A stretch of DNA of 64,000 nucleotides, taken from assembly GCA_030704615.1 (NCBI GenBank), contig CM060732.1, positions 47,740,001 to 47,804,000 of the forward strand, in the 5' to 3' direction. Shown here in pieces: positions 1 through 64,000 of this stretch (position 1 is its first letter; each line of letters starts with the position of its first letter). The DNA is from Takakia lepidozioides. Its lineage: Eukaryota; Plantae; Bryophyta. A program made the position numbers and the translations under genes. The notes beneath the pieces were generated by a model. The model saw only the letters and a list, made by a program, of their open reading frames with translations. It was not told the DNA's origin and searched no databases.

Positions 1-1236
1 TGGGGCATAGGAGCCAGGTACCACCAGAATCACTTGTTTCCCTTTACAGATCAAACTCCTTTGGTTAGAAAGGTTGCAATAGTTGGAATGTAAGAACGTC
101 TGGTCATCACTTCAGGCCCCTTGCATGATGTCTTATGAGAAACTACTCTACCTTTGGCAATTACTATGATTTGCTTTGATCTATAGCTCTCATGAAGAGA
201 ATAATATTCATATTTCTTTATTGTGTTTGTGTTTTGTCTTCAACTGCAAACCGCTTGAGCAACAATGAGACAAAGGACAAAAACTCCAGAGATTGCCTGA
301 GTGTTGGTGGAACAATAGCAGTTTCTCAACATTCACACTCGTGAAAAAAACGGGGGGTGTGGTGTGATGAAGATGAATCAGATTTGGATCGGCAGTTAAT
401 ATTATTCAATGTCACAGCACATAGTTGGTACTTAGAGTGATTTTGTCACATAGTTTGAAGCTATCTCAAACTTTAAATGTTTTAAGGAAGAAAAGATTGC
501 ACGAAGCACAGGAGGTTAGGCTGGTTTGATTTGAACAGAATACTCTTTTACACTGTTCATATACCTGTTCATAGACAGCCATCGTGGAGGCGGGTTATGG
601 ATGTGATGGCAACCCCGCATTGAGAGATGTGTACTGCGTTCAACCTGGCAGGATTAAGCCTCGAAGACCTCATGCTTCTTACATTTCGAAGAGAAATGCG
701 GCTCTTCCATTGCCCTTCCAAGCTTTGATTGTACCTCAACTGATGTCTGGTGAGTCACTGAGTCGGGAGTGCCAATTTGGTCTCAAATTCTGTGTGGGGG
801 GGGACAAAACATGGTGTGGGAGAATGTTGGTGGGAGCTCATGCCATTCAAAGGAGCATGTAAGTCTGGAACAAACAAGAGAGCAGGCAGTACTTTGGTGG
901 GCATGTCCACATTCATAGACAAGAAAAGAGTTTCCACTGGGCTGAAGTACACGGGCACCTGGCATGTGGCTCTAACAACCCTCCATAAACAAATGGAAAC
1001 TTTTCATAGGAATACAAGAGACTGCAAGCAATGTGTACATCTATAACTCATAGCACAGGCCATGCAGGGTCCAGCTCCCACTTGATCTTCATCACTCCTC
1101 ATGCTGCTGGAGTTGACTGATTACATGTAGGAGGGTCATGAAGAACATAATGTCAACCATCAATTTTAGTATGAAAGGAACATGGGAGGGGAGTCCAGGG
1201 GAGCGCCGGATGCTTGGATACTGAGCTATTCGAAGT

Positions 1237-4200
1237 TCTAAGATTCACGCGGGTTCCCGTCTTCCTCAACCATCATGTCCGTCAGAGACAGCACTAACTC
1301 CCTCATTAACTTGCTGCAATTGCAAATGTGCAGAGGTTGCTGTATGTGAGGACATGATCAACAAATCCAGAAGTCATGGGGTCAGATCAGCTATCATGCC
1401 AAATGGAAGTATAGTTCAATGCTATTGTTTACACAGTAGCAACAAATCAAAACTTCTACTGTAGTAAGTTTGTGCTTCGGCGTGTGTCCTCCTCTTTCTT
1501 CTTTTCTGTGTTTAGGTTTGCACTGTCAATTGTGTTATGAAATTCTTTCCAGTGAGAGACATATAACTGTGAGAAGTAAATGAGCAGAGTGAATTGGGCA
1601 CCCCAACGCACCGAAGTTCACGAAGTTCACTACCAAATGCTTCAGAGAAGTGCTGAAGTTCTTTCTCTATCGCCTGTTTCAGCCAGTTAACCATCAGCTT
1701 CTGCAGATTCTTGTGAGAAAACCTAGCAGATCCTGTTTTGTTGTGCATGTCCATTACAGGTATAAGAGAGGTCAAACATCAAGGGAACATCAAGGGAACA
1801 CCTGTAATCTGGTGTTGCAAACTTCTCTTCGATGCCGTTCCTGAGCCAATTGCAATGCAACATCCTGACACACCACCTACAGAACACTTAGGAAGATCTT
1901 GATTTGTGTGAGAGAGGAGAGAACAGACGCAACAGTCTACCTTCCCAGCAATCTTTTCCTCTTTAACATCTCTACCCCATGCCTTTTGCACAATGATAAT
2001 GTGTACCATCACACGACCTTTGTGGTTCAGAAGTGAGGGTCTTCAGCAGTTCTATTCCAGCCAGTGCCTAAAACATGTGTCATATCCAATACTTCCCTCA
2101 ACTTTGGGACCAATCCAGGATAGACGCCAAGAGGATCATAGTATATATCATGGACTTGCAATCTCATTCTGCAAGTTCAAAGGTAAGTAATAACAGGTGA
2201 AGATGTACCGGCACATTCTGGAAAAATGCCTCTTCTAACTCTTCAAAGTCTTCACCACTACCCTCTTGCAACTGCATCTCCTCATGTTCGTTGTCTCTCT
2301 TATAGAAGATATCCTCAGGCCTACCCAGAATCTAGAATGTCACCAAAATCTATATCACAACAAACATAACTTATATGTTGCTTCACAAAATTAAGACCAG
2401 TGTGCACACTTTTCTTGTACTTGGTCAGCAAGACAACATGTTGCCAGCTTTATTCTTTTGGGATGGAATCTGTATACAGCTAGGTACCTCTTTGACTGGC
2501 TGCCAAGTTAAATCAAATTATCAGACCTGTCAAACATATCGATGGTAATTTCAATTGCCAATGTGTAGATTGGCACTGTAGATGTAACTAGTGTTCCTCT
2601 CTCCTTGATGCACAGGGGAGAGAGATGTATTCATTAGACTTTGCTTTCCATAACTTGATGGCAAAGACCCCAGGCTCGGTGTGAGCCAGACAAGGTACGA
2701 AAAGGAGGGAGCGAAAAGGGAAAGAATGGGCCCACTGCAACTCTGAAAGGCTGGCCTCAATATTGGCACCCTCTTTTGCGGATAAGGTTTTACACTCTAG
2801 CATCCCCTTACATGTGAAATTCACCTCAGAACTCAGATCCAAGGAGGGTCACAGCTCTTTGCAGCAGCTCTGTCCTCCGCCTGAGAGAAAACAGGTGCAT
2901 ATTTTGCAGCTGGAAAGCTGCATACCTTGCTTGAGATTATACTCAGTACACAGCATCCTGGAATAAAATGCTATACCATCCTACCATCATGTCGCGCCCA
3001 CAATTCAGGCAATGGTTTTCCATTTTTCCAAGCTGGACATTTTCCAGCTAGCTATACAGAGCTAGGTACTCCTTTGAACTTCATCTAACGCCCAGTGTCA
3101 CAATGCCCTTTATGTAATCTCCAAATCTCATTTGTTCAGCATGTCAGGCTCTGAAGAAGCTCAAGAGATTTGTATAGCAGGCAGTAATTTCTCTGGGCTC
3201 TTAGTAGGTCCGCCCTTGAGATATTCAAGGACCTCCAATACATTTCTAAAATCTCCTTCCTGATAACACCTCTTGGATGTGAGTCTCCGAGCTGCAATCC
3301 TGAGAGAATGACTACTGGGTAGTATGGAAAAGTTACACAGGACACAGAAAACGAGTAGTTTTCTGTAGCCTTTGTGGCCATCGACCCACGTTACAGAAGG
3401 CCCAAAGGACCATGTGACACAGAACAAAACAAAACAGACCCGTAGAACTACTTTGGCACAGTGACAGAACAGAGTCTATGACTATGTGCATGTGTGTGTG
3501 TGACGAGAGAGAGAGAGGTGACACACCTTTCTAGCCAAGGAAGGGTCATAGACCTGCCAAAACAGAAATCTCAGCGGAAAGCAAATGCAGGTAAGCCTAA
3601 TTGACTTGCTGCTTTCAAAGGTTCTAAGGTCCAAGTCCTTTTCTTTCTGTCATGAATCAAACTTGGAGACTACATCTGACTTGTCACCTTCGACATTTAT
3701 GCGAGATGCAAGTAGTGCGCTTAGGTGAGAGTGACATGATGTAGTATTGCCATCCTAAGCTCGTCTGAATCACTTCAGTAATATTGTCTTGCCACTAATG
3801 CCTTCAAAACTTAACTGCAAGCTCAAGTTCCCATCTGATTTTATCCTTGTCAATGCCACAACATAATTCAAGACTCACACTATCCAACAGTTTTCAGCAT
3901 GCATTTGGGAACAAAAGCTCTTGTGGTGAAGAGGGGTTGCATTGCCAGTTACTTCTTGTATGGAATACTGTGCTACATGATTTTGAGGGGAAATCAGAAG
4001 CACCTTTGGTCCAAGGACTTTCATTTTCTGAGACATGCGACCCTACCAACGAAGCACTGAAACCTGACATACACACAAAACTAGTCAGTGCTAACCAACA
4101 AGTAGGTGCAGATGTGGAACACAGTACTATCGATTTTGAACAAGCCTGGTGGTGGCCGAAGAGAATTTAAGCACCTTGTACAAGGATGGCCGTAGGTCGC

Positions 4201-4629
4201 TGTTCTCCTGCCTGTAGCCTAGGGAATGCTATACACTCAACCTCTCGCACATATGCCAGTTAAACAAGCAAATTTAAACATGCAGGGACTGATCAGATAG
4301 CGAGTTCAAAGTAATGATGTTCCAAGCAGGTCCTCCTTCTAAATGCAACTCATGGATACTGAGGTGGTGCTTCCAAGAATCTGAGGGAAATGTATGGAAA
4401 GTCCTATGATCAAACCGAAAGTGGCATAACGACAAGCTCACCATTCACTGTGCTGGTGTGTTATCGGGAGACAAGAACAGGCCGCAGCGGATTTTCTCAC
4501 GCACGGAAAGGCTAGAGGGAAGAGGCAGGCCCCATTACTTCGAAAACAATCCTGGGTGAGTGGATAGATGACAGAGGAGGAGAGTACAGGCACGGAAAAC
4601 GTGAGTGGCATGGCTTGCAAGACGGCCAT
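1237..4629 (-). other. Unidentified multi-exon gene or pseudogene (exon-like blocks with GT/AG borders)
   Basis: ATG at 4629 opens an S-rich N-terminus (MAVLQAMPLTFSVPVLSSS...). Exon-like blocks include EDIFYKRDNEHEEMQLQEGSGEDFEELEEAFF (~2210-2320), KLMVNWLKQAIEKELQHFSEAFGSELRELR (~1612-1715) and a terminal KLMRELVLSLTDMMVEEDGNPRES* (~1237-1313). No family recognised, and I could not assemble a clean frame. Confidence 0.3.
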
Positions 4630-5414
4630 GGCAGTTTTGGGCGCTGCAGCTGTCTACCGGTCCTCCAGGTCCTTCAACCTCCGCTGACCTGAGCGAAGGG
4701 CTCTGCTCCCTGCAATCCTGAAAGGCATTGCTTCGTGGAAATTCACAGTGACACTTGAGGATTCACACATGTCTACTCGTTGCTTGGAAATCCTACAGCC
4801 CGTTTTCCTGCAGTCTATTCTTCTCGTGCCCATCGGTGAATACGGATACCTATGCAGTACGTTATATGTCTACGAGGGCTCTCTCACGGGTGACGTCATC
4901 CTTGCCAGGTCATCGTCACCACGTCATCGTACCACGTTTCGCAGCCACGTCATCGTCTTCAATTGTTTTGGGACATGCCCGGACTGCCCGGAATGTTTTA
5001 TTGGTCATAGCAGGCCGTTGGGATGGGACCTGCCCGGACTGCCCGAAATGTTTTCTTGGTCTTAGCAGGCCGTGTTTCAATGGTGGGGAGGCTTGCAAGA
5101 TCTATTTGCGATTGAATGCAGCGGAAAGCCTTGATGATCGCAGGGATTTGTCCATCCTGCAAATGTGGGCTCTTGGCTTCTGTTAGTATCATGATTTGGT
5201 ATTCTTCCTGATGTTTACAAGGTTCTTGGGAGAATCAGCTGGGTCTTAGCAGACCGTGTTTCAATCTCTGTCTGCTCAGCTGCACCGTGGTGGTTCTCAC
5301 TGACCAATCCGACATTACCTGATTACATACACAAGCAGCACACACAAGAGGTCCTTTTGGGTTGATGGTCAGTTAAATCCTCCATGGGTCATGACACAAG
5401 GTCAATGACAATGT

Positions 5415-7200
5415 GGTGAGGGCACCTTCTTCTTCAACCTATTTCTGCCTGTTTTTCCCTCTCATCAGACTCGGCCCTGATGCATATTGAATTCTGTAAG
5501 TTAGCTGGTTGGGTGGATCTGTGGTAGTTTGGAGTGACTTTGACAAGTTACTGCCGAATCTGTAGCAGCAGGAAAGTATCCAAAAACAGATAACAGAGAT
5601 GAGGAGAAGCTTTGGAATGAACACTTTTCCGACCCCAGTCAATGGTGGGACAATGGAGACAAAAAGGTGAATGCATGTTGGACTACAGAGAGAAGCAGAT
5701 GCAATTCAGAATTGGAACTACTGCAATAAGTAGGGTTGGGGTGTTTGCTAGAAGAACTTCACGCCGTCAGTGTCAGCTGCTAGCAGCAAGGCTGAGATTC
5801 ATGATTTGTACACAAGCTGGGATAGCTGAAGGACCAGGGATAGAGGTCCAGATTCATCCAAGAGGGCCGGATTTCAAACACAAGATTACTTCTGATTCCC
5901 TGTGGATCAATTGGAAATGGCAGCGGCAGCAGCACAATTGATAGAACAAGGCACTGCTAATGAAGGCACCTTCTTCAACACATTTCAGCCTTTTTTCCCC
6001 TGTTATCAGAGTCGTCCCTAAATTTCCATGTTGAATTTTGCAAGTTAGCTCGTTGGTGGATCTATGGTGGTTTTGGAGTGATTTTGACATGTTACTGCCT
6101 ATGTGGCAGCAGGAAAGTATCAAAAAACAGATAACAGAGACGAGGAGAAGCTCTGCAGTGAATACGTTTCCGATCCCAGTCAATGGTGGAACAATAGGCA
6201 AAAAGGTGAATGCCTGTTGGAAGCAGACGCAAGTCAGCATAGGAACTAGTGTGATAAGTAGGGTTGGGGTGTTTGCTGGAACAATTCTAGGCTGTCATTA
6301 TCAGCTGCTAGCAACAAGGCAAAGATGTATGCATGATTTGTGCAGAGGCAGGGATAGCTGAAGGAGCAGGGATAGAATGTGGGTCCAGATTCATCCAAGA
6401 GGGCCGGACTTCAAGCTCCAGATTACCTATGATTCCCTGTGGATCAATAGCTACAAGAAACCTGCATGTGTAGATGTTCAACTAAAGGCAGCAGCTGCAG
6501 CGGACACACTTGATAAAATCAGGCACCTCAACCATGACCACAGCTTCTGAAAGAGGATCAAGAGAGGAAGTCCACAATGCCTCTTCTGGCATTTCTGGGC
6601 ATGTGACGATGCTTTGTATGGCAGGCAGACTGACAGAGGCTCTACAGACTTTAAACCCAAGGAGGCATTTCAGCAGATTCAGATTCGTATGTCTGTCTCT
6701 TGCTTAAATGCATCAAGATGGAAGTCTGGAAGCTAGAAAGCAGGTGCACACTCATATTATCCTAAGTTGCTCAATTTGTATGGTGTTCAACTGCTGCGGG
6801 CATCAACTTAGTAGTTTTGTAGCGACTGTTCCCACTGATAGTCAAGTGCCCGAGGAACTGGAATCTGCATTCCAGTGAAAATATTAACACATCTAATGTG
6901 CCGCATTTTTCAAATATGAAGATTTCCAGAGGTCCCATGGAGTTAAGGCTTCGAAGGCACCTTCTTCAACACATTTCACCCCGTTTTTCCCTCTAATCAG
7001 AATCGGCCCTAAATTTCCATGTTGAATTCTGCGAGTTAGCCGGTTGAGTGAATCTAGTTTGCAGTGACTTTGACATGATACTGCCAATGTGGCAACAGGA
7101 AACTATCCAAAAACAGGTAACAGAGATGATGAAAAGCTGTGGAATGAATACTTCTCTGACCCCAGTCAATGGTGGGACAACCAAGGCAAAAGGTGAATGC
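5415..7200 (+). repeat. Three diverged copies (~5415-5910, ~5965-6450, ~6955-7200) of a unit encoding an OSB-type PDF motif split by an intron
   Basis: Copy 1 reads DEEKLWNEHFSDPSQWWDNGDKK, then a gt...ag intron (5667-5851), then IHPRGPDFKHKITSDSLWIN. This matches the PDF motif of organellar ssDNA-binding (OSB) proteins (W..FF.NP..WWDNR..K.NP..PDFKHK....LW). Copy 2 has both halves; copy 3 has only the first. Confidence 0.75.
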
Positions 7201-7975
7201 CTGTCAGATTACCAGATGTCACTCTAAACACTGCCCTGGTGGAAATGTATGTCAAATGTGTGTGCATCGAGGATCCAAAGGGCTGAACGAGATGTGGTGT
7301 CGTGGAGTGCGATGATTGCAGGCTATGCACAGCAAGGGTGCAGGATGGAGGCTTTGGAGACCTATGAGCAAATGATGTGCGAAGGGGTGAAGCGCAACCA
7401 CATAACGTTTGTTTTTGTTTGCAATGCGTGTGCAAGCCTGGGAGCCCTGGAAAAGGGCAAAGGGTTGCATGGTTCGCCAAAGCTGGAATTGTACCAGATG
7501 CGATTCTGAACACTGCCCTCATGGACATGTATGCCAAATGTGGGTGCATTGAGGATGCGGAGTGAGTTTTCAACACTATGGCTGCACGAGATGTGGTGTC
7601 ATGGAGCGCCATGCTTGCAGGGTATGCACAGCAGGGGCGCGGGATGGAGGCTTTGGAGACCTATGAGCAAATGATGGGGGAAGGGGTGAAGCCCTACCAC
7701 ATCACGTTTGTGTGCGTTTAATGCGGTGCGTGTGCAAGCCTGGCAGCCCTGGAAAATGGCAAAGAGGTGCATGGTTGCATCGCCAAAGCTGGAATTGTAC
7801 CAGATGTGATTCTGAACAATACCATCGTGGACATGTATGCCATATGTGGGAGCATTGAGGATGCGGAGGGAGTGTTCAACAATATGGCTGAACGAGATTT
7901 GGTGTCATGGAACGCCATGCTTGCAGGATATGCACAGCAGGGGCGCGGGATGGAGGCCTTGGAGACCTATGAGCA
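6600..7975 (+). pseudogene. PLS-class pentatricopeptide repeat pseudogene
   Basis: Tandem ~300 bp P-L-S triplets (RDVVSWSAMIAGYAQQG..MEALETYEQM / PNHITF-like..ACASLGALEKGK.VHG / PDVILNTALMDMYAKCGCIEDAE) at 7210-7975, with frameshifts and stops. A degenerate first motif (LCMAGRLTEAL..DSYVCLLLKC) lies at ~6610-6760. Confidence 0.85.
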
Positions 7976-8400
7976 TTGGTGAGCTTCAGGTCCATCACTA
8001 GCAAGCAGAAAACTGCAGTGGAGGACCATGGCATTGCATTCTACTCTGGGGAGGAATTGAAGGAACTGGTATGCAAGCCCTGCCTCCAAGTGTTTGGTGC
8101 ATTGGAATAAATGCATTTTTCATCTTACTCTGTGCTGATTCATAATATCTAGACTTCATAAGGAGAGGCTTCAGGCATCAAGTCTTTGACCTGTAGTAAT
8201 CCTCCAATTGGGTCAGATGTTAGTGCTGCTTTTGATTGGAGATGATGTTTTGGGTTGTGCTTCCCTTTTGATGTTCAGGGTGCCAAGAATCCAGTGGATT
8301 TGTCTCCACCAGAGGAGGATGATCTCTCAACAATCATGTACACCAGTGGCACCCCAAGGGAGTGATATTGACCTATATTGCTGGGCTTGATCACTTGCTC
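7976..8400 (+). pseudogene. Long-chain acyl-CoA synthetase (LACS) exon fragments
   Basis: LVSFRSITSKQKTAVEDHGIAFYSGEELKEL, then a gt...ag intron, then GAKNPVDLSPPEEDDLSTIMYTSGT..KGVIL. This is the AMP-binding motif (TIMYTSGTTGxPKGV) with a small deletion. Confidence 0.7.
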
Positions 8401-9310
8401 AAGTGCTTGAATGACGAGGAAGGATTCCTGGAGTAATAAGTGGACTTTTTTATGAAATCTGCTTTTCTTCGAAATTTGAATTGCATCTGCCAAGGATGCA
8501 ATAATCTAATCACATAAGGAGGCAGCAGGCCCTTTCTCTGTCAGTAGCAGTTGATGCAAATCTGAAATCTGGGTTATTGGATTACATAGGGCAAGAGAAA
8601 AAGAAATGTTCTGTCTCAATTTCTAGCAGTGTGCAAGCTTGATGAAACCCTCTCCTCACTCGTTGAGTAATATGAGTTGCCATTGCAGGCCACATATCTG
8701 TCACACATGTATATAAGCATCCTGCCTTATCAGCCTGTCCCCGATTCATCAGGATAAACCTCAGGAGGTGGAATAGTAGCAGAATTGTGTTGAGAGTGGG
8801 TTGTTGAAGAGAAAAGAGCATAGCCTCTGAAACAGCAGATGGTAAGCCTGTGTCAGCTAATATGTATGTTACAAAGTGCTCACTGGCAGCCGGTGGTTGG
8901 CCCGACTTCCCTTGATAAATACAATTAGTATGGGTTTTCCAGATATCAATGTAGTAAGCCCTGCAAACCAAATGCAATTTTTTATGCAACTTTGTTTTCA
9001 AAAAAAGAAAGCCCTTGAGAGCTGTATTGGGATTATTGAAGGGGAAAAAATGTAATATATGTTTTAATAAAACTTGAACATTCACAATCCAAAATTGCAT
9101 CATGCATCAAAACACAATGCAGTCCATCTTTTCATAAGACTTGAATAGACCCCATCAACAAATTAACAATTCATCCCGTGCCGTGGGGATGACCCATCCC
9201 CTTTTTATACCAATTGGACGTAGTTCTTTGAATCCGTCGCTACCTAGTATTGCGGAGCAACGTGAAGCCCTAGTTAATCTTTAAAAAAACGTGTAAAGTG
9301 TTGCGTTTAG

Positions 9311-9520
9311 GCACATCGGCTGCAGCTAGTAATTGCGAGTTGTGTCGCCCTCGTGGTTCAAACCTGCTGCCCTACCCCCTGTGTGGGATTGTTCGCGACG
9401 GTATGTCTGGGCGTTGATCGTCCTATAGGCCTCATGGCCCATAAATGAAAGGGGGTTATTTTTCCCCCCTCCTCAAGGGCCTGAATTGTGGGATGTTGCT
9501 CCAGGTTTCCTTTAAAAAAT
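9311..9520 (+). mobile_element. tRNA-derived SINE (copy 1, degenerate head)
   Basis: Homologous over ~200 bp to the reverse complement of 35996-36214. Has a GGTTCAAACC B-box-like motif and a T/A-rich end. Confidence 0.65.
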
Positions 9521-10962
9521 AATTTAAGAAAAATGGTGAGAGTCTCTAGAGCCTGCTCGGCCAGCAGGAGGTTGGGTAGGGCGTGAGCATGCACAAGGGC
9601 ATATTCCCCAAATTTCCACGAAATTTTCACAGCGAAACGAACTTGGCGAAACTAAACATTATGCGAAACTAACACATAAAGAACAAATAGCCCCTATACC
9701 CGATGAACATCTTACCCATAGGCGTGGCTTTTTCTCCACGACAGGCGCGAGAGTGTGGTGGGACTTCACCTCAAATTGCAGGTCCTCTCCCATAGCTAAT
9801 TTCTCACATGGAAACCCTATACCAAATAGCATGAGAAGAAATCACATTGAGGGATACTTTCGCACGGCGAAACTCTGTACCAACTAGCCTAAATTGGATG
9901 TGGGATTGTTGGGTGATGGGAGTTCGTATAGAAAGTTTTCATACCAGTAAGGGTTTCTCAATGCGAAATGCACCGCTGCATAGGTTTGTGCCCATATCAC
10001 CAAGTCTTTCTCAAACATCAGTAAGGATTTTTCAATGCGAAACCCCTCGCTGCATAGGTTTGTGCCCATATCACCAAGTTTTTCCCAAACACCAGTAAGG
10101 GAGCTCAACCCAGATCTACTCCATCAGCAAACAGAGCTATGCCCTCCATGATAGTCCTCTCTCCAAAAATCCTTACTGGCATTGCAAACAATCTATCTTT
10201 CGCAAAATCTTGCCTCAGGCAGGCTTCATTTCCAAGCTTGGATCTCAAAGGGTGCTCAGCTTTAGATTCCACGGATCCACCATCAGCAACATGTGTCACA
10301 CCAATCATTTACAGGAAAGGGAATAAGCCTACTGTGCTTATTACTTCTGATGACTGGGAATCAGTTGAGTCATGAGGACCTGTCCTCCCAATGGCAACCC
10401 CGAAATCACCCTTAAAAGCAAAATTCAAGATTTTTTCCAGGCCTTTCAACCGCACTACATGTTGGCTGCATCCACAAAAATCATCTGGGGAGCCTACATG
10501 GAAGATCATCCTGGGCTCAGTTGCAGCCCCTCCCCCCATCTCCTCGCCATTATGGAGGAGGCAGACATTTATCATTTACCCCCCCACCCATGGAGGCGGG
10601 GTGGATCTATGAGGAAGGTCTGGATACACCGGAGGGAGGCCACAGACTCCAGATCAGGAATCAAGACACCTTAATCAATGCATTTCAGATTGTCAATGCT
10701 ATTCGCAAGAGAGACGGTGTGGCGAGGGGATGGGAACCTTAGAAGCCCTGCCGATTTTAGAACGCGCTTGGTGTGCTAGGAAGAATCCCGTACCCGATGA
10801 CGGTGCCAGACTCCTGCGAGGAGGCTGCATGGGGTTTTGAGGACGTCGACTCTCCATTTTTCCCTTCAGCTTGAGATTGTTTTGACCATTGGGTCCCATG
10901 GTGAGGTGGCGGACGCAGGAGTTGTGAACTAAAGGGTGAATAGAGTTGCAGAGTGGTAACGG

Positions 10963-11260
10963 TTGACTGTGATAACCTGAGACGAACTGTGAGAGATGAA
11001 TTGAAGTAGATATATGAAGGGTTTAAGAGCGAGCTCAACTCCGTGGAATCAAACGCAAAAGAGAAGCTAGTGCAAAACTATAGATTGATAAGAGTGCTAC
11101 TAAGGGATGACTGTGAGAAACTGAGACGAACTGTGAGAGGTGAATTGAAATCGATTTATGCAAGAAGGGGTTTAGGAGCGAGAAAGAGCTGAACTACGTG
11201 GAATCGAACGTAAAAGAGAAGCTAGTGCAAATGTCTAGATTGATAAGAGCGCGACAAGGT
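10963..11260. repeat. Two-copy tandem repeat (~145-155 bp), probably part of a decayed TE at ~9600-11400
   Basis: Unit tgactgtga..ctgagacgaactgtgagag..tgaattgaa...aaagagaagctagtgcaaa..tagattgataagag repeated at 10963 and ~11108. Confidence 0.7.
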
Positions 11261-13052
11261 AGAGATCATTGCTTAAGATAGGAGAGCAAGTTGTGAAGAA
11301 CAAAGCGACGAGAACACTATACTGAGCTGTGAGCGTAAACCAGAGATTGAGAGAGAGAAGTGATAGCTCCCCCGCAAGGCCGACCAAGCTGTGCAGGCTC
11401 TTAATTAGCCGTCAACTCGTCATGAGCGACAGATGACGGAGCGCCGCCTGATGAAGACACAGATACAACTAACAGGGATGAACAGTTCATTGCATGGATT
11501 TTGTGAAGGAAGAAATTCATGACGGAAAGTTCTTTCTGGAGAGTACCACCTATTAAACTGAAGCATTGGGGAACCCCCGCTCCGGCAGCCTCGTCGGCGA
11601 GCTGGACCCCCCCATGTCAAATCATCCCCACCCCTATGAATTATCCAAAAATGGCTACCAAAATATAAAGAGTTGAAAACCTAGGTGCATGCGGGGGTGG
11701 AAGAAGGATTTTGCTATTTATGCATCCATGTATCTCATATGAATTGGGTCTAGATTGGCAGGATGGATGTAGTAGATAATCATCCAGTGGATGCATGTGG
11801 CGTCACCACCATGCACCATTTAAGAAAACAAACAGGCCTCATCTTCAACCCTACATGCCCACCTCAATGGAATTAAAAGGGCGGCCCTTCAAAATTAGCT
11901 ATAACTACCACATCTACCTGCAGAAAGACTCACTTCTTGGTGACTCCATCGGGTCACCCCATGTTCTATTGGGTACCTGCAAAGCAAACACCACTCCCTG
12001 CCTTGGGCTTGCAAAAATCAGGCTAAGCACCATACTTAGTCTGGAGCTGGATCATCTGTTCCAACGGAGCGGAACCCAGTGGGGATGGCAGCGTTTGGGC
12101 GTTCTCCTGAGCACGCATGTGGGCTCCATACCCAAGGCCTCGTCTTCAAGTTCAGGTCATACAAGAGGCCTCACATCTTGCAGCAGATTAAGGGGCTGGG
12201 CTGTGGAGCTGAATGCAGTCTGCCCTCGGCAATGCGCCAAGGGCGGAGTCCCTTACAAATGCTGGCCTTGGCAACTCCCACCACCTCAGGGATGTCACAG
12301 AATTTAGGTGATAACACGAAACTCTTTGCAGTTTCGTTTCTTTGGGTCAGTGTGTTGTATGTACTGTGGGTCCAGGCTTAGGAAGAGTTTGAAGGTTGGA
12401 TCATGGTTGGATAGATCCTCTGACTCTCAGGTAAGTTTTCTGCATGATGTAGATCCTCATTTGAAATCTGTTTGGACTTCACACTGGGATGTTCCTATCT
12501 AGTGAATATCTTGTAGTCGACAAGACATTTCACTGTTGTAAAGTGGTTGAAAAGGTAACACTACTCCTTATGCTTTGGAAACTAAGATAATGTAACGCGA
12601 AGTCCTAGGGTAAAGATGAATGGTGTAGCAATGTTGACATATACATATTGGATGCAGTAATTTTATTCCTCGTTATTGCGCAGCCCTCCAGTTCTCTGGA
12701 TTTGATCAAGGCTTGCACTGCTAATGATGATGCTTCATTACTGTGTGCTGGACACTGAGAAATGCCCAGTGGTAGGACTTGCGCAAAGCACCTTATACCA
12801 GTTGCAGAAGCCTCAAACACTTTCCACGCAATGGCTAAGAGAAATTCCTAAACAGTGAGGGAATTAAGTGTCATGCTCTACCACTACTGCTTCTACCACT
12901 CCTACCTCAATATCCTTAAACATAAACCGAAATGAGGCCAAGGTATGACACGAGCTGCAAATTCTGAATGATTCTGCAGTTCGCCCCCATTGTTAAGTAT
13001 CACCTCAACATACCTGCAGCTATGAACAATGGAGCATCCTCTTGAGTGCCCA

Positions 13053-16000
13053 CCTTTTCACTGAAACGTTCATCATATTGGGCTCAATAGACATCATTTC
13101 CATACTCAAGCCCTTCAGCTGCATTTTCACCAAAGGGTCAGGATTTGTGAGTCAAAGTTCTCACGTGCTGTAGCAGGATCCAGAAATGCAACAGCACTGC
13201 GAGGATAACTAGTTCAAAGATTCTGTGTCAGGCTCAAGAGTCAAAGCAAGCAGGTGGAAGGATGAGAAAGCAGAAGCGTGTAGGTTCACGCAGCTTGCGA
13301 ACATTGACATTTGCATCAGGCATGGTACCAATGAAAATGCCCCATGGTTGCAGCAACAACAACACATTGCACAACGCTCCGTGTGCTTGTCCTCTGTTCA
13401 CCACGAGTAGTGCAGTGCAAACTGTAAATGAGTGCCTCGCAGTCAAGCACAACATCTAAGGTGTATCTACCTTCCTGCGGCCTCAGACTAGAGTGGCTCA
13501 TGATTTCTGTTCACAGAACACTCCTGGTTTTCTGCTAAAATATGATGCAAACTCTAACTTGAAAATGACTGAGGGCTCAGCAAAGCGAATCTTGGTTCGA
13601 AGTGACTTGTTCATTCAAGGCAATTCCACATTTTGAGAAGATATAATTATCCTGCAAACTGCTATATAGTGTTGACAGTAGGGCCAAAGTATTCCCCCGC
13701 ATCTCACCTAACTGCAGACATTGAAAGGAGCATCCTCCTTTAAAGCCAGCTCAAGGTCAACCTGCCCCAAGTCAATGACCCACATGAGTCACCTATGCAA
13801 GCAAAGCCTATAATGCAACCAATATCACTCCATACTGCACCTGAAGTGAAGTGCTGAAGTCTAGTCATGCTGGCCAACCCACCGGAAGCAGGTAGCCCAG
13901 TGGTTAGGAGTTTGTGCCTTGCCTGTGCATAACCTACGTGATCTCGGGTTCAAGGTGTCCACCTTCCAATGGAAGACAGTAGTCCCTCGGGATGAAGAGA
14001 CACCATAATTTACTTTTCCTTGGGGAGGCATCACCCCTTCAGAACCAAGGTGGATATGCAGCAAAATGCGTTGAGAAAACAGGTTTAAACCTGTGCCTTG
14101 AAATACGTGCGGGTGGGTCACCAGATGGCCTATGCCAAGGATAGTCAGATAGTCGGACACAAACACATACAAGATGGATCCCATGATTTGACGACATGAT
14201 TTCAATCTCTATCCTGTGCTCAAATCACAAAATCTTCTATGTAAAAAACCAACCATCTATCCGCCCCAAAAACTATCATGGTCCCTGCCAGGATACAGGA
14301 ACTGCAACCAGGTCAAAAGATATTAAAGTTCCAGAAAACACTGGAGAAATCTGAAGAGACAGGGTTGACATATGCCGCAACTCCAACATAAATGAAGTGG
14401 TGTATTTCAGATATCACAACAAACCTTTTTACTGTGCATGGACCATATACAACCATCTTTTCAACACCTCTTCAAATTAACAGAGAATTAAACATGGTAG
14501 CCAGATTGCAAGCAGTGGTACAGTGGCAGATACTTGGAGCCCACCTCATAGCAGTCTGCACAGATGAGGCGAGCTGGAAAGGACAAATCCTTGCGCCCAC
14601 ATGCATGGTCAGTTTCTCCAGTGTAGCGATTACGAGCATATTCAATCTGCCAAACCATATTGTGCCATCATACACCTCAAAAGCAATTCAGAATACGAGA
14701 TTTATTAGAAACAATCTTGTTGAACATCACTTCCAATGCCTCCTACTTGAATCAGTCATTGAACAGCACTAATGCGAAAGAGGGACAGGCGGGGTTGGCA
14801 TTGGGGAGATTCATAGGACTAACACAAAAAAAGTTTCAGACACCTGATGTTTATGAGACATAACCTGCTGGCATCGCAAAATAGCAAAGCATGGATTTTT
14901 CATGGACTTACAACACACGTGACGTAGGATTCCCACTTATGGAACCACCCGCAACGTCAATACACATGTACTAACCAATCATAGCTTTGTCCCGTTTGAT
15001 CAAGTCCGCTCCCTGTAAAACCATGATACCACATCCCACCAGAGCACTAAACCTCAGTAGTGGTCACAGTATCCTTGATGCTGATCCCATGTGGGTCACA
15101 CAAATTACTGGCACAAACTGAACTGAGTGTGAGCTGCTGCTACCCACAACACCTGTATTAAGATGCTTCTTCCCAATTTCAACCCGTATCTAGGTGGGGG
15201 ACGAACAGAAAACACTCTTTTCAGTGGGCCAGGTCTATGGCGACAAGGCTTAGGGCAAACAACGCTTATGGGTACATTCTTTTCAGTGGGCCAATTTCAA
15301 CAAAAAACTAAAAGACAACTTTGAAAAGACCCCCAGTGTTACACATTGACACCAGTCACCAAAATCACCCAAATACAGGCCACCACCTACTCCGACGTTA
15401 AGAGTCTCTGTCATTCGCCTGATACTCAGAGAGGCTATAAAAACAGTTCCTACAGACAGAGTTCCACAAGTAGATGGAAGAGCTACAGCATTGATAACTT
15501 GGGCAGACGAAGGGGAAACATGATGGTAAATTGATGGACCTTCAAATGCAAGGTCAAGAATCTCCACGCTTTATGTACAACTGAATGAGTAAACTTTTAT
15601 CAGCACAGCCACAGGACATATTGCCTTTCACTTGGAAGACTCACAAGTAATGCTGCAAGACGTTTAGCACAAAGGCCACCAGTCCCTTTTAGAGCTAAAT
15701 TTCTGTCATGCCATTGCTAACGTTCCTGGTCCAACCATTCGCTGGAGGTAAGTTTGTTCCAGTATGAGATTCAGGGTGACTTGTAGTAGGAGGTACACAG
15801 TACAGATGGACATGTAGTACAGTCGACCTCGACCCTGCCTTATTGTTACCTGCTTATGTGTTATTTCACTGTAAATGTTACGGTTTTGATACTCTGCAAA
15901 AAAAATACACTAGAAACCATGTCAAGAGTGTTAAGTGGTTAATTGTTAGTTTATCCTACTCTTCATAGTGTTAACGCACCTCCTTAGTAGTCGAGGCCGA

Positions 16001-17100
16001 CAAATCAGAAGAGAAAATATGGGTACAATTGCATCTTGGGCCGGCCTCAAGTAAGCACTAAAATATCATATCTTTGGGGGCTGCGGCCCCTAGTGTAAAG
16101 CTCTTGGGGCCAAGCAGTAGTGTATAATGTTGAAGTGGGGGCCGAAGGAGGAGAGGAGAAGAGGGGAGGATTGGATCGTGCGGTGGAGAATGAAGGAAAG
16201 AAATAGTATTATAGTGTGGGGAAGGTCGGCCCCAAGGAGACTTGGTGGCCCCTCAAACCATGAGGACTCCTTTTTTGCCCTTGGGGCGACTTGAGGCCAA
16301 ACTTATGTAGAATAAAATATATTATTTCATTTCGGCCTCGTCTCCTAGTGTAAAGGTCTTGGGGTCGGCCTTAAGCTCTCGACCAATAGGATCGCTCCAT
16401 TCCCGACGGCCCTTGGCCTCGACTCCTAGTGTAAAGCGGGCCTTAGATTCCATAGAGAGCCGTCCCCAAAATAGAGCATCCATTCATGCTCATCTGAAAT
16501 AGAGCATCCATTCATCCATTTATGAGGTTCAAGCTGAGCATCCATCCATCCATTCATCCATTCATGAGGTTCAAGCTGCCATTGACACTTTACATTTATA
16601 TCTTGTGCAGCAAAACACCGATACTAGTATTGGTAATCACTATTTGTCACGTGAAGTATTTAGCAATCTAGAAGGAAGTGATTTTAGCTAGGCATTCTAC
16701 TTGTCGACAAACCGACATTCTTTCATATTTTCAGCCTACTCAATGATTATATGTTATCTTTCATTGGCAGGACCTGGTTTACTGTGCCTCTTGTAACTGA
16801 TAATTTATGAAAATTCTCCCTGCTTTCCGGTTATTTGTGATACATGGCTATCTGTTAGAAATTTCATACTCTAGAGGCCTAACATTAAAGCAGGCCCGAC
16901 TGTATGTGCTGCGGGCCCACTACCGAATTTGTTGAAACATCAGAAAGTCCCTAACCAACAGCAGTCAGAAGTTCAGAGGGTAAAAGGCAGGACTTTACCC
17001 AGTTGTTGAGTTTCTTCAAAAGAATTATGGGGCTCGCATCCTGTTCCTTACGAGTTTGATAAGTGCGGACACTGTAGTGATCGGCTTGGCCAATTGGATC
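13053..17100 (-). pseudogene. mRNA cap guanine-N7 methyltransferase (RNMT/Abd1 family) pseudogene with introns
   Basis: Exons in order: ADHYSVRTYQTRKEQDASPIILLKKLNNW (~16998-17085); IKSLLIQLYIKRGD..LDLA (~15540-15600); GADLIKRDKAMIG*YMCIDVAGGS (~14941-15013); IEYARNRYTGETDH..LSFPARLICADCYE (~14544-14646); VDLELALKEDAPFNVCS* (~13709-13763); FALHYSW*TE..LLQPWGIFIGTMPDANVNVRKLRE (~13284-13421); AEGLEYGNDVY*..DERFSEK (~13053-13120). Several stops and broken donor sites. Confidence 0.85.
15990..16442. mobile_element. Tourist/PIF-Harbinger-like MITE remnant in a pseudogene intron
   Basis: Ends cctagtgtaaagcgggcc followed by TTA, the same terminus type as the MITE at 36599-36950. Internal cctagtgtaaag subrepeats. 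The left end is not resolved. Confidence 0.55.
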
Positions 17101-17873
17101 AATAACAACATTTCTCATTCCCAACCCCCCTTCAGAAAGGCCACCTCACTTGTTCCAAAGTATTATGGCAATTTTAGATGAGATCACCACCTGTAAAATG
17201 TCACAACACTCGGGAACACCATCTCTCTTTCTGATGTCCCTGCAGCACCACATGGAGTATGATTCGGACAGCAGAGTTAGATTCCAGCCTCTAAAGAAAA
17301 AACATAACTACATCCACAGGCACTCAAAAACATTGCATGGCATATAGGGACGTACAAGCAGTTCAAACAAGGTCCAGCATATACAACGACAAAAAGCAAT
17401 GTGCGGGAAGATTGATAACAGCAAGTGACATACTTCTCTTCGACCTTCCATGTCTTCTCCCGCACATTTCTCTCTGCCACTGTTGCACCGTTCTTCATCC
17501 TGACTACCTGTGAAGCCAAACATGAAGAAATCCGCTCGATCACACCACATACAGGACCATGACAACTCATCTAGGTTGGCACAATCTGAAATAAAAACAA
17601 TTAATTAAAAAAAGTGAGCTGAGCTGAGCTCACCCGCGAGCACTAGAATCGTTGAGCTCCTCTCTCACACCTTGCGTCCCGAGGATCATTGATCTTCCCA
17701 AACACCGCACCACACCACTTTCCTTGCAATCATGGCAAGTTTAGTCATTAGCTCATGTTGGTTCTTGTTGCCGAAGGTTCCCTGGATAATTGAAGACCAA
17801 TTGTAACGATGTAGTTCGGAAACAGCTCTCTGATTCTGATTCTGATTCTTGACATGGGTATAGTGGGTTGCGA

Positions 17874-19737
17874 ATGAATTTCCAGGGGGTGTGCGATGGA
17901 CAGGGAGCGCGTCTGTTGCAGGAGGTGGGACTCGCGCTGCCGCATAACCTGGTGGGGAGCCATGATAGCCTGCGTCATGGACTGCCTGCCTTTAAGAGCG
18001 AGGCTATGCCCTTGCACCCTGCTGAGATTATGCAATGTAAGTCCCTCAGGGAAGTTTTCCCTCTTCTTCTCTGTGACGCCCCTGTGCTCCTGTCTCTACA
18101 GCATTGGAAGTAGTTTTCTCAGTTGTCCCTCTTGTCCGATTGTTGTTTGTTGATTTTGGCCATAACGTGTATGGTAACTCATTACGTTCACTTTGGTTGG
18201 GGTTTCTGGTTCCGGCTCTCTCTTGTTAAACTCTTATTTTCCATTCTGTTGCAATGGATGCTTAAATTTGTGGTAGAAAGTATGCCACAAGTGAATTTAT
18301 CAATGTATTTCTTTGCCGCAGTTGAACAGCTGCTCTGGTTCGCTTGTTTGTTGTTAGGTTATGTTCAAAATCTTACTGGTTTCATGTGGAGTTGGAGCTT
18401 CTGTTGGGGGATTGTGCATGCATTATGTTATCTTGAGGTTGAAATAAAAAAAAGGAACTAGCTCTGGAATTCTAGTTTGGGTGCTGGAGTCAAGCTGGCT
18501 CCACTTAGAAACCTTGCTCTGGGGAGCAGCATAGTCAAGGTGATCAGGATTTTCACATTATGTTTAAGAGTTGCTAAGTTTTGAAAAGTTTACGCCAGCG
18601 CTCTTGCGCTATGTACTTGGTGTGTGAAGGCAAGCAAGTACCAGGCAGAGACAAGTCGTACCCTCCTGGAGAAAACTTATGGTTCAGCTTTTCCCATGAA
18701 GAGGGACATTGAGCAACAGATTTTGTAATCGTAGTTTCTTCAGTTGGCGGGCTTGTGGTTCTGCATGGGGGAGTGCTAGTCTGTATGTATGTTTCAGAAA
18801 CTTAGCAGAGGGTTTCTGTAGTCGTGGTATTGCTTAGTTTTATGGAAGCATGCAGGGTGCCCCAGTTGTGATATTGCATTTCAAATTGTTCCATTTGCAC
18901 ACAGAGAGGGTCTAGACTTTGCTGCAAATGGAAGGGGTCTTTGAATGCTCGGAGAGATGTGCTTCAGGGGTAGCGTCTGTACACACTGAAGGTCTGGACT
19001 TCACTGTGAACGAACAAATGAAAGGAGTCTTTGGATCCTTGGAGAGGTTGCTCCAGGACTTGAGGAATGCTGATAACGTGAAGTAGCACAATTGTTTGGG
19101 TTGGGTGTAGGTTCGAACGTCCGGGGCTTGTCTTCATCAATGCTTGGTCTTGATTTTTTGACAAATGGCTTTGTAGACTACTTGAATGGTACTTGCATCC
19201 TATTCTGCTCTCTCACCAGAGTTGCTCCACCACCACCCAAACTGTTTAAGGGGCCTTCTCTCTCTCATCCCCCACCCTTGCCTTTAGAACTAGGGAAAAT
19301 TGATTGGGTATTCATCCATGTTATCAAGGAATGCCTGATTCATTTTTCCTATCCTTCTAGGTGTGGCTTCTTTTCATTCAATTCAAAGGGGGCTCCCCAC
19401 CCACTTGTCTGCACAAGTCAATGCACTTAGCAAAGGGCAGCAAGGGAGTTTGGTGCCCTCGAGTGTACATGCTTGGAAACAAGCTTGTTCCTACGGACTC
19501 TTAGATATCCTTCAAGGATTCTTGACTAGCACCCCCCCAGGGATGTTGTTTCGAACCAGGACTTTTTGGCGTTACTCCTCTCTCCCCCACCCTAAGGCAA
19601 AGCCATCTGTATATGCTGTTGTATGATGATAGGGGTGTATGGTTTATTTTGCAGGCCCAAGGGAGTTGGAGACATTCATTCCAGTGGACTTGCATCAGGT
19701 TATGGAAGTCCGCCTTGGGCTTTTGAAGGGCCCATGA
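17874..19737 (+). pseudogene. Proteasome maturation factor POMP/UMP1 pseudogene (4 exons)
   Basis: LPHNLVGSHDSLRHGL..KSE..LHP; LLEKTYGSAFPMKRDIEQQIL* (premature TAA ~18727); RFERPG/LSSSMLGLDFLT..FVDYLN (frameshift and deletion); PRELETFIPVDLHQVMEVRLGLLKGP. All match plant UMP1 motifs. Confidence 0.8.
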
Positions 19738-20934
19738 AACTTTTCACAGCTGTGCTTCTAATGTGATAGGACTCCACTTCTATGACAACATATGATAGCT
19801 TTGCCAATGAAACATGTGACTGGATCTTTTAAGTGAAGAATTCTTTCAACTTTGGCATGGAAAGCATCGCATATCTGAGGAATATGCACATATATGTGTT
19901 TCTAAACCTCCTGCCTTAGTTATTACCATTTGTGGTGCAAAGGGCACTTGTACAGACATGCAAAGTGATGTAGCTACTACTGATGATTCAAAAACAAGTG
20001 AAGAAGTTGTGTGGGAGGCACCATGCTTTTACTGTCATTGTGCCAAGAGCAGAGATCTTGGAGGACAAATTTGTCTATTCATGTCTGGCCTTTAGAAGAA
20101 ACACAAATTTTCATCATGGAAGGTGTGCAAGGCTCCTCTACTTAGTCAAGCGTTGAATATTGATTTATTAGCCCATCATCACCGATTGAAGGGAAGGCTT
20201 TCAAGCTGTCTTTGTGATGAAAGATCTTTTTCCAATTATTAGGGCTCATGATACTCCCCAGGAATTAGTGGGGTATTTCTATGGTATTCCACAAGTCTGG
20301 TGAGAGGGCCATACTGATCCACACATCTCTTGCAAAGAACCCTAATAATCTGTGGCCCCAATGGCACCGCCAGTTCAAGCTCAGTTTTCGTTTCTCCTTC
20401 CTTCCACTACAGGGATTGCAATCACAACCCTCTATGTCCTCATTCTTACTCGACAGATGCATCTATTGGGTGACTCGATGTTTCTGGTCTCTTCTAATTT
20501 GGAACTGTGAGAAAGGGGAATCTTTGAAACCCTCCCCAGTGATACATCCAAGCATACTTCTATTTTCTTGCAATTTTCATGTTTCTTCTCAAAACCCTAC
20601 ACGAAAGCGTAATCCTGGCATGAAGAAACGGAGTTGCATGAGGAGGGTGGAAGAACGAACACGAACCCATCGGAGCTACCTTTACCAATAACCAGAGTGT
20701 TATCATCCTCCTTGCGAATTCTTGCGATGTTTTACAAAACACAGAGAGACGAGCCAAACGTCTCATTTCACTGAAGCATCCTCTCCTTAACTACAACAGA
20801 GGCAACTCTACGAAGAACTCCATGACACTCATAATATCGATCTAGTTCTACATCTGTACAAGAAATCTTAAAAAATAGATGAATTTTCGGTGTATTCTAT
20901 GAGCTTGATATGACTATCAATCGATCAATTGTCA

Positions 20935-21441
20935 TCAAATCTTGGTGATCTTCGAAGCTTTCACTATAGGGTTCGCCTTGGCTATGGCGTCTCGCCCTGC
21001 AAGCTTGTAATCAAACGAACAATTATGCTTCTCAGAGTATCGATGCAGAGAACAAAACACATCGCCGCAGCGGCACTTAAATCCTGTCAATCCCACGCGC
21101 TTCTTGCACGAAAAGCAGCGATTAGGAGCTTGCTGATGGGGTTGCTCCTGCCCAGAAGAACTAGCATCGCTCTGTCCATTGGGAGGCGAACGTGATGGGC
21201 CAACAAAAGACCCCTCCAATTGCATATATGATGCATCTACATGTGCTCTGTCCACAGCGGTGGAACCATCACCAATAGCACCCACAATACTGGCTGAGGC
21301 ATTCTTAGCTTGAAGTTCTTCCAGAACACCGTTGCGGTAGCACTTAGAGCACAGCCCCATAGTTGCCGAATTCCCGAAGAACCCACATCCGTTTTTGCAC
21401 ATAGTGGGGCCGGTCTCTTGATTTGCCCCCTCGGAAGCCAT
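20935..21441 (-). CDS. A20/AN1 zinc-finger stress-associated protein (SAP), 168 aa, single coding exon
   Basis: A20 finger CKNGCGFFGNSATMGLCSKCYR and AN1 finger RCFSCKKRVGLTGFKCRCGDVFCSLHRYSEKHNCSFDYK..GRDAIAKANPIVKASKITKI. Intact ORF; 5' UTR intron acceptor near 21468. Confidence 0.95.
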   Translation of the reverse strand: MASEGANQETGPTMCKNGCGFFGNSATMGLCSKCYRNGVLEELQAKNASASIVGAIGDGSTAVDRAHVDASYMQLEGSFVGPSRSPPNGQSDASSSGQEQPHQQAPNRCFSCKKRVGLTGFKCRCGDVFCSLHRYSEKHNCSFDYKLAGRDAIAKANPIVKASKITKI

Positions 21442-21527
21442 GTGCAAAGCTTTGCAGGTTAATCACACCTGAAAATATTCCTCCACACGAGGGCACCCTA
21501 TATCAGAACAAACCCCTCAATATACGA

Positions 21528-21790
21528 GGAAAGGAGTCACAACAATCCTTCACCACAGCGTAACGAGCGAGAGACGGTAATATAAAAACACACCTTCGAC
21601 AGAATAAGAAGGGAGTCACACTCAATCCTTCACCACAGCGTTCCGATAGAAGGACGGCAATATGAGAACACACTCTTCACAGAATAAGAAGGAACCCACA
21701 ATCAATCCTTCACCACAGCGTAACGAGCGAGGGAAAAGTATGAGAACACACTCTCCAAAGAATAACAAGGAAACCCAATCAAGCCTTCAA
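21528..21790. repeat. 80-bp-period tandem repeat (3+ copies) in the presumed SAP 5' UTR intron
   Basis: Core atccttcaccacagcg at ~21545, ~21625 and ~21705, plus a partial fourth copy. Confidence 0.85.
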
Positions 21791-22763
21791 CGCTCTGCAC
21801 CGCACTGTGCGAGCTACAGAGAATCCACGACTAGAGAGAAGACGCTGAGAGAGAATACACGCCCCCCGAAGGCCTATATACCCAGTATAGAAAGAGGAAC
21901 CCGAAACAGTAAAAGTATGTTAGGGTAACTTTCCCCGAGAATAGCAAAGGAAGGTTCCTTGACTGGTACGCGGGCTGACCCAGCGGGCAGGAGGGTTCGT
22001 TCCTGCACAACGTGGCTACTGCACCATCACCAGAACCTGCTCACGTAAGCGGAAATGCGTGTGGAATTTGGCAACGCTACAGCTCTTGGCGGAGAGAGAC
22101 AAACGAGGGGTGAACCAACCGTCTGTACATAGGATCCGCTTGACTGCTGTCACTAACCAATTTGATGGTCATAGTATGATTTGACTGTGATGGTCGCCTT
22201 GTAGCATCGTGAAGACTCTGTTCAAAGAGTGTACATGGTTTCCGAATGATTTTCTTGAGCTTTAGTCATCTGAACGCGCACTGGCGTGTTTGAACACCAC
22301 TCAATCATCTTCTCGCCGACCTCAGGAGATTAACCCTCTAATCGGCCTCCAAGATGGAAAGCCAGTTGCACCAGGCAGTTCCCATGTCGGTCGGCCGACG
22401 GTGAACAAGTGGTCAGGAGCTTCCATTGTAGAAGGGTGGGGTCAACATGTCTACATAAGACCGGGATTCATCATCCCTGAGAGCTTTGCCTTAGAGGATT
22501 ATGGAAGTAGATCGATGGCAGCATGTCTGACCACGGCTTCTCTGCTCCCCGTACTAAGAAGAATGCCCAGGGGGCTTTATGCAAACAGTCGCTTGAGCGC
22601 GATTGCAAGGAAAATGATTCGATCATTGGCATGATGTTGGGGTCAAATTGCGGAGGTAGGTAGAAGTTCTGACCGCGGCTGCTTCTTGATTTGAAGTAAT
22701 TTCAACTTGGAGCAAAACCAGCTTCAAAGAACTGATAGGATTCGCCATGTATCTGTATGAGAA

Positions 22764-25700
22764 ATGAAATGAAAGGAAATGGTGCTTTATAACGTCCGCA
22801 GAAAGCTCATAGAGCTTATGGGACAAAATGGAAGGAAGAACATGAGAGAAACATTTCTGATCCTCATAGTGGAAGACTTCAGTGAGAGATTGGGTTCCAC
22901 GGAATAGACAATGGAATCTCCCACGGTATAGGGGGCAATAGAAGAAGAAGTGTTCTTCAGTTTCAATTTCCTGGCTGCGCCCTATGCAAGCAGGACATAG
23001 GCGGTCCTCCCGCTGCAGGTTTTCCCATCTGCCAATCTCTATCCGTAGGTTGTGGGAGCCCACCCTGAACCGCCCCAAAACCCTGGGGAGAGAAGGAGAT
23101 AAAGAGGCCGAAAGGTAATTGGGCCGCAAGATTCTATCATCCCGGAGAACCAAGAATGTTTCTCGATAGAAATGGAGCTTTGTTGTGAGGTTGGGTAACT
23201 TCCAAGTTCTCCTGACATGTAACTCCATGAGCTCCTTTCCAATGAGTTGGTTGCGGTCATGCCTGGATGTGATTTCCACCTCTTCTGGGTTCACTGGCAA
23301 AAGTGAAGCTATAGAGAGTCCATGGCGTTCAAACAAGGTATCCACACGGGCATACCAGGATTGTTTGAAGCCTGCATTTTTGAGTCTCATAGATGTTGTG
23401 AGGGCCCTGGCCACAAGCCCCTTGGGGGGAAGGCCTTGTAACCTATGCAGGAAAACTGTAAGCCGGAAGAGGGCCTCAGTTTGGAGTGGCACACAGGCGA
23501 ATTCTGCATTCAATATGTGCGATGGAGTTGTGCCTCTGGCGCCAAGCATTGCTTGGAGGAAAGATGACTGCAATGGTTCCAGATTGTTTTCCCACCAGGA
23601 AACTGGGACTGCAGGTGCCCAAAATTCACAACCAAAAGTGGCATTTGGGGTGACTACGATATCAAACAGCCACTTCTTGGTCAGTGGGTGGCGCAGGTGT
23701 ATCTGCTTGCATTTGGCCTGAAGGCGGATGGAGGTTGTCTTGCCTTTTGTCAATCTGTCCAGGGTAGTGGCTGCAAAGTGGAATTTGGGGGAGTGGATAA
23801 CCAGCCCCAGAAATCAGTAGGATTTGACTATCTCCACCTCCCGATTGTTGAGGAAGAATCTGCAGTCGGCCTGCCCATTGAAAACCATGATCTTGGTTTT
23901 GTAAGGTTGACTTGCAACCCATAGTCATTGGAGAACTGTTCCAAGATGTCGAGATGGCGTTGTAGGAAGATAGGAGATTGTGCCAAAAGGGCAACATCAT
24001 CCGCGTAGAGGAGATCTGATTGTGTTGGTCCTCCATCCAATGGCACACCAACTCCATGGTTTTTTGGGATGTAGACTTCCAAGGCGTCAATGTAGATTCC
24101 GAATAGGGTAGGCGAGAGGGGGCAGCCCTGTTTGACCCCAATGTTGCTATGGACCTCAGCTGAGAATTCCCCTGCGATATTGACCATGCCAGTGACGATC
24201 TCATACATGGAGGAAATAGCATAGAGAATGTGTTGAGGGACCTCCCACCTTCTGGAGCCTTTGGAACAGAAGTTCGCGAGGAACCGAATCAAAAGCCTTG
24301 TGAAAGTCAACGAAGCAGACGTAAACCAGTTTTTTGTCAAAGCGAACACTTTCCACCATAACTTGAAGAGTGAAGATGTGGTCAAGAGTGGATCTGTTGC
24401 GACGGAAACCAGCTTGTCCCTTAGCCCGTATGTGAGAGGATTCAGCCCAATCATCCAACTCCATGGCTACTACTGCCCCAAACAGCTTAGCCAATAGCAA
24501 TGACACCATAATTGTGCGATGGTTGGTCGGTGCGAGCCTGTCACCGCTCTTGAAGAGGGGATGGATGAAGCTCTTTGTCCACTCTATTGGAAAGCCATGT
24601 TGCACTGCCTCATTGAAGAGGTAAGCTATAAACGGGGCCAAAGTGGGTGTTGCGTGCTTGAGGAACCCTGTAGCCCTGAAATATCCAATGCCCTGCCATT
24701 TTGCAGCTTCTTGATTGCCTTGTTGACGTTGGTTGTAGTAAAGAGGGAGAAGTGTAGGGGTTTAGAGGTTATGGGAGAGGGAGTTTGGTTTGGGGAATGA
24801 TACAAAGATTGGGCATACTCATGTTAGACGTGAATGACAGTGATCACAGGTGGGTCTCTGTGAGGTTTAAGGAGGGACCAAAAGGAACGAGGAGAAGATC
24901 TGACTTTTGCAAGAAAAGAAGATTGGAGCTTGAGAGTGTAGGCTCTCTTTTTGGATCTAATGAGGGACTTATAGTGCTTGAGAGAGAGGTTTTTGGATTG
25001 TGTAGAGGAATGGATATCTATGAGTAGAGATTTGATGTGACGTCTAGACACTTTGCATTCTTCGTGATAGAAAGGTGCATATCTATGGGTGGAGAGGGGC
25101 GATGAGGTAGATGGGAGAGTGGAAGGAGCGCAGTGTTGCGTCCCATAGAGCGTGTGTTAGGTGGGTAGTCTTGTCATCAGTAGATGGTCGAGCAAAGATG
25201 GAGGGGAGGATTGAAGCTAGGTAGGTTTCATAATCAGCGTCGTGTAAGTGAGAGAATGTGATGTAGAAAGAGCTAACTCTATCAATTGTGTTGGGGCTCC
25301 CCAAGAGATAGTCAACCACGCTCTGACCTTTGTACGTGTGGCAGGTGAACTGGCTCAAGGATTTGAAAGTGGTCGTGCCATTGTAGATGACAAGTCCCTG
25401 AATCTCGCAAAACTTAAGTAGATGGTGACCATAGCTGCTTGTGATTTCGTTAGAGACGTCCGGACTTTGCCTCTCCAGGGTCCCATATGAGTGTTGGATG
25501 TGTTGAGGGTCCGTGGGGTCGAAGGTTGGAGCGTGTAGAGATCCTGTACGGGCGTTGAAGTCGCCAACCAAGAATATGTCTGTGTGTGGAGTACGGAGAC
25601 GGGCTGTATCCTCTTCCAGTGGAACATAAGGTGAATCAGTTCGCATGTGGAGGCCACTATGTGGAGATGCAGCCGGGGCAAAGTAACATCCCACCAGTAA

Positions 25701-27199
25701 AATGTTTGGTTGGTGATGGTAGCCTTTGATCTGACACCAAATGTACCTTGCCAATGGGTCTTTGTATGGGAAGGAGATATGTGGGATAAGCCAGACAGCA
25801 TAGTAACAAGTTACTCCACCAGAGCCTTTGAGTCCTGTGCGTGGACGAGTGACTGACTGAAAGCTATACCCGCGAATCGGAGGAGGCTATTTGCCTTCGT
25901 ATGCATGTGTTTCCAATAGAAAGAGAATATCACATTTGGAGAGGATATCGAGAAGCCCTTGAGGATGGCTCCACAAAGAACCATTGCAATTCCATGAGCC
26001 TATGTGCAGATGCGAGCGTGAGTTGGTCACATGGGGCCCCAACCCCTACTTGGAGTTAGAGGGTCGACTTTGTTGTTCTCGAATGATGACTCTGCCATCT
26101 CGGAACACGGCGTAGTGTCCCTGTGCTCGAGCCTCCTTAACCTGAGCGAGTTGAGCCCGCATGTCTTTGTATTGCATGGGGGTCAGGTCGTCATTGAGGT
26201 ACATGGCGTGACCTCTCAAGTGAGTCCTCTGACGTAGAACCCTCTCCCAAGCAGCCTTGTCCCAAAATCTGATGAACAAGACATTGTGTGTCGGAGTTCC
26301 TGCACGCCAAACCCGTTCAATGCCACTTGCTCCTCGCGGTAGAGCTAGGTTTTGCTGGATGAGGGTGGTTGCTGCTTCAAGGGGGTCACCCTCTGCAAGG
26401 GTCCCAAGCTTCCCAGTGACCCGAATGTTAAGGGATTTGAAAGCTCGTTGTTGTTCTTCTCGAAGGGTAGCTGAGACTGTCTCGTCCAAAGTGCGGGAGC
26501 TGCTGCTGGATGGTCCAGTGCTTCCTTTGACTATGCTAGCCCAAGTAGAAGCCTCCGCCTTATGAGCTTGGAGCTCTTGAGCCATAGACGATGTCGCAGC
26601 CCTGTGGGATTCGAGCTCCTTAGAAAGAGTTTTCACTTGCTGGTGGATACTTGCCGTGAGGGTAGTTGAACTGTCCTTCTCTGTCAGGGCCCTCACTTCT
26701 CCTTCCAATTTAGAGAGACGTGCAGTGGTTGTTGTAGAATTGAGCTGTTTCAGCAGGCCCTCCACTTTGGTATTGCTCTCTAGAAGGGAAGCTCGCAAGA
26801 CGTCCACCTCCGCCCGTAGATTCTCCATGTCCTTGTCCACCTTCGCCTGTAGATTCTCCATGTCCCTATCTTTGGCTGCGAGTAAATTCTGCAGAGTCTC
26901 CTCTGAGACGCAACGGGATTGTAGAATGGCCACTTACTCTCGCAGGATCTAAATGTCTGCACTCCTAGTGGAATACTGGCGCAATGGAGAGGTATGCTGA
27001 GAGCTCGGGGCAGAAAGAAGGAGTAGAGGAGTATCGGGGAGAGGCGAGGTTAAGACCCCATCATCGTCCCCAGTCCGTTGTCGTTTGGACGAGGACATGG
27101 TGAAGAGGGTTGGGGCGCCCACATGCCTGCGCGCGTGAGCGGGCGCTGACGCGCGCAGCGAAGCGGAATGAGGAGGTGAAGCGAAGAGGCTCTAGCGGA
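22764..27199 (-). mobile_element. Near full-length non-LTR retrotransposon, RTEX-like (ORF1 + APE-RT ORF2, (CATTT)n tail), inactivated
   Basis: Coiled-coil ORF1 at ~26046-27098. ORF2 has APE motifs (GSWNCNG, FLLETH, GDFNART, SVVDYLL), RT motifs (FVDFHKAFD, GVKQGCPLSPTLF, LLYADD) and a C-terminal RFRVGSHNLRIEIGRW..CPAC..ETEEHFFFYCP. Microsatellite tail at 22764-22780; possible TSD GAGAA (22759-63 / 27200-04). The clade assignment is an inference. Confidence 0.88.
26046..27098 (-). pseudogene. LINE ORF1 (coiled-coil), with premature stops near the N-terminus
   Basis: MSSSKRQRT... continues through TAG/TAA stops into the 295-aa heptad-rich ORF ending MYLNDDLTPMQ..AVFRDGRVII, a typical ORF1 C-terminus. 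Confidence 0.75.
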
Positions 27200-29404
27200 G
27201 AGAAGAGATTTGACATCCATCAAAATCCTTGAGACAGATCGCTTCTAAGTTGTGTAGGGAAGCAAGCCAATATGTGCACACATCACGGATTCTGCTCCAT
27301 AGAATGAAACAACGACTGAAGAATCTCTCACGTTCTGAATTCCTACCTGAGCATAAGTGGCTTTCCATTTGAGTGCCTACTCAGGTTCCAAAGCTTACGC
27401 ATCTAGTAAGGATCTAACATACTTATAATTCTCAAGTTTCGTCGATGACAGCCATTCAAATGCTTTCTCAATACTCACAAACCTCAAAATCTTTCATTTG
27501 CCATGTTTTGTAGAAAAGGAGGTCAGATAAAGAGAACATCTGTTCATCAGGTCCCTCCTTCAACCTCCTGTTCTTTGGCAAGTCCTGCTGTTATGAGAAC
27601 GGAAAATAAGTGCTTATCAGATTGAATAGTCATGTACGCTTTCTTGATCCACATGAAATTGCACATCCGTAATCTTGAAGTCCTTTCCTTGCTGATCTGG
27701 AAAAGAAATGATGACTCCGACCGCAATCAGCAAATATGGGTGATAGCAGTGTGTCCAAAAACACACAATCTCTCAATACATCGACTAGGTCAATGCTTCC
27801 AGACATTGAAACTAGTGAGGAATCCCTTGTATATCAGAACTTCTGGGAGGATGTATCCCACCTTGAAGGTAAAGTCCTGCTCTTCAGCGTCCCTCAAACA
27901 ACATTGTAAGGCAACTGCAAGGACTGCCTTTACAAATTGATTTTTTGATGTTCACTTGTGGAAGGCTGCATACGTGAGAAGAAGAACAGGCCATAAAGTT
28001 TATGTGAAGAAGATATTCACATGTTGACATCGAGCCTTCTTGGTGAGAAAGTGTTGTTTCCTCCTCTGTTTCTTACATTGTTGCATTATGAATACAACTT
28101 GGAATGTTCAGTGTTCAGGTTGCAGCAACTTGAAATTTCTACCCTCTCTTAATTGACCTAGAGTGTACAAGGCAATCAAATTGGCTTCATACCAAACTAC
28201 ACAATTAGGAGTGTGGTCAGAGGCACGCCAACTTCTCATTCCATCCATCTTCATCCACGAATATCCTTTCAGCTACAAGTTGCTTGGAAGCTATGGTAGA
28301 TGGATCCTTGATTCATGCATCTTGCAAAGTGTTGATATGTCCATTGATTCCAACAATGGAGGTCCTTGCACGCATTTGGAACCTGCAAGACCGATGTAGT
28401 TGTAGACTGTCAGTCACATAGTTGAAGGAAATGGGCAGATATGACCCCACATGCACACAAGACAGCTCAAACATATGGCTGGTGGGGCAATACTAGGTTG
28501 TGTGAGATCCTTCAATGCCATTGAGCCACACACTCTCATTTCTTTGGCATTGTGGATGGAGCTGTGATAGTCTTCCCTAGAAACATTGACTTCAAGAAAT
28601 CATACATTAGTCAACATTTGCTGGATGTCAGTTTAAGACTGCAAACCTTTGTCAAATCACATTTTGGGGGGGCCAATAATGAGTGTTAGAGATGTAGCAA
28701 TGGGTTGTAGATACCATCTAGAGTTGGATCCCAAAATTCAGAAGTAGTATCCATTGTGCATGTGAAATGCAATCCAAGTGCAGCCTTCCTCACAAGCACA
28801 TTACAGTAAATGTGTTTTATGCAGAGGACTCGAAGTCAAAATACAGTACATTACTCAAGGCCCATCTTACAGTAAATTCAATTCATTATAAGTAGTTAAA
28901 TTCTCCTATCACAAACAACTGAAGCAAGACACACCCATAGTAGTTTATTGGAGATTCTTACAACTTTGGCAACAACGGTTCAAAATCCAGGAATTAGGAA
29001 CTGCCTATGCAACAGTTTTGTAAAAGAAGAAACGAATGCACTTCACAGAGTTATCTCATCCAGGTTTAAGTAAGCATGCAAGAAACCCAAGCCCTAACTC
29101 GTCTCAAATAAACAGCAATACACAACATACTTGCTTTAAACATATAATCCCTTGGCTGAAGTGTAAAACAGAGAAAAAGTGTGTGCTCCATCGTGAAGGA
29201 ATGTCACTTTGCTCACAAGACATGTACGAAAGAGACCCAAAGTTCAATTAGTCTGGAAACACATCAAAATGGCCACAAAAAAAAACTCCACTATGTATTG
29301 AGTTTCCTAGAAAATGGGTTTTTTTTTCCCCCTTACGTTCTTAATTTGACCAAAAGGGCCTCCATCCCCCTCTTTTTATTTTTTATTTTTCTAAAGTTTG
29401 GTAG

Positions 29405-29560
29405 TTTGTTTTGTTTTGTTTTGTTTGTTTGTACATTGAAATCTCCCCCGCAACTTGTTACTGCTGGAAAGCGAGTGCTGGTGCATCGAGGCTGTTTCAT
29501 AATTTTGGGATTGCAGTGTGGCAGATATTGAATTTCAAGTATTTTGGGTCATTGGAGATT
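29405..29560 (+). repeat. Dispersed repeat (probable non-autonomous DNA TE fragment); second copy at ~47015-47185
   Basis: Shared gttttgt..tac.ttga.atctccc...tactgctggaaagc...ggtgcatcgagg..gtttcataatttt.gga...gatattgaatttcaagtatttt. Confidence 0.6.
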
Positions 29561-30100
29561 CTTGAAGAATAAAAATTGGGAATTTTGTGGAATATATGTC
29601 TTTTGGTACATGTGCTCAAGGACACAAGTCACATAAGTCCATATATCAAGCAAGGCAGTTTGTTGGCTCTGTCCCTTGGGGCGGAGACTTTGCATCATAT
29701 TGAAGTCAATGGAGCAAATGTGGTCAACGGACCTTACACCGTGTCAAGAGTATCATTGACGGAAAAAGCTCTTAAGTATAAACCACGTGGCAACTTGTCA
29801 AAATTGTTGCTTCAATGGACGGAGCCTCTCGCAGTTTGCGGCTTGTTTTGTATTGTTGTCACGTGCAGATCTCCCAAATTGCAAGCTACTGGACTTCGAG
29901 GTGGTTCACAATTTTTGTCACTTGAAATCCATGAAAAATAGCAAATTGGATTTTTCTGGAATATTGGCCCTTCATTTCTGTTTTGGTACACATGGCCGTA
30001 ACTATGAATATGTAAAACCAGTACAATATGTGCTCAATGGAACCGGGTATGCCACACTAGTAGTAACAATATATGCTTTAAGTACATATATACGTATATA

Positions 30101-31760
30101 ATTTTTTTTCTTTTTTCTTTTTTTCTTTTTTTTTGATGAAAGGGGACGGAGACCCTTTTAATCAAATTATTGAAAAAGTGTGGAAAAAATAACCACCAAG
30201 GAAGGCCATAAAGGCTCACTAAGGGGGCAGTCCCCCGAGACCCTAGCCAGCTTGCTAAACAGAGAGATAAAAGAGAGACAAAGAGTAGAGTGTGAGTTGT
30301 GATCTGAGATAAAAAGTAAGGGACTGTAGTGATAAGGAGGAAAGACCTGCTAGACTAGACATTGCCTTTATCTAGTGATAGCTGAGTGGCTAGAGATATA
30401 GGAGCTGAGTTAGAGGAGCAGGAGTGCTACATTCAGAACTTGAGTTGAGCTCAGAATTTGGGGTCTCTAGCCCGTTTGTGACGCCAATTGTAATCAGCAT
30501 CATCCCCTTCACCATGGGACCTCCCATTGGGAGGGGATGGATTGGTACCATGCAACACGAGTGTTGGAAATACTGGAGCCGAGCAGGTTGCCTTTGCCCC
30601 AGGAGTCATGGAAATCTTGAAGCAGTTTCCTCCCCGGTTGCTCCGAAGTTCTGGGAAGAACTGCACAGACATTGAACCACGTTTTCCTCCCCTCGGTTAA
30701 CAGATCGTGGTAAGTACAAAACAACACTGATCTGCCCCTAGGGGGTTTCCCCTCGTAAACCCAAGCACATCTGGTTTTCCACAGATTCCATAGTGTCAGA
30801 GCCCTAAGAGAAGCCCAGACTGGACATGGATTTTGTGATTGACCGGGGTGGAAGTTGAGAAGAAGCAAAGAAGCTGAGGGAGGTGAAGGAAAGGTATCCC
30901 AGTGGGAGTAGAAGGCAAGAACCAACTGCCAGATTCTGTTAGAGAGGTTGCATAGCAACAGATAATGTTCAATGATCGATTCCAGGTCGACATTACACAT
31001 AGTGCAGGTAGGGTTGTCTTCATGACCGGTGATGCTAGTATGGGAGCGCACTTTGAGGGCAGGAGAGGCTTGAAAGGTGGTTGCGAAGGAGAAATAGTGA
31101 GGTAAGGCTGTCTATGAAAATGTAGTATGGGGGCGAGAAGGAGGGCATCTCGGAGAGTGCTTCAAAGATTGTCATAAGCTCAGCGTGTAATATAGTGGTT
31201 GGGCCTGGAAGTCTAAGTGCTACCCCACGGCTATTAGCAGCGTGATAGACACCGTAGCCAGCGTTAGAGCCGGATTGGGAGCCATCTATATAGTGGGAAT
31301 GTGAGGGAGAGAATTTGAGCGGCATACGTAGATGTGAGACCGGTGGGTCAGTAGGGGGTAGGAGATGAGCAGGAGGAGGGCGCGGCAACGCCCTTATCCA
31401 GGCCTTGCTTGGGTTGACTCTGGAAACAGGGTGGGTGAGGAGCAAGATGTAGATGGGAAAGGGAGTGTGTTGGGGGTAATGGATACTTTCATCCCCCATG
31501 TGCGTACCAGTAAGTGGTGTAAGTTAGAGGGGAGGGTAATTGGCGTGGAGGTGGGATGGGTGTGTTGGACGAGTAGTAGTGAGGTAGTGGTGGGTTCTAA
31601 GGTATTTGGGGAAGGGGTGTGCGTATAGGAGCTGGTTAGGTTCAAAGGTGGCTAGGAGGGTGACGCCATGGGGGAGTTGTAGGAGGGGATGGGGGTTGTC
31701 TGGAGGCCTTTGTTGTGTAAGTAGGAGAATAGTACAGGCAAAGGGGGAGACATAGGCCTA
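30101..31760 (-). mobile_element. 5'-truncated L1-clade LINE with RNase H, zf-RVT and poly(A) tail
   Basis: RNase H YIDGS..AGYGVY..TILHAELMTIFEAL..YIFIDSLTS (31035-31499). Zinc finger CTMCNVDLESIIEHYLLLC..IW and LWNLWKTRC (30509-31051). The T-run at 30101-30135 is the A tail. Confidence 0.8.
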
Positions 31761-31859
31761 GTCATGTGAAGTCATTATTGGTCAAAAGTGGCTTTTCTTC
31801 TTCATTTTGAGAGACTGAAATCTGAATATGAAAGCCTTGGATGGTGTATAAGTATTTGT

Positions 31860-32010
31860 CAGTAAAGAATGCCAGTAAATGGATCAGGAAATGGACTTTG
31901 GTAACTAGAAATGGACCAGTAAATGGTGCCAGTATTAAATGGATCAGTAAAAGGACTTTGGAACCAAGAAATGGACCAACATATGGACTTTGGTGCCAGT
32001 AATTGGACAT
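31860..32010. repeat. Degenerate minisatellite (~55-60 bp unit)
   Basis: Repeated gccagta..aaatggatcag.aaa.ggactttgg.aac.agaaatggacca. Confidence 0.6.
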
Positions 32011-32199
32011 AGTAACTTGATACATGTAGTCTAAGTATTGTAGTGCAGTTGTCAGTGTGATTTGAGCACATATCATAGACATACACAGCCATTATGAAGC
32101 TGCAGCAAAAGAGGTCAAGATTTGGCACGTTACAGCCTAGATTTCAATTCTTTATTCCTTGGTCACTTTGGGTAGGTGTATCTCTTTGGAAGATATCGT

Positions 32200-33478
32200 G
32201 CCTATTCATTCTTTGGCATTGTCTTAAGTGTATGGGGTGATTAATGGAAGCTGCCCGGTGGATGATAGCTGCAATGAGGTTCCGGTCTAGGTGATGAAGG
32301 AAGGGGAATCGCATGCATTGTTGGGCCATCAGATGCGCCTCAACCTGTCAAACCAGGACAGACTCAAAGCAGTGGTGGCAAGGCTGAGGAAAAGTCTGGC
32401 CTTTTGGAGTGCTGCAATGCTTTCCATCGTGGGGAGGGCGCTTGTAGCTAATCAGGTGCTGGAGGCATCCATGTGGTTCTCTACGGCCGTCTGGGATTCA
32501 GATAAGGCAACAGTGAAGGAGATGAAAGCGCTCATTCGCAATTTTATATGGATACAAAGAGCAATCAAACACAGAAACACACCATGGAGTAAGCTCATTC
32601 AATCATACCTTATGGTATCCATGCCAACCACCTCCCACCTATGGGCCCAATCATTGAGGTGGATAGTGCAAGGTAGAAATGCCACTGTGTCACTAGGATT
32701 TAAGCCCTGGCAATCTATCTGGAAGGCCTGGTGTTGCATGAGAGGCAACCTTACAAGAATGACGCAAAATCGGCAGGAGTACCTGCGTCAACCATTGTTT
32801 GCTAATTACAACATGGATTCTGGAACCTTACTTGCTCAGACTCCGAGATGGGCGTTTTGGGAACAACAGGGCTTCACTCACATTGCAAACATGCGGTCAT
32901 AGGATCCATTTTTCTCTCAGGCTCAGGTGTCTACAATCGTAGGCCAAAAGAGATCCAGAGCTTGGGACACCATTCTTGCCAATGTTCCCTGATATATGAT
33001 TTCACTCTTTGATGAGGGGTCGCTAAACCTCATAGTCCTAGCCTGGATGGCACAGGACAATCAAATCCCACATATATTGGTTTTGACAACACAAGGCTTA
33101 GTGGCATCGGGCCTGGGGTTTGAGGTTGATGAAGAGGGGCAACTGTCATATCTGCAGAGGGTCGAAAAAAATATGACTACCCTGTTTCGTATAAGGGTGC
33201 TGGACCAGCTAGGAAACCCAGATCCGTTGCCCCCACAAGGAATGGAAGATCAATGGTCACGACAAGAGTCTCTGATTTGGTTTCTCCAGTGCCCATTGGC
33301 AGACCTGCAATTTGATCCCGGGGAATGGAGGTGGATGGACAAAAAGAAAACCCCTTTTTTTGCGTACTCGGTGAAAAATGGCTACTCCCTCATCAACCCA
33401 CCTCGTTCTTTCAAAGCCAAATGGTGCTCTAAATGGACCAACCTGCAGCTTGCCCAAGGAACCTGGGAAAAAATCTAG
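32200..33478 (+). mobile_element. L1/Tx1-type LINE ORF2 fragment (region downstream of RT)
   Basis: RLRKSLAFWSAAMLSIVGRALVANQVLEASMWF..LIRNFIW; YLRQPLFAN; FFAYSVKNGY. Confidence 0.75.
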
Positions 33479-33479
33479 A

Positions 33480-34530
33480 GGGACATCATATCGCCCACAC
33501 TCACCCATTCCGGCTAATTCACCCAGTACCAGGACCCCTACCACCAAACCCATACGTAACCTAAAATCCACTCTTACACGTGAAGCCCACAAACAAGCCT
33601 CAGCCTTTACCAGCCATACCAAAAGCCTATATCCAAAAATGGACACAATCCACAGTTCTTCACCACAAATTATCAAACCACTTCTGGCACACAAAGACTG
33701 TCACCGACGCGCAACTCCGACAAACACTCAAATTTCGATACGCCCAATATATGGGACACCAACGCAAACACAACTTCTGGCCTCGTCAATTCCCATCCCC
33801 CAACTGTCCATTATGTTCACACATACATAGAGTACGTGACACCTGGCCCCACCTCCTCAGTCAATGTACTCACCCCGTTATACATGGTCTCCGTGTTACT
33901 TGCCACATCCATAAACTTCTCATGTCCAGATCAGAAACCAGATGGTTCTCACTCATCAATGCTGGTACCTATCAAGGCAGACTCCCTGACTACACAGTCC
34001 CTCACTGACTACTCCCATGTAGTTTTATTCATTCACCCTGTACCTGTCCCTCTCGCCTCTGCCCGAATATCCTACTTGTCCACGGCTTACCCATCAATGC
34101 CCCCCTACCCATTTTCCCCTCCCCGGAGCTAACCATTCACTTCGTTGAATTCACATACTGTCACGATCGATACCCAAACCCCTCCACCTTAGAAAACCGA
34201 CAAAAATATGCCCCACACGACAATCTAAAAATCCCTATCCCCCCGATCCACAAATGCTTTAAAGCCATCCACCTCAATGCGCTCCGCTCCCTCATTGCCA
34301 TCAGCACCAATAAGCGACAACTCGAGTTCAACCCCTCTTCGGCACCCCAGGGTACCCGGGGGTACCCCCGGGTACCATAGGTACCCTCGGTACCACTACC
34401 CTATTTACTACCTCGTCCTGGTTACCCGGTGTCCCCTGGGCACCTGTTCTCTTTATAGGGCCCACCCCCGAAAGGGGGCAATAGCCATAAGGTGAAGTGG
34501 CTCTTATTTACGCGAGCCTTGGCCGGAGTC
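33480..34530 (+). mobile_element. 3' part of a restriction-like-endonuclease (Dualen/RandI-like) non-LTR retrotransposon
   Basis: CCHC knuckle CPLC..DTWPHLLSQC followed by the degenerate RLE signature RL.P(N/D)IL..IHFVEFTYCHD..QKY. Shares a structured 3' end with 45851-46288. Confidence 0.7.
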
Positions 34531-35950
34531 TTCTCTCTCTCTGTAATCCAACATATGGCCTAGAGAGTCGACTACAATGAGAAAGATGAAGGGTGCTAGG
34601 GGACAACCTTGTCTCACCGATCTAGAGATGGGAAAACACTTGGAAATCACTCCGTTCACCATGACTCTACTGCGGAATACAAAAGGATGTGCACCCATGT
34701 GAGAAAAAGGCCCCCCTAGCCCTGTTCTTTGAAGAGCTCCTCAAGAAATGACCAATCGATGGAGTCAAAGGCCTTTTCGAAATCCAACATTAAGAAGGCC
34801 AGTGGTTGGCTGTTGATCTCCGCTCTGTGCAGGGCCTCATGGGCCAACAAAATATTGTCAAGGATCATCATGTCTTTTAGGAAACCAGTTTGCTCCTTCT
34901 TTATGATCTTGGGCAGCAGGGGTTGCAGCCTCAAGGCCAGAGCCTTGGCAATTATCTTGTACGTGGAATTCAATAGTGTGATTGGACGATAATTCTTCAT
35001 GCTTTCCCTGTCACCCTTCTTGAAGATAAGGGTAATGAACCCTTCCGCGACCTGCGATGGCATTAATCTATTTTCCAATATGTCATTTGCCATGGATAAA
35101 AACTCATCTCCTATAGTTTGCCACAAGACTTTGAAGAGCTCCACTGGAAGTCCATTGAGGCCCGGTGATTTTTGGGATGCCATGGAGTTCACCGCTTTGT
35201 CCCAATTCATACACTGAGAAGGGGGCAGCTAAGCTGTTTTTGTCCAGTTGAGAGAGGGAACAGGGGATGCGTTGCAAGAGAGTTGCTTTAGCCTGTTCTT
35301 TCTGTTCACCCGGTTGTTGACATTGAAAGAGCTTCTGGAAATACGTGGCAGCCACCGATGCCATGTTTTTGGGTGTATCCGTCAGCTGACCTGTGGAGTC
35401 CCGTATAGCTGGAACCATTGTTGCTGCCCTTCTTTGTGCAGCCTTGACAAAGAAGTACTTTGCCATCTTTTCCCCTTTGAGAGACCAATTTACTCCAGCC
35501 TTGTTTTTATGAAGTTCTCCTTGGCCTGTAAAAGCCGTGAGAGGTTCCTCTTTGCAGTTTTGTAGGACAACATCGTGTGGGGTCCTTCATGTCCTGACTG
35601 CAGCTGGAATTGGCAGACCTCCGAGCACTTTGTGAGTGCATTTTGTCTCCTAGCATTTCCTCAGTTTTTTTCCTCGAGATGTCTATACAAAGGATCCTTA
35701 ACATAGAGAGCTTTGCCAGGAAACAGGCCGTAGGGGAGACCAATGATGTGGTAGCAGAAGACCATGCCTGTTTCAGAGACTGAACAACGAGAAGGTCCTC
35801 AAGAATGGTTGGGTTCAGTCTGGAAAAACCTCTGCTTCGTACCTTGGACCCTGGGGTAGAAAGCACAATTTGAACCAAGGCATGGTCGAACTCCGGGTGA
35901 ATGGGCAGAAGAGGCACAGTTTTGGACCAGGTCAGAACAGTGTTCACCTG
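34531..35950 (-). mobile_element. L1/Tx1-type LINE ORF2 fragment (APE end and RT N-terminal half)
   Basis: DHALV, KYFF, KSPGLNGLPVELFK, NYRPITLLNSTYKIIAK, LDFEKAFDSIDW, RSVRQGCPLAPFIF; frameshifted. Confidence 0.85.
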
Positions 35951-35995
35951 GCGGCTTCCTAAATTGCTTCCCCCTCCTCCTTTTGTCTTTCTCAG

Positions 35996-36214
35996 AAAAA
36001 GAAACGTGGAAGCGACAGCCCACAATTCAGGCCCTTGAGGAGGGGGGGGAAATTAACCCCCTTTCACTTATGGGCCAAAGAGACCTACAAGACGATCAAC
36101 ACCCAAACATACCGTCACAAACAATCCCACACACGGGGCTGGCAGCGGGTTTGAACTCCGAACCACCAAGGCGACACACTGTGCACTTACCAGTTGAGCT
36201 ACCAGCCGATGTGC
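35996..36214 (-). mobile_element. tRNA-derived SINE (copy 2)
   Basis: Head GCACATCGGCTGGTAGCTCAACTGG (A box), GGAGTTCAAACC (B box) and a 3' T-run. Homologous to 9311-9520. Confidence 0.75.
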
Positions 36215-36598
36215 ATATAATTGCTATTGTTAATTTGGTGTTGATAAATGTAACCATAAAATTCCAAAATCATATGCATGGAATATATTCATAAGTTCTA
36301 CAAATATCACAATAAGATCCTTTCAAATGAAATTTCAAAGTACATTTTACTAAGCTCATAAAAAAACTTAACACAGTAAGACCAATGCTCAATTCTCAAT
36401 ATTCTTAAAGGCAGCACCTGGGAGCAATAGCTCACAAATCAGGCTCCTCTTTCAGAGTAACCTCGCCGTGAAGGCTTTCGCATGGGACACCGCCCAGAGA
36501 AGGGGGAGAAGAACATACCATTACCATCAAGGTAGCAGGATTTGACCCCAAAATCATCTGGGTGGCATTGAGTGCACTATCCAACTGAGCTACTCTTA

Positions 36599-36950
36599 GG
36601 GCCGCTTTACACTAGGGCCCAAGCCCAAGACCAAGTGAGAATGGAGCATTCCCATTGGCGGAGGCTTGAAAATTGGGCCCAACGGCTTTACATTACGGCC
36701 CCAGCCCAAGAAAATGGAAGGGGGTCATTTGCCTACATGGCACCTACATGGCACAAGTTTTGGCGCCAACTTCTTGGGCTGGACCAAGAGAAAGGAACCC
36801 TCCTAGAAATTCTTGGGCCCAAGAAGTTTGGTATTAAAATAGACTATTTTTGTGTGATCATGACCGTTGAAGTTGGCCCAAGACCAGCCCAAGAGTGGTA
36901 GAAATTGGGCCCGGAATTTCTTCGGCTTGGGCCCTAGTGTAAAGTGGTTC
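36599..36950. mobile_element. Tourist-like (PIF/Harbinger) MITE
   Basis: ~27 bp imperfect TIRs (gggccgctttacactagggcccaagcc / ggcttgggccctagtgtaaagtggttc) with a TTA duplication on both sides (36596-98, 36951-53). Confidence 0.85.
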
Positions 36951-38202
36951 TTAGTCTATGCTTTGAAACGGAAACATGATGATATTTCTGTAACTATCTA
37001 TTCAAAAAATCAGATTATCTCTTAATGAAAAATATAATAGGTATGAAATACAATAAAAATGACACTTTGCAATGTGACATTCTCTTGAATATAATGTTAT
37101 TTATCCCTTCAGATATTGTAGGTATAGATGTATAGATATACATCTAAAATCCAAATCTCTCTAGGGCCTCATCCCTTTTACTTTTAAAAAAACCAAAATA
37201 CGATGTGCTATATGCCTAATTATTCTGTACACATTAGGCTAAGAAGTTTGTAGCAAAATGATGCCATTGGGTGTCACCACTAGAGATGGTATAGTAACAA
37301 CCAAAAGATTAAAATGTCAAAAGAATATTATTAGAAGAAAAACGAGGAGCATTGTAACATACACAATATGAAATTTTCAAATGACAAAGAGACAAGGCTT
37401 TTGAACATCTAGTCTATGAATCTAGTCTTAGTTGTTGACTTTTGTTCAAAAATTTCCAAACCCCAACAAGTACAGCCATGCATTTGGTATTAACTGAAAT
37501 GCGAAGGAGGTGTTCTCTATCTCTCTGCAGGTCTTGGAGGTAACCCACATGCAACTGTGATCCTGTCAAACCTCCCAGAAAGAGGTGAAAGAAGATAGAG
37601 GGTTGGGGGTGTCTTCTGCTGGTTGGAGGTGATATCCCACATATCCTTCATCTGTGGGAGTTCAATCCTGTAAAGAGAGAAGAAAAACCAACATGCTTGA
37701 AAATTTGTTTCAAAATGGATTTCTGTATGAATTCTGATCTTGGGTTAGAGGGGTGACCCTACATTTCTATTTCTTTCTTTGTTCATTCTTAGAGGTGAGC
37801 AGTAGAGGATGCACCTGCTAGATGGGCTGGACAGAGGGCCTGCAAATGTGTAAAGATGGTTGAGGCATTGCTAGAGAAGATTGGGGGAAAACACATGTCC
37901 TTCTCTTTTGCAGCCCTCACCCCGGCCTCTTTGCAATCAGGAGCACGCCTACTTACAGCCTTGATCTTCAAACCCTCGACTTGTCTAGTTCCAGCCTTCA
38001 CATGAGCCTGTGCATGTGTATTATATACCACAACCTAGCTGGGTTGGAAACCTTCGATGCTGTGAGGCTAACAACATGGGTGCCAGGACTGTCGGATGGC
38101 ATGGATAATTGAACTGTCATTATAGATGTATGGGTGTTCATGATACAGATGCAGGCGTTTACATCAGAGCAACTGCTGGGAGAATATGATCATTGGGAGA
38201 AG

Positions 38203-41200
38203 TTAATGAGGAATCTTAAGAGCCAGCTCCAACTGCACCGTCATGACATCCAGCTTCTGCTGCAATGCAGGCAAGTCCCGAAGGAAGCTGTTGATAAGGG
38301 CAGCAAGAGTACTACACTTGCGCTGTGCCTCTTGGACCTCAGCTTCCAGGCTTTGCTTAAGGGTCACACCTTTCCATTTATTGCTGCGCACATCTTCATG
38401 CCGTCTCACCATCCGCTGCTTCATTGCAGTAGCCAACAGCTCTCTAGATTTTGCATTGACTACCTCTCTCAATCTTGACCTACACCAATGCAAACCAAAC
38501 TTCACTTACTGCAGACAGGGGCCTCGTGGTACCATGTTACACCTGACAATTGCCTAGCCGGTTGAAATGTGACCTGCATCTAGCAATTCTTTTACCGACA
38601 CAAATCGCTGCTGCAGGAAAGAGTTGGATGCCCACCCACCTGAGCATCTCTTGCTGTTCAAGAATGGCGGTGATGGATTTGTCTGTGTCAGTGACTCTAG
38701 CTGCCAGGGTTCCCCTTGATTCCTCCAACTCTTTCAAGTGCTGATCAATTGCAACAGAGTTATTATCTGTGTCACGAATGGCCTTTTTCAGATTGGCGCA
38801 TGCCTTCACTAGACCAGCTTCTGCACCAGCGGGTCCATCCACTCCCTTGCGATGGCTCATGGCCTGCACCCCACTAGTACAATTTTCAAGTAACCCCCAC
38901 TGTTTAATCCTTGTCAAGATTTCAATATTCAACAGGAGACTATTATTTTCATTCTGTACAATGGCTGGTGATGCCCTAGATGTACCCCACTTAAATAACA
39001 ATACATACCTGCACCTTGACAGAAATAGCCTTTCGATTGTCCACACGTGATTCCAAACCTGCAATGAGCTTCTTGCGCTGAAGGATCAGTCCATCATGCC
39101 TCAACTGCAAGCGGTCTAACTCTTTCTTCATAGCTGTAATCACAGCCTGACCTACGTTGGGATCTATAGCTGCCTGCATTCCACCAGAACATGAGGAATT
39201 CAACCACAACCCTGCATCCAGCTTCAAATTTTATTCTTAGTTGCAATTAGAGCAACCCTGACAAGGATGAACTGGACCGAAGTCATTCAAAAGTCACGAG
39301 TGGAGACTTCAATGGGGACCACAGAGATAACTGAAATGGCAGGCAACGCACCTGGGTTTGAATTTCAAAAGTAATTTTGTACTTCCAGAGCATGACATGA
39401 TGCTCCAGTTCAGAGACATGGCGCAGTGCATAGTCCCTTTCTTGATGGCGTTCTTCCAATTCCACCTGCATCTGCATAGTGTCCCTTGCCAAGTCCTTGA
39501 GAGCCAAGTAATGGTCAATCTGCAAGTTAGCATTCTCTTTGCTCAGTGCTTCTTCCAGGCTTGCATTCTTGCCTATCAGATCGTTCAACCTGCACCTCCC
39601 ATATATCCTCATTGTTACTGTGTTGCAGGCCAACCGCCTCCCCCAGCTGTCTCAAACCTTCCGAGGCTGTTTATAACAAGATGACAGGAAAGGAGGAGAG
39701 ATATGCCTGCAAACAGTCTTAGCGTAAACTGGCACCTACATATTTGGGGAGTATAGGGGAATAATGATTGGAGAGACAGATTCACCTCTTCTAGAGTTTG
39801 TGTGACAAGGAAGCAGAGCCCAGCAGAGAACAGCTCTGTGCCAGCAAGAAAAGGTCCAAGTAGCCATATCCACCCAAAAGCCCATACAAGCCTTTTTCTC
39901 TACAACAAAGTGCTTGGTTTGACATGCGATCACCTCCAGCCTTTACAGGGTAGGCTGCTGCTTGGATACTATTCTAGGCCACCCCCACCTGGGTGAGGGA
40001 AATGGGTTGCATATAAAAGCCTTACAAATTGTGCACACGTGATTCCAAACCTGTAGTAAGTTGAGAGAAGGGGCAGGGTGGGGGAAGGACAGGAGAAAGA
40101 AAGTTTCATTTGTCCACATACAAGGGATGACAGGCTGCATAATCAGTTGCAACATGCACCTGATGATTAGGCCTTGTTTGACACGTATTCCCATGTTGAA
40201 TTCCTTGATACATCTTGTCAGCATGTTAAACTGCGAATCAACCCGTTGCTTCCGCTGCACTAGCACAACCCTTTCTGCACTCATTCGTTGTGACTTTTCA
40301 GTCAAATTATTATTTTCAGTCATAAGCCCAACAAGGGCAGTTTGCAGCTGCAACCACTGCTTCTGCAGTTCACTAGATGCCTTTAGTTTGAGGTCAATCT
40401 CAGTTTTCAAGCTGTTGATCATGGCTTCCCATGGGGTGGTAGCTTTGTCAGCCAGCCCACTGGTCAGCTTGTCATACTGCTTGTTAAGTCTGTCAATCTC
40501 CTTGGTCTTCATTTCTACCTCCTGATGTCTGCGCTTGATTTCTGTTTGCAGCTTAGAAATGTGCAAAAACTTCTCCTTTACATCATCATCCACTGCCTTC
40601 AATGCGGCAGTTACACTTTGGTTGTAGCTCTTCACTGCCAGCAAGTCGACACGAATGCGTGCAAGGTTGAAGTTAATTTCAGTGGCCATGGTGTCCTCCT
40701 TCTTCACCAGCTGTCGCAGCTCCATGGTGCTCGCCACTGTGGCTTGGGCTGATTTCTTCTCCAATGTTATCTGCTCCAGCAAGCCTTGCAGAATTTTGTT
40801 TTCTAACTCTTGGATCTTTCGAGTCTCCTTCAAAAACGCTTGGTTGATGATCTGCACATAAATCACCATCTTTCTGTGTTCAGTTTGTTTGAGGCACAAC
40901 TTTGGATTTAACTTATAGCCAACATTAACGACTGTTAAGATCCCTTGATACAACGGAAGGTTTCCTATCCTTAGGTCTTCAAATCACCAGAGAACCTGGC
41001 ATCACTGATAGCCTTCCGATCAAGTTATTGTATTCTTGGAAGAGGACAGTGAAAGAAGAAATGCTCTAGTTCACTTTTGATTTCCCTGTTGTTTCGGCAC
41101 AGGCAGTCCACATGTTGCAGGTTGTCCTACTAGTCGTGGGAACCCATTCTCAACCTCCTCAATGCCCTTAGAAGAAATGAAAAATGAATGAAATGGTGCT

Positions 41201-44200
41201 TTATAGCGTCCCCGGAAAGCTAATAGAGCCTATGGGACAAAATGGAAGAAAACATGAGAGAGGAAGATTCTATCGTCATGGAGAACCAAGAAATGTCTCC
41301 CAATAGAACTGCAGTTTTGTTGTAAGAATGGCTGGTTTCCATGTTCGCTTTATGTGTTCCATAAGTTCTTGTCTGATGCATCTGTTGCGGCCCTGCTTGA
41401 ACAAAATTTCCACTCTCTCTGTATTTTGTGGCTGTAGGGAAGCAACGCAAAGTCTGTGGCACTCAAAAAAGCTGAAGACCTGAGCATACCAGGAGGTCTT
41501 GAAACCATTGTCCTTGAGTCTGATAGAGGTTGTAAGGGCTTATGTGAGGGTTTATGTGCGGAATGTGCTGATGGCTGTTGTACCTCATAGCCCCAAGCAA
41601 GAAGAAAGTAACTTTACAATGCCCACAGGAGGGCCCATGGGACAGGGTGGATAAAAAAATGACCATTTCAGGATACATCAAATGACCCTAAGACAAAGGG
41701 CCTCCAGTAGGTAGGTTCCAAGGTCCAAAATAGGAGAGAGAGAGCCAGTGTGGCAACTCTTGTAGCACCATGCACATCCTTACGGATTAGAAATGAAATG
41801 AAATGAAATGGAATGGTACTTTAGATCGACTGCAGAAAGCTCAAAGAGGTTATGGGACAAGAAACAAGAAAGAGAGGCCCTCCACAAGCAGGAATGTGCT
41901 GATGGCTGTTGTACCTCATAGCCCCAAGCAAGAAGAAAGTAACTTTACAATGCCCACAGGAGGGCCCATGGGACAGGGTGGATAAAAAAATGACCATTTC
42001 AGGATACATCAAATGACCCTAAGACAAAGGGCCTCCAGTAGGTAGGTTCCAAGGTCCAAAATAGGAGAGAGAGAGCCAGTGTGGCAACTCTTGTAGCACC
42101 ATGCACATCCTTACGGATTAGAAATGAAATGAAATGAAATGGAATGGTACTTTAGATCGACTGCAGAAAGCTCAAAGAGGTTATGGGACAAGAAACAAGA
42201 AAGAGAGGCCCTCCACAAGCAGCCCAAAAGCAACAACTGCTCAAGGGACTGTCTAAGAGTCCATGCCTCATGCAGGTAAGGTGCCAACATTTCTGATCCT
42301 TGTAGTGAAAAGACCTCGTGAGAGATTGGGTATCACGGAATGATAATTGAATCTCCCACAGATCTCATAGTAGAAAGGTCAGTGAAAGAAGAAATGTTCA
42401 TCACTTTTGATTTCCCTGTTGTTCCCAGCGCAAGCAGGGCATATGGCAGGTTGAGAGAAAGGTTGGTGGAGAATAAGTACCTTGGTTTGAAATTCCAGAG
42501 CTACAAGTTCAGCCTTCACTTTCTCTGTGTTGGATTCAACCTCTTCAACCTGCACCAAAATTTTAGCAAATTGCTCAAGCATCTTCATGCGTGTTTTGAT
42601 GGTGCGCTGAATACGTTTCTGGACTTCCTTCATTGCTGAATCAATCTTCATCAGAGTGATTCCCTGCCGCTCAGCTTTCTCTTGCTCCACGGCAATGACC
42701 TTCCTGTATGAATCCTTCTCTCCTTCTACTGCTATTTTTTGCTCTTTTTGGCTTGCAATTGCATCAATTAGAGCCTGTCCCACACAAATATGATGGGAAT
42801 ATTCAGTAAGCACATACATGTGGGGAACTCCACATTACCTTCAGCAATGCTCGTCAACTTCACCGACAACAAATTCTTGTCCTCTCCACACAGTTGCCAG
42901 GTTAAGCAATGAAAGCACGCGCAGGCTCAAAGAGACATCAAAGAGATTTGTACTGATTTTTCAGCAAAAAGGAGAGACCAACCAAAGGTTGATAGAGGGG
43001 ACATGAAGAAGTGTGTGACGACTGACCAACCTGGAGAGCTTCATCACAGCGGCCCAGAACGATAAGGGATGACTTCCATTGAAAAGTCACTTGTTTTTTC
43101 TCTGCATTTATGGTCTCCATCTCTATTCCAGCTTCAGCCAGTGCCACATGGGCCACCTTTGTCTCTCTTTCCTGGGCTGATGTTCAGAGCCAAATCAATT
43201 CCCTCCCTCAGGACATGTCACTTGTTTGTTCATGTATCCTCCCATGTCCTCTCAGTCATCTATAGCAGTAGACAAGTGATTCCCGGCATCAACATGCAGA
43301 TGGTGGCCTTTGCCAAGTAAGCACCCCCTCACTCTAGTTTCTTCTTTAATGCTAGGCAATTTCTCAAATCCTTTACTTGTGAAAGTCAAATTCCCACACG
43401 CCTCTGTCATCTACTTGGGCTGAAAGACAAGGCCATGCTGCTCCGAAAGCTGTATATGCTTGATGTTGCTTATGCTTGCTGACAACACACCCTACTTTGA
43501 AAGCTAATCAAGTCAATCCAATTCAAATACCCTCAATATCCAACTACAAAGGTATACGAAGAAATTATTAAATTTGATTTGCACTGGTATTAAGTTCATT
43601 TCTTTGTTACTTTAATATCTAGAGACAAGGGGAAGAGGATGCACCTGCAAGTTGAGCTTTACAGAGGGCCTGCTTTTCATAAAGATGTTTGATGCGTTGT
43701 TGCAGTAAATCAATGAGATAATCCTGCTCCTTCTTTTCTTTCTCAGCCCTCACCACGGCCTCTTCACCAGCGTAAGTGGCCCGCCTACTCATAGCAATCT
43801 CACCCTTGATCTTCTCGTTAAAGCCCTCAACTTGCTTTAATGTGTTTGACAAATTGTCCAGTTCCAGACGTGCGCCCTCCATTTTTTCTTTCAAGGTTTT
43901 CCTCTCCGTACTTCTCCCTGTGTGTATTGTCTGCTGATGGTCCAAATCTTCCTGGGCCTGCGACCTAATGCCGTCATTGTAAACAGCATGTTCCACCAAC
44001 CATAAGCTGTTTTGAACGGGAATGAAGATTTTCAATTCCTTTTCCAGGCATTCAATCAGCCACAGTAGCTCATCATTTCCGTGCTTTTGGGTCACCAAGA
44101 GGACCAGTTCTCATGTAACCATGTGAGTGAAGTCAACGTGATGCAACCCACAGTTGTGGCTATCTTCTAATTGCACAATCAGGCCAACCGGCATATTTGC

Positions 44201-44882
44201 ATAGTATCTAATGCGAACAGTCGAGGGCTCCTAGAAAATGTGACATCGAAGAGATGGCACTAAGTGGAAAGAGATGATCGACACAATGAATAATTTCCAG
44301 TGGTGTGAAATGATCCCAGTGTCATTCCAGTTCTCTCAAGGAAGGAACAAAAAACTCTAAACACAAGAGACAATAAAACTGACACAGTGATGGACTTTGT
44401 ACTGGAGACCTTAGCATGCTGCTCAGCAGCAGTTTGGAGGTCACTGGTGGCCTTGTGCAGGGACAGGTGCAAGCTGGCAAGGTTGCATTGAAGGTCATAC
44501 AGCTGCACGCCCGATTCCTCTCTATCCTTCGTCGCTTTTTTCAGATTTACGTTTTGCTCATACAACCTCTCATCCAACTCCTGCTTCTTGTCCAACAATT
44601 GCTTCTTGAGCTTAGCCTGCACTTTTTCCAATACAGCAGCATCGCGGGGGCTTTGGCTGGAGGGTGCCTTTCTTTCCGCCATCTCCTCCGTTGACGAATC
44701 CTCCTCTTCTCTATTCGCCTCTTCAAGAAAACTGGCTCGCTCCCGCTGGCGATCCTCCGACTGCTTCCTCCGCTCTTCCAACTGCTGACTGCTGGCATTG
44801 TGCACCCCAGCCCGTTCACCATCGCTCAATCCGGGTGAACTGGGCTGCAACCCCACCCGTTCCTCCGTCTCATCTGTCATGG
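38203..44882 (-). CDS. CCDC40: Coiled-coil domain-containing protein 40 (axonemal ruler, FAP172 homolog), multi-exon
   Basis: Diagnostic segments REESGVQLYDLQCNLA, KGEIAMSRRATYAGEEAVVRAEKEKKEQDYLIDLLQ, NAEKKQVTFQWKSSL, ELQKQWLQLQTALV, ELEHHVMLWKYKI and DPNVGQAVITAMKKELDRLQLR. Approximate exons: 44882-44409, 43960-43645, 43170-43030, 42775-42480, 40855-40160, 39590-39352, 39175-39010, 38865-38640, 38478-38203. Confidence 0.85.
41030..42440 (-). mobile_element. Several short RTEX-like LINE 3'-end fragments (also one at ~8587-8625)
   Basis: (GAAAT)n tails plus ggtgctttat...tatgggacaa at 41177 and 41789/42120, and EHFFFHC-type zinc-finger remnants like those at ~22940. Confidence 0.65.
41560..42221. 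repeat. Apparently identical 331-bp tandem duplication (41560-41890 / 41891-42221) in a CCDC40 intron
   Basis: The two units look identical by eye. Each includes a LINE 3' end with a (CATTT)n tail on the - strand. Confidence 0.9.
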
Positions 44883-45850
44883 TGAAGAAGTTCACACTCA
44901 ACCAACACTATCAGAGCCGCCCATTGCCATCACTGTGAAGAACAAAACTGAGGGTCACGACCTTTCTAGTCATCTCTACCTCGCAGGACTTGAATGGAAA
45001 CTCGGAATGATCTTGAGAACAATCTACATGCTCACATCACACCCACACACAACCGAGAGATTAGATAACGCAAACCCAATGTGTTCCAACAACAGTGACC
45101 CATGCTGGGACTTGTCCATGTCCATGCTGCCTTAGATCGTAAAAGCTTGAGCGAGGCAGAAGAAGGAGCGTGTGCAACATCTCCAACTACCCACCCTCAG
45201 GATGGACCCTCACTCCAATCATCAGTGCCACGGTCTGTTGAAAGTTGGTTGCTGTTTTCAGTTGCTTGGGTTAAGTTAACTTAGCTCAAGTTTAGTACAA
45301 GAGTCTGTTGACAGAGGAAGAGGACTTTGGGTTAGGGCTCAACTCTTCACATGCCATGCCATGCATAAAGTGACTCTTTCTTTAAAAAAAAATTAAGTGA
45401 CTCTCTTAATGTTTTTCCCTTTAGTCCACTGCTGCTTGTCTTGTTAGTTGCTTGGGCCTTGATAGTTCTCCAGCTTACCCTTGTCCTTTAGCTGGCTGCA
45501 GATCCTTGCTGCAGCTGTTCTAGCTTCTCTTCAGGTTAGTCTTCTTGTTTTCAGCAGCGCTATGGCTCTGATGTGCTTCTTCTTACTTAGTCTCTTTTCT
45601 TACCCCTTGATTTTTTGGCTATGAGTGGAACCTCGTTACTCCGCCTTCATGGCTCTATGTAAGGTTATTTTTTGCTTAGCTTTTAATAAAGTTTTCAGGG
45701 CTACAATTCCCCTGTTCTCTTAAGGAAAAAAAAAAAAAAAAAAAAGGGACGTTCACCATTCGTGCATGTCGCTATTTATGCGACAAGGACTTTTGGTACC
45801 TTAGGATCGTCGGCACTGTTCATCAGGGCTGAGAATATGATATGAACCAA

Positions 45851-46288
45851 TATACAGAACCCCTTCCATCTCTCAAAATACATTTTTTGGAATTTACATT
45901 CTGCCATGATCGAAATCCAGATCAATCAATTATGTACAAACACGAAAAATATGATCCAATCATACATGCCCTCCGTCATCGAGGCTGGAACACGGCACCT
46001 CTGACGTCATTACTGCAAGTGTCAAGGGCGGTGCTCATACCCATAATATCCAAGGTTTGAAAGATAATCTCAACCTACCACCCAAATATACTACACCTCT
46101 ACTACGAGCCTTACACTTCACAGCTATTACATCACTCACATCCCTAATCCTCAATAAACGTAAGATTGAAAGTGGCCAACTAACCACTGTGTGACACGTT
46201 ACGGTGCGGATAGAGCCCACCCCTGAAAGGGGCAGTACCCGCAAGGGGAAGAGGCTCTTATTTACGCTAGCTTCGGTTGGCGTCGTAT
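45851..46288 (+). mobile_element. 5'-truncated RLE-type (Dualen-like) non-LTR element with an 11-bp TSD
   Basis: LKIHFLEFTFCHDRNPD..KHEKYDP..LRHRGW. TSD ATATGAACCAA at 45840-45850 and 46289-46299. Confidence 0.75.
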
Positions 46289-47298
46289 ATATGAACCAAC
46301 ATTCTGGGTGGACTTGCATTGGGTTCAGACCGAGCAAGTCCTGCCACATGGCACTCGAAATAGTAAGGTATGGATGAAAAGGAACGTCCGGTTCATTGAG
46401 GTTGAAAGTCGGGAGAATATCATTGGAAGTAAAAATGGCTAAGAATCCAATGAACATGTTTGGTGAACACCTGTTTTCAAGACCATCAAACCAACACCGG
46501 TTCTTTGAATATTAATATTACATAGTATATTATATTAAGAATCATTATTTTTGGTTGTTTGTTGTCCCCAAATGACCTAAGCTCGTCGAGAGATTGGGGG
46601 AGGATTGGGGAAGGAAGATCTCTAAAGGTTCAAGATGATGTTGGATCTACATATACATTGAATTTGAGATGAGAATCAAATAAAAGAAATGCATGTCATT
46701 GAATCCTATGCACAACAATGTGAAGAAGACTAACTTAGTATGGCCTGTTAACTATATATAACCCGTTTGTTTCCTGATTCCAATTCAAGAGGCCAACTTC
46801 CCAAGATACGGAGGGTAAGTTAAAAGTTAAAACCCATATATCACCTGTATACCACCCACATACAACCCCTTTCCCTCGCTAATTCCGCAGCACATTTCCA
46901 GGTTTACAGATCCATGACTAATTGGCAAATTCTGGCAAATGAATCTAATGATAAATGTGCAGGACACCCTTCCTTTGATGCCTTAAAATCAATATATTAA
47001 GCAAGGTAGACTGTTTTGTTTTGTTTTGTGTGTACGTTGAGATCTCCCAAACCACAAGGCCTCCGCGCGGTTCTTAGTACTGCTGGAAAGCCCTCGATGA
47101 GTAAGGGTGCATCGAGGTAGTTTCATAATTTTTGGACCTATCGTGTGGGAGATGTTGAATTTCAAGTATTTTTTGTCACTAAACGTTCATGAAAACAGCA
47201 GTCTTTCGTGACCTTTGGGGCAGTTGACCCGTTGCTTGTATGGCCTTCATGGCTAGAAGATGTTATATTTTCCTCTCGCTCTCAATAAAAATAACGAG

Positions 47299-47383
47299 TG
47301 TCGTGCACCTAAGCATCGTGCCACAACATACATCGTTGTCCACCATACATTCTAAGCACACAATCCTAGAAAGCTATGCCACA
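47299..47383. repeat. 85-bp LTR segment A (outer copy); second copy at 47756-47840 abuts the PPT
   Basis: tgtcgtgcacc...ctatgccaca; 3 mismatches between the copies. Confidence 0.9.
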
Positions 47384-47385
47384 AT

Positions 47386-47753
47386 AGATAATGGAAGTGA
47401 ACACACAATGGAAACACTCCACTCATGAATCTACTCAATCACATAAACTAAGTCAAGCCAAGGGCACCTTTGCTAAAGGAATCCACCCTACAAAGCCCTC
47501 ACCACACTCCCTCTCAATACCTAGAACTATGGAGGTGGGAGAGGCTCATGGAGGCTCAACTACAAGAAGATGAGCCCTCCTCAACACTCACAAGGGGAAA
47601 ACCCATCCCCATGTCCCAAGTGAGGTTTGACACCTCACTTGGCATGTGAGACCAAATGAAGTCCCAACACACAAAATACAAATATAAATATCCAAAATGT
47701 CCTAGTTAACTAGAAGTAGGTAATTCTAGTTAACCATGACTAAAACCATGACA
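47386..47753. repeat. LTR segment B, 3' copy
   Basis: Near-identical (about ten differences by eye) to 58843-59206. Contains an 11-bp-stem hairpin ccaagtgaggt-ttgac-acctcacttgg. Confidence 0.9.
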
Positions 47754-48030
47754 GTTGTCGTGCACCTAAGCATCGTGCCACAACATACATCACTGTCCAC
47801 CATACATTGTAAGCACACAATCCTAGAAAGCTATGCCACAATCGCCCCCCTAGCTGGTGATTAGGTCCCTCTAACACCGGATAGCTGCCAAGTATCCATC
47901 TCAATAAAATCATCGCTTGGTCTTCAATCGCACATGATCTTCAATTAAGTATCCATGGCGTTGAGCTCCCATCAGCTAGACCTTGGATCACTTGTCAATT
48001 CCACCATTGTCATGCCCACTACCTATGTCC

Positions 48031-48170
48031 AAAGCATCATGGACACAACCATTCTCCACTAGGAACCTCCTCAAGTGGCGGTGTCAAGCATCCCATGTGC
48101 CACCCCCTTGAGCATTTGTCACACACCAACATGGTCGTGGCACCACCAGCATGCCCACATAGCATGCAAC
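48031..48170 (-). pseudogene. PHD finger (Cys4-His-Cys3) at the integrase C-terminus
   Basis: CMLCGHAGGATTMLVCDKCSRGWHMGCLTPPLEEVPSGEWLCP*C; the TGA likely arose from CGA. Confidence 0.88.
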
Positions 48171-48249
48171 GCAACCCTGCAAGTACCACTGCAAGATTGG
48201 GATCTATCCTCCCATCCACATGTGGAAGGTGACATGGCGCACAATTGCG

Positions 48250-49400
48250 CACATGTCATGTCATCTCGACCCTCCAAAATCAACACTCTTGAAGGCAACA
48301 CCTCCCGGACCCTTAGAATCACACGCCCTGTTGTGACATCCAAAGTCGTAGGCGCTGTCTGCTGCAGATACACATAGCCCCCAGGGTGGAAACGCCGAAC
48401 ACCTGGCCGATATCCCCCTCCACGTATAGTGACGTATCTCAATGTGTCTCGGTGTTGGGCAATAGCAAGGTTCTCAAAAGCCATAGGCATGACTCTCTTG
48501 AACAACTCTACCCGCTGGGCACATGCTTGTGTCCACACATCCAGATCATCAAGGTTGAGAACTACTGCAGTCTCCCTGCGAATAGATGCAGGCAAATCTG
48601 GCTCTCGGCTAAAGAAGGCAAGAACGAGGCAAGTGATGCTTGTTTGCTAAACCTGTAGCCCATAGCCAACCAAGGTAGCTGAAGGTCCCAATCTCCTAAG
48701 TATCCCTTCTGCAAGCCATACTTGCGTAAGCCTCGCTTGACTGTTTGTACAACCCTCTCTGCCAGGCCATCAGCCTCGGGATGATCCCGAGAAGTAGTGC
48801 ATTGATCTATCAAGGCTTGCTCACACAAAGCCTGAAACTCCCCCAAGAACTCTCTCCCCTGGTCCGTGAGTACCTTGGCTGGAGCACCAAATTGGCTAAG
48901 CACTCGATCTAAGAATGCATACGCAGCCCCCTCACTTGCCTTGTCAAGCAATGCCACCAGTTCGATCCACTTGGAAAAATATTCCACCATCACCAGCACA
49001 TACTTGTTAAGGGCGAATCGTTAGTGGCAATGGGCATGCGAAGTCAAGACTCCAACGATAGCCCAAACCCATAATGGGTAAAAGATGCAATTGTGGAGTA
49101 GGTGCATTGAAAGAAGCTCGCACTCTATCACACACCATGCACTTTGCCACTAACTGTTGCTCATCCATGTGCATGCCCCGCCACCAGTACTGTTCTTGCA
49201 GCAAACTATGAGTGCACCGCACCCCAAAATGTCCCAACTCCTCATGGGCATGGCGTACCAATCGCACTCGTTGTGTTGGATGAGGCACAATCCTCAATCG
49301 TCCATCCTCCCATACTCGGAGTAGGTGAATCCCCTCCCACTTGAACCTCTTGGCTCGTCGTAAGATCCGATCTCTCTCCTTAGCAGTCACACTGACTGCT
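48250..49400 (-). pseudogene. Integrase copy 2 (HHCC + DDE core + C-terminal region)
   Basis: HEELGHFG..WWRGM..CMVC; WSLDFA; VLTDQGREF; HPEADGLAERVVQTVK; frameshifted. Confidence 0.9.
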
Positions 49401-49636
49401 GGCCAACACTGCTGCATCTTCATGCACATCTTTAGCACCACTAAGCTCATCACTGATCTCCGGATCGTCATGCACACCATCTACATGACCAATGCTATGG
49501 GATGGACTAGCTTGAGCTCCCTTGTTAGGATGCACAAAAAAGGCAGATGTATGTCATCCTGGCACCATCTCCTCATCCGTCTCACCATGTCACCGAGCTC
49601 CAGTATCATCATGCTCGCTCGTGCATGGATTACGAC

Positions 49637-51000
49637 TCAATCCATCTGCATCCCGATTGACAATACCGGCTTGATGCACCACCTGAAAGTCGTATTCTTG
49701 AAGCATAAGTGCCCACCGTGCTTCCCTGTAAGCTTGTCTGACTCCATCAACCACTTCAATGATTGGTGATCCATGACAAGGGTGAAGAGATTGCCATAGA
49801 GATAGCATCTGAAATGTGCCACTGCCCATACCGCAGCTAGACACTCCCCTTCATAGGAACTATACTTCGCCTCGGCATCATTGTTTGAGCGGCTAGCATA
49901 TGCCACTACGAACTCTCTTCCCTCATCATCCATCTGTGTGAGCACTGCTCCAATCCCCAACATACTCCAATCCGTATGTAGCTGGAAAGGCCGCCCCCGA
50001 ATAGGCCGCCTCAGATGAGGTGCAGAAGTCAATCGAGCCTTGAGTTCCTCAAAGGCTTCATCCTGCTCCTCCTCCCACTGCCACTCCTGACCCACCTTGG
50101 TTAACTTAGTAACAGCCTTTGCAATGCTGCTAAATCCCTTGACAAACCGTCGATAGTAGTTTGTCAACCCCATGAAAGCACGAACTCTGCTAACATCTAT
50201 GGGACGTGGAATGCGTGCAATGGCCTCCACCTTCGTCTTTTGAACACCCAATCCTCCAGGGTATATCATGTGGCCCAGATACTCAATCTGGTTGTGGAAG
50301 AACTTGCACTTCCCAGGGTGCAATTTCAACCCATGCGCTCTCAGGCACTCAAACACCACCTGAAGGTGTTTCTCATGCTCCTCAACCGTAGCACTAAAGA
50401 CGATGATGTCATCAATGTAACACCGGGCAAAGTCTAGCCCCGCGAGAATCCTATCCATAACCCTCTGAAACTCTGCAGGAGCATTCTTCAACCCAAACGG
50501 TAGGAAGCGCCATTGGTACAAGCAATCCTTCCCATGTTGGTCAATCCCCCAGAATGCCGTCTTTTGCTTGTCAGCCTCTTTGATTGGCAACTGGTGGTAA
50601 CCGGATCGCAAGTCCAATGTACTAAACACCTTTGCATGCCTAATGGCATCAAAGATTTCCTCTGGAGTTGGCATGGCATATCTATCGGACTTAGTCTAAC
50701 GGTTCACAGGATGATAGTCCCCACACATCCTTCTTTCTGTCCAATTGCCATAGATATCCTTCTTAGCTGGCATCACCGTTGCTGAGGCATACTCCCCGCC
50801 TGACAACTCCACCAATCCAGCTTCGAACAACTCCATAGTCTGTGACTGGATCAATGACCTCTTTATGTCACTATACCGGTAGGGCCTTCGAAAGATTGGC
50901 GTGTCACTTGCCAAATCAATACGATCTCCTGACCCTTCAAACTCCCCAAATCCTTCAAACAGAAGGCAAAGCAATTTCTATAAGCCCTTAGAAATCGCTG
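49637..51000 (-). pseudogene. Reverse transcriptase and RNase H
   Basis: RMCGDY.PVN, FSTLDLRSGYHQ, LPFGLKNAPAEFQ, CYIDDII, YLGH; RNase H LHTDWS..GAVLTQ..YASRS..YEGECLA..DHQSLKW. Confidence 0.95.
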
Positions 51001-51379
51001 GATCCTCCGTCTCTCTCCTCCGGTGACTGTAGGTCCAATATCAGGTTCCCAATTGTCCTCAGTGACTGCAACCTTGGGTACATCAGGCTTGGGGGTAGGA
51101 GACGAATCCTTTGGTTGCTAGATAGCAACCTCTTGGGCCTTGTCCGCCCAATCTGACTGTGGCGTAGCCTCCACTTGCTCTGCCATAACCACCTTGAGAA
51201 CATCCTCTGGGGAAGAAACATTCTCAACCTCTTCAAAAACATTGGCCACCTTGGCCTCCAACTGATCCTCAGTGTATGGCTCTCCCCACTCCTCATATTT
51301 CTGCTTGAGAGATCCAAAGACTCTCTCTTTCCGCATCTCATCCCACATCGTCCATGGGTGTTTGCACCCCATGGTAGAC

Positions 51380-52620
51380 CCACAGAGCATGCACCTCAAA
51401 CCTGTAGGTACCACTGCCAAGTTTGGGTCAACTTTGCCATCGACATTGGAAAGGTGACATGGCGCACAATTACGCACATGGTCCTTCCAAGTCATGCCAT
51501 CCCAACCCTCCAAGATCAGGACCCCTGAGGGCAACACTTCTCGAACCCTCATAATAACACGCCCTGCAGTAACATCCAGAGTCGTAGGAGCAGTCTGCTG
51601 CAAATAAACATAGTCACCAGGGCTAAACCTCCGAACCCCAAGACGATATCCTCCACCACGTATAGTGGCATACCTCAACGTATCACGGTGTTGTGCAATG
51701 GCAAGGTTCTCAAAAGCCATGGGCACGACTTTCTTAAACAACTCTGCATGCTGATCACATGCACGTATCCACACGTCCGGATCGTCAAGGTTAAGGACTT
51801 GAGCAGTGTCCCTACGAATGGCTGCAGGCAAATCCGGCTCTCAGCCAAAGAGAAGGAAATATGGTGAGAAGGAGGAAAGTGATGCTTGTTTGCTGAACCT
51901 GTAGCCCATGGCTAACCAAGGAACCTGAAGATCCCAATCTCCTAGGTGTCCCTTCTGCAAGCCATACTTGCGCAAACCCCTCTTCACCGTCTGAACAACT
52001 CTCTCTGCTAGGCCATCGGCCTCAGGATGATCCCGAGAAGTGGTGCGGTGGTCTATCAAGGCTTTATCACACAAAGCCTGAAACTCCCCCAAGAACTCTC
52101 TCCCTTGGTCCGTGAGTACCTCAGCTGGAGCACCAAATCGGCTAAGCACACAATCCAAGAATGCATACGCAGCCCCCTCACTAGCCTTGTCAGGCAATGG
52201 AACCAACTCAATCCACTTGGAGAAGTGCTCCACCATCACCAACACATATCTGTGGTGGCGCATAGTCAGTGGCAACGGTCCTGCGAAGTCAAGACTCCAC
52301 CTATAGCCCAATCCCATGATTGGTAAAGGATGCAACTGTGGTATAGGGGCGTTGAATGAAGCACACACCCTGTCACACACCATGCACCTAGCCACGAACT
52401 GTTGCACCTCTGTATGCATACCACGCCACCAATACTGCCCCTGCAGTAATCTGTGAGTGCGTCGCACTCCAAAATGCCCCAACTCCTCATGGGCATGCCG
52501 CACTAACCGTGCACGCTGTGTGGGGTGAGGCACAATCCTCACCCGACCATCCTCCCATACTCGAAGTAGGTGTATCCCCTCCCACTTGAACCTCTTGGCT
52601 CGTTGCAGGATCCGATCCCA
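51380..52620 (-). pseudogene. Integrase copy 1 (extra, upstream of RT), truncated at the start of its PHD
   Basis: DRILQRAKRF..HEELGHFG..CMVC..WSLDFAGP..LTDQGREF..GLAERVV..; ends at LRCMLCG. Paralogous to, but visibly diverged from, 48250-49400. Confidence 0.9.
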
Positions 52621-52621
52621 G

Positions 52622-53480
52622 AGCTGGCACAGCTGTAGTGCCCGTGGCAAATCCCATTGCCCGCTCTCGCTCATCTGCATTGGGCTCCACCAATTGCTGT
52701 AGCACACTGTCCCAAATCAACCCAGGACCATTGTCTCGAAAAGCATGAGACGAGGGAAAGCTCATGAGCGTAGGCAAGGCCGCATGTGGCTGCCCCACTC
52801 AATTTACCACTGCTAGAGGTGGACGATCATCATGTTGCACCCTCTGTGGTTACCTCCCTTGGTCCAAAATGCCCTCAACTGTGAGATTGGGTGGCTGTTG
52901 AATGGAATCGTATGCTCTCTTGAGCAGCTCTGGTGGTGCAAGATTGGTCCACCACAATCGAGGTCGATGCGCTCGTGATCCCACCGCTGCTGCATCCAAT
53001 AACACCACCGATCCAATCCAAGACCGCACCTGATGTTCACTGGCCATAACCCTGGCCCGAGAGTCCCCCATAAGAGGAACATTCTCCAAGATATAGGCTA
53101 GAGGTTGCACTTGCCTCGTCTGCAAGTCACGCAACACTCTCAACATCTCCCAAAACAAATGCGATCGTGCATCATGCAAGCCGTTCCCATGACCTGCGGG
53201 AGAGTGTCCTTGGCAAGGCTATCCAGCTATCACCAAGTCAATGGCACCATGCCGGTCCAAATCATCCGCCCTCGGCAAGGTAATGTCTGATGGCAAGGCC
53301 TTTTGATACCCTTGAATTGTTGAGAGAGACAACAACTCAGGGTACCGGTGTGTGAGCAAGGCGATGTGGCGCATAGAAATACGCTCCACATACAAGTACT
53401 TGCGTACTTTAATCCCAGCTTGCAACACTCCTGCAAGCCCAGTACTCATGCCTCCAAACAGGTCTAGCAAACAAATCCCT
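52622..53480 (-). pseudogene. DNMT3-like C5-cytosine DNA methyltransferase domain inside the retroelement polyprotein
   Basis: Motif I LLDLFGGMSTG; motif IV IDLVIAG*PCQG (TGG>TAG before the catalytic PC); motif VI YILENV; motif VIII SRAHRPRLWWTN; motif IX ERERAMGFATGTT. All lie in one frame continuous with the protease ORF. Motif X is lost at the 52620 junction. Confidence 0.88.
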
Positions 53481-53849
53481 GAGTTAGGTGGTTGCCAGAT
53501 AATGGGCACTGTATCCAAAGGAGCTAACTGAGGAAGTCCAGGTGATGTCACTAAACTCCCCTCACTCACCAATGGATATGCCTCCTGCCATGCTTGGTGC
53601 ACACACTCGCCTGCTACTCGATGCAAATTCCTAACTGTACCCCACAGTGGAATATGAACAGACACATGAGGAAGCAAATCAGCCTTGTATGCCAATTGTT
53701 TGTCCTCATCAGGTGGTGGCCTATCATCTGCATGACTATTGCCCTCCAAGAGCTCACCACCCCAAGCCACCACCCCTGAGAATGCAGCCAATGTGGGCAT
53801 CATGTTCCTATGATCCACCGCTACATTCCCAATAAACCGCACTGGGAGC

Positions 53850-54300
53850 AGTGCACGTCGACCATCCCCTGACTGCCATTCCGGCCTGTAGGATGTTGTT
53901 TCCTCCCAAAAGTCCAAAGTAAAGCCCATCGGGTATAACACAACCCCACCAACAAGCACATCATAAGACATCGCGTCCGTAACAATGGTTTTAGCTCTCA
54001 TGACAGAGCCATCTGTAGGATGATCTGGCTGCAATCGAATGAAGAGCTCATGGTGGGTAATCCCTCGTGTTTTCTCTAAACCACCCAAATATGTTTGAAT
54101 TTGGAAAGGACAAGGCTCCAAATTCGCCTCTGTAAGGCCCAAGCCTGCAATTGCTGCTCTCCCCAACATCAATGGATGTGCTCTCGAGTCCAACAAGACC
54201 CGCAGTGGCCTATATCTCCTCCCGGCTGGGCCACCCAACTGAAACACACCATCCTGATTGTCCACCAGGACTACCCCAGGAGTCACCATACTACGTTCAA
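53850..54300 (-). pseudogene. Retropepsin-like aspartic protease
   Basis: RVLLDSRAHPLMLG (DSG with G>R) ... SYDVLVGGVVL. Confidence 0.7.
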
Positions 54301-55006
54301 TGACTGGTTTAGCTGGCAACTCCTGCAACCTTGCAGCTGCCGCTTGCCATGGCGCAGCTGTGGCTGTTTTCACCCTTGAATCCAAGGCATCCATGCACTG
54401 CATCTGATCCGCTATCCCCGCAGATAGTGCCCATGCATCACCACTCTCACAGAGTCTAGCTGCCATTCTAAACACTGCAGCTGGCCGCATCCCCGACATT
54501 GCAATTGTCGTGGCAGAAAACAATGGAGCTTGGCAAATTGTCGTAGCCGCCCCCAACAATGTACTGGCTGCACCTTGCTTTGCAGCACCACCCAGTGGCA
54601 TTTCCCGAGCCACGTCAACTCTCCCCAATGACACTCGTGGCTCTACTTCTGATACACTTGGGCGAGCGGGAGCCATCGATGGCATAGTTGGCACTGTCTC
54701 AGCCAATGTGAAAGACTGTGGAACCCTTGTTTGTCGACTTGCTTCCCCTCTTTGTGGATCAAAATCCATATCCGCTCCTCTTGGCTCAGGAGCACGCGTT
54801 GCTGCTCGAGTGACAGCAGCTACAGAGTCCACATGCAATGGTCCTGCAAGTGTGGCTCCACACATGAAGCCCATACCAATCTGGTCTTCCCTAGGCATAT
54901 GAGGTTGTGCAGGTGGGGCTTGAACCTCAAGCCTTGGAGCTGGCACAATATGAGTAGTGACCATGGCAGCAAGACGTTGCTCTAGCTGGGCAAGTCTATC
55001 CACCAT

Positions 55007-56384
55007 GCCTTGGTCATGATCTTGACCCTGACCCTGTGCTCCTTGGTTTTGGTTACGTCCTCCACCACGACCTCTGCCTCCTCTACCTCTCTGGAATTGC
55101 CTCGCCCTCGGCCACCATTGTTCCCTTAGAACTGGCCTGGCCGTAGCTCAGGATGCAAGTCATAACAATGGGCCTCCTCATGCCCATACTTGCCACAATG
55201 CCCACACTGTAGTTGTGTAGGCTGTGCCTGTGCCGGCCCTTTGCCTCTCTCCGGGCAATCTCTCTTAACATGGGGTCCTCCAAAATCCCAACATGTCACA
55301 CCCGACTGTTGTTGGCCTGAGAATAAAGGAAGTGACCTCTGAAATTGAGATCCTCTCTGTCCTTCCCTGGGCTTCGCCTGCGCCCCCTTGTTGCCTTGAG
55401 CACGTTGGGGTAGTGGTTGTTGTTGGCTAGGAGCCCCACTTCATTGTGTCTCCTTACCAAATTCCACCATGACCACTCGCTCCTCCACCATATTGAGCTC
55501 TATCCGTTCTGCCAACAAAAACACGTTTGCTAATGTGGGTTGGTCCACTTGTAGGAGAGTTGCATCCCACACCCTTCTCCTCAGCTCCTTGTCCAATATC
55601 CCATACAGAATTGGATTGCTTGAGCTTCCGTAACCCCTTGCGTTACATTTATCAATCGCCTCATGTGAGTGTAAGCCTCCCTCAAACTCTCGGCAGGCTT
55701 TCGTTGGAACTCTTGCAAACTCCGCAATTTCTCCGTCCTTATCCCCTGGTAGCTTCTCCTTAACTCCTCGAAGAACTCCACAACTGGGTTAAAGGCAGGC
55801 ACGGGTGTTGGTGCTGCAGCAGGAGCTTGGGTGGACTTCCCAGCTCCTGTTCCACTTAACGTCCCACTGCTGCTTGCAGAAGCTGCCGGTGTAGCTACCG
55901 GTGTCACCACTGCCCTTGTGCCTCTAGTGATGGAGACATAATCAGGTGACCAATACACCCGCCATTCCTCAATCTCTACCTCATGTCCCCGCCTAACCTC
56001 ATGGTAGTCATCCATGGGCGGCCCCTCAAGGTGCTGAAACAACCCCTTCCACGCCATAAAGGGCGTAAACAGTTGTGGATTGCGCATTTGCTGCAAATCA
56101 CACCAACTGTCAAACTCTTGTATGAAGTCATCAAGCTCGATGGTACCCACAGCTCCAGAGTACCTACGTGGCCCCTTGGTAGCTCCATACATTTCCTCCA
56201 TCGTATCCCACAACAATGGCACGGAAATGGCTTGCACCCTCGGTGAGAATCCTCCTAACTCTGAGTTTGAACCTTCCTCAGAAGACACTGAAGGTGAAGG
56301 TGGCCTAAACCGCACATCTCGTCTTGTATACCCACTAGTATCGCTGGTGCTCGTACCGGCACTCTCCTCAGCAACTGGTGGCAC
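55007..56384 (-). pseudogene. Gag with two zinc knuckles
   Basis: LDDFIQEFDSWC..FQRKPAESLREAY (capsid-like). After a frameshift: CWDFGGPHVKRDC, CGHCGKYGHEEAHC and an RG-rich tract leading into the protease ORF. Confidence 0.85.
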
Positions 56385-56799
56385 CTCCGTGATGAAAACT
56401 CACAACCATACCTGTTGTAAACTTGTCTCTATAGCCCCTTTCCACAAGGTAACCGGGTAGAGAACCTGTTGCAGCTTATGGCTTAGACTATTAGGTTTGT
56501 AACATAAACCTGCACCTGCATCCACTGCAAGCACTCATATGGTCTGCTGGTCATCAATCCAGCCTCACCATAAGAGAAACAATGATGGTCTGACTGGTCA
56601 TCACCCCAGCCTCACCACCGACAGCATGCTCTAGAATTGGCCGGTGATCAAATCCGGACCAACCTCCTATGAAAACAAGCGCACACACAAAACTGACATG
56701 GCGCACAGTCAAACATGCAGGTGTGGGGGGGATCCAAATACAAGAAAATCAAGACAGTAATTCCCCCACACAAAAAAAAACACTCCACAGTGTCGCTCT

Positions 56800-57358
56800 T
56801 GTAAGGACACCCCGGCCCAAACCCGGACTGACTCTTGCCTCCACCTACGGAAAGGTTTTGGCCTACATAGAGGGTGGAAGACTACAGGGAAGAGAGAGTA
56901 AAGCAATTCCTAATCCCAGAATGCTCTCATCCCACTAGTCTCCCCCTATCTCTAAACGCTCTTGCTCATGACCAACAGACATAACTACCTTCCAGGGTCT
57001 CTCAAATAACTCTCCAAGAGCCCTCAAGATGTCTCTCAAACAATCTCACTAAGGCCCCCAAAGCCTGCCAAATCTTGGCCCTCAAGGACCCCAAAAAGTC
57101 CTTCAGACAAGTTGCCAAAGACTCCTTAAGCTCGCCAAATATTAGCCTCCAAGGACCCCAAAATAGTCCTCCAAATAGCCCTCCAAAGCTCCAAATGTTT
57201 GCCAAATATTGGTCTTTAAGGACCCCCAATAGTCCTCCAAACAGTCCTCCAAACACCCCTTCAAGAGCTCTTCAAGTGTCTTACAAAAGCTCCTCAAAGG
57301 ACCCCCCAAAGATCCTCCAAAGGCAATACTCCTCCAGATACACCCTAGATGTCATACA
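56800..57358. mobile_element. Probable unrelated solo LTR nested in the element leader
   Basis: Starts TGTAAGGACAC and ends GATGTCATACA (imperfect terminal inverted repeat). 4-bp flanks CTCT/CTTT; internal gtcctccaaa subrepeats. No second copy in the window. Confidence 0.45.
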
Positions 57359-58830
57359 CTTTTAATGAACACGTATGGTAGGCAAAGTCTCTCCACTTGT
57401 ATCCATACAGGGGTTCCATACACTGTTCACAAAAGTGTATGATGGGCAGAGGGAGCCCATACACAGTTTCTTGAAGAGTATGGAGACTAGGGTTTGTAGA
57501 GTATAGTAAGAAACTCCTTCTTCATGGTATCTCCCCCCCTAACATGCATGCAAGATTGCATTATCTTACTTTGCAATGCATTCATCCCAAATTGACAAGT
57601 TCCTCTTGATCTCCTTGGAACTCATAGCAAGCTAATGTGTCCAATGACAAGCGCCAAGCCTTTGCTTGAATTTGAATTTTGTATGCCATCTTCCATGTGC
57701 TTTCCCTTGCATGGGCTAGTCACACACACTTCCACCTCTTGACCTAGGTGTTCTCTTCATTCATCATAATGTGTATCCAACCTCTATTCAAGAGCTCATC
57801 TTCTCAAACTTGAAGTCACAAGCCCTAATGAGCATGCTCCACATAAGCATCATTTGCTTGATCAACCATCCACCACAAAACTTAAGCAAAAAGGGAATGA
57901 ATACATGACCTTCATCTTCCCCTTCCTTGTCTTGTCACATGCTAATGTATGGTTGAAGTTTTTATGCATGCCGTGAGCCACAATCTCCTTTCTTCATGAA
58001 GACCACCTCCAATGATCTCCCACATGTGCTCCAAGCTCTTCAATACTCTAGGCTTGGTTTCACATCATCATGGATAGAATTCTCACCCACATGCTTCCCT
58101 TTGGAGTCATCTTGAGCTTCTTGATGCTCTCCAAGTGGTTGCTTTTGTTGTCTTCAAGCCCTAGCCTATATAGCTCCTTGGCTTTTCTTCCACAACATGC
58201 ACCACCTCATACACAAGGAATAAACTTGCTCACTTCACCTTCTAACTTTCCTCAAGCTTGAATTGGAAGCCACACTTGGAAAGCATGCCCCACACATGCG
58301 CCACTTGCTTGGTCAACCACTTGCTTCACCAAGAGCAATCCAAGAACTCATAGAACTAGCAAAAGCACTCCCTTCTAGCGCCGCCTTGCTTGCTTGTTTG
58401 TCAACCAAAAAAACCCCACTTGGCTTCATTTCACCATGGATAGAACAACCACTTCTTAGCTTCTCTTGAGCTACTCAATGCTCCTCAAGCTACCCTTGTT
58501 GTACTCCTTCTATTCCAACCCAAGCATGTGCGGCTCTTTGGCTTCTCTTTCACACCATGAACAACTAGAGCTTGCTCTTGAAACCCTAGTGTCTATCTTC
58601 TCCACACACAAGACGCTTCTCTTGTGATGCAAGAGCTCTTTTCAAAAGCTCTCCACCTCTATAGAGCAAAGTAATGCTTCTCAAACCCTAACATCCATGT
58701 TCTCCATGCCACAAGGATTTTCCTTTGCAAAACCTGCAACACCTTGCAACACAAGAGCTCTTTACCAAGCTCTCTCCAACACACAAGTGTTAAACTAACC
58801 CTTACACTCCGCACTCACAAGCATAAGGAG

Positions 58831-58843
58831 ATCTTCTTGTAGT
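58831..58843 (-). promoter_or_regulatory. Self-priming-type primer binding site
   Basis: At the 3' edge of the 5' LTR, (A)CTACAAGAAGAT is exactly complementary to LTR-internal 59016-59028. There is no TGG tRNA-type PBS. Confidence 0.7.
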
Positions 58844-59206
58844 GATAATGGAAGTGAACACACAATGGAAACACTCCACTCATGAATCCACTCAATCACA
58901 TAAACTAAGTCAAGTCAAGGGCACTTTTGCTATAAGAATCCACCCTACAAAGCCCTCACCACACTCCCTCTCAATACCTAGAGCTATGGAGGTGGGAGAG
59001 GCTCATGGAGGCTCAACTACAAGAAGATGAGCCCTCCTCAACACTCACAAGAGAAAACCCATCCCCATGTCCCAAGTGAGGTTTGACACCTCACTTGGCA
59101 TGTGAGACCAAATGAAGTCCCAACACACAAAATACAAATATAAATATCCAAAATGTCCTAGTTAACTAGTAGGTAATTCTAGTTAACCATGACTAAAACC
59201 ATGACA
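58843..59206. repeat. LTR segment B, 5' copy
   Basis: TG...CA termini; matches 47386-47753. Confidence 0.9.
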
Positions 59207-59339
59207 CAAGAACCACCATCCTTGGATGAAGGATAAATTGATTTTTTTATATTTTTTTGTCGATATCAGAAGGCGCATAATTGTTTTAATGGTCAAAAAC
59301 CTAGCAACCATGCTATAGCTATAATGTTGCATCAGATTA

Positions 59340-59800
59340 ATCTTTTGTTGGATGAATAAAACGATTAACATGATTGGGAAGCTTGAAAGCAAGATAGACT
59401 GGTTTGTGATCGGTCCAATATGCTTCGGTCATACCGGATTTGCATGGCAGGGGTGGCGCATTCTTGCACTCGTTTGTGACCAAACAAATATCGGACAAGA
59501 AAGACAATCGGACATCCAAAAATAGTTGTGAAGTCTCCCCACAATCCTCCATTGGTCGCGTTCGTAGACATTTTTTCAATGTATCGTTCTAGTGTGCTGA
59601 CTTGTCCCATTATGCAGAGACAAAAGAAATTCTGGAGAAAGTTGTCTTCGACAATCTATAGCTGGCTGGGTATGGAGATCCAACGCTTTCTTAAAATGAC
59701 ACATTGTATTTTGTCGCATAAGCATAGAAGATTGGCTATAGTTCAAAAGAAAAGCCATGGAATCAAAGAGGCAATCTCCAGCAACAAACGACTAGTCATG
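59340..59800 (-). pseudogene. OTU-like cysteine protease remnant (TE-associated)
   Basis: AGDCLFDSMAFLL..MRQ (catalytic Cys motif) and YIEKMS...GLWGDFT; frameshifted, no introns seen. Confidence 0.6.
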
Positions 59801-62001
59801 TTGTCGAACTAACCCTTATTTTGACAACTCTGTATCAATGTCCCGCTCCCCGATGTTTGCCATATCTAAATGTGAGGAATAAAAATGATGGTATATCAAC
59901 GTGCAGTATCTGTACGGATTTCAAATGCCCAATGCTTTTTCCCTCAATATAGCACTCAATTCCAACACCAATATATATAACACTGAATACTTTTGCACCG
60001 ATATTGGTACTTAGGCCGAAATGTCAAAACAGATTGTCCAAAACCATGACCAAATGTCACTTAAAATCTAGCTGAACTTCTTGGTTATGCTCATCCATGA
60101 GATTTTCGATACAACATTAAATCCGATCCATATAATATTTACTTTGTACAATCAGTGCATTCAAGTCTATGCATGATCAAGTATTAGAATTGAAAACAAT
60201 ACTTGGTACAATATATGCACATTATAGTAGTACTCAACATGTTTAAACAACTTTCATATGTACTACATAGCCTACTAGCAGCCTACAATAGCCATACAAT
60301 AGACTCCCTAGCACTTGATTTTGACTGTCAAGCATTAGCACAATGGGAAAGGCACTATCGATACAGGCATAAACTAACCAAACTTGACCTATGCCATAAG
60401 TTTCAATTATAGACTTAACATAGTTGCAGGACATTTTAGGGTTGAAGTGGGATGAAAGACAAGAAAAGTACCTATTGGTCGAATTTGCAGGCATTCTCAC
60501 ATCAACCAAGTTCAGATTATCTATGTGTCATTGCTGTGCCAGTCCTATACCCTCCCTCTAGAAAGACCTAGAACCAACTCCACATATCCCAATATCCCGT
60601 AGTGTGGACAAAGTCAAGAGACATGAAAATTATATTTTCATAGCAAATGACCCTATTGAACCATTTGGACACGCTCACCATTCTCTCGCTTTCGATCCTA
60701 AAGCTTGGTACCAATGTTATGTCCCAGTACTAGAGTGAGCCCTATAGTCTCTTCCCTCTTGTTTTGCCCAAACTGTGCGTGGCGTCTATGGCTGTTACAA
60801 AGTTACTACTAGTGGGTGAAGCATGTACTTGCATCTGGAATAGCAGCAGCAAGTGAATGGATGTAGCATTCCTATTCAAACTAACAGAGTCTTGCCGGGC
60901 ACTTGTTTGAGGTCTTTGACATCAAGGTTCATGAAGTACAAGTCCCCTAACTCATCCATGTCCGCCTTCATCTTTTCCTTTGTGGAGTCTGACATATTTA
61001 GGTAATACCTGAATTCCAAAGAACGGTCATCTCAGATTTTCCACACTACAATATTTTGGTCAGTTGCAATCAATATACAATCAATGAAAGAGAAACTCAA
61101 CTCCCCACCGCATCCATTAAGTCCAAAGATAGAAGGAAAGACCGTTCTCTAACAGTAGGACCTTATTGCCCTAACTGCTTAGCATATTCATGTACCTCAT
61201 TTCACTCACTGCTTAGCATATTAATGTAAGAGGATGCAACTCCAACAAAGGACCCCAAGCAAAGCACAGATTCTCATTGTATGCTTAATTCCATCCATTT
61301 CTATGCTTAATTCCATTCATCAATCAAGTTTGACCAACGGTGTTGATCAAATTCATCCTACGCCTTAGGACGCACCACATGTTTGAAATCAATATAAATT
61401 GTCACCTAATCCATGGATTTACATCCATCCATAATTAAGTCCATCTCATAGTACCCACATTCATCCAAAAATGGAACACATAAAGAACATAAAGAGTTCG
61501 ATGCCGTAGTCCCTGCTAAAGGCAGGGCCAATAAACTCCATTTTGTCTGCACAAGAGGGATGAGCCAGTTTTAATTTAACCTACTTTTACACTTTGGACC
61601 CAGATAAAATGCATTCCGTTTTATATTTTGAATAAATGAAAATACAAAAAAAGAACACAATAATGCCAAAATTTACCCTGAGGATAGAAAAAAACTGGGC
61701 AATTGAACAAGCTCATAACCCTCAATATTCTCAAATCTCTCTTACAATTTCAGTGTGCAGCAAACTGGCTGCACTCTTCAGCCACACTTTTTGCAAGTAC
61801 CCTCACTGCACAATTACAACCCTCCTTCCCTCAGTTTACATCCTCACACAACAAATACATAGGACAGAGGAAAAAGTTCACCTATGTGGCCCCAACTATC
61901 AATGATGATGGCTGAACTGTGGAAGGCAGGTTCAATTTTCATTTCACCCTTACCTATATCCTCATCGCCATATACCCTTCATCCCAACGTATACCTTTTG
62001 A

Positions 62002-62075
62002 CTAGGTAAGGTATGTAGGATAAGAGTAAGTTTAGGTAACAATACCCTTACTTTTATCCTACATACCTCACCTAG
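62002..62075. repeat. 29-bp inverted repeat with a 16-nt loop
   Basis: ctaggtaaggtatgtaggataagagtaag / cttacttttatcctacatacctcacctag, 2 mismatches. Confidence 0.8.
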
Positions 62076-62372
62076 GGCATTGTTACTAGAACACATCGGC
62101 CTCAGGTTCAGGCATGCTACTTTATTGCACATACACCTCTGCATCCCCAGCTCAGTTGCTGGGGGATGCAGTTTTTTCGGAGGAGCGATGACTTGTGTTG
62201 CATGAATATAAGCAAAAGCACATAGTCAACTCCTTGGTACTGAGTTCTAGTAGATGACCTACAGATGAACTTAAATGAAGAGGAAGAATGATATTCCGAC
62301 TGCAATCTGCAGAGTCGTAGATGATAATAGTTGTCTGGAGACTGCATGCAAGACATTCCCAGGTGCGTGCAA

Positions 62373-63572
62373 TCAGGACTGAACAGAGAGTGCCTTTTCC
62401 TGATCCGGAGCGATAGGAATCAATTGTCGCCGCCGCAGTTTACACCACAATCCAGCCTTGGTGTGTATGGTGGCTCCTGTCACAAGCTCCACCTCTTCAG
62501 GAGAGCCTCGCAGCTCCACATCAAACTTTTGCAGCAGCATGGTCAGGGCCACTGTGGACTCCATCAATGCAAATTGGTCTCCAACACACTTGCGAGGTCC
62601 CCCTCCAAAAGGCAAGAATGCAAAATCTGCCATCACCTGTATTTTGGAACAGGACACAGCAACATGACATTCAAGGACATCGGGAGGGTGTGGTTACAGA
62701 GACCAGCGTGATTTAACCTTGCTACTAGTAGGTGGTCAGTCTGATAACTTCTTCTGTGACCAGCTCTTTCCCTGGGGACCTCATGTACCTCGCCAAGACT
62801 GGATGTGTAGACCATGGAACTACATTGGGAAGCAAGTTATGTGCATCTTACACACACAGAATTTCATCCTTGCCTCTGAAAGACGTCAGTGCTGGAGTTT
62901 GGTGCGTAAATTTAGACTCACGAGTAGTAGTCTCCACTGGGAAGTTAAACACATGTTATGGTCCAGGATTGTGTGTCAGAGTTCAAGTCGTGTACCATTT
63001 GACATGAAACCCCAGAATATTTACTATTCCACAAATGTTTCTAATAAATGGGTCACCTGACTAAAAGGTTTTCAGGGCATCTTTCCAAAGAATAGCTAGC
63101 TGCTTGTTTTCTAGTTCTGGGCTTGGTGAATAAAAGTGAACCAATGCTTCCAAATTGACACGAGTGGCCTAGACAATCCTTTGTGTAACTTCAGGAAGAC
63201 TCTGTTGTCTCAGAGTCACTGACCACCTCATAAGCATTCGTAAAATAATATGCCGAGTCAACATCTACCAGGGTCTAACAGACCTCATTCTTCAACAAGC
63301 AGTATGTGAAAGCACCCACTTGCCAGTAGCTTTCAATAAATTTCAACATGAGAGAGGGATAATCACATAAACATAAACAGCGACACAGACAAATGGCAGG
63401 TGAAGTGTAAGCACAGACAAACCTCATTCGGATAGAGGGCTCCTTGACCTCGAGTGGGATCAAAGCCAGCCCAACCCTTAATGCCCTCATTAGTTCTGGA
63501 CTTCAGGAACCTCTCAGGTTTGAACTTCTCTGGTTCCTCCCAGAAATGAGGCGACCTATGCAGGTTGTACAC
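62373..63572 (-). CDS. CYP97B: Cytochrome P450 CYP97B (carotenoid hydroxylase family), last two exons (63572-63423, 62636-62373); gene continues beyond the window
   Basis: [28 protein letters not shown], then [37 protein letters not shown]. Has the heme-binding Cys motif and the CYP97B-type GWAGFDP insertion. Confidence 0.92.
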
Positions 63573-64000
63573 CTGTCACAAAACATATCTTGTTACAGCT
63601 TGCAACCAAACGTACAGCCTTCACCAAAACAATGAGGCCAGAAGTTGTCTCCACATCCAAGGAGAGCCCACGACACTACAAGGCAGTGAGTGATACCCAC
63701 TGGTCTGCGAGCATGCGTACAAGCATCAGAACTAGAATCATTGGTCCAGCTGGTATTGAATTTCTCTTTCCAAATCCTCATGTATCAAGTTCCAGTAAAA
63801 CATGGGGGCTCAGCCAAGTTTGAAAGGGTCAGATATAATATCCCACAAAACATGCATTTGGCTGTGCTCGAAGGGAGCCACATCAGTTTAAGCAAAGCTA
63901 AAAACCACACTAGTCAGACAAAACAAGGGCTTCTATATCTGAAGTCATCCAATGTAAAAATTCCAGTTTCTGCCCATCAGAACAACAAGGTTTCAGAGAT

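Follow-up and report, generated by a model that had tools for sequence, protein, structure and literature searches.

The window analysed here, 64,000 nucleotides of Takakia lepidozioides contig CM060732.1 (assembly GCA_030704615.1, positions 47,740,001 to 47,804,000 of the forward strand), carries a retrotransposon that sits between a host multi-exon coiled-coil gene (38537-44907, minus strand; no Pfam name), reminiscent of flagellar CCDC40, and the 3' exon of a cytochrome P450 gene (62373-62693, minus strand). A further host gene, encoding an A20/AN1 zinc-finger protein, lies at 20935-21462 (minus strand), and decayed LINE-like elements occupy 22623-26933 (minus strand) and 30509-35586, with RVT_1 matches at 23828-24466 and 34716-35228 and a weak endonuclease match at 25083-25886. 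The coiled-coil gene region contains an exact 331-bp tandem duplication (41560-42222, 100% identity), which is either recent or an assembly artefact.

The retrotransposon extends on the minus strand from 59206 to 47299 and consists, in its own reading direction, of a repeat A, a leader of 2.4 kb, gag, protease, cytosine methyltransferase (MTase), reverse transcriptase (RT), RNase H, an integrase ending in a PHD finger, a polypurine tract and a 3' end of the form B-A-B (Table 1). The domain order PR-RT-RH-INT, the DDE integrase, the polypurine tract and the target duplication are those of a Ty3/Gypsy element; two complete LTRs around the coding region were not found, the repeats being split as A...B-A-B or A...B. 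No tyrosine recombinase was matched among 14 ORFs scanned, and an rve integrase is present instead. The protease of the window copy gave no Pfam match, and that of a Klebsormidium relative gave a weak Asp_protease_2 match below the cut-off. The sequence TCCTTACA in the 5' leader (~56800) was considered as a nested solo LTR and rejected; it has no target duplication that matches.

Table 1. Features of the retrotransposon in window coordinates, listed in the reading direction of the element.
Feature	Position	Strand	Evidence or remark
Repeat A1, element start TGTCATG	58844..59206	-	97% to A2 over 367 columns
13-nt segment in A that can pair with the site immediately following A1; predicted self-primer close to the RNA 5' end	59016..59028	-	
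Predicted self-priming primer-binding site, without the TGG start of a tRNA site	58831..58843	-	
Gag, two zinc-knuckle-like motifs, frameshifted	55126..56399	-	Retrotrans_gag E 0.0019 (below cut-off); 43-64% to Marchantia ORF1 N-termini
Aspartic protease region; motif altered at 54196-54179	53850..54310	-	39-55% identity to Marchantia relatives
DNMT3-like C5 cytosine methyltransferase with motifs I-IX but no longer X; three stops from decay	52622..53480	-	PF00145 match
Motif I, LDLFGG	53467-53450	-	sequence
Motif IV, G*PCQG (stop within)	53224-53207	-	sequence
Motif VI, ENV	53086-53078	-	sequence
Motif VIII, RPRLWWTN	52966-52943	-	sequence
Motif IX, ERAMGF	52666-52649	-	sequence
Inserted integrase fragment, from sister subfamily, in place of motif X	51379..52617	-	82% to 49372-48154; H2C2 and rve matches
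C-terminal tail of Gag-PR-MTase frame, HPW motif	51121..51363	-	HPW..W at relatives' ORF1 ends; aligns to L040, L047
Conserved in-frame stop and CARYYA context (TAG CAA CCA), predicted readthrough site; stop codon 51120-51118	51112..51120	-	
Reverse transcriptase (YIDD 50419-50408) and RNase H	49763..50977	-	RVT_1 E 5.7e-32, RT_RNaseH_2 E 5.7e-33
Element's own integrase (H2C2, rve), PHD finger at end, frameshifted	48031..49372	-	PHD E 1.2e-11
Polypurine tract, adjoining B1	47843..47855	-	same motif immediately before B in 12 further records
Repeat B1, end GCACGACA	47756..47842	-	96.5% to B2
Internal B/A junction CACGACA-NN-TGTCATG, predicted integrase cleavage site	47746..47763	-	same form in L005, L021, L040, L054, L061, L064
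Repeat A2	47387..47753	-	97% to A1
Repeat B2, element end CACGACA; 4-bp flanks CTTG/CTCG, one base different	47299..47385	-	

The original prediction held that a Ty3/Gypsy retrotransposon at this place carries its own DNMT3-like cytosine methyltransferase within its polyprotein. The C5-MTase motifs I, IV, VI, VIII and IX were found in order on the minus strand, intronless and in one frame with the protease, as described there. With X placed at the three stops, the proposed PF00145 search returned E 1.6e-13 and 51.2 bits (cut-off 22), and ESM Atlas confirmed the same family. The best PDB match of the domain as a single sequence was DNMT3A (E 2.4e-11); profile comparison with solved structures gave DNMT3A at 7e-21, DRM at 5e-10 and M.HaeIII at 6e-7, the top solved matches being DNMT3A and DNMT3B, and the predicted fold of an intact relative (pLDDT 88.9) was likewise closest to DNMT3A (TM 0.64/0.82). 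Phage MTases were about equally distant (28-31% identity; 65-86 bits pairwise). With DNMT3A nearest by sequence, profile and predicted fold and with the motif order unrearranged, the DNMT3-like character was upheld, and the domain is, judged by these comparisons, a genuine DNMT3-like domain.

The copy is dead, as had been proposed from three in-frame stops in the MTase, and carries further lesions, including several frameshifts, a 6-residue gap after MTase motif II and a protease motif that reads DSR instead of the DSG of relatives. Motif X, which intact relatives retain, is indeed gone, but it was replaced rather than simply deleted: together with about 65 codons it gave way to a 1.24-kb piece of integrase (82% identity to that of the element itself) that follows the MTase directly, and the C-terminal tail of the MTase resumes beyond it, near 51363. 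The position claimed for the MTase, between protease and RT, is correct as to order; in the window copy the integrase fragment stands next to the MTase, so the RT lies about 1.9 kb further on. The edges of the fragment are loose ends in sibling contigs, which continue at both into sequence that looks, by eye, like the usual neighbours of integrase, and the motif IV stop is absent from these contigs, so neither the insert nor that stop is typical of the family. Summed contig depth over the integrase-fragment region (51400-52600) was ~10x that over the MTase; summed depth does not equal copy number, and the excess suggests many related integrase-bearing copies in which the MTase is absent or <80% alike. 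Between the repeat copies in the window, A differs by 7 substitutions and 2 indels and B by 3 substitutions.

The family was traced among metagenome loci (73; L numbers), protein records (P numbers) and sibling copies, the latter being short contigs of public runs, of which the main run may be the source of the window itself and is not independent. Relatives at 54-68% identity were found in Marchantia polymorpha, M. paleacea, Calypogeia fissa and three Sphagnum species, and at 32-38% in Closterium and Klebsormidium, the same domain order being present in the Marchantia, Calypogeia, Sphagnum, Closterium and Klebsormidium relatives. The nearest named relatives being liverworts and peat mosses, the assumption of a seed-free land plant as host fits. 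The siblings that were to be looked for are abundant, 21,157 contigs of one public run matching a 3-kb stretch of the element; a run that may be RNA yielded 7 partial contigs, which are no evidence on expression. A scan of viral contigs found no relative.

An MTase profile search at E<=1e-30 yielded 653 clusters (50% identity), the best 150 of which comprised 96 with the order RT-RH-MTase-INT, 11 with the order of the window and 43 that were uninformative. Quick trees, with SH-aLRT support only, were built for the MTase (65 rows, including 28 chlorophyte-type rows sampled from a dereplicated 170, with phage MTases as outgroup only and without host DNMT3) and for the RT (66 rows; several intended outgroup rows were lost to a length filter, and the outgroup is not one clade). 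The sister type, with the MTase between RNase H and integrase, forms one clade (support 99 in the MTase tree, 100 in the RT tree); it has the order RT-RH-MTase-INT-PHD and includes P0052, P0053, P0073, P0301 and others, its sole named member being the chlorophyte Scenedesmus sp. PABB004. In both trees the window groups with L019, Calypogeia, Marchantia and a Sphagnum-like family. The K. nitens RT, the window and both architectures fall in one RT clade (SH-aLRT 97, in a quick tree with an imperfect outgroup). A single acquisition of the MTase, followed by a move within the polyprotein, would be the simplest reading of these quick trees. The same order across lineages and the congruent MTase and RT trees bear out the MTase as an integral, long-conserved part of a Ty3/Gypsy family. 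The Gypsy Pol P0515, a neighbour with a PHD finger of its own, carries PF05869, a Dam adenine methyltransferase family. This parallels the DAM-LTRs described in the accessible text of bioRxiv 10.64898/2026.05.21.726589.

Long-term constraint acts on the catalytic motifs. Of 112 full-length domains (redundant members included), 107 have the catalytic Cys and 111 the EN pair, and even sequences that share no more than 32-42% identity retain the SAM-binding motif, the catalytic Cys, the Glu and Arg-x-Arg. MTase dN/dS was 0.10-0.28 between lineages, where dS is saturated, and 0.124 at dS 0.26 for the unsaturated pair L040/L041. The comparison of copies that had been proposed thus gave a divided answer: constraint was evident between lineages, but not equal constraint within the large decayed Sphagnum-like family, where median dN/dS was 0.61 for the MTase, 0.71 for the protease and 0.36 for the RT, with transitions near neutral; these within-family values are dominated by decay after insertion, and a shared-transversion filter left too few sites. 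Between lineages, then, a profile match, a domain spread over many copies and constrained dN/dS were found in place of the three outcomes named beforehand as contrary (no profile match, a one-off capture, or neutral dN/dS with unconserved PC/ENV residues).

As predicted, the MTase shares a frame with the protease. This Gag-protease-MTase frame closes with a conserved stop at 51120-51118, and the RT-bearing frame does not include the MTase. In 42 of 45 linker-covering records (39 distinct loci after collapse), drawn from the metagenome loci and the window, an in-frame stop precedes a fixed anchor by 47-54 codons, and the remaining three have unrelated sequence at that place. The window stop reads TAG CAA CCA and matches CARYYA; the exact match occurs in 7 records (the window and 6 others) from three divergent groups whose surrounding sequence is unrelated, and at none of 408 decay stops. 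In 27 records, all of the Sphagnum-like family, the context is CAACCC, one base off CARYYA. In L040, open frames of 1369 and 1047 codons are parted solely by the conserved stop, and protein databases hold many separate ORF1 (Gag-PR-MTase) and ORF2 (RT-RH-INT-PHD) products. Several algal or other relatives, including P0439 of the same RT clade, have no stop. RNA folding past the stop revealed, by eye, no structure shared by six lineages. L019 and L041 also have stops between protease and MTase; these were rejected as a conserved signal and assigned to decay, being at differing places and outside a CARYYA context. Some Marchantia gene models (P0009, P0012, P0015, P0016) fuse the MTase to the RT with the tail partly or wholly missing, and their predicted introns probably skip the conserved stop.

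Tobacco mosaic virus uses CARYYA as its readthrough signal, and the motif directs readthrough in plants, at 6-10% in stable Arabidopsis lines, according to the accessible text of the papers concerned (PMC2194720, PMC4132726, PMC2754532). Because an in-frame stop with this context separates the MTase from the RT, the MTase is likely made at the Gag rather than the Pol level; protease and MTase would likely be Gag-level products, and RT and integrase would arise by the predicted readthrough.

The ends of the element are of the integrase type (TG…CA), the element starting with TGTCATG and ending with CACGACA. The arrangement A-coding-B-A-B is complete in the window and L064, B-A-B 3' ends were found in L054 and L061, and the internal junction CACGACA-NN-TGTCA(T/C)G, with single-base variants, is present in seven records. 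Among the five records with both ends, three have an exact 4-bp target duplication, the window has one with a single mismatch, and L025 has none. Single-B endings (A-coding-B where both ends are visible) were observed in L009, L010, L013, L021, L024/L025, L051 and L057, two of them with exact 4-bp target duplications, and may stem from one-LTR circles or from B-by-B recombination. A second, divergent element, at L021:14718-17324, has B...B repeats of its own and shares the CA-NN-TG junction.

No tRNA-type primer site was evident after A. Instead, the 13 nt after A1 pair with a segment inside A, which suggests self-priming; in a random control, 16 of 3000 random 20-mers of the window reached at least 13, their lengths (18, 20) pointing to self-matches between repeat copies. 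Only 7 of the 16 records showed self-complementarity of at least 10 nt; in the Sphagnum-like family such pairing is maintained by a different sequence.

The split ends, which like the conserved stop and the integrase insert had no place in the original prediction, suggest an unusual mode of insertion. B plus A would act as one LTR during reverse transcription, which the RNA 5' end would itself prime through the complementary segment in A. The integrase would then cut the internal CA-NN-TG junction with a 2-bp stagger instead of the LTR tips. The tips, whose joining would either follow this cut or precede it through a circle, would be left inside the insertion. A symmetric two-LTR circle should also yield A-B-A-coding-B, and the absence of this form (B before A at 0 of 14 upstream ends, 13 distinct) counts against the proposed model.

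We lean, with modest confidence, toward reading the window element as a dead and rearranged member of an ancient Ty3/Gypsy lineage of green plants that has a Gag-protease-MTase frame and a stop that is likely leaky, and whose capsid-level MTase would likely methylate cDNA before integration. Low-rate readthrough of the conserved stop would supply RT, RNase H and the PHD-tipped integrase, large amounts of the MTase would enter the particle in which the element's DNA is synthesised, and new cDNA would be methylated there before it integrates. The least certain step is cDNA as the MTase's target, by which a new copy would be pre-marked as silent, host-like DNA; the self-silencing, camouflage and independence from host pathways suggested originally are likewise hypothetical. 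Methylation in the particle is favoured because the catalytic residues are conserved, because both MTase positions (before the RT, or between RNase H and integrase) lie inside the particle polyprotein, and because the related SymbioDIRS domains showed de novo CG methylation in yeast (PMC5890265, accessible text). Against the reading weigh the inactivity of the KnitGypsy domain in yeast, a CpG depletion like that of the flanks, the weaker constraint on the MTase in the decayed family, the CAACCC contexts, the relatives that have no stop, the missing target duplication of L025 and the small share of records with self-complementarity. A far-reaching version makes cDNA methylation, at the conserved CpG of the CACGACA end among other sites, a step of the transposition cycle that pre-silences the copy, sets the choice of junction and explains the A-first insertions, thereby uniting MTase at capsid stoichiometry, a built-in palindromic junction cut inside one LTR and a lineage spread across green plants; we consider it quite unlikely.

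That an active MTase modifies the host's target site or resident copies after nuclear entry, guided by the PHD finger of the integrase, would suit the PHD finger at the integrase end in both architectures and the adjacency of MTase and integrase in the chlorophyte-type order. It would also suit base composition, since the CpG deficit of the element is no greater than that of its flanks (observed/expected 0.45-0.50 against 0.39-0.43 in the window, 0.27-0.78 in relatives); CHG depletion likewise gave no element-specific signal in the window. In the window's subclade, however, the stop parts the MTase from the integrase and would produce a large excess of MTase beyond the need at a target site, and we judge this alternative rather unlikely. 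Gag-level expression would also fit an MTase retained chiefly to bind nucleic acid or to serve as a structural component of Gag (in packaging, chaperoning or protection of cDNA ends), with catalysis secondary or fading. The apparently weaker constraint on the MTase than on the RT in the Sphagnum-like family points the same way, as does the inactivity in yeast of the KnitGypsy domain of Klebsormidium, an assay that its authors call inconclusive (PMC5890265, accessible text). Such a role is distinctly improbable in view of the SAM-binding motif, catalytic Cys, Glu and Arg-x-Arg kept at such low overall identity.

The readthrough itself has a competitor in an ORF2 expressed from its own start, by reinitiation or from a subgenomic or spliced RNA, the stop then being the true end of ORF1. 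Reinitiation is possible in the Sphagnum-like family because an ATG lies two codons after CAA CCC, the transcriptome record P0421 holds ORF2 as a complete protein, and Tca2 is described as having a junction promoter (PMC2194720, accessible text). Yet the window, L019, L040, L041 and L072 have no ATG within four codons past the stop and keep both frame and CARYYA amid unrelated neighbouring sequence, which makes an independent start very improbable. Capture of a host DNMT3 fragment by the window copy as a single event could draw on the fact that host DNMT3 was not placed in the MTase tree, but it is contradicted by the hundreds of clusters, the congruent trees and the thousands of sibling contigs in one run, and its probability is close to nil.

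The Gypsy-DNMT3 kind is already published: KnitGypsy-Dnmt3 of Klebsormidium nitens (de Mendoza et al. 2018, PMC5890265) shares the Gypsy domains, an intronless, unrearranged DNMT3-like domain and A-coding-B-A-B repeats, and bioRxiv 10.64898/2026.05.21.726589 names 'streptophytes (Gypsy-DNMT3)' as known, both as given in their accessible text. The kinship with the Klebsormidium element that had been suggested was confirmed, the K. nitens Gag-PR-MTase protein GAQ93235 (36% identical) and an RT model with a neighbouring locus tag falling in the window's lineage. Purifying selection (Ka/Ks < 0.2) was reported for KnitGypsy-Dnmt3, against which stand the values given above for the window's lineage (low between lineages and for L040/L041, higher in the decayed family). 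The window's lineage differs in its land-plant host and far larger number of copies. The accessible text of PMC5890265 places the MTase in the Pol ORF, whereas here a stop parts it from the RT in the same frame; because of this stop, the window element is classed apart from the KnitGypsy-Dnmt3 family, within its lineage. The same text made no mention, where accessible, of readthrough, self-priming, the junction, target duplications or a PHD finger for KnitGypsy-Dnmt3.

Other known systems share single features, as far as their descriptions were accessible. The A-coding-B-A-B layout is typical of recombinase elements (PMC4157794); SymbioDIRS-Dnmt3 and PAT/Ngaro/TOC (PMC5890265, PMC4157794) have split direct repeats and, in some members, a polyprotein MTase, but use a tyrosine recombinase and no integrase, in contrast to the DDE integrase, polypurine tract and 4-bp target duplications here. 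The self-priming LTR elements Tf1/Sushi, Tcn1 and TAR (PMC6317226) likewise have no tRNA-type site and a complementary segment within the 5' repeat; the window element has a PHD finger instead of a chromodomain, split ends and an MTase, the comparison being one of features. An in-frame stop, CARYYA context and an abundant versus a rare product recall TMV-type UAG-CARYYA, SIRE1, Tca2 and MuLV (PMC2194720, PMC4132726, PMC2754532), the stop here following protease and MTase rather than lying directly after gag or after pol. Plant host DNMT3 (Yaari et al. 2019, PMC6453930) shares the DNMT3-type fold and bears a C-terminal DUF3444, which Pfam did not find on the proteins of the element's relatives. 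EpiLTRs (bioRxiv 10.64898/2026.05.21.726589) are also DNMT-bearing LTR elements, with DNMTs reported as sister to DNMT4 and with DAM and chromodomains. In the literature covered, which was incomplete, no account was found of land-plant or chlorophyte members of this lineage, nor of a conserved stop or readthrough, self-priming or an internal junction in it; the conserved CARYYA stop after the MTase, the integrase-type split ends with a 2-bp-spaced junction and the self-priming site apparently go beyond the published accounts found.

The ends point to a DDE integrase that acts at an internal junction, an arrangement associated otherwise with recombinase elements. Standard LTR finders would likely miss elements with split ends, and their gene models could be mistaken for host DNMTs. 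The predicted readthrough, if true, sets the amount and location of the MTase. The role of a retrotransposon-borne cytosine methyltransferase has been a question since 2018, in part owing to hosts that were difficult to study. Because Marchantia polymorpha has annotated full-length Gag-protease-MTase frames and is a genetic model, the role of the MTase is testable in a land plant.
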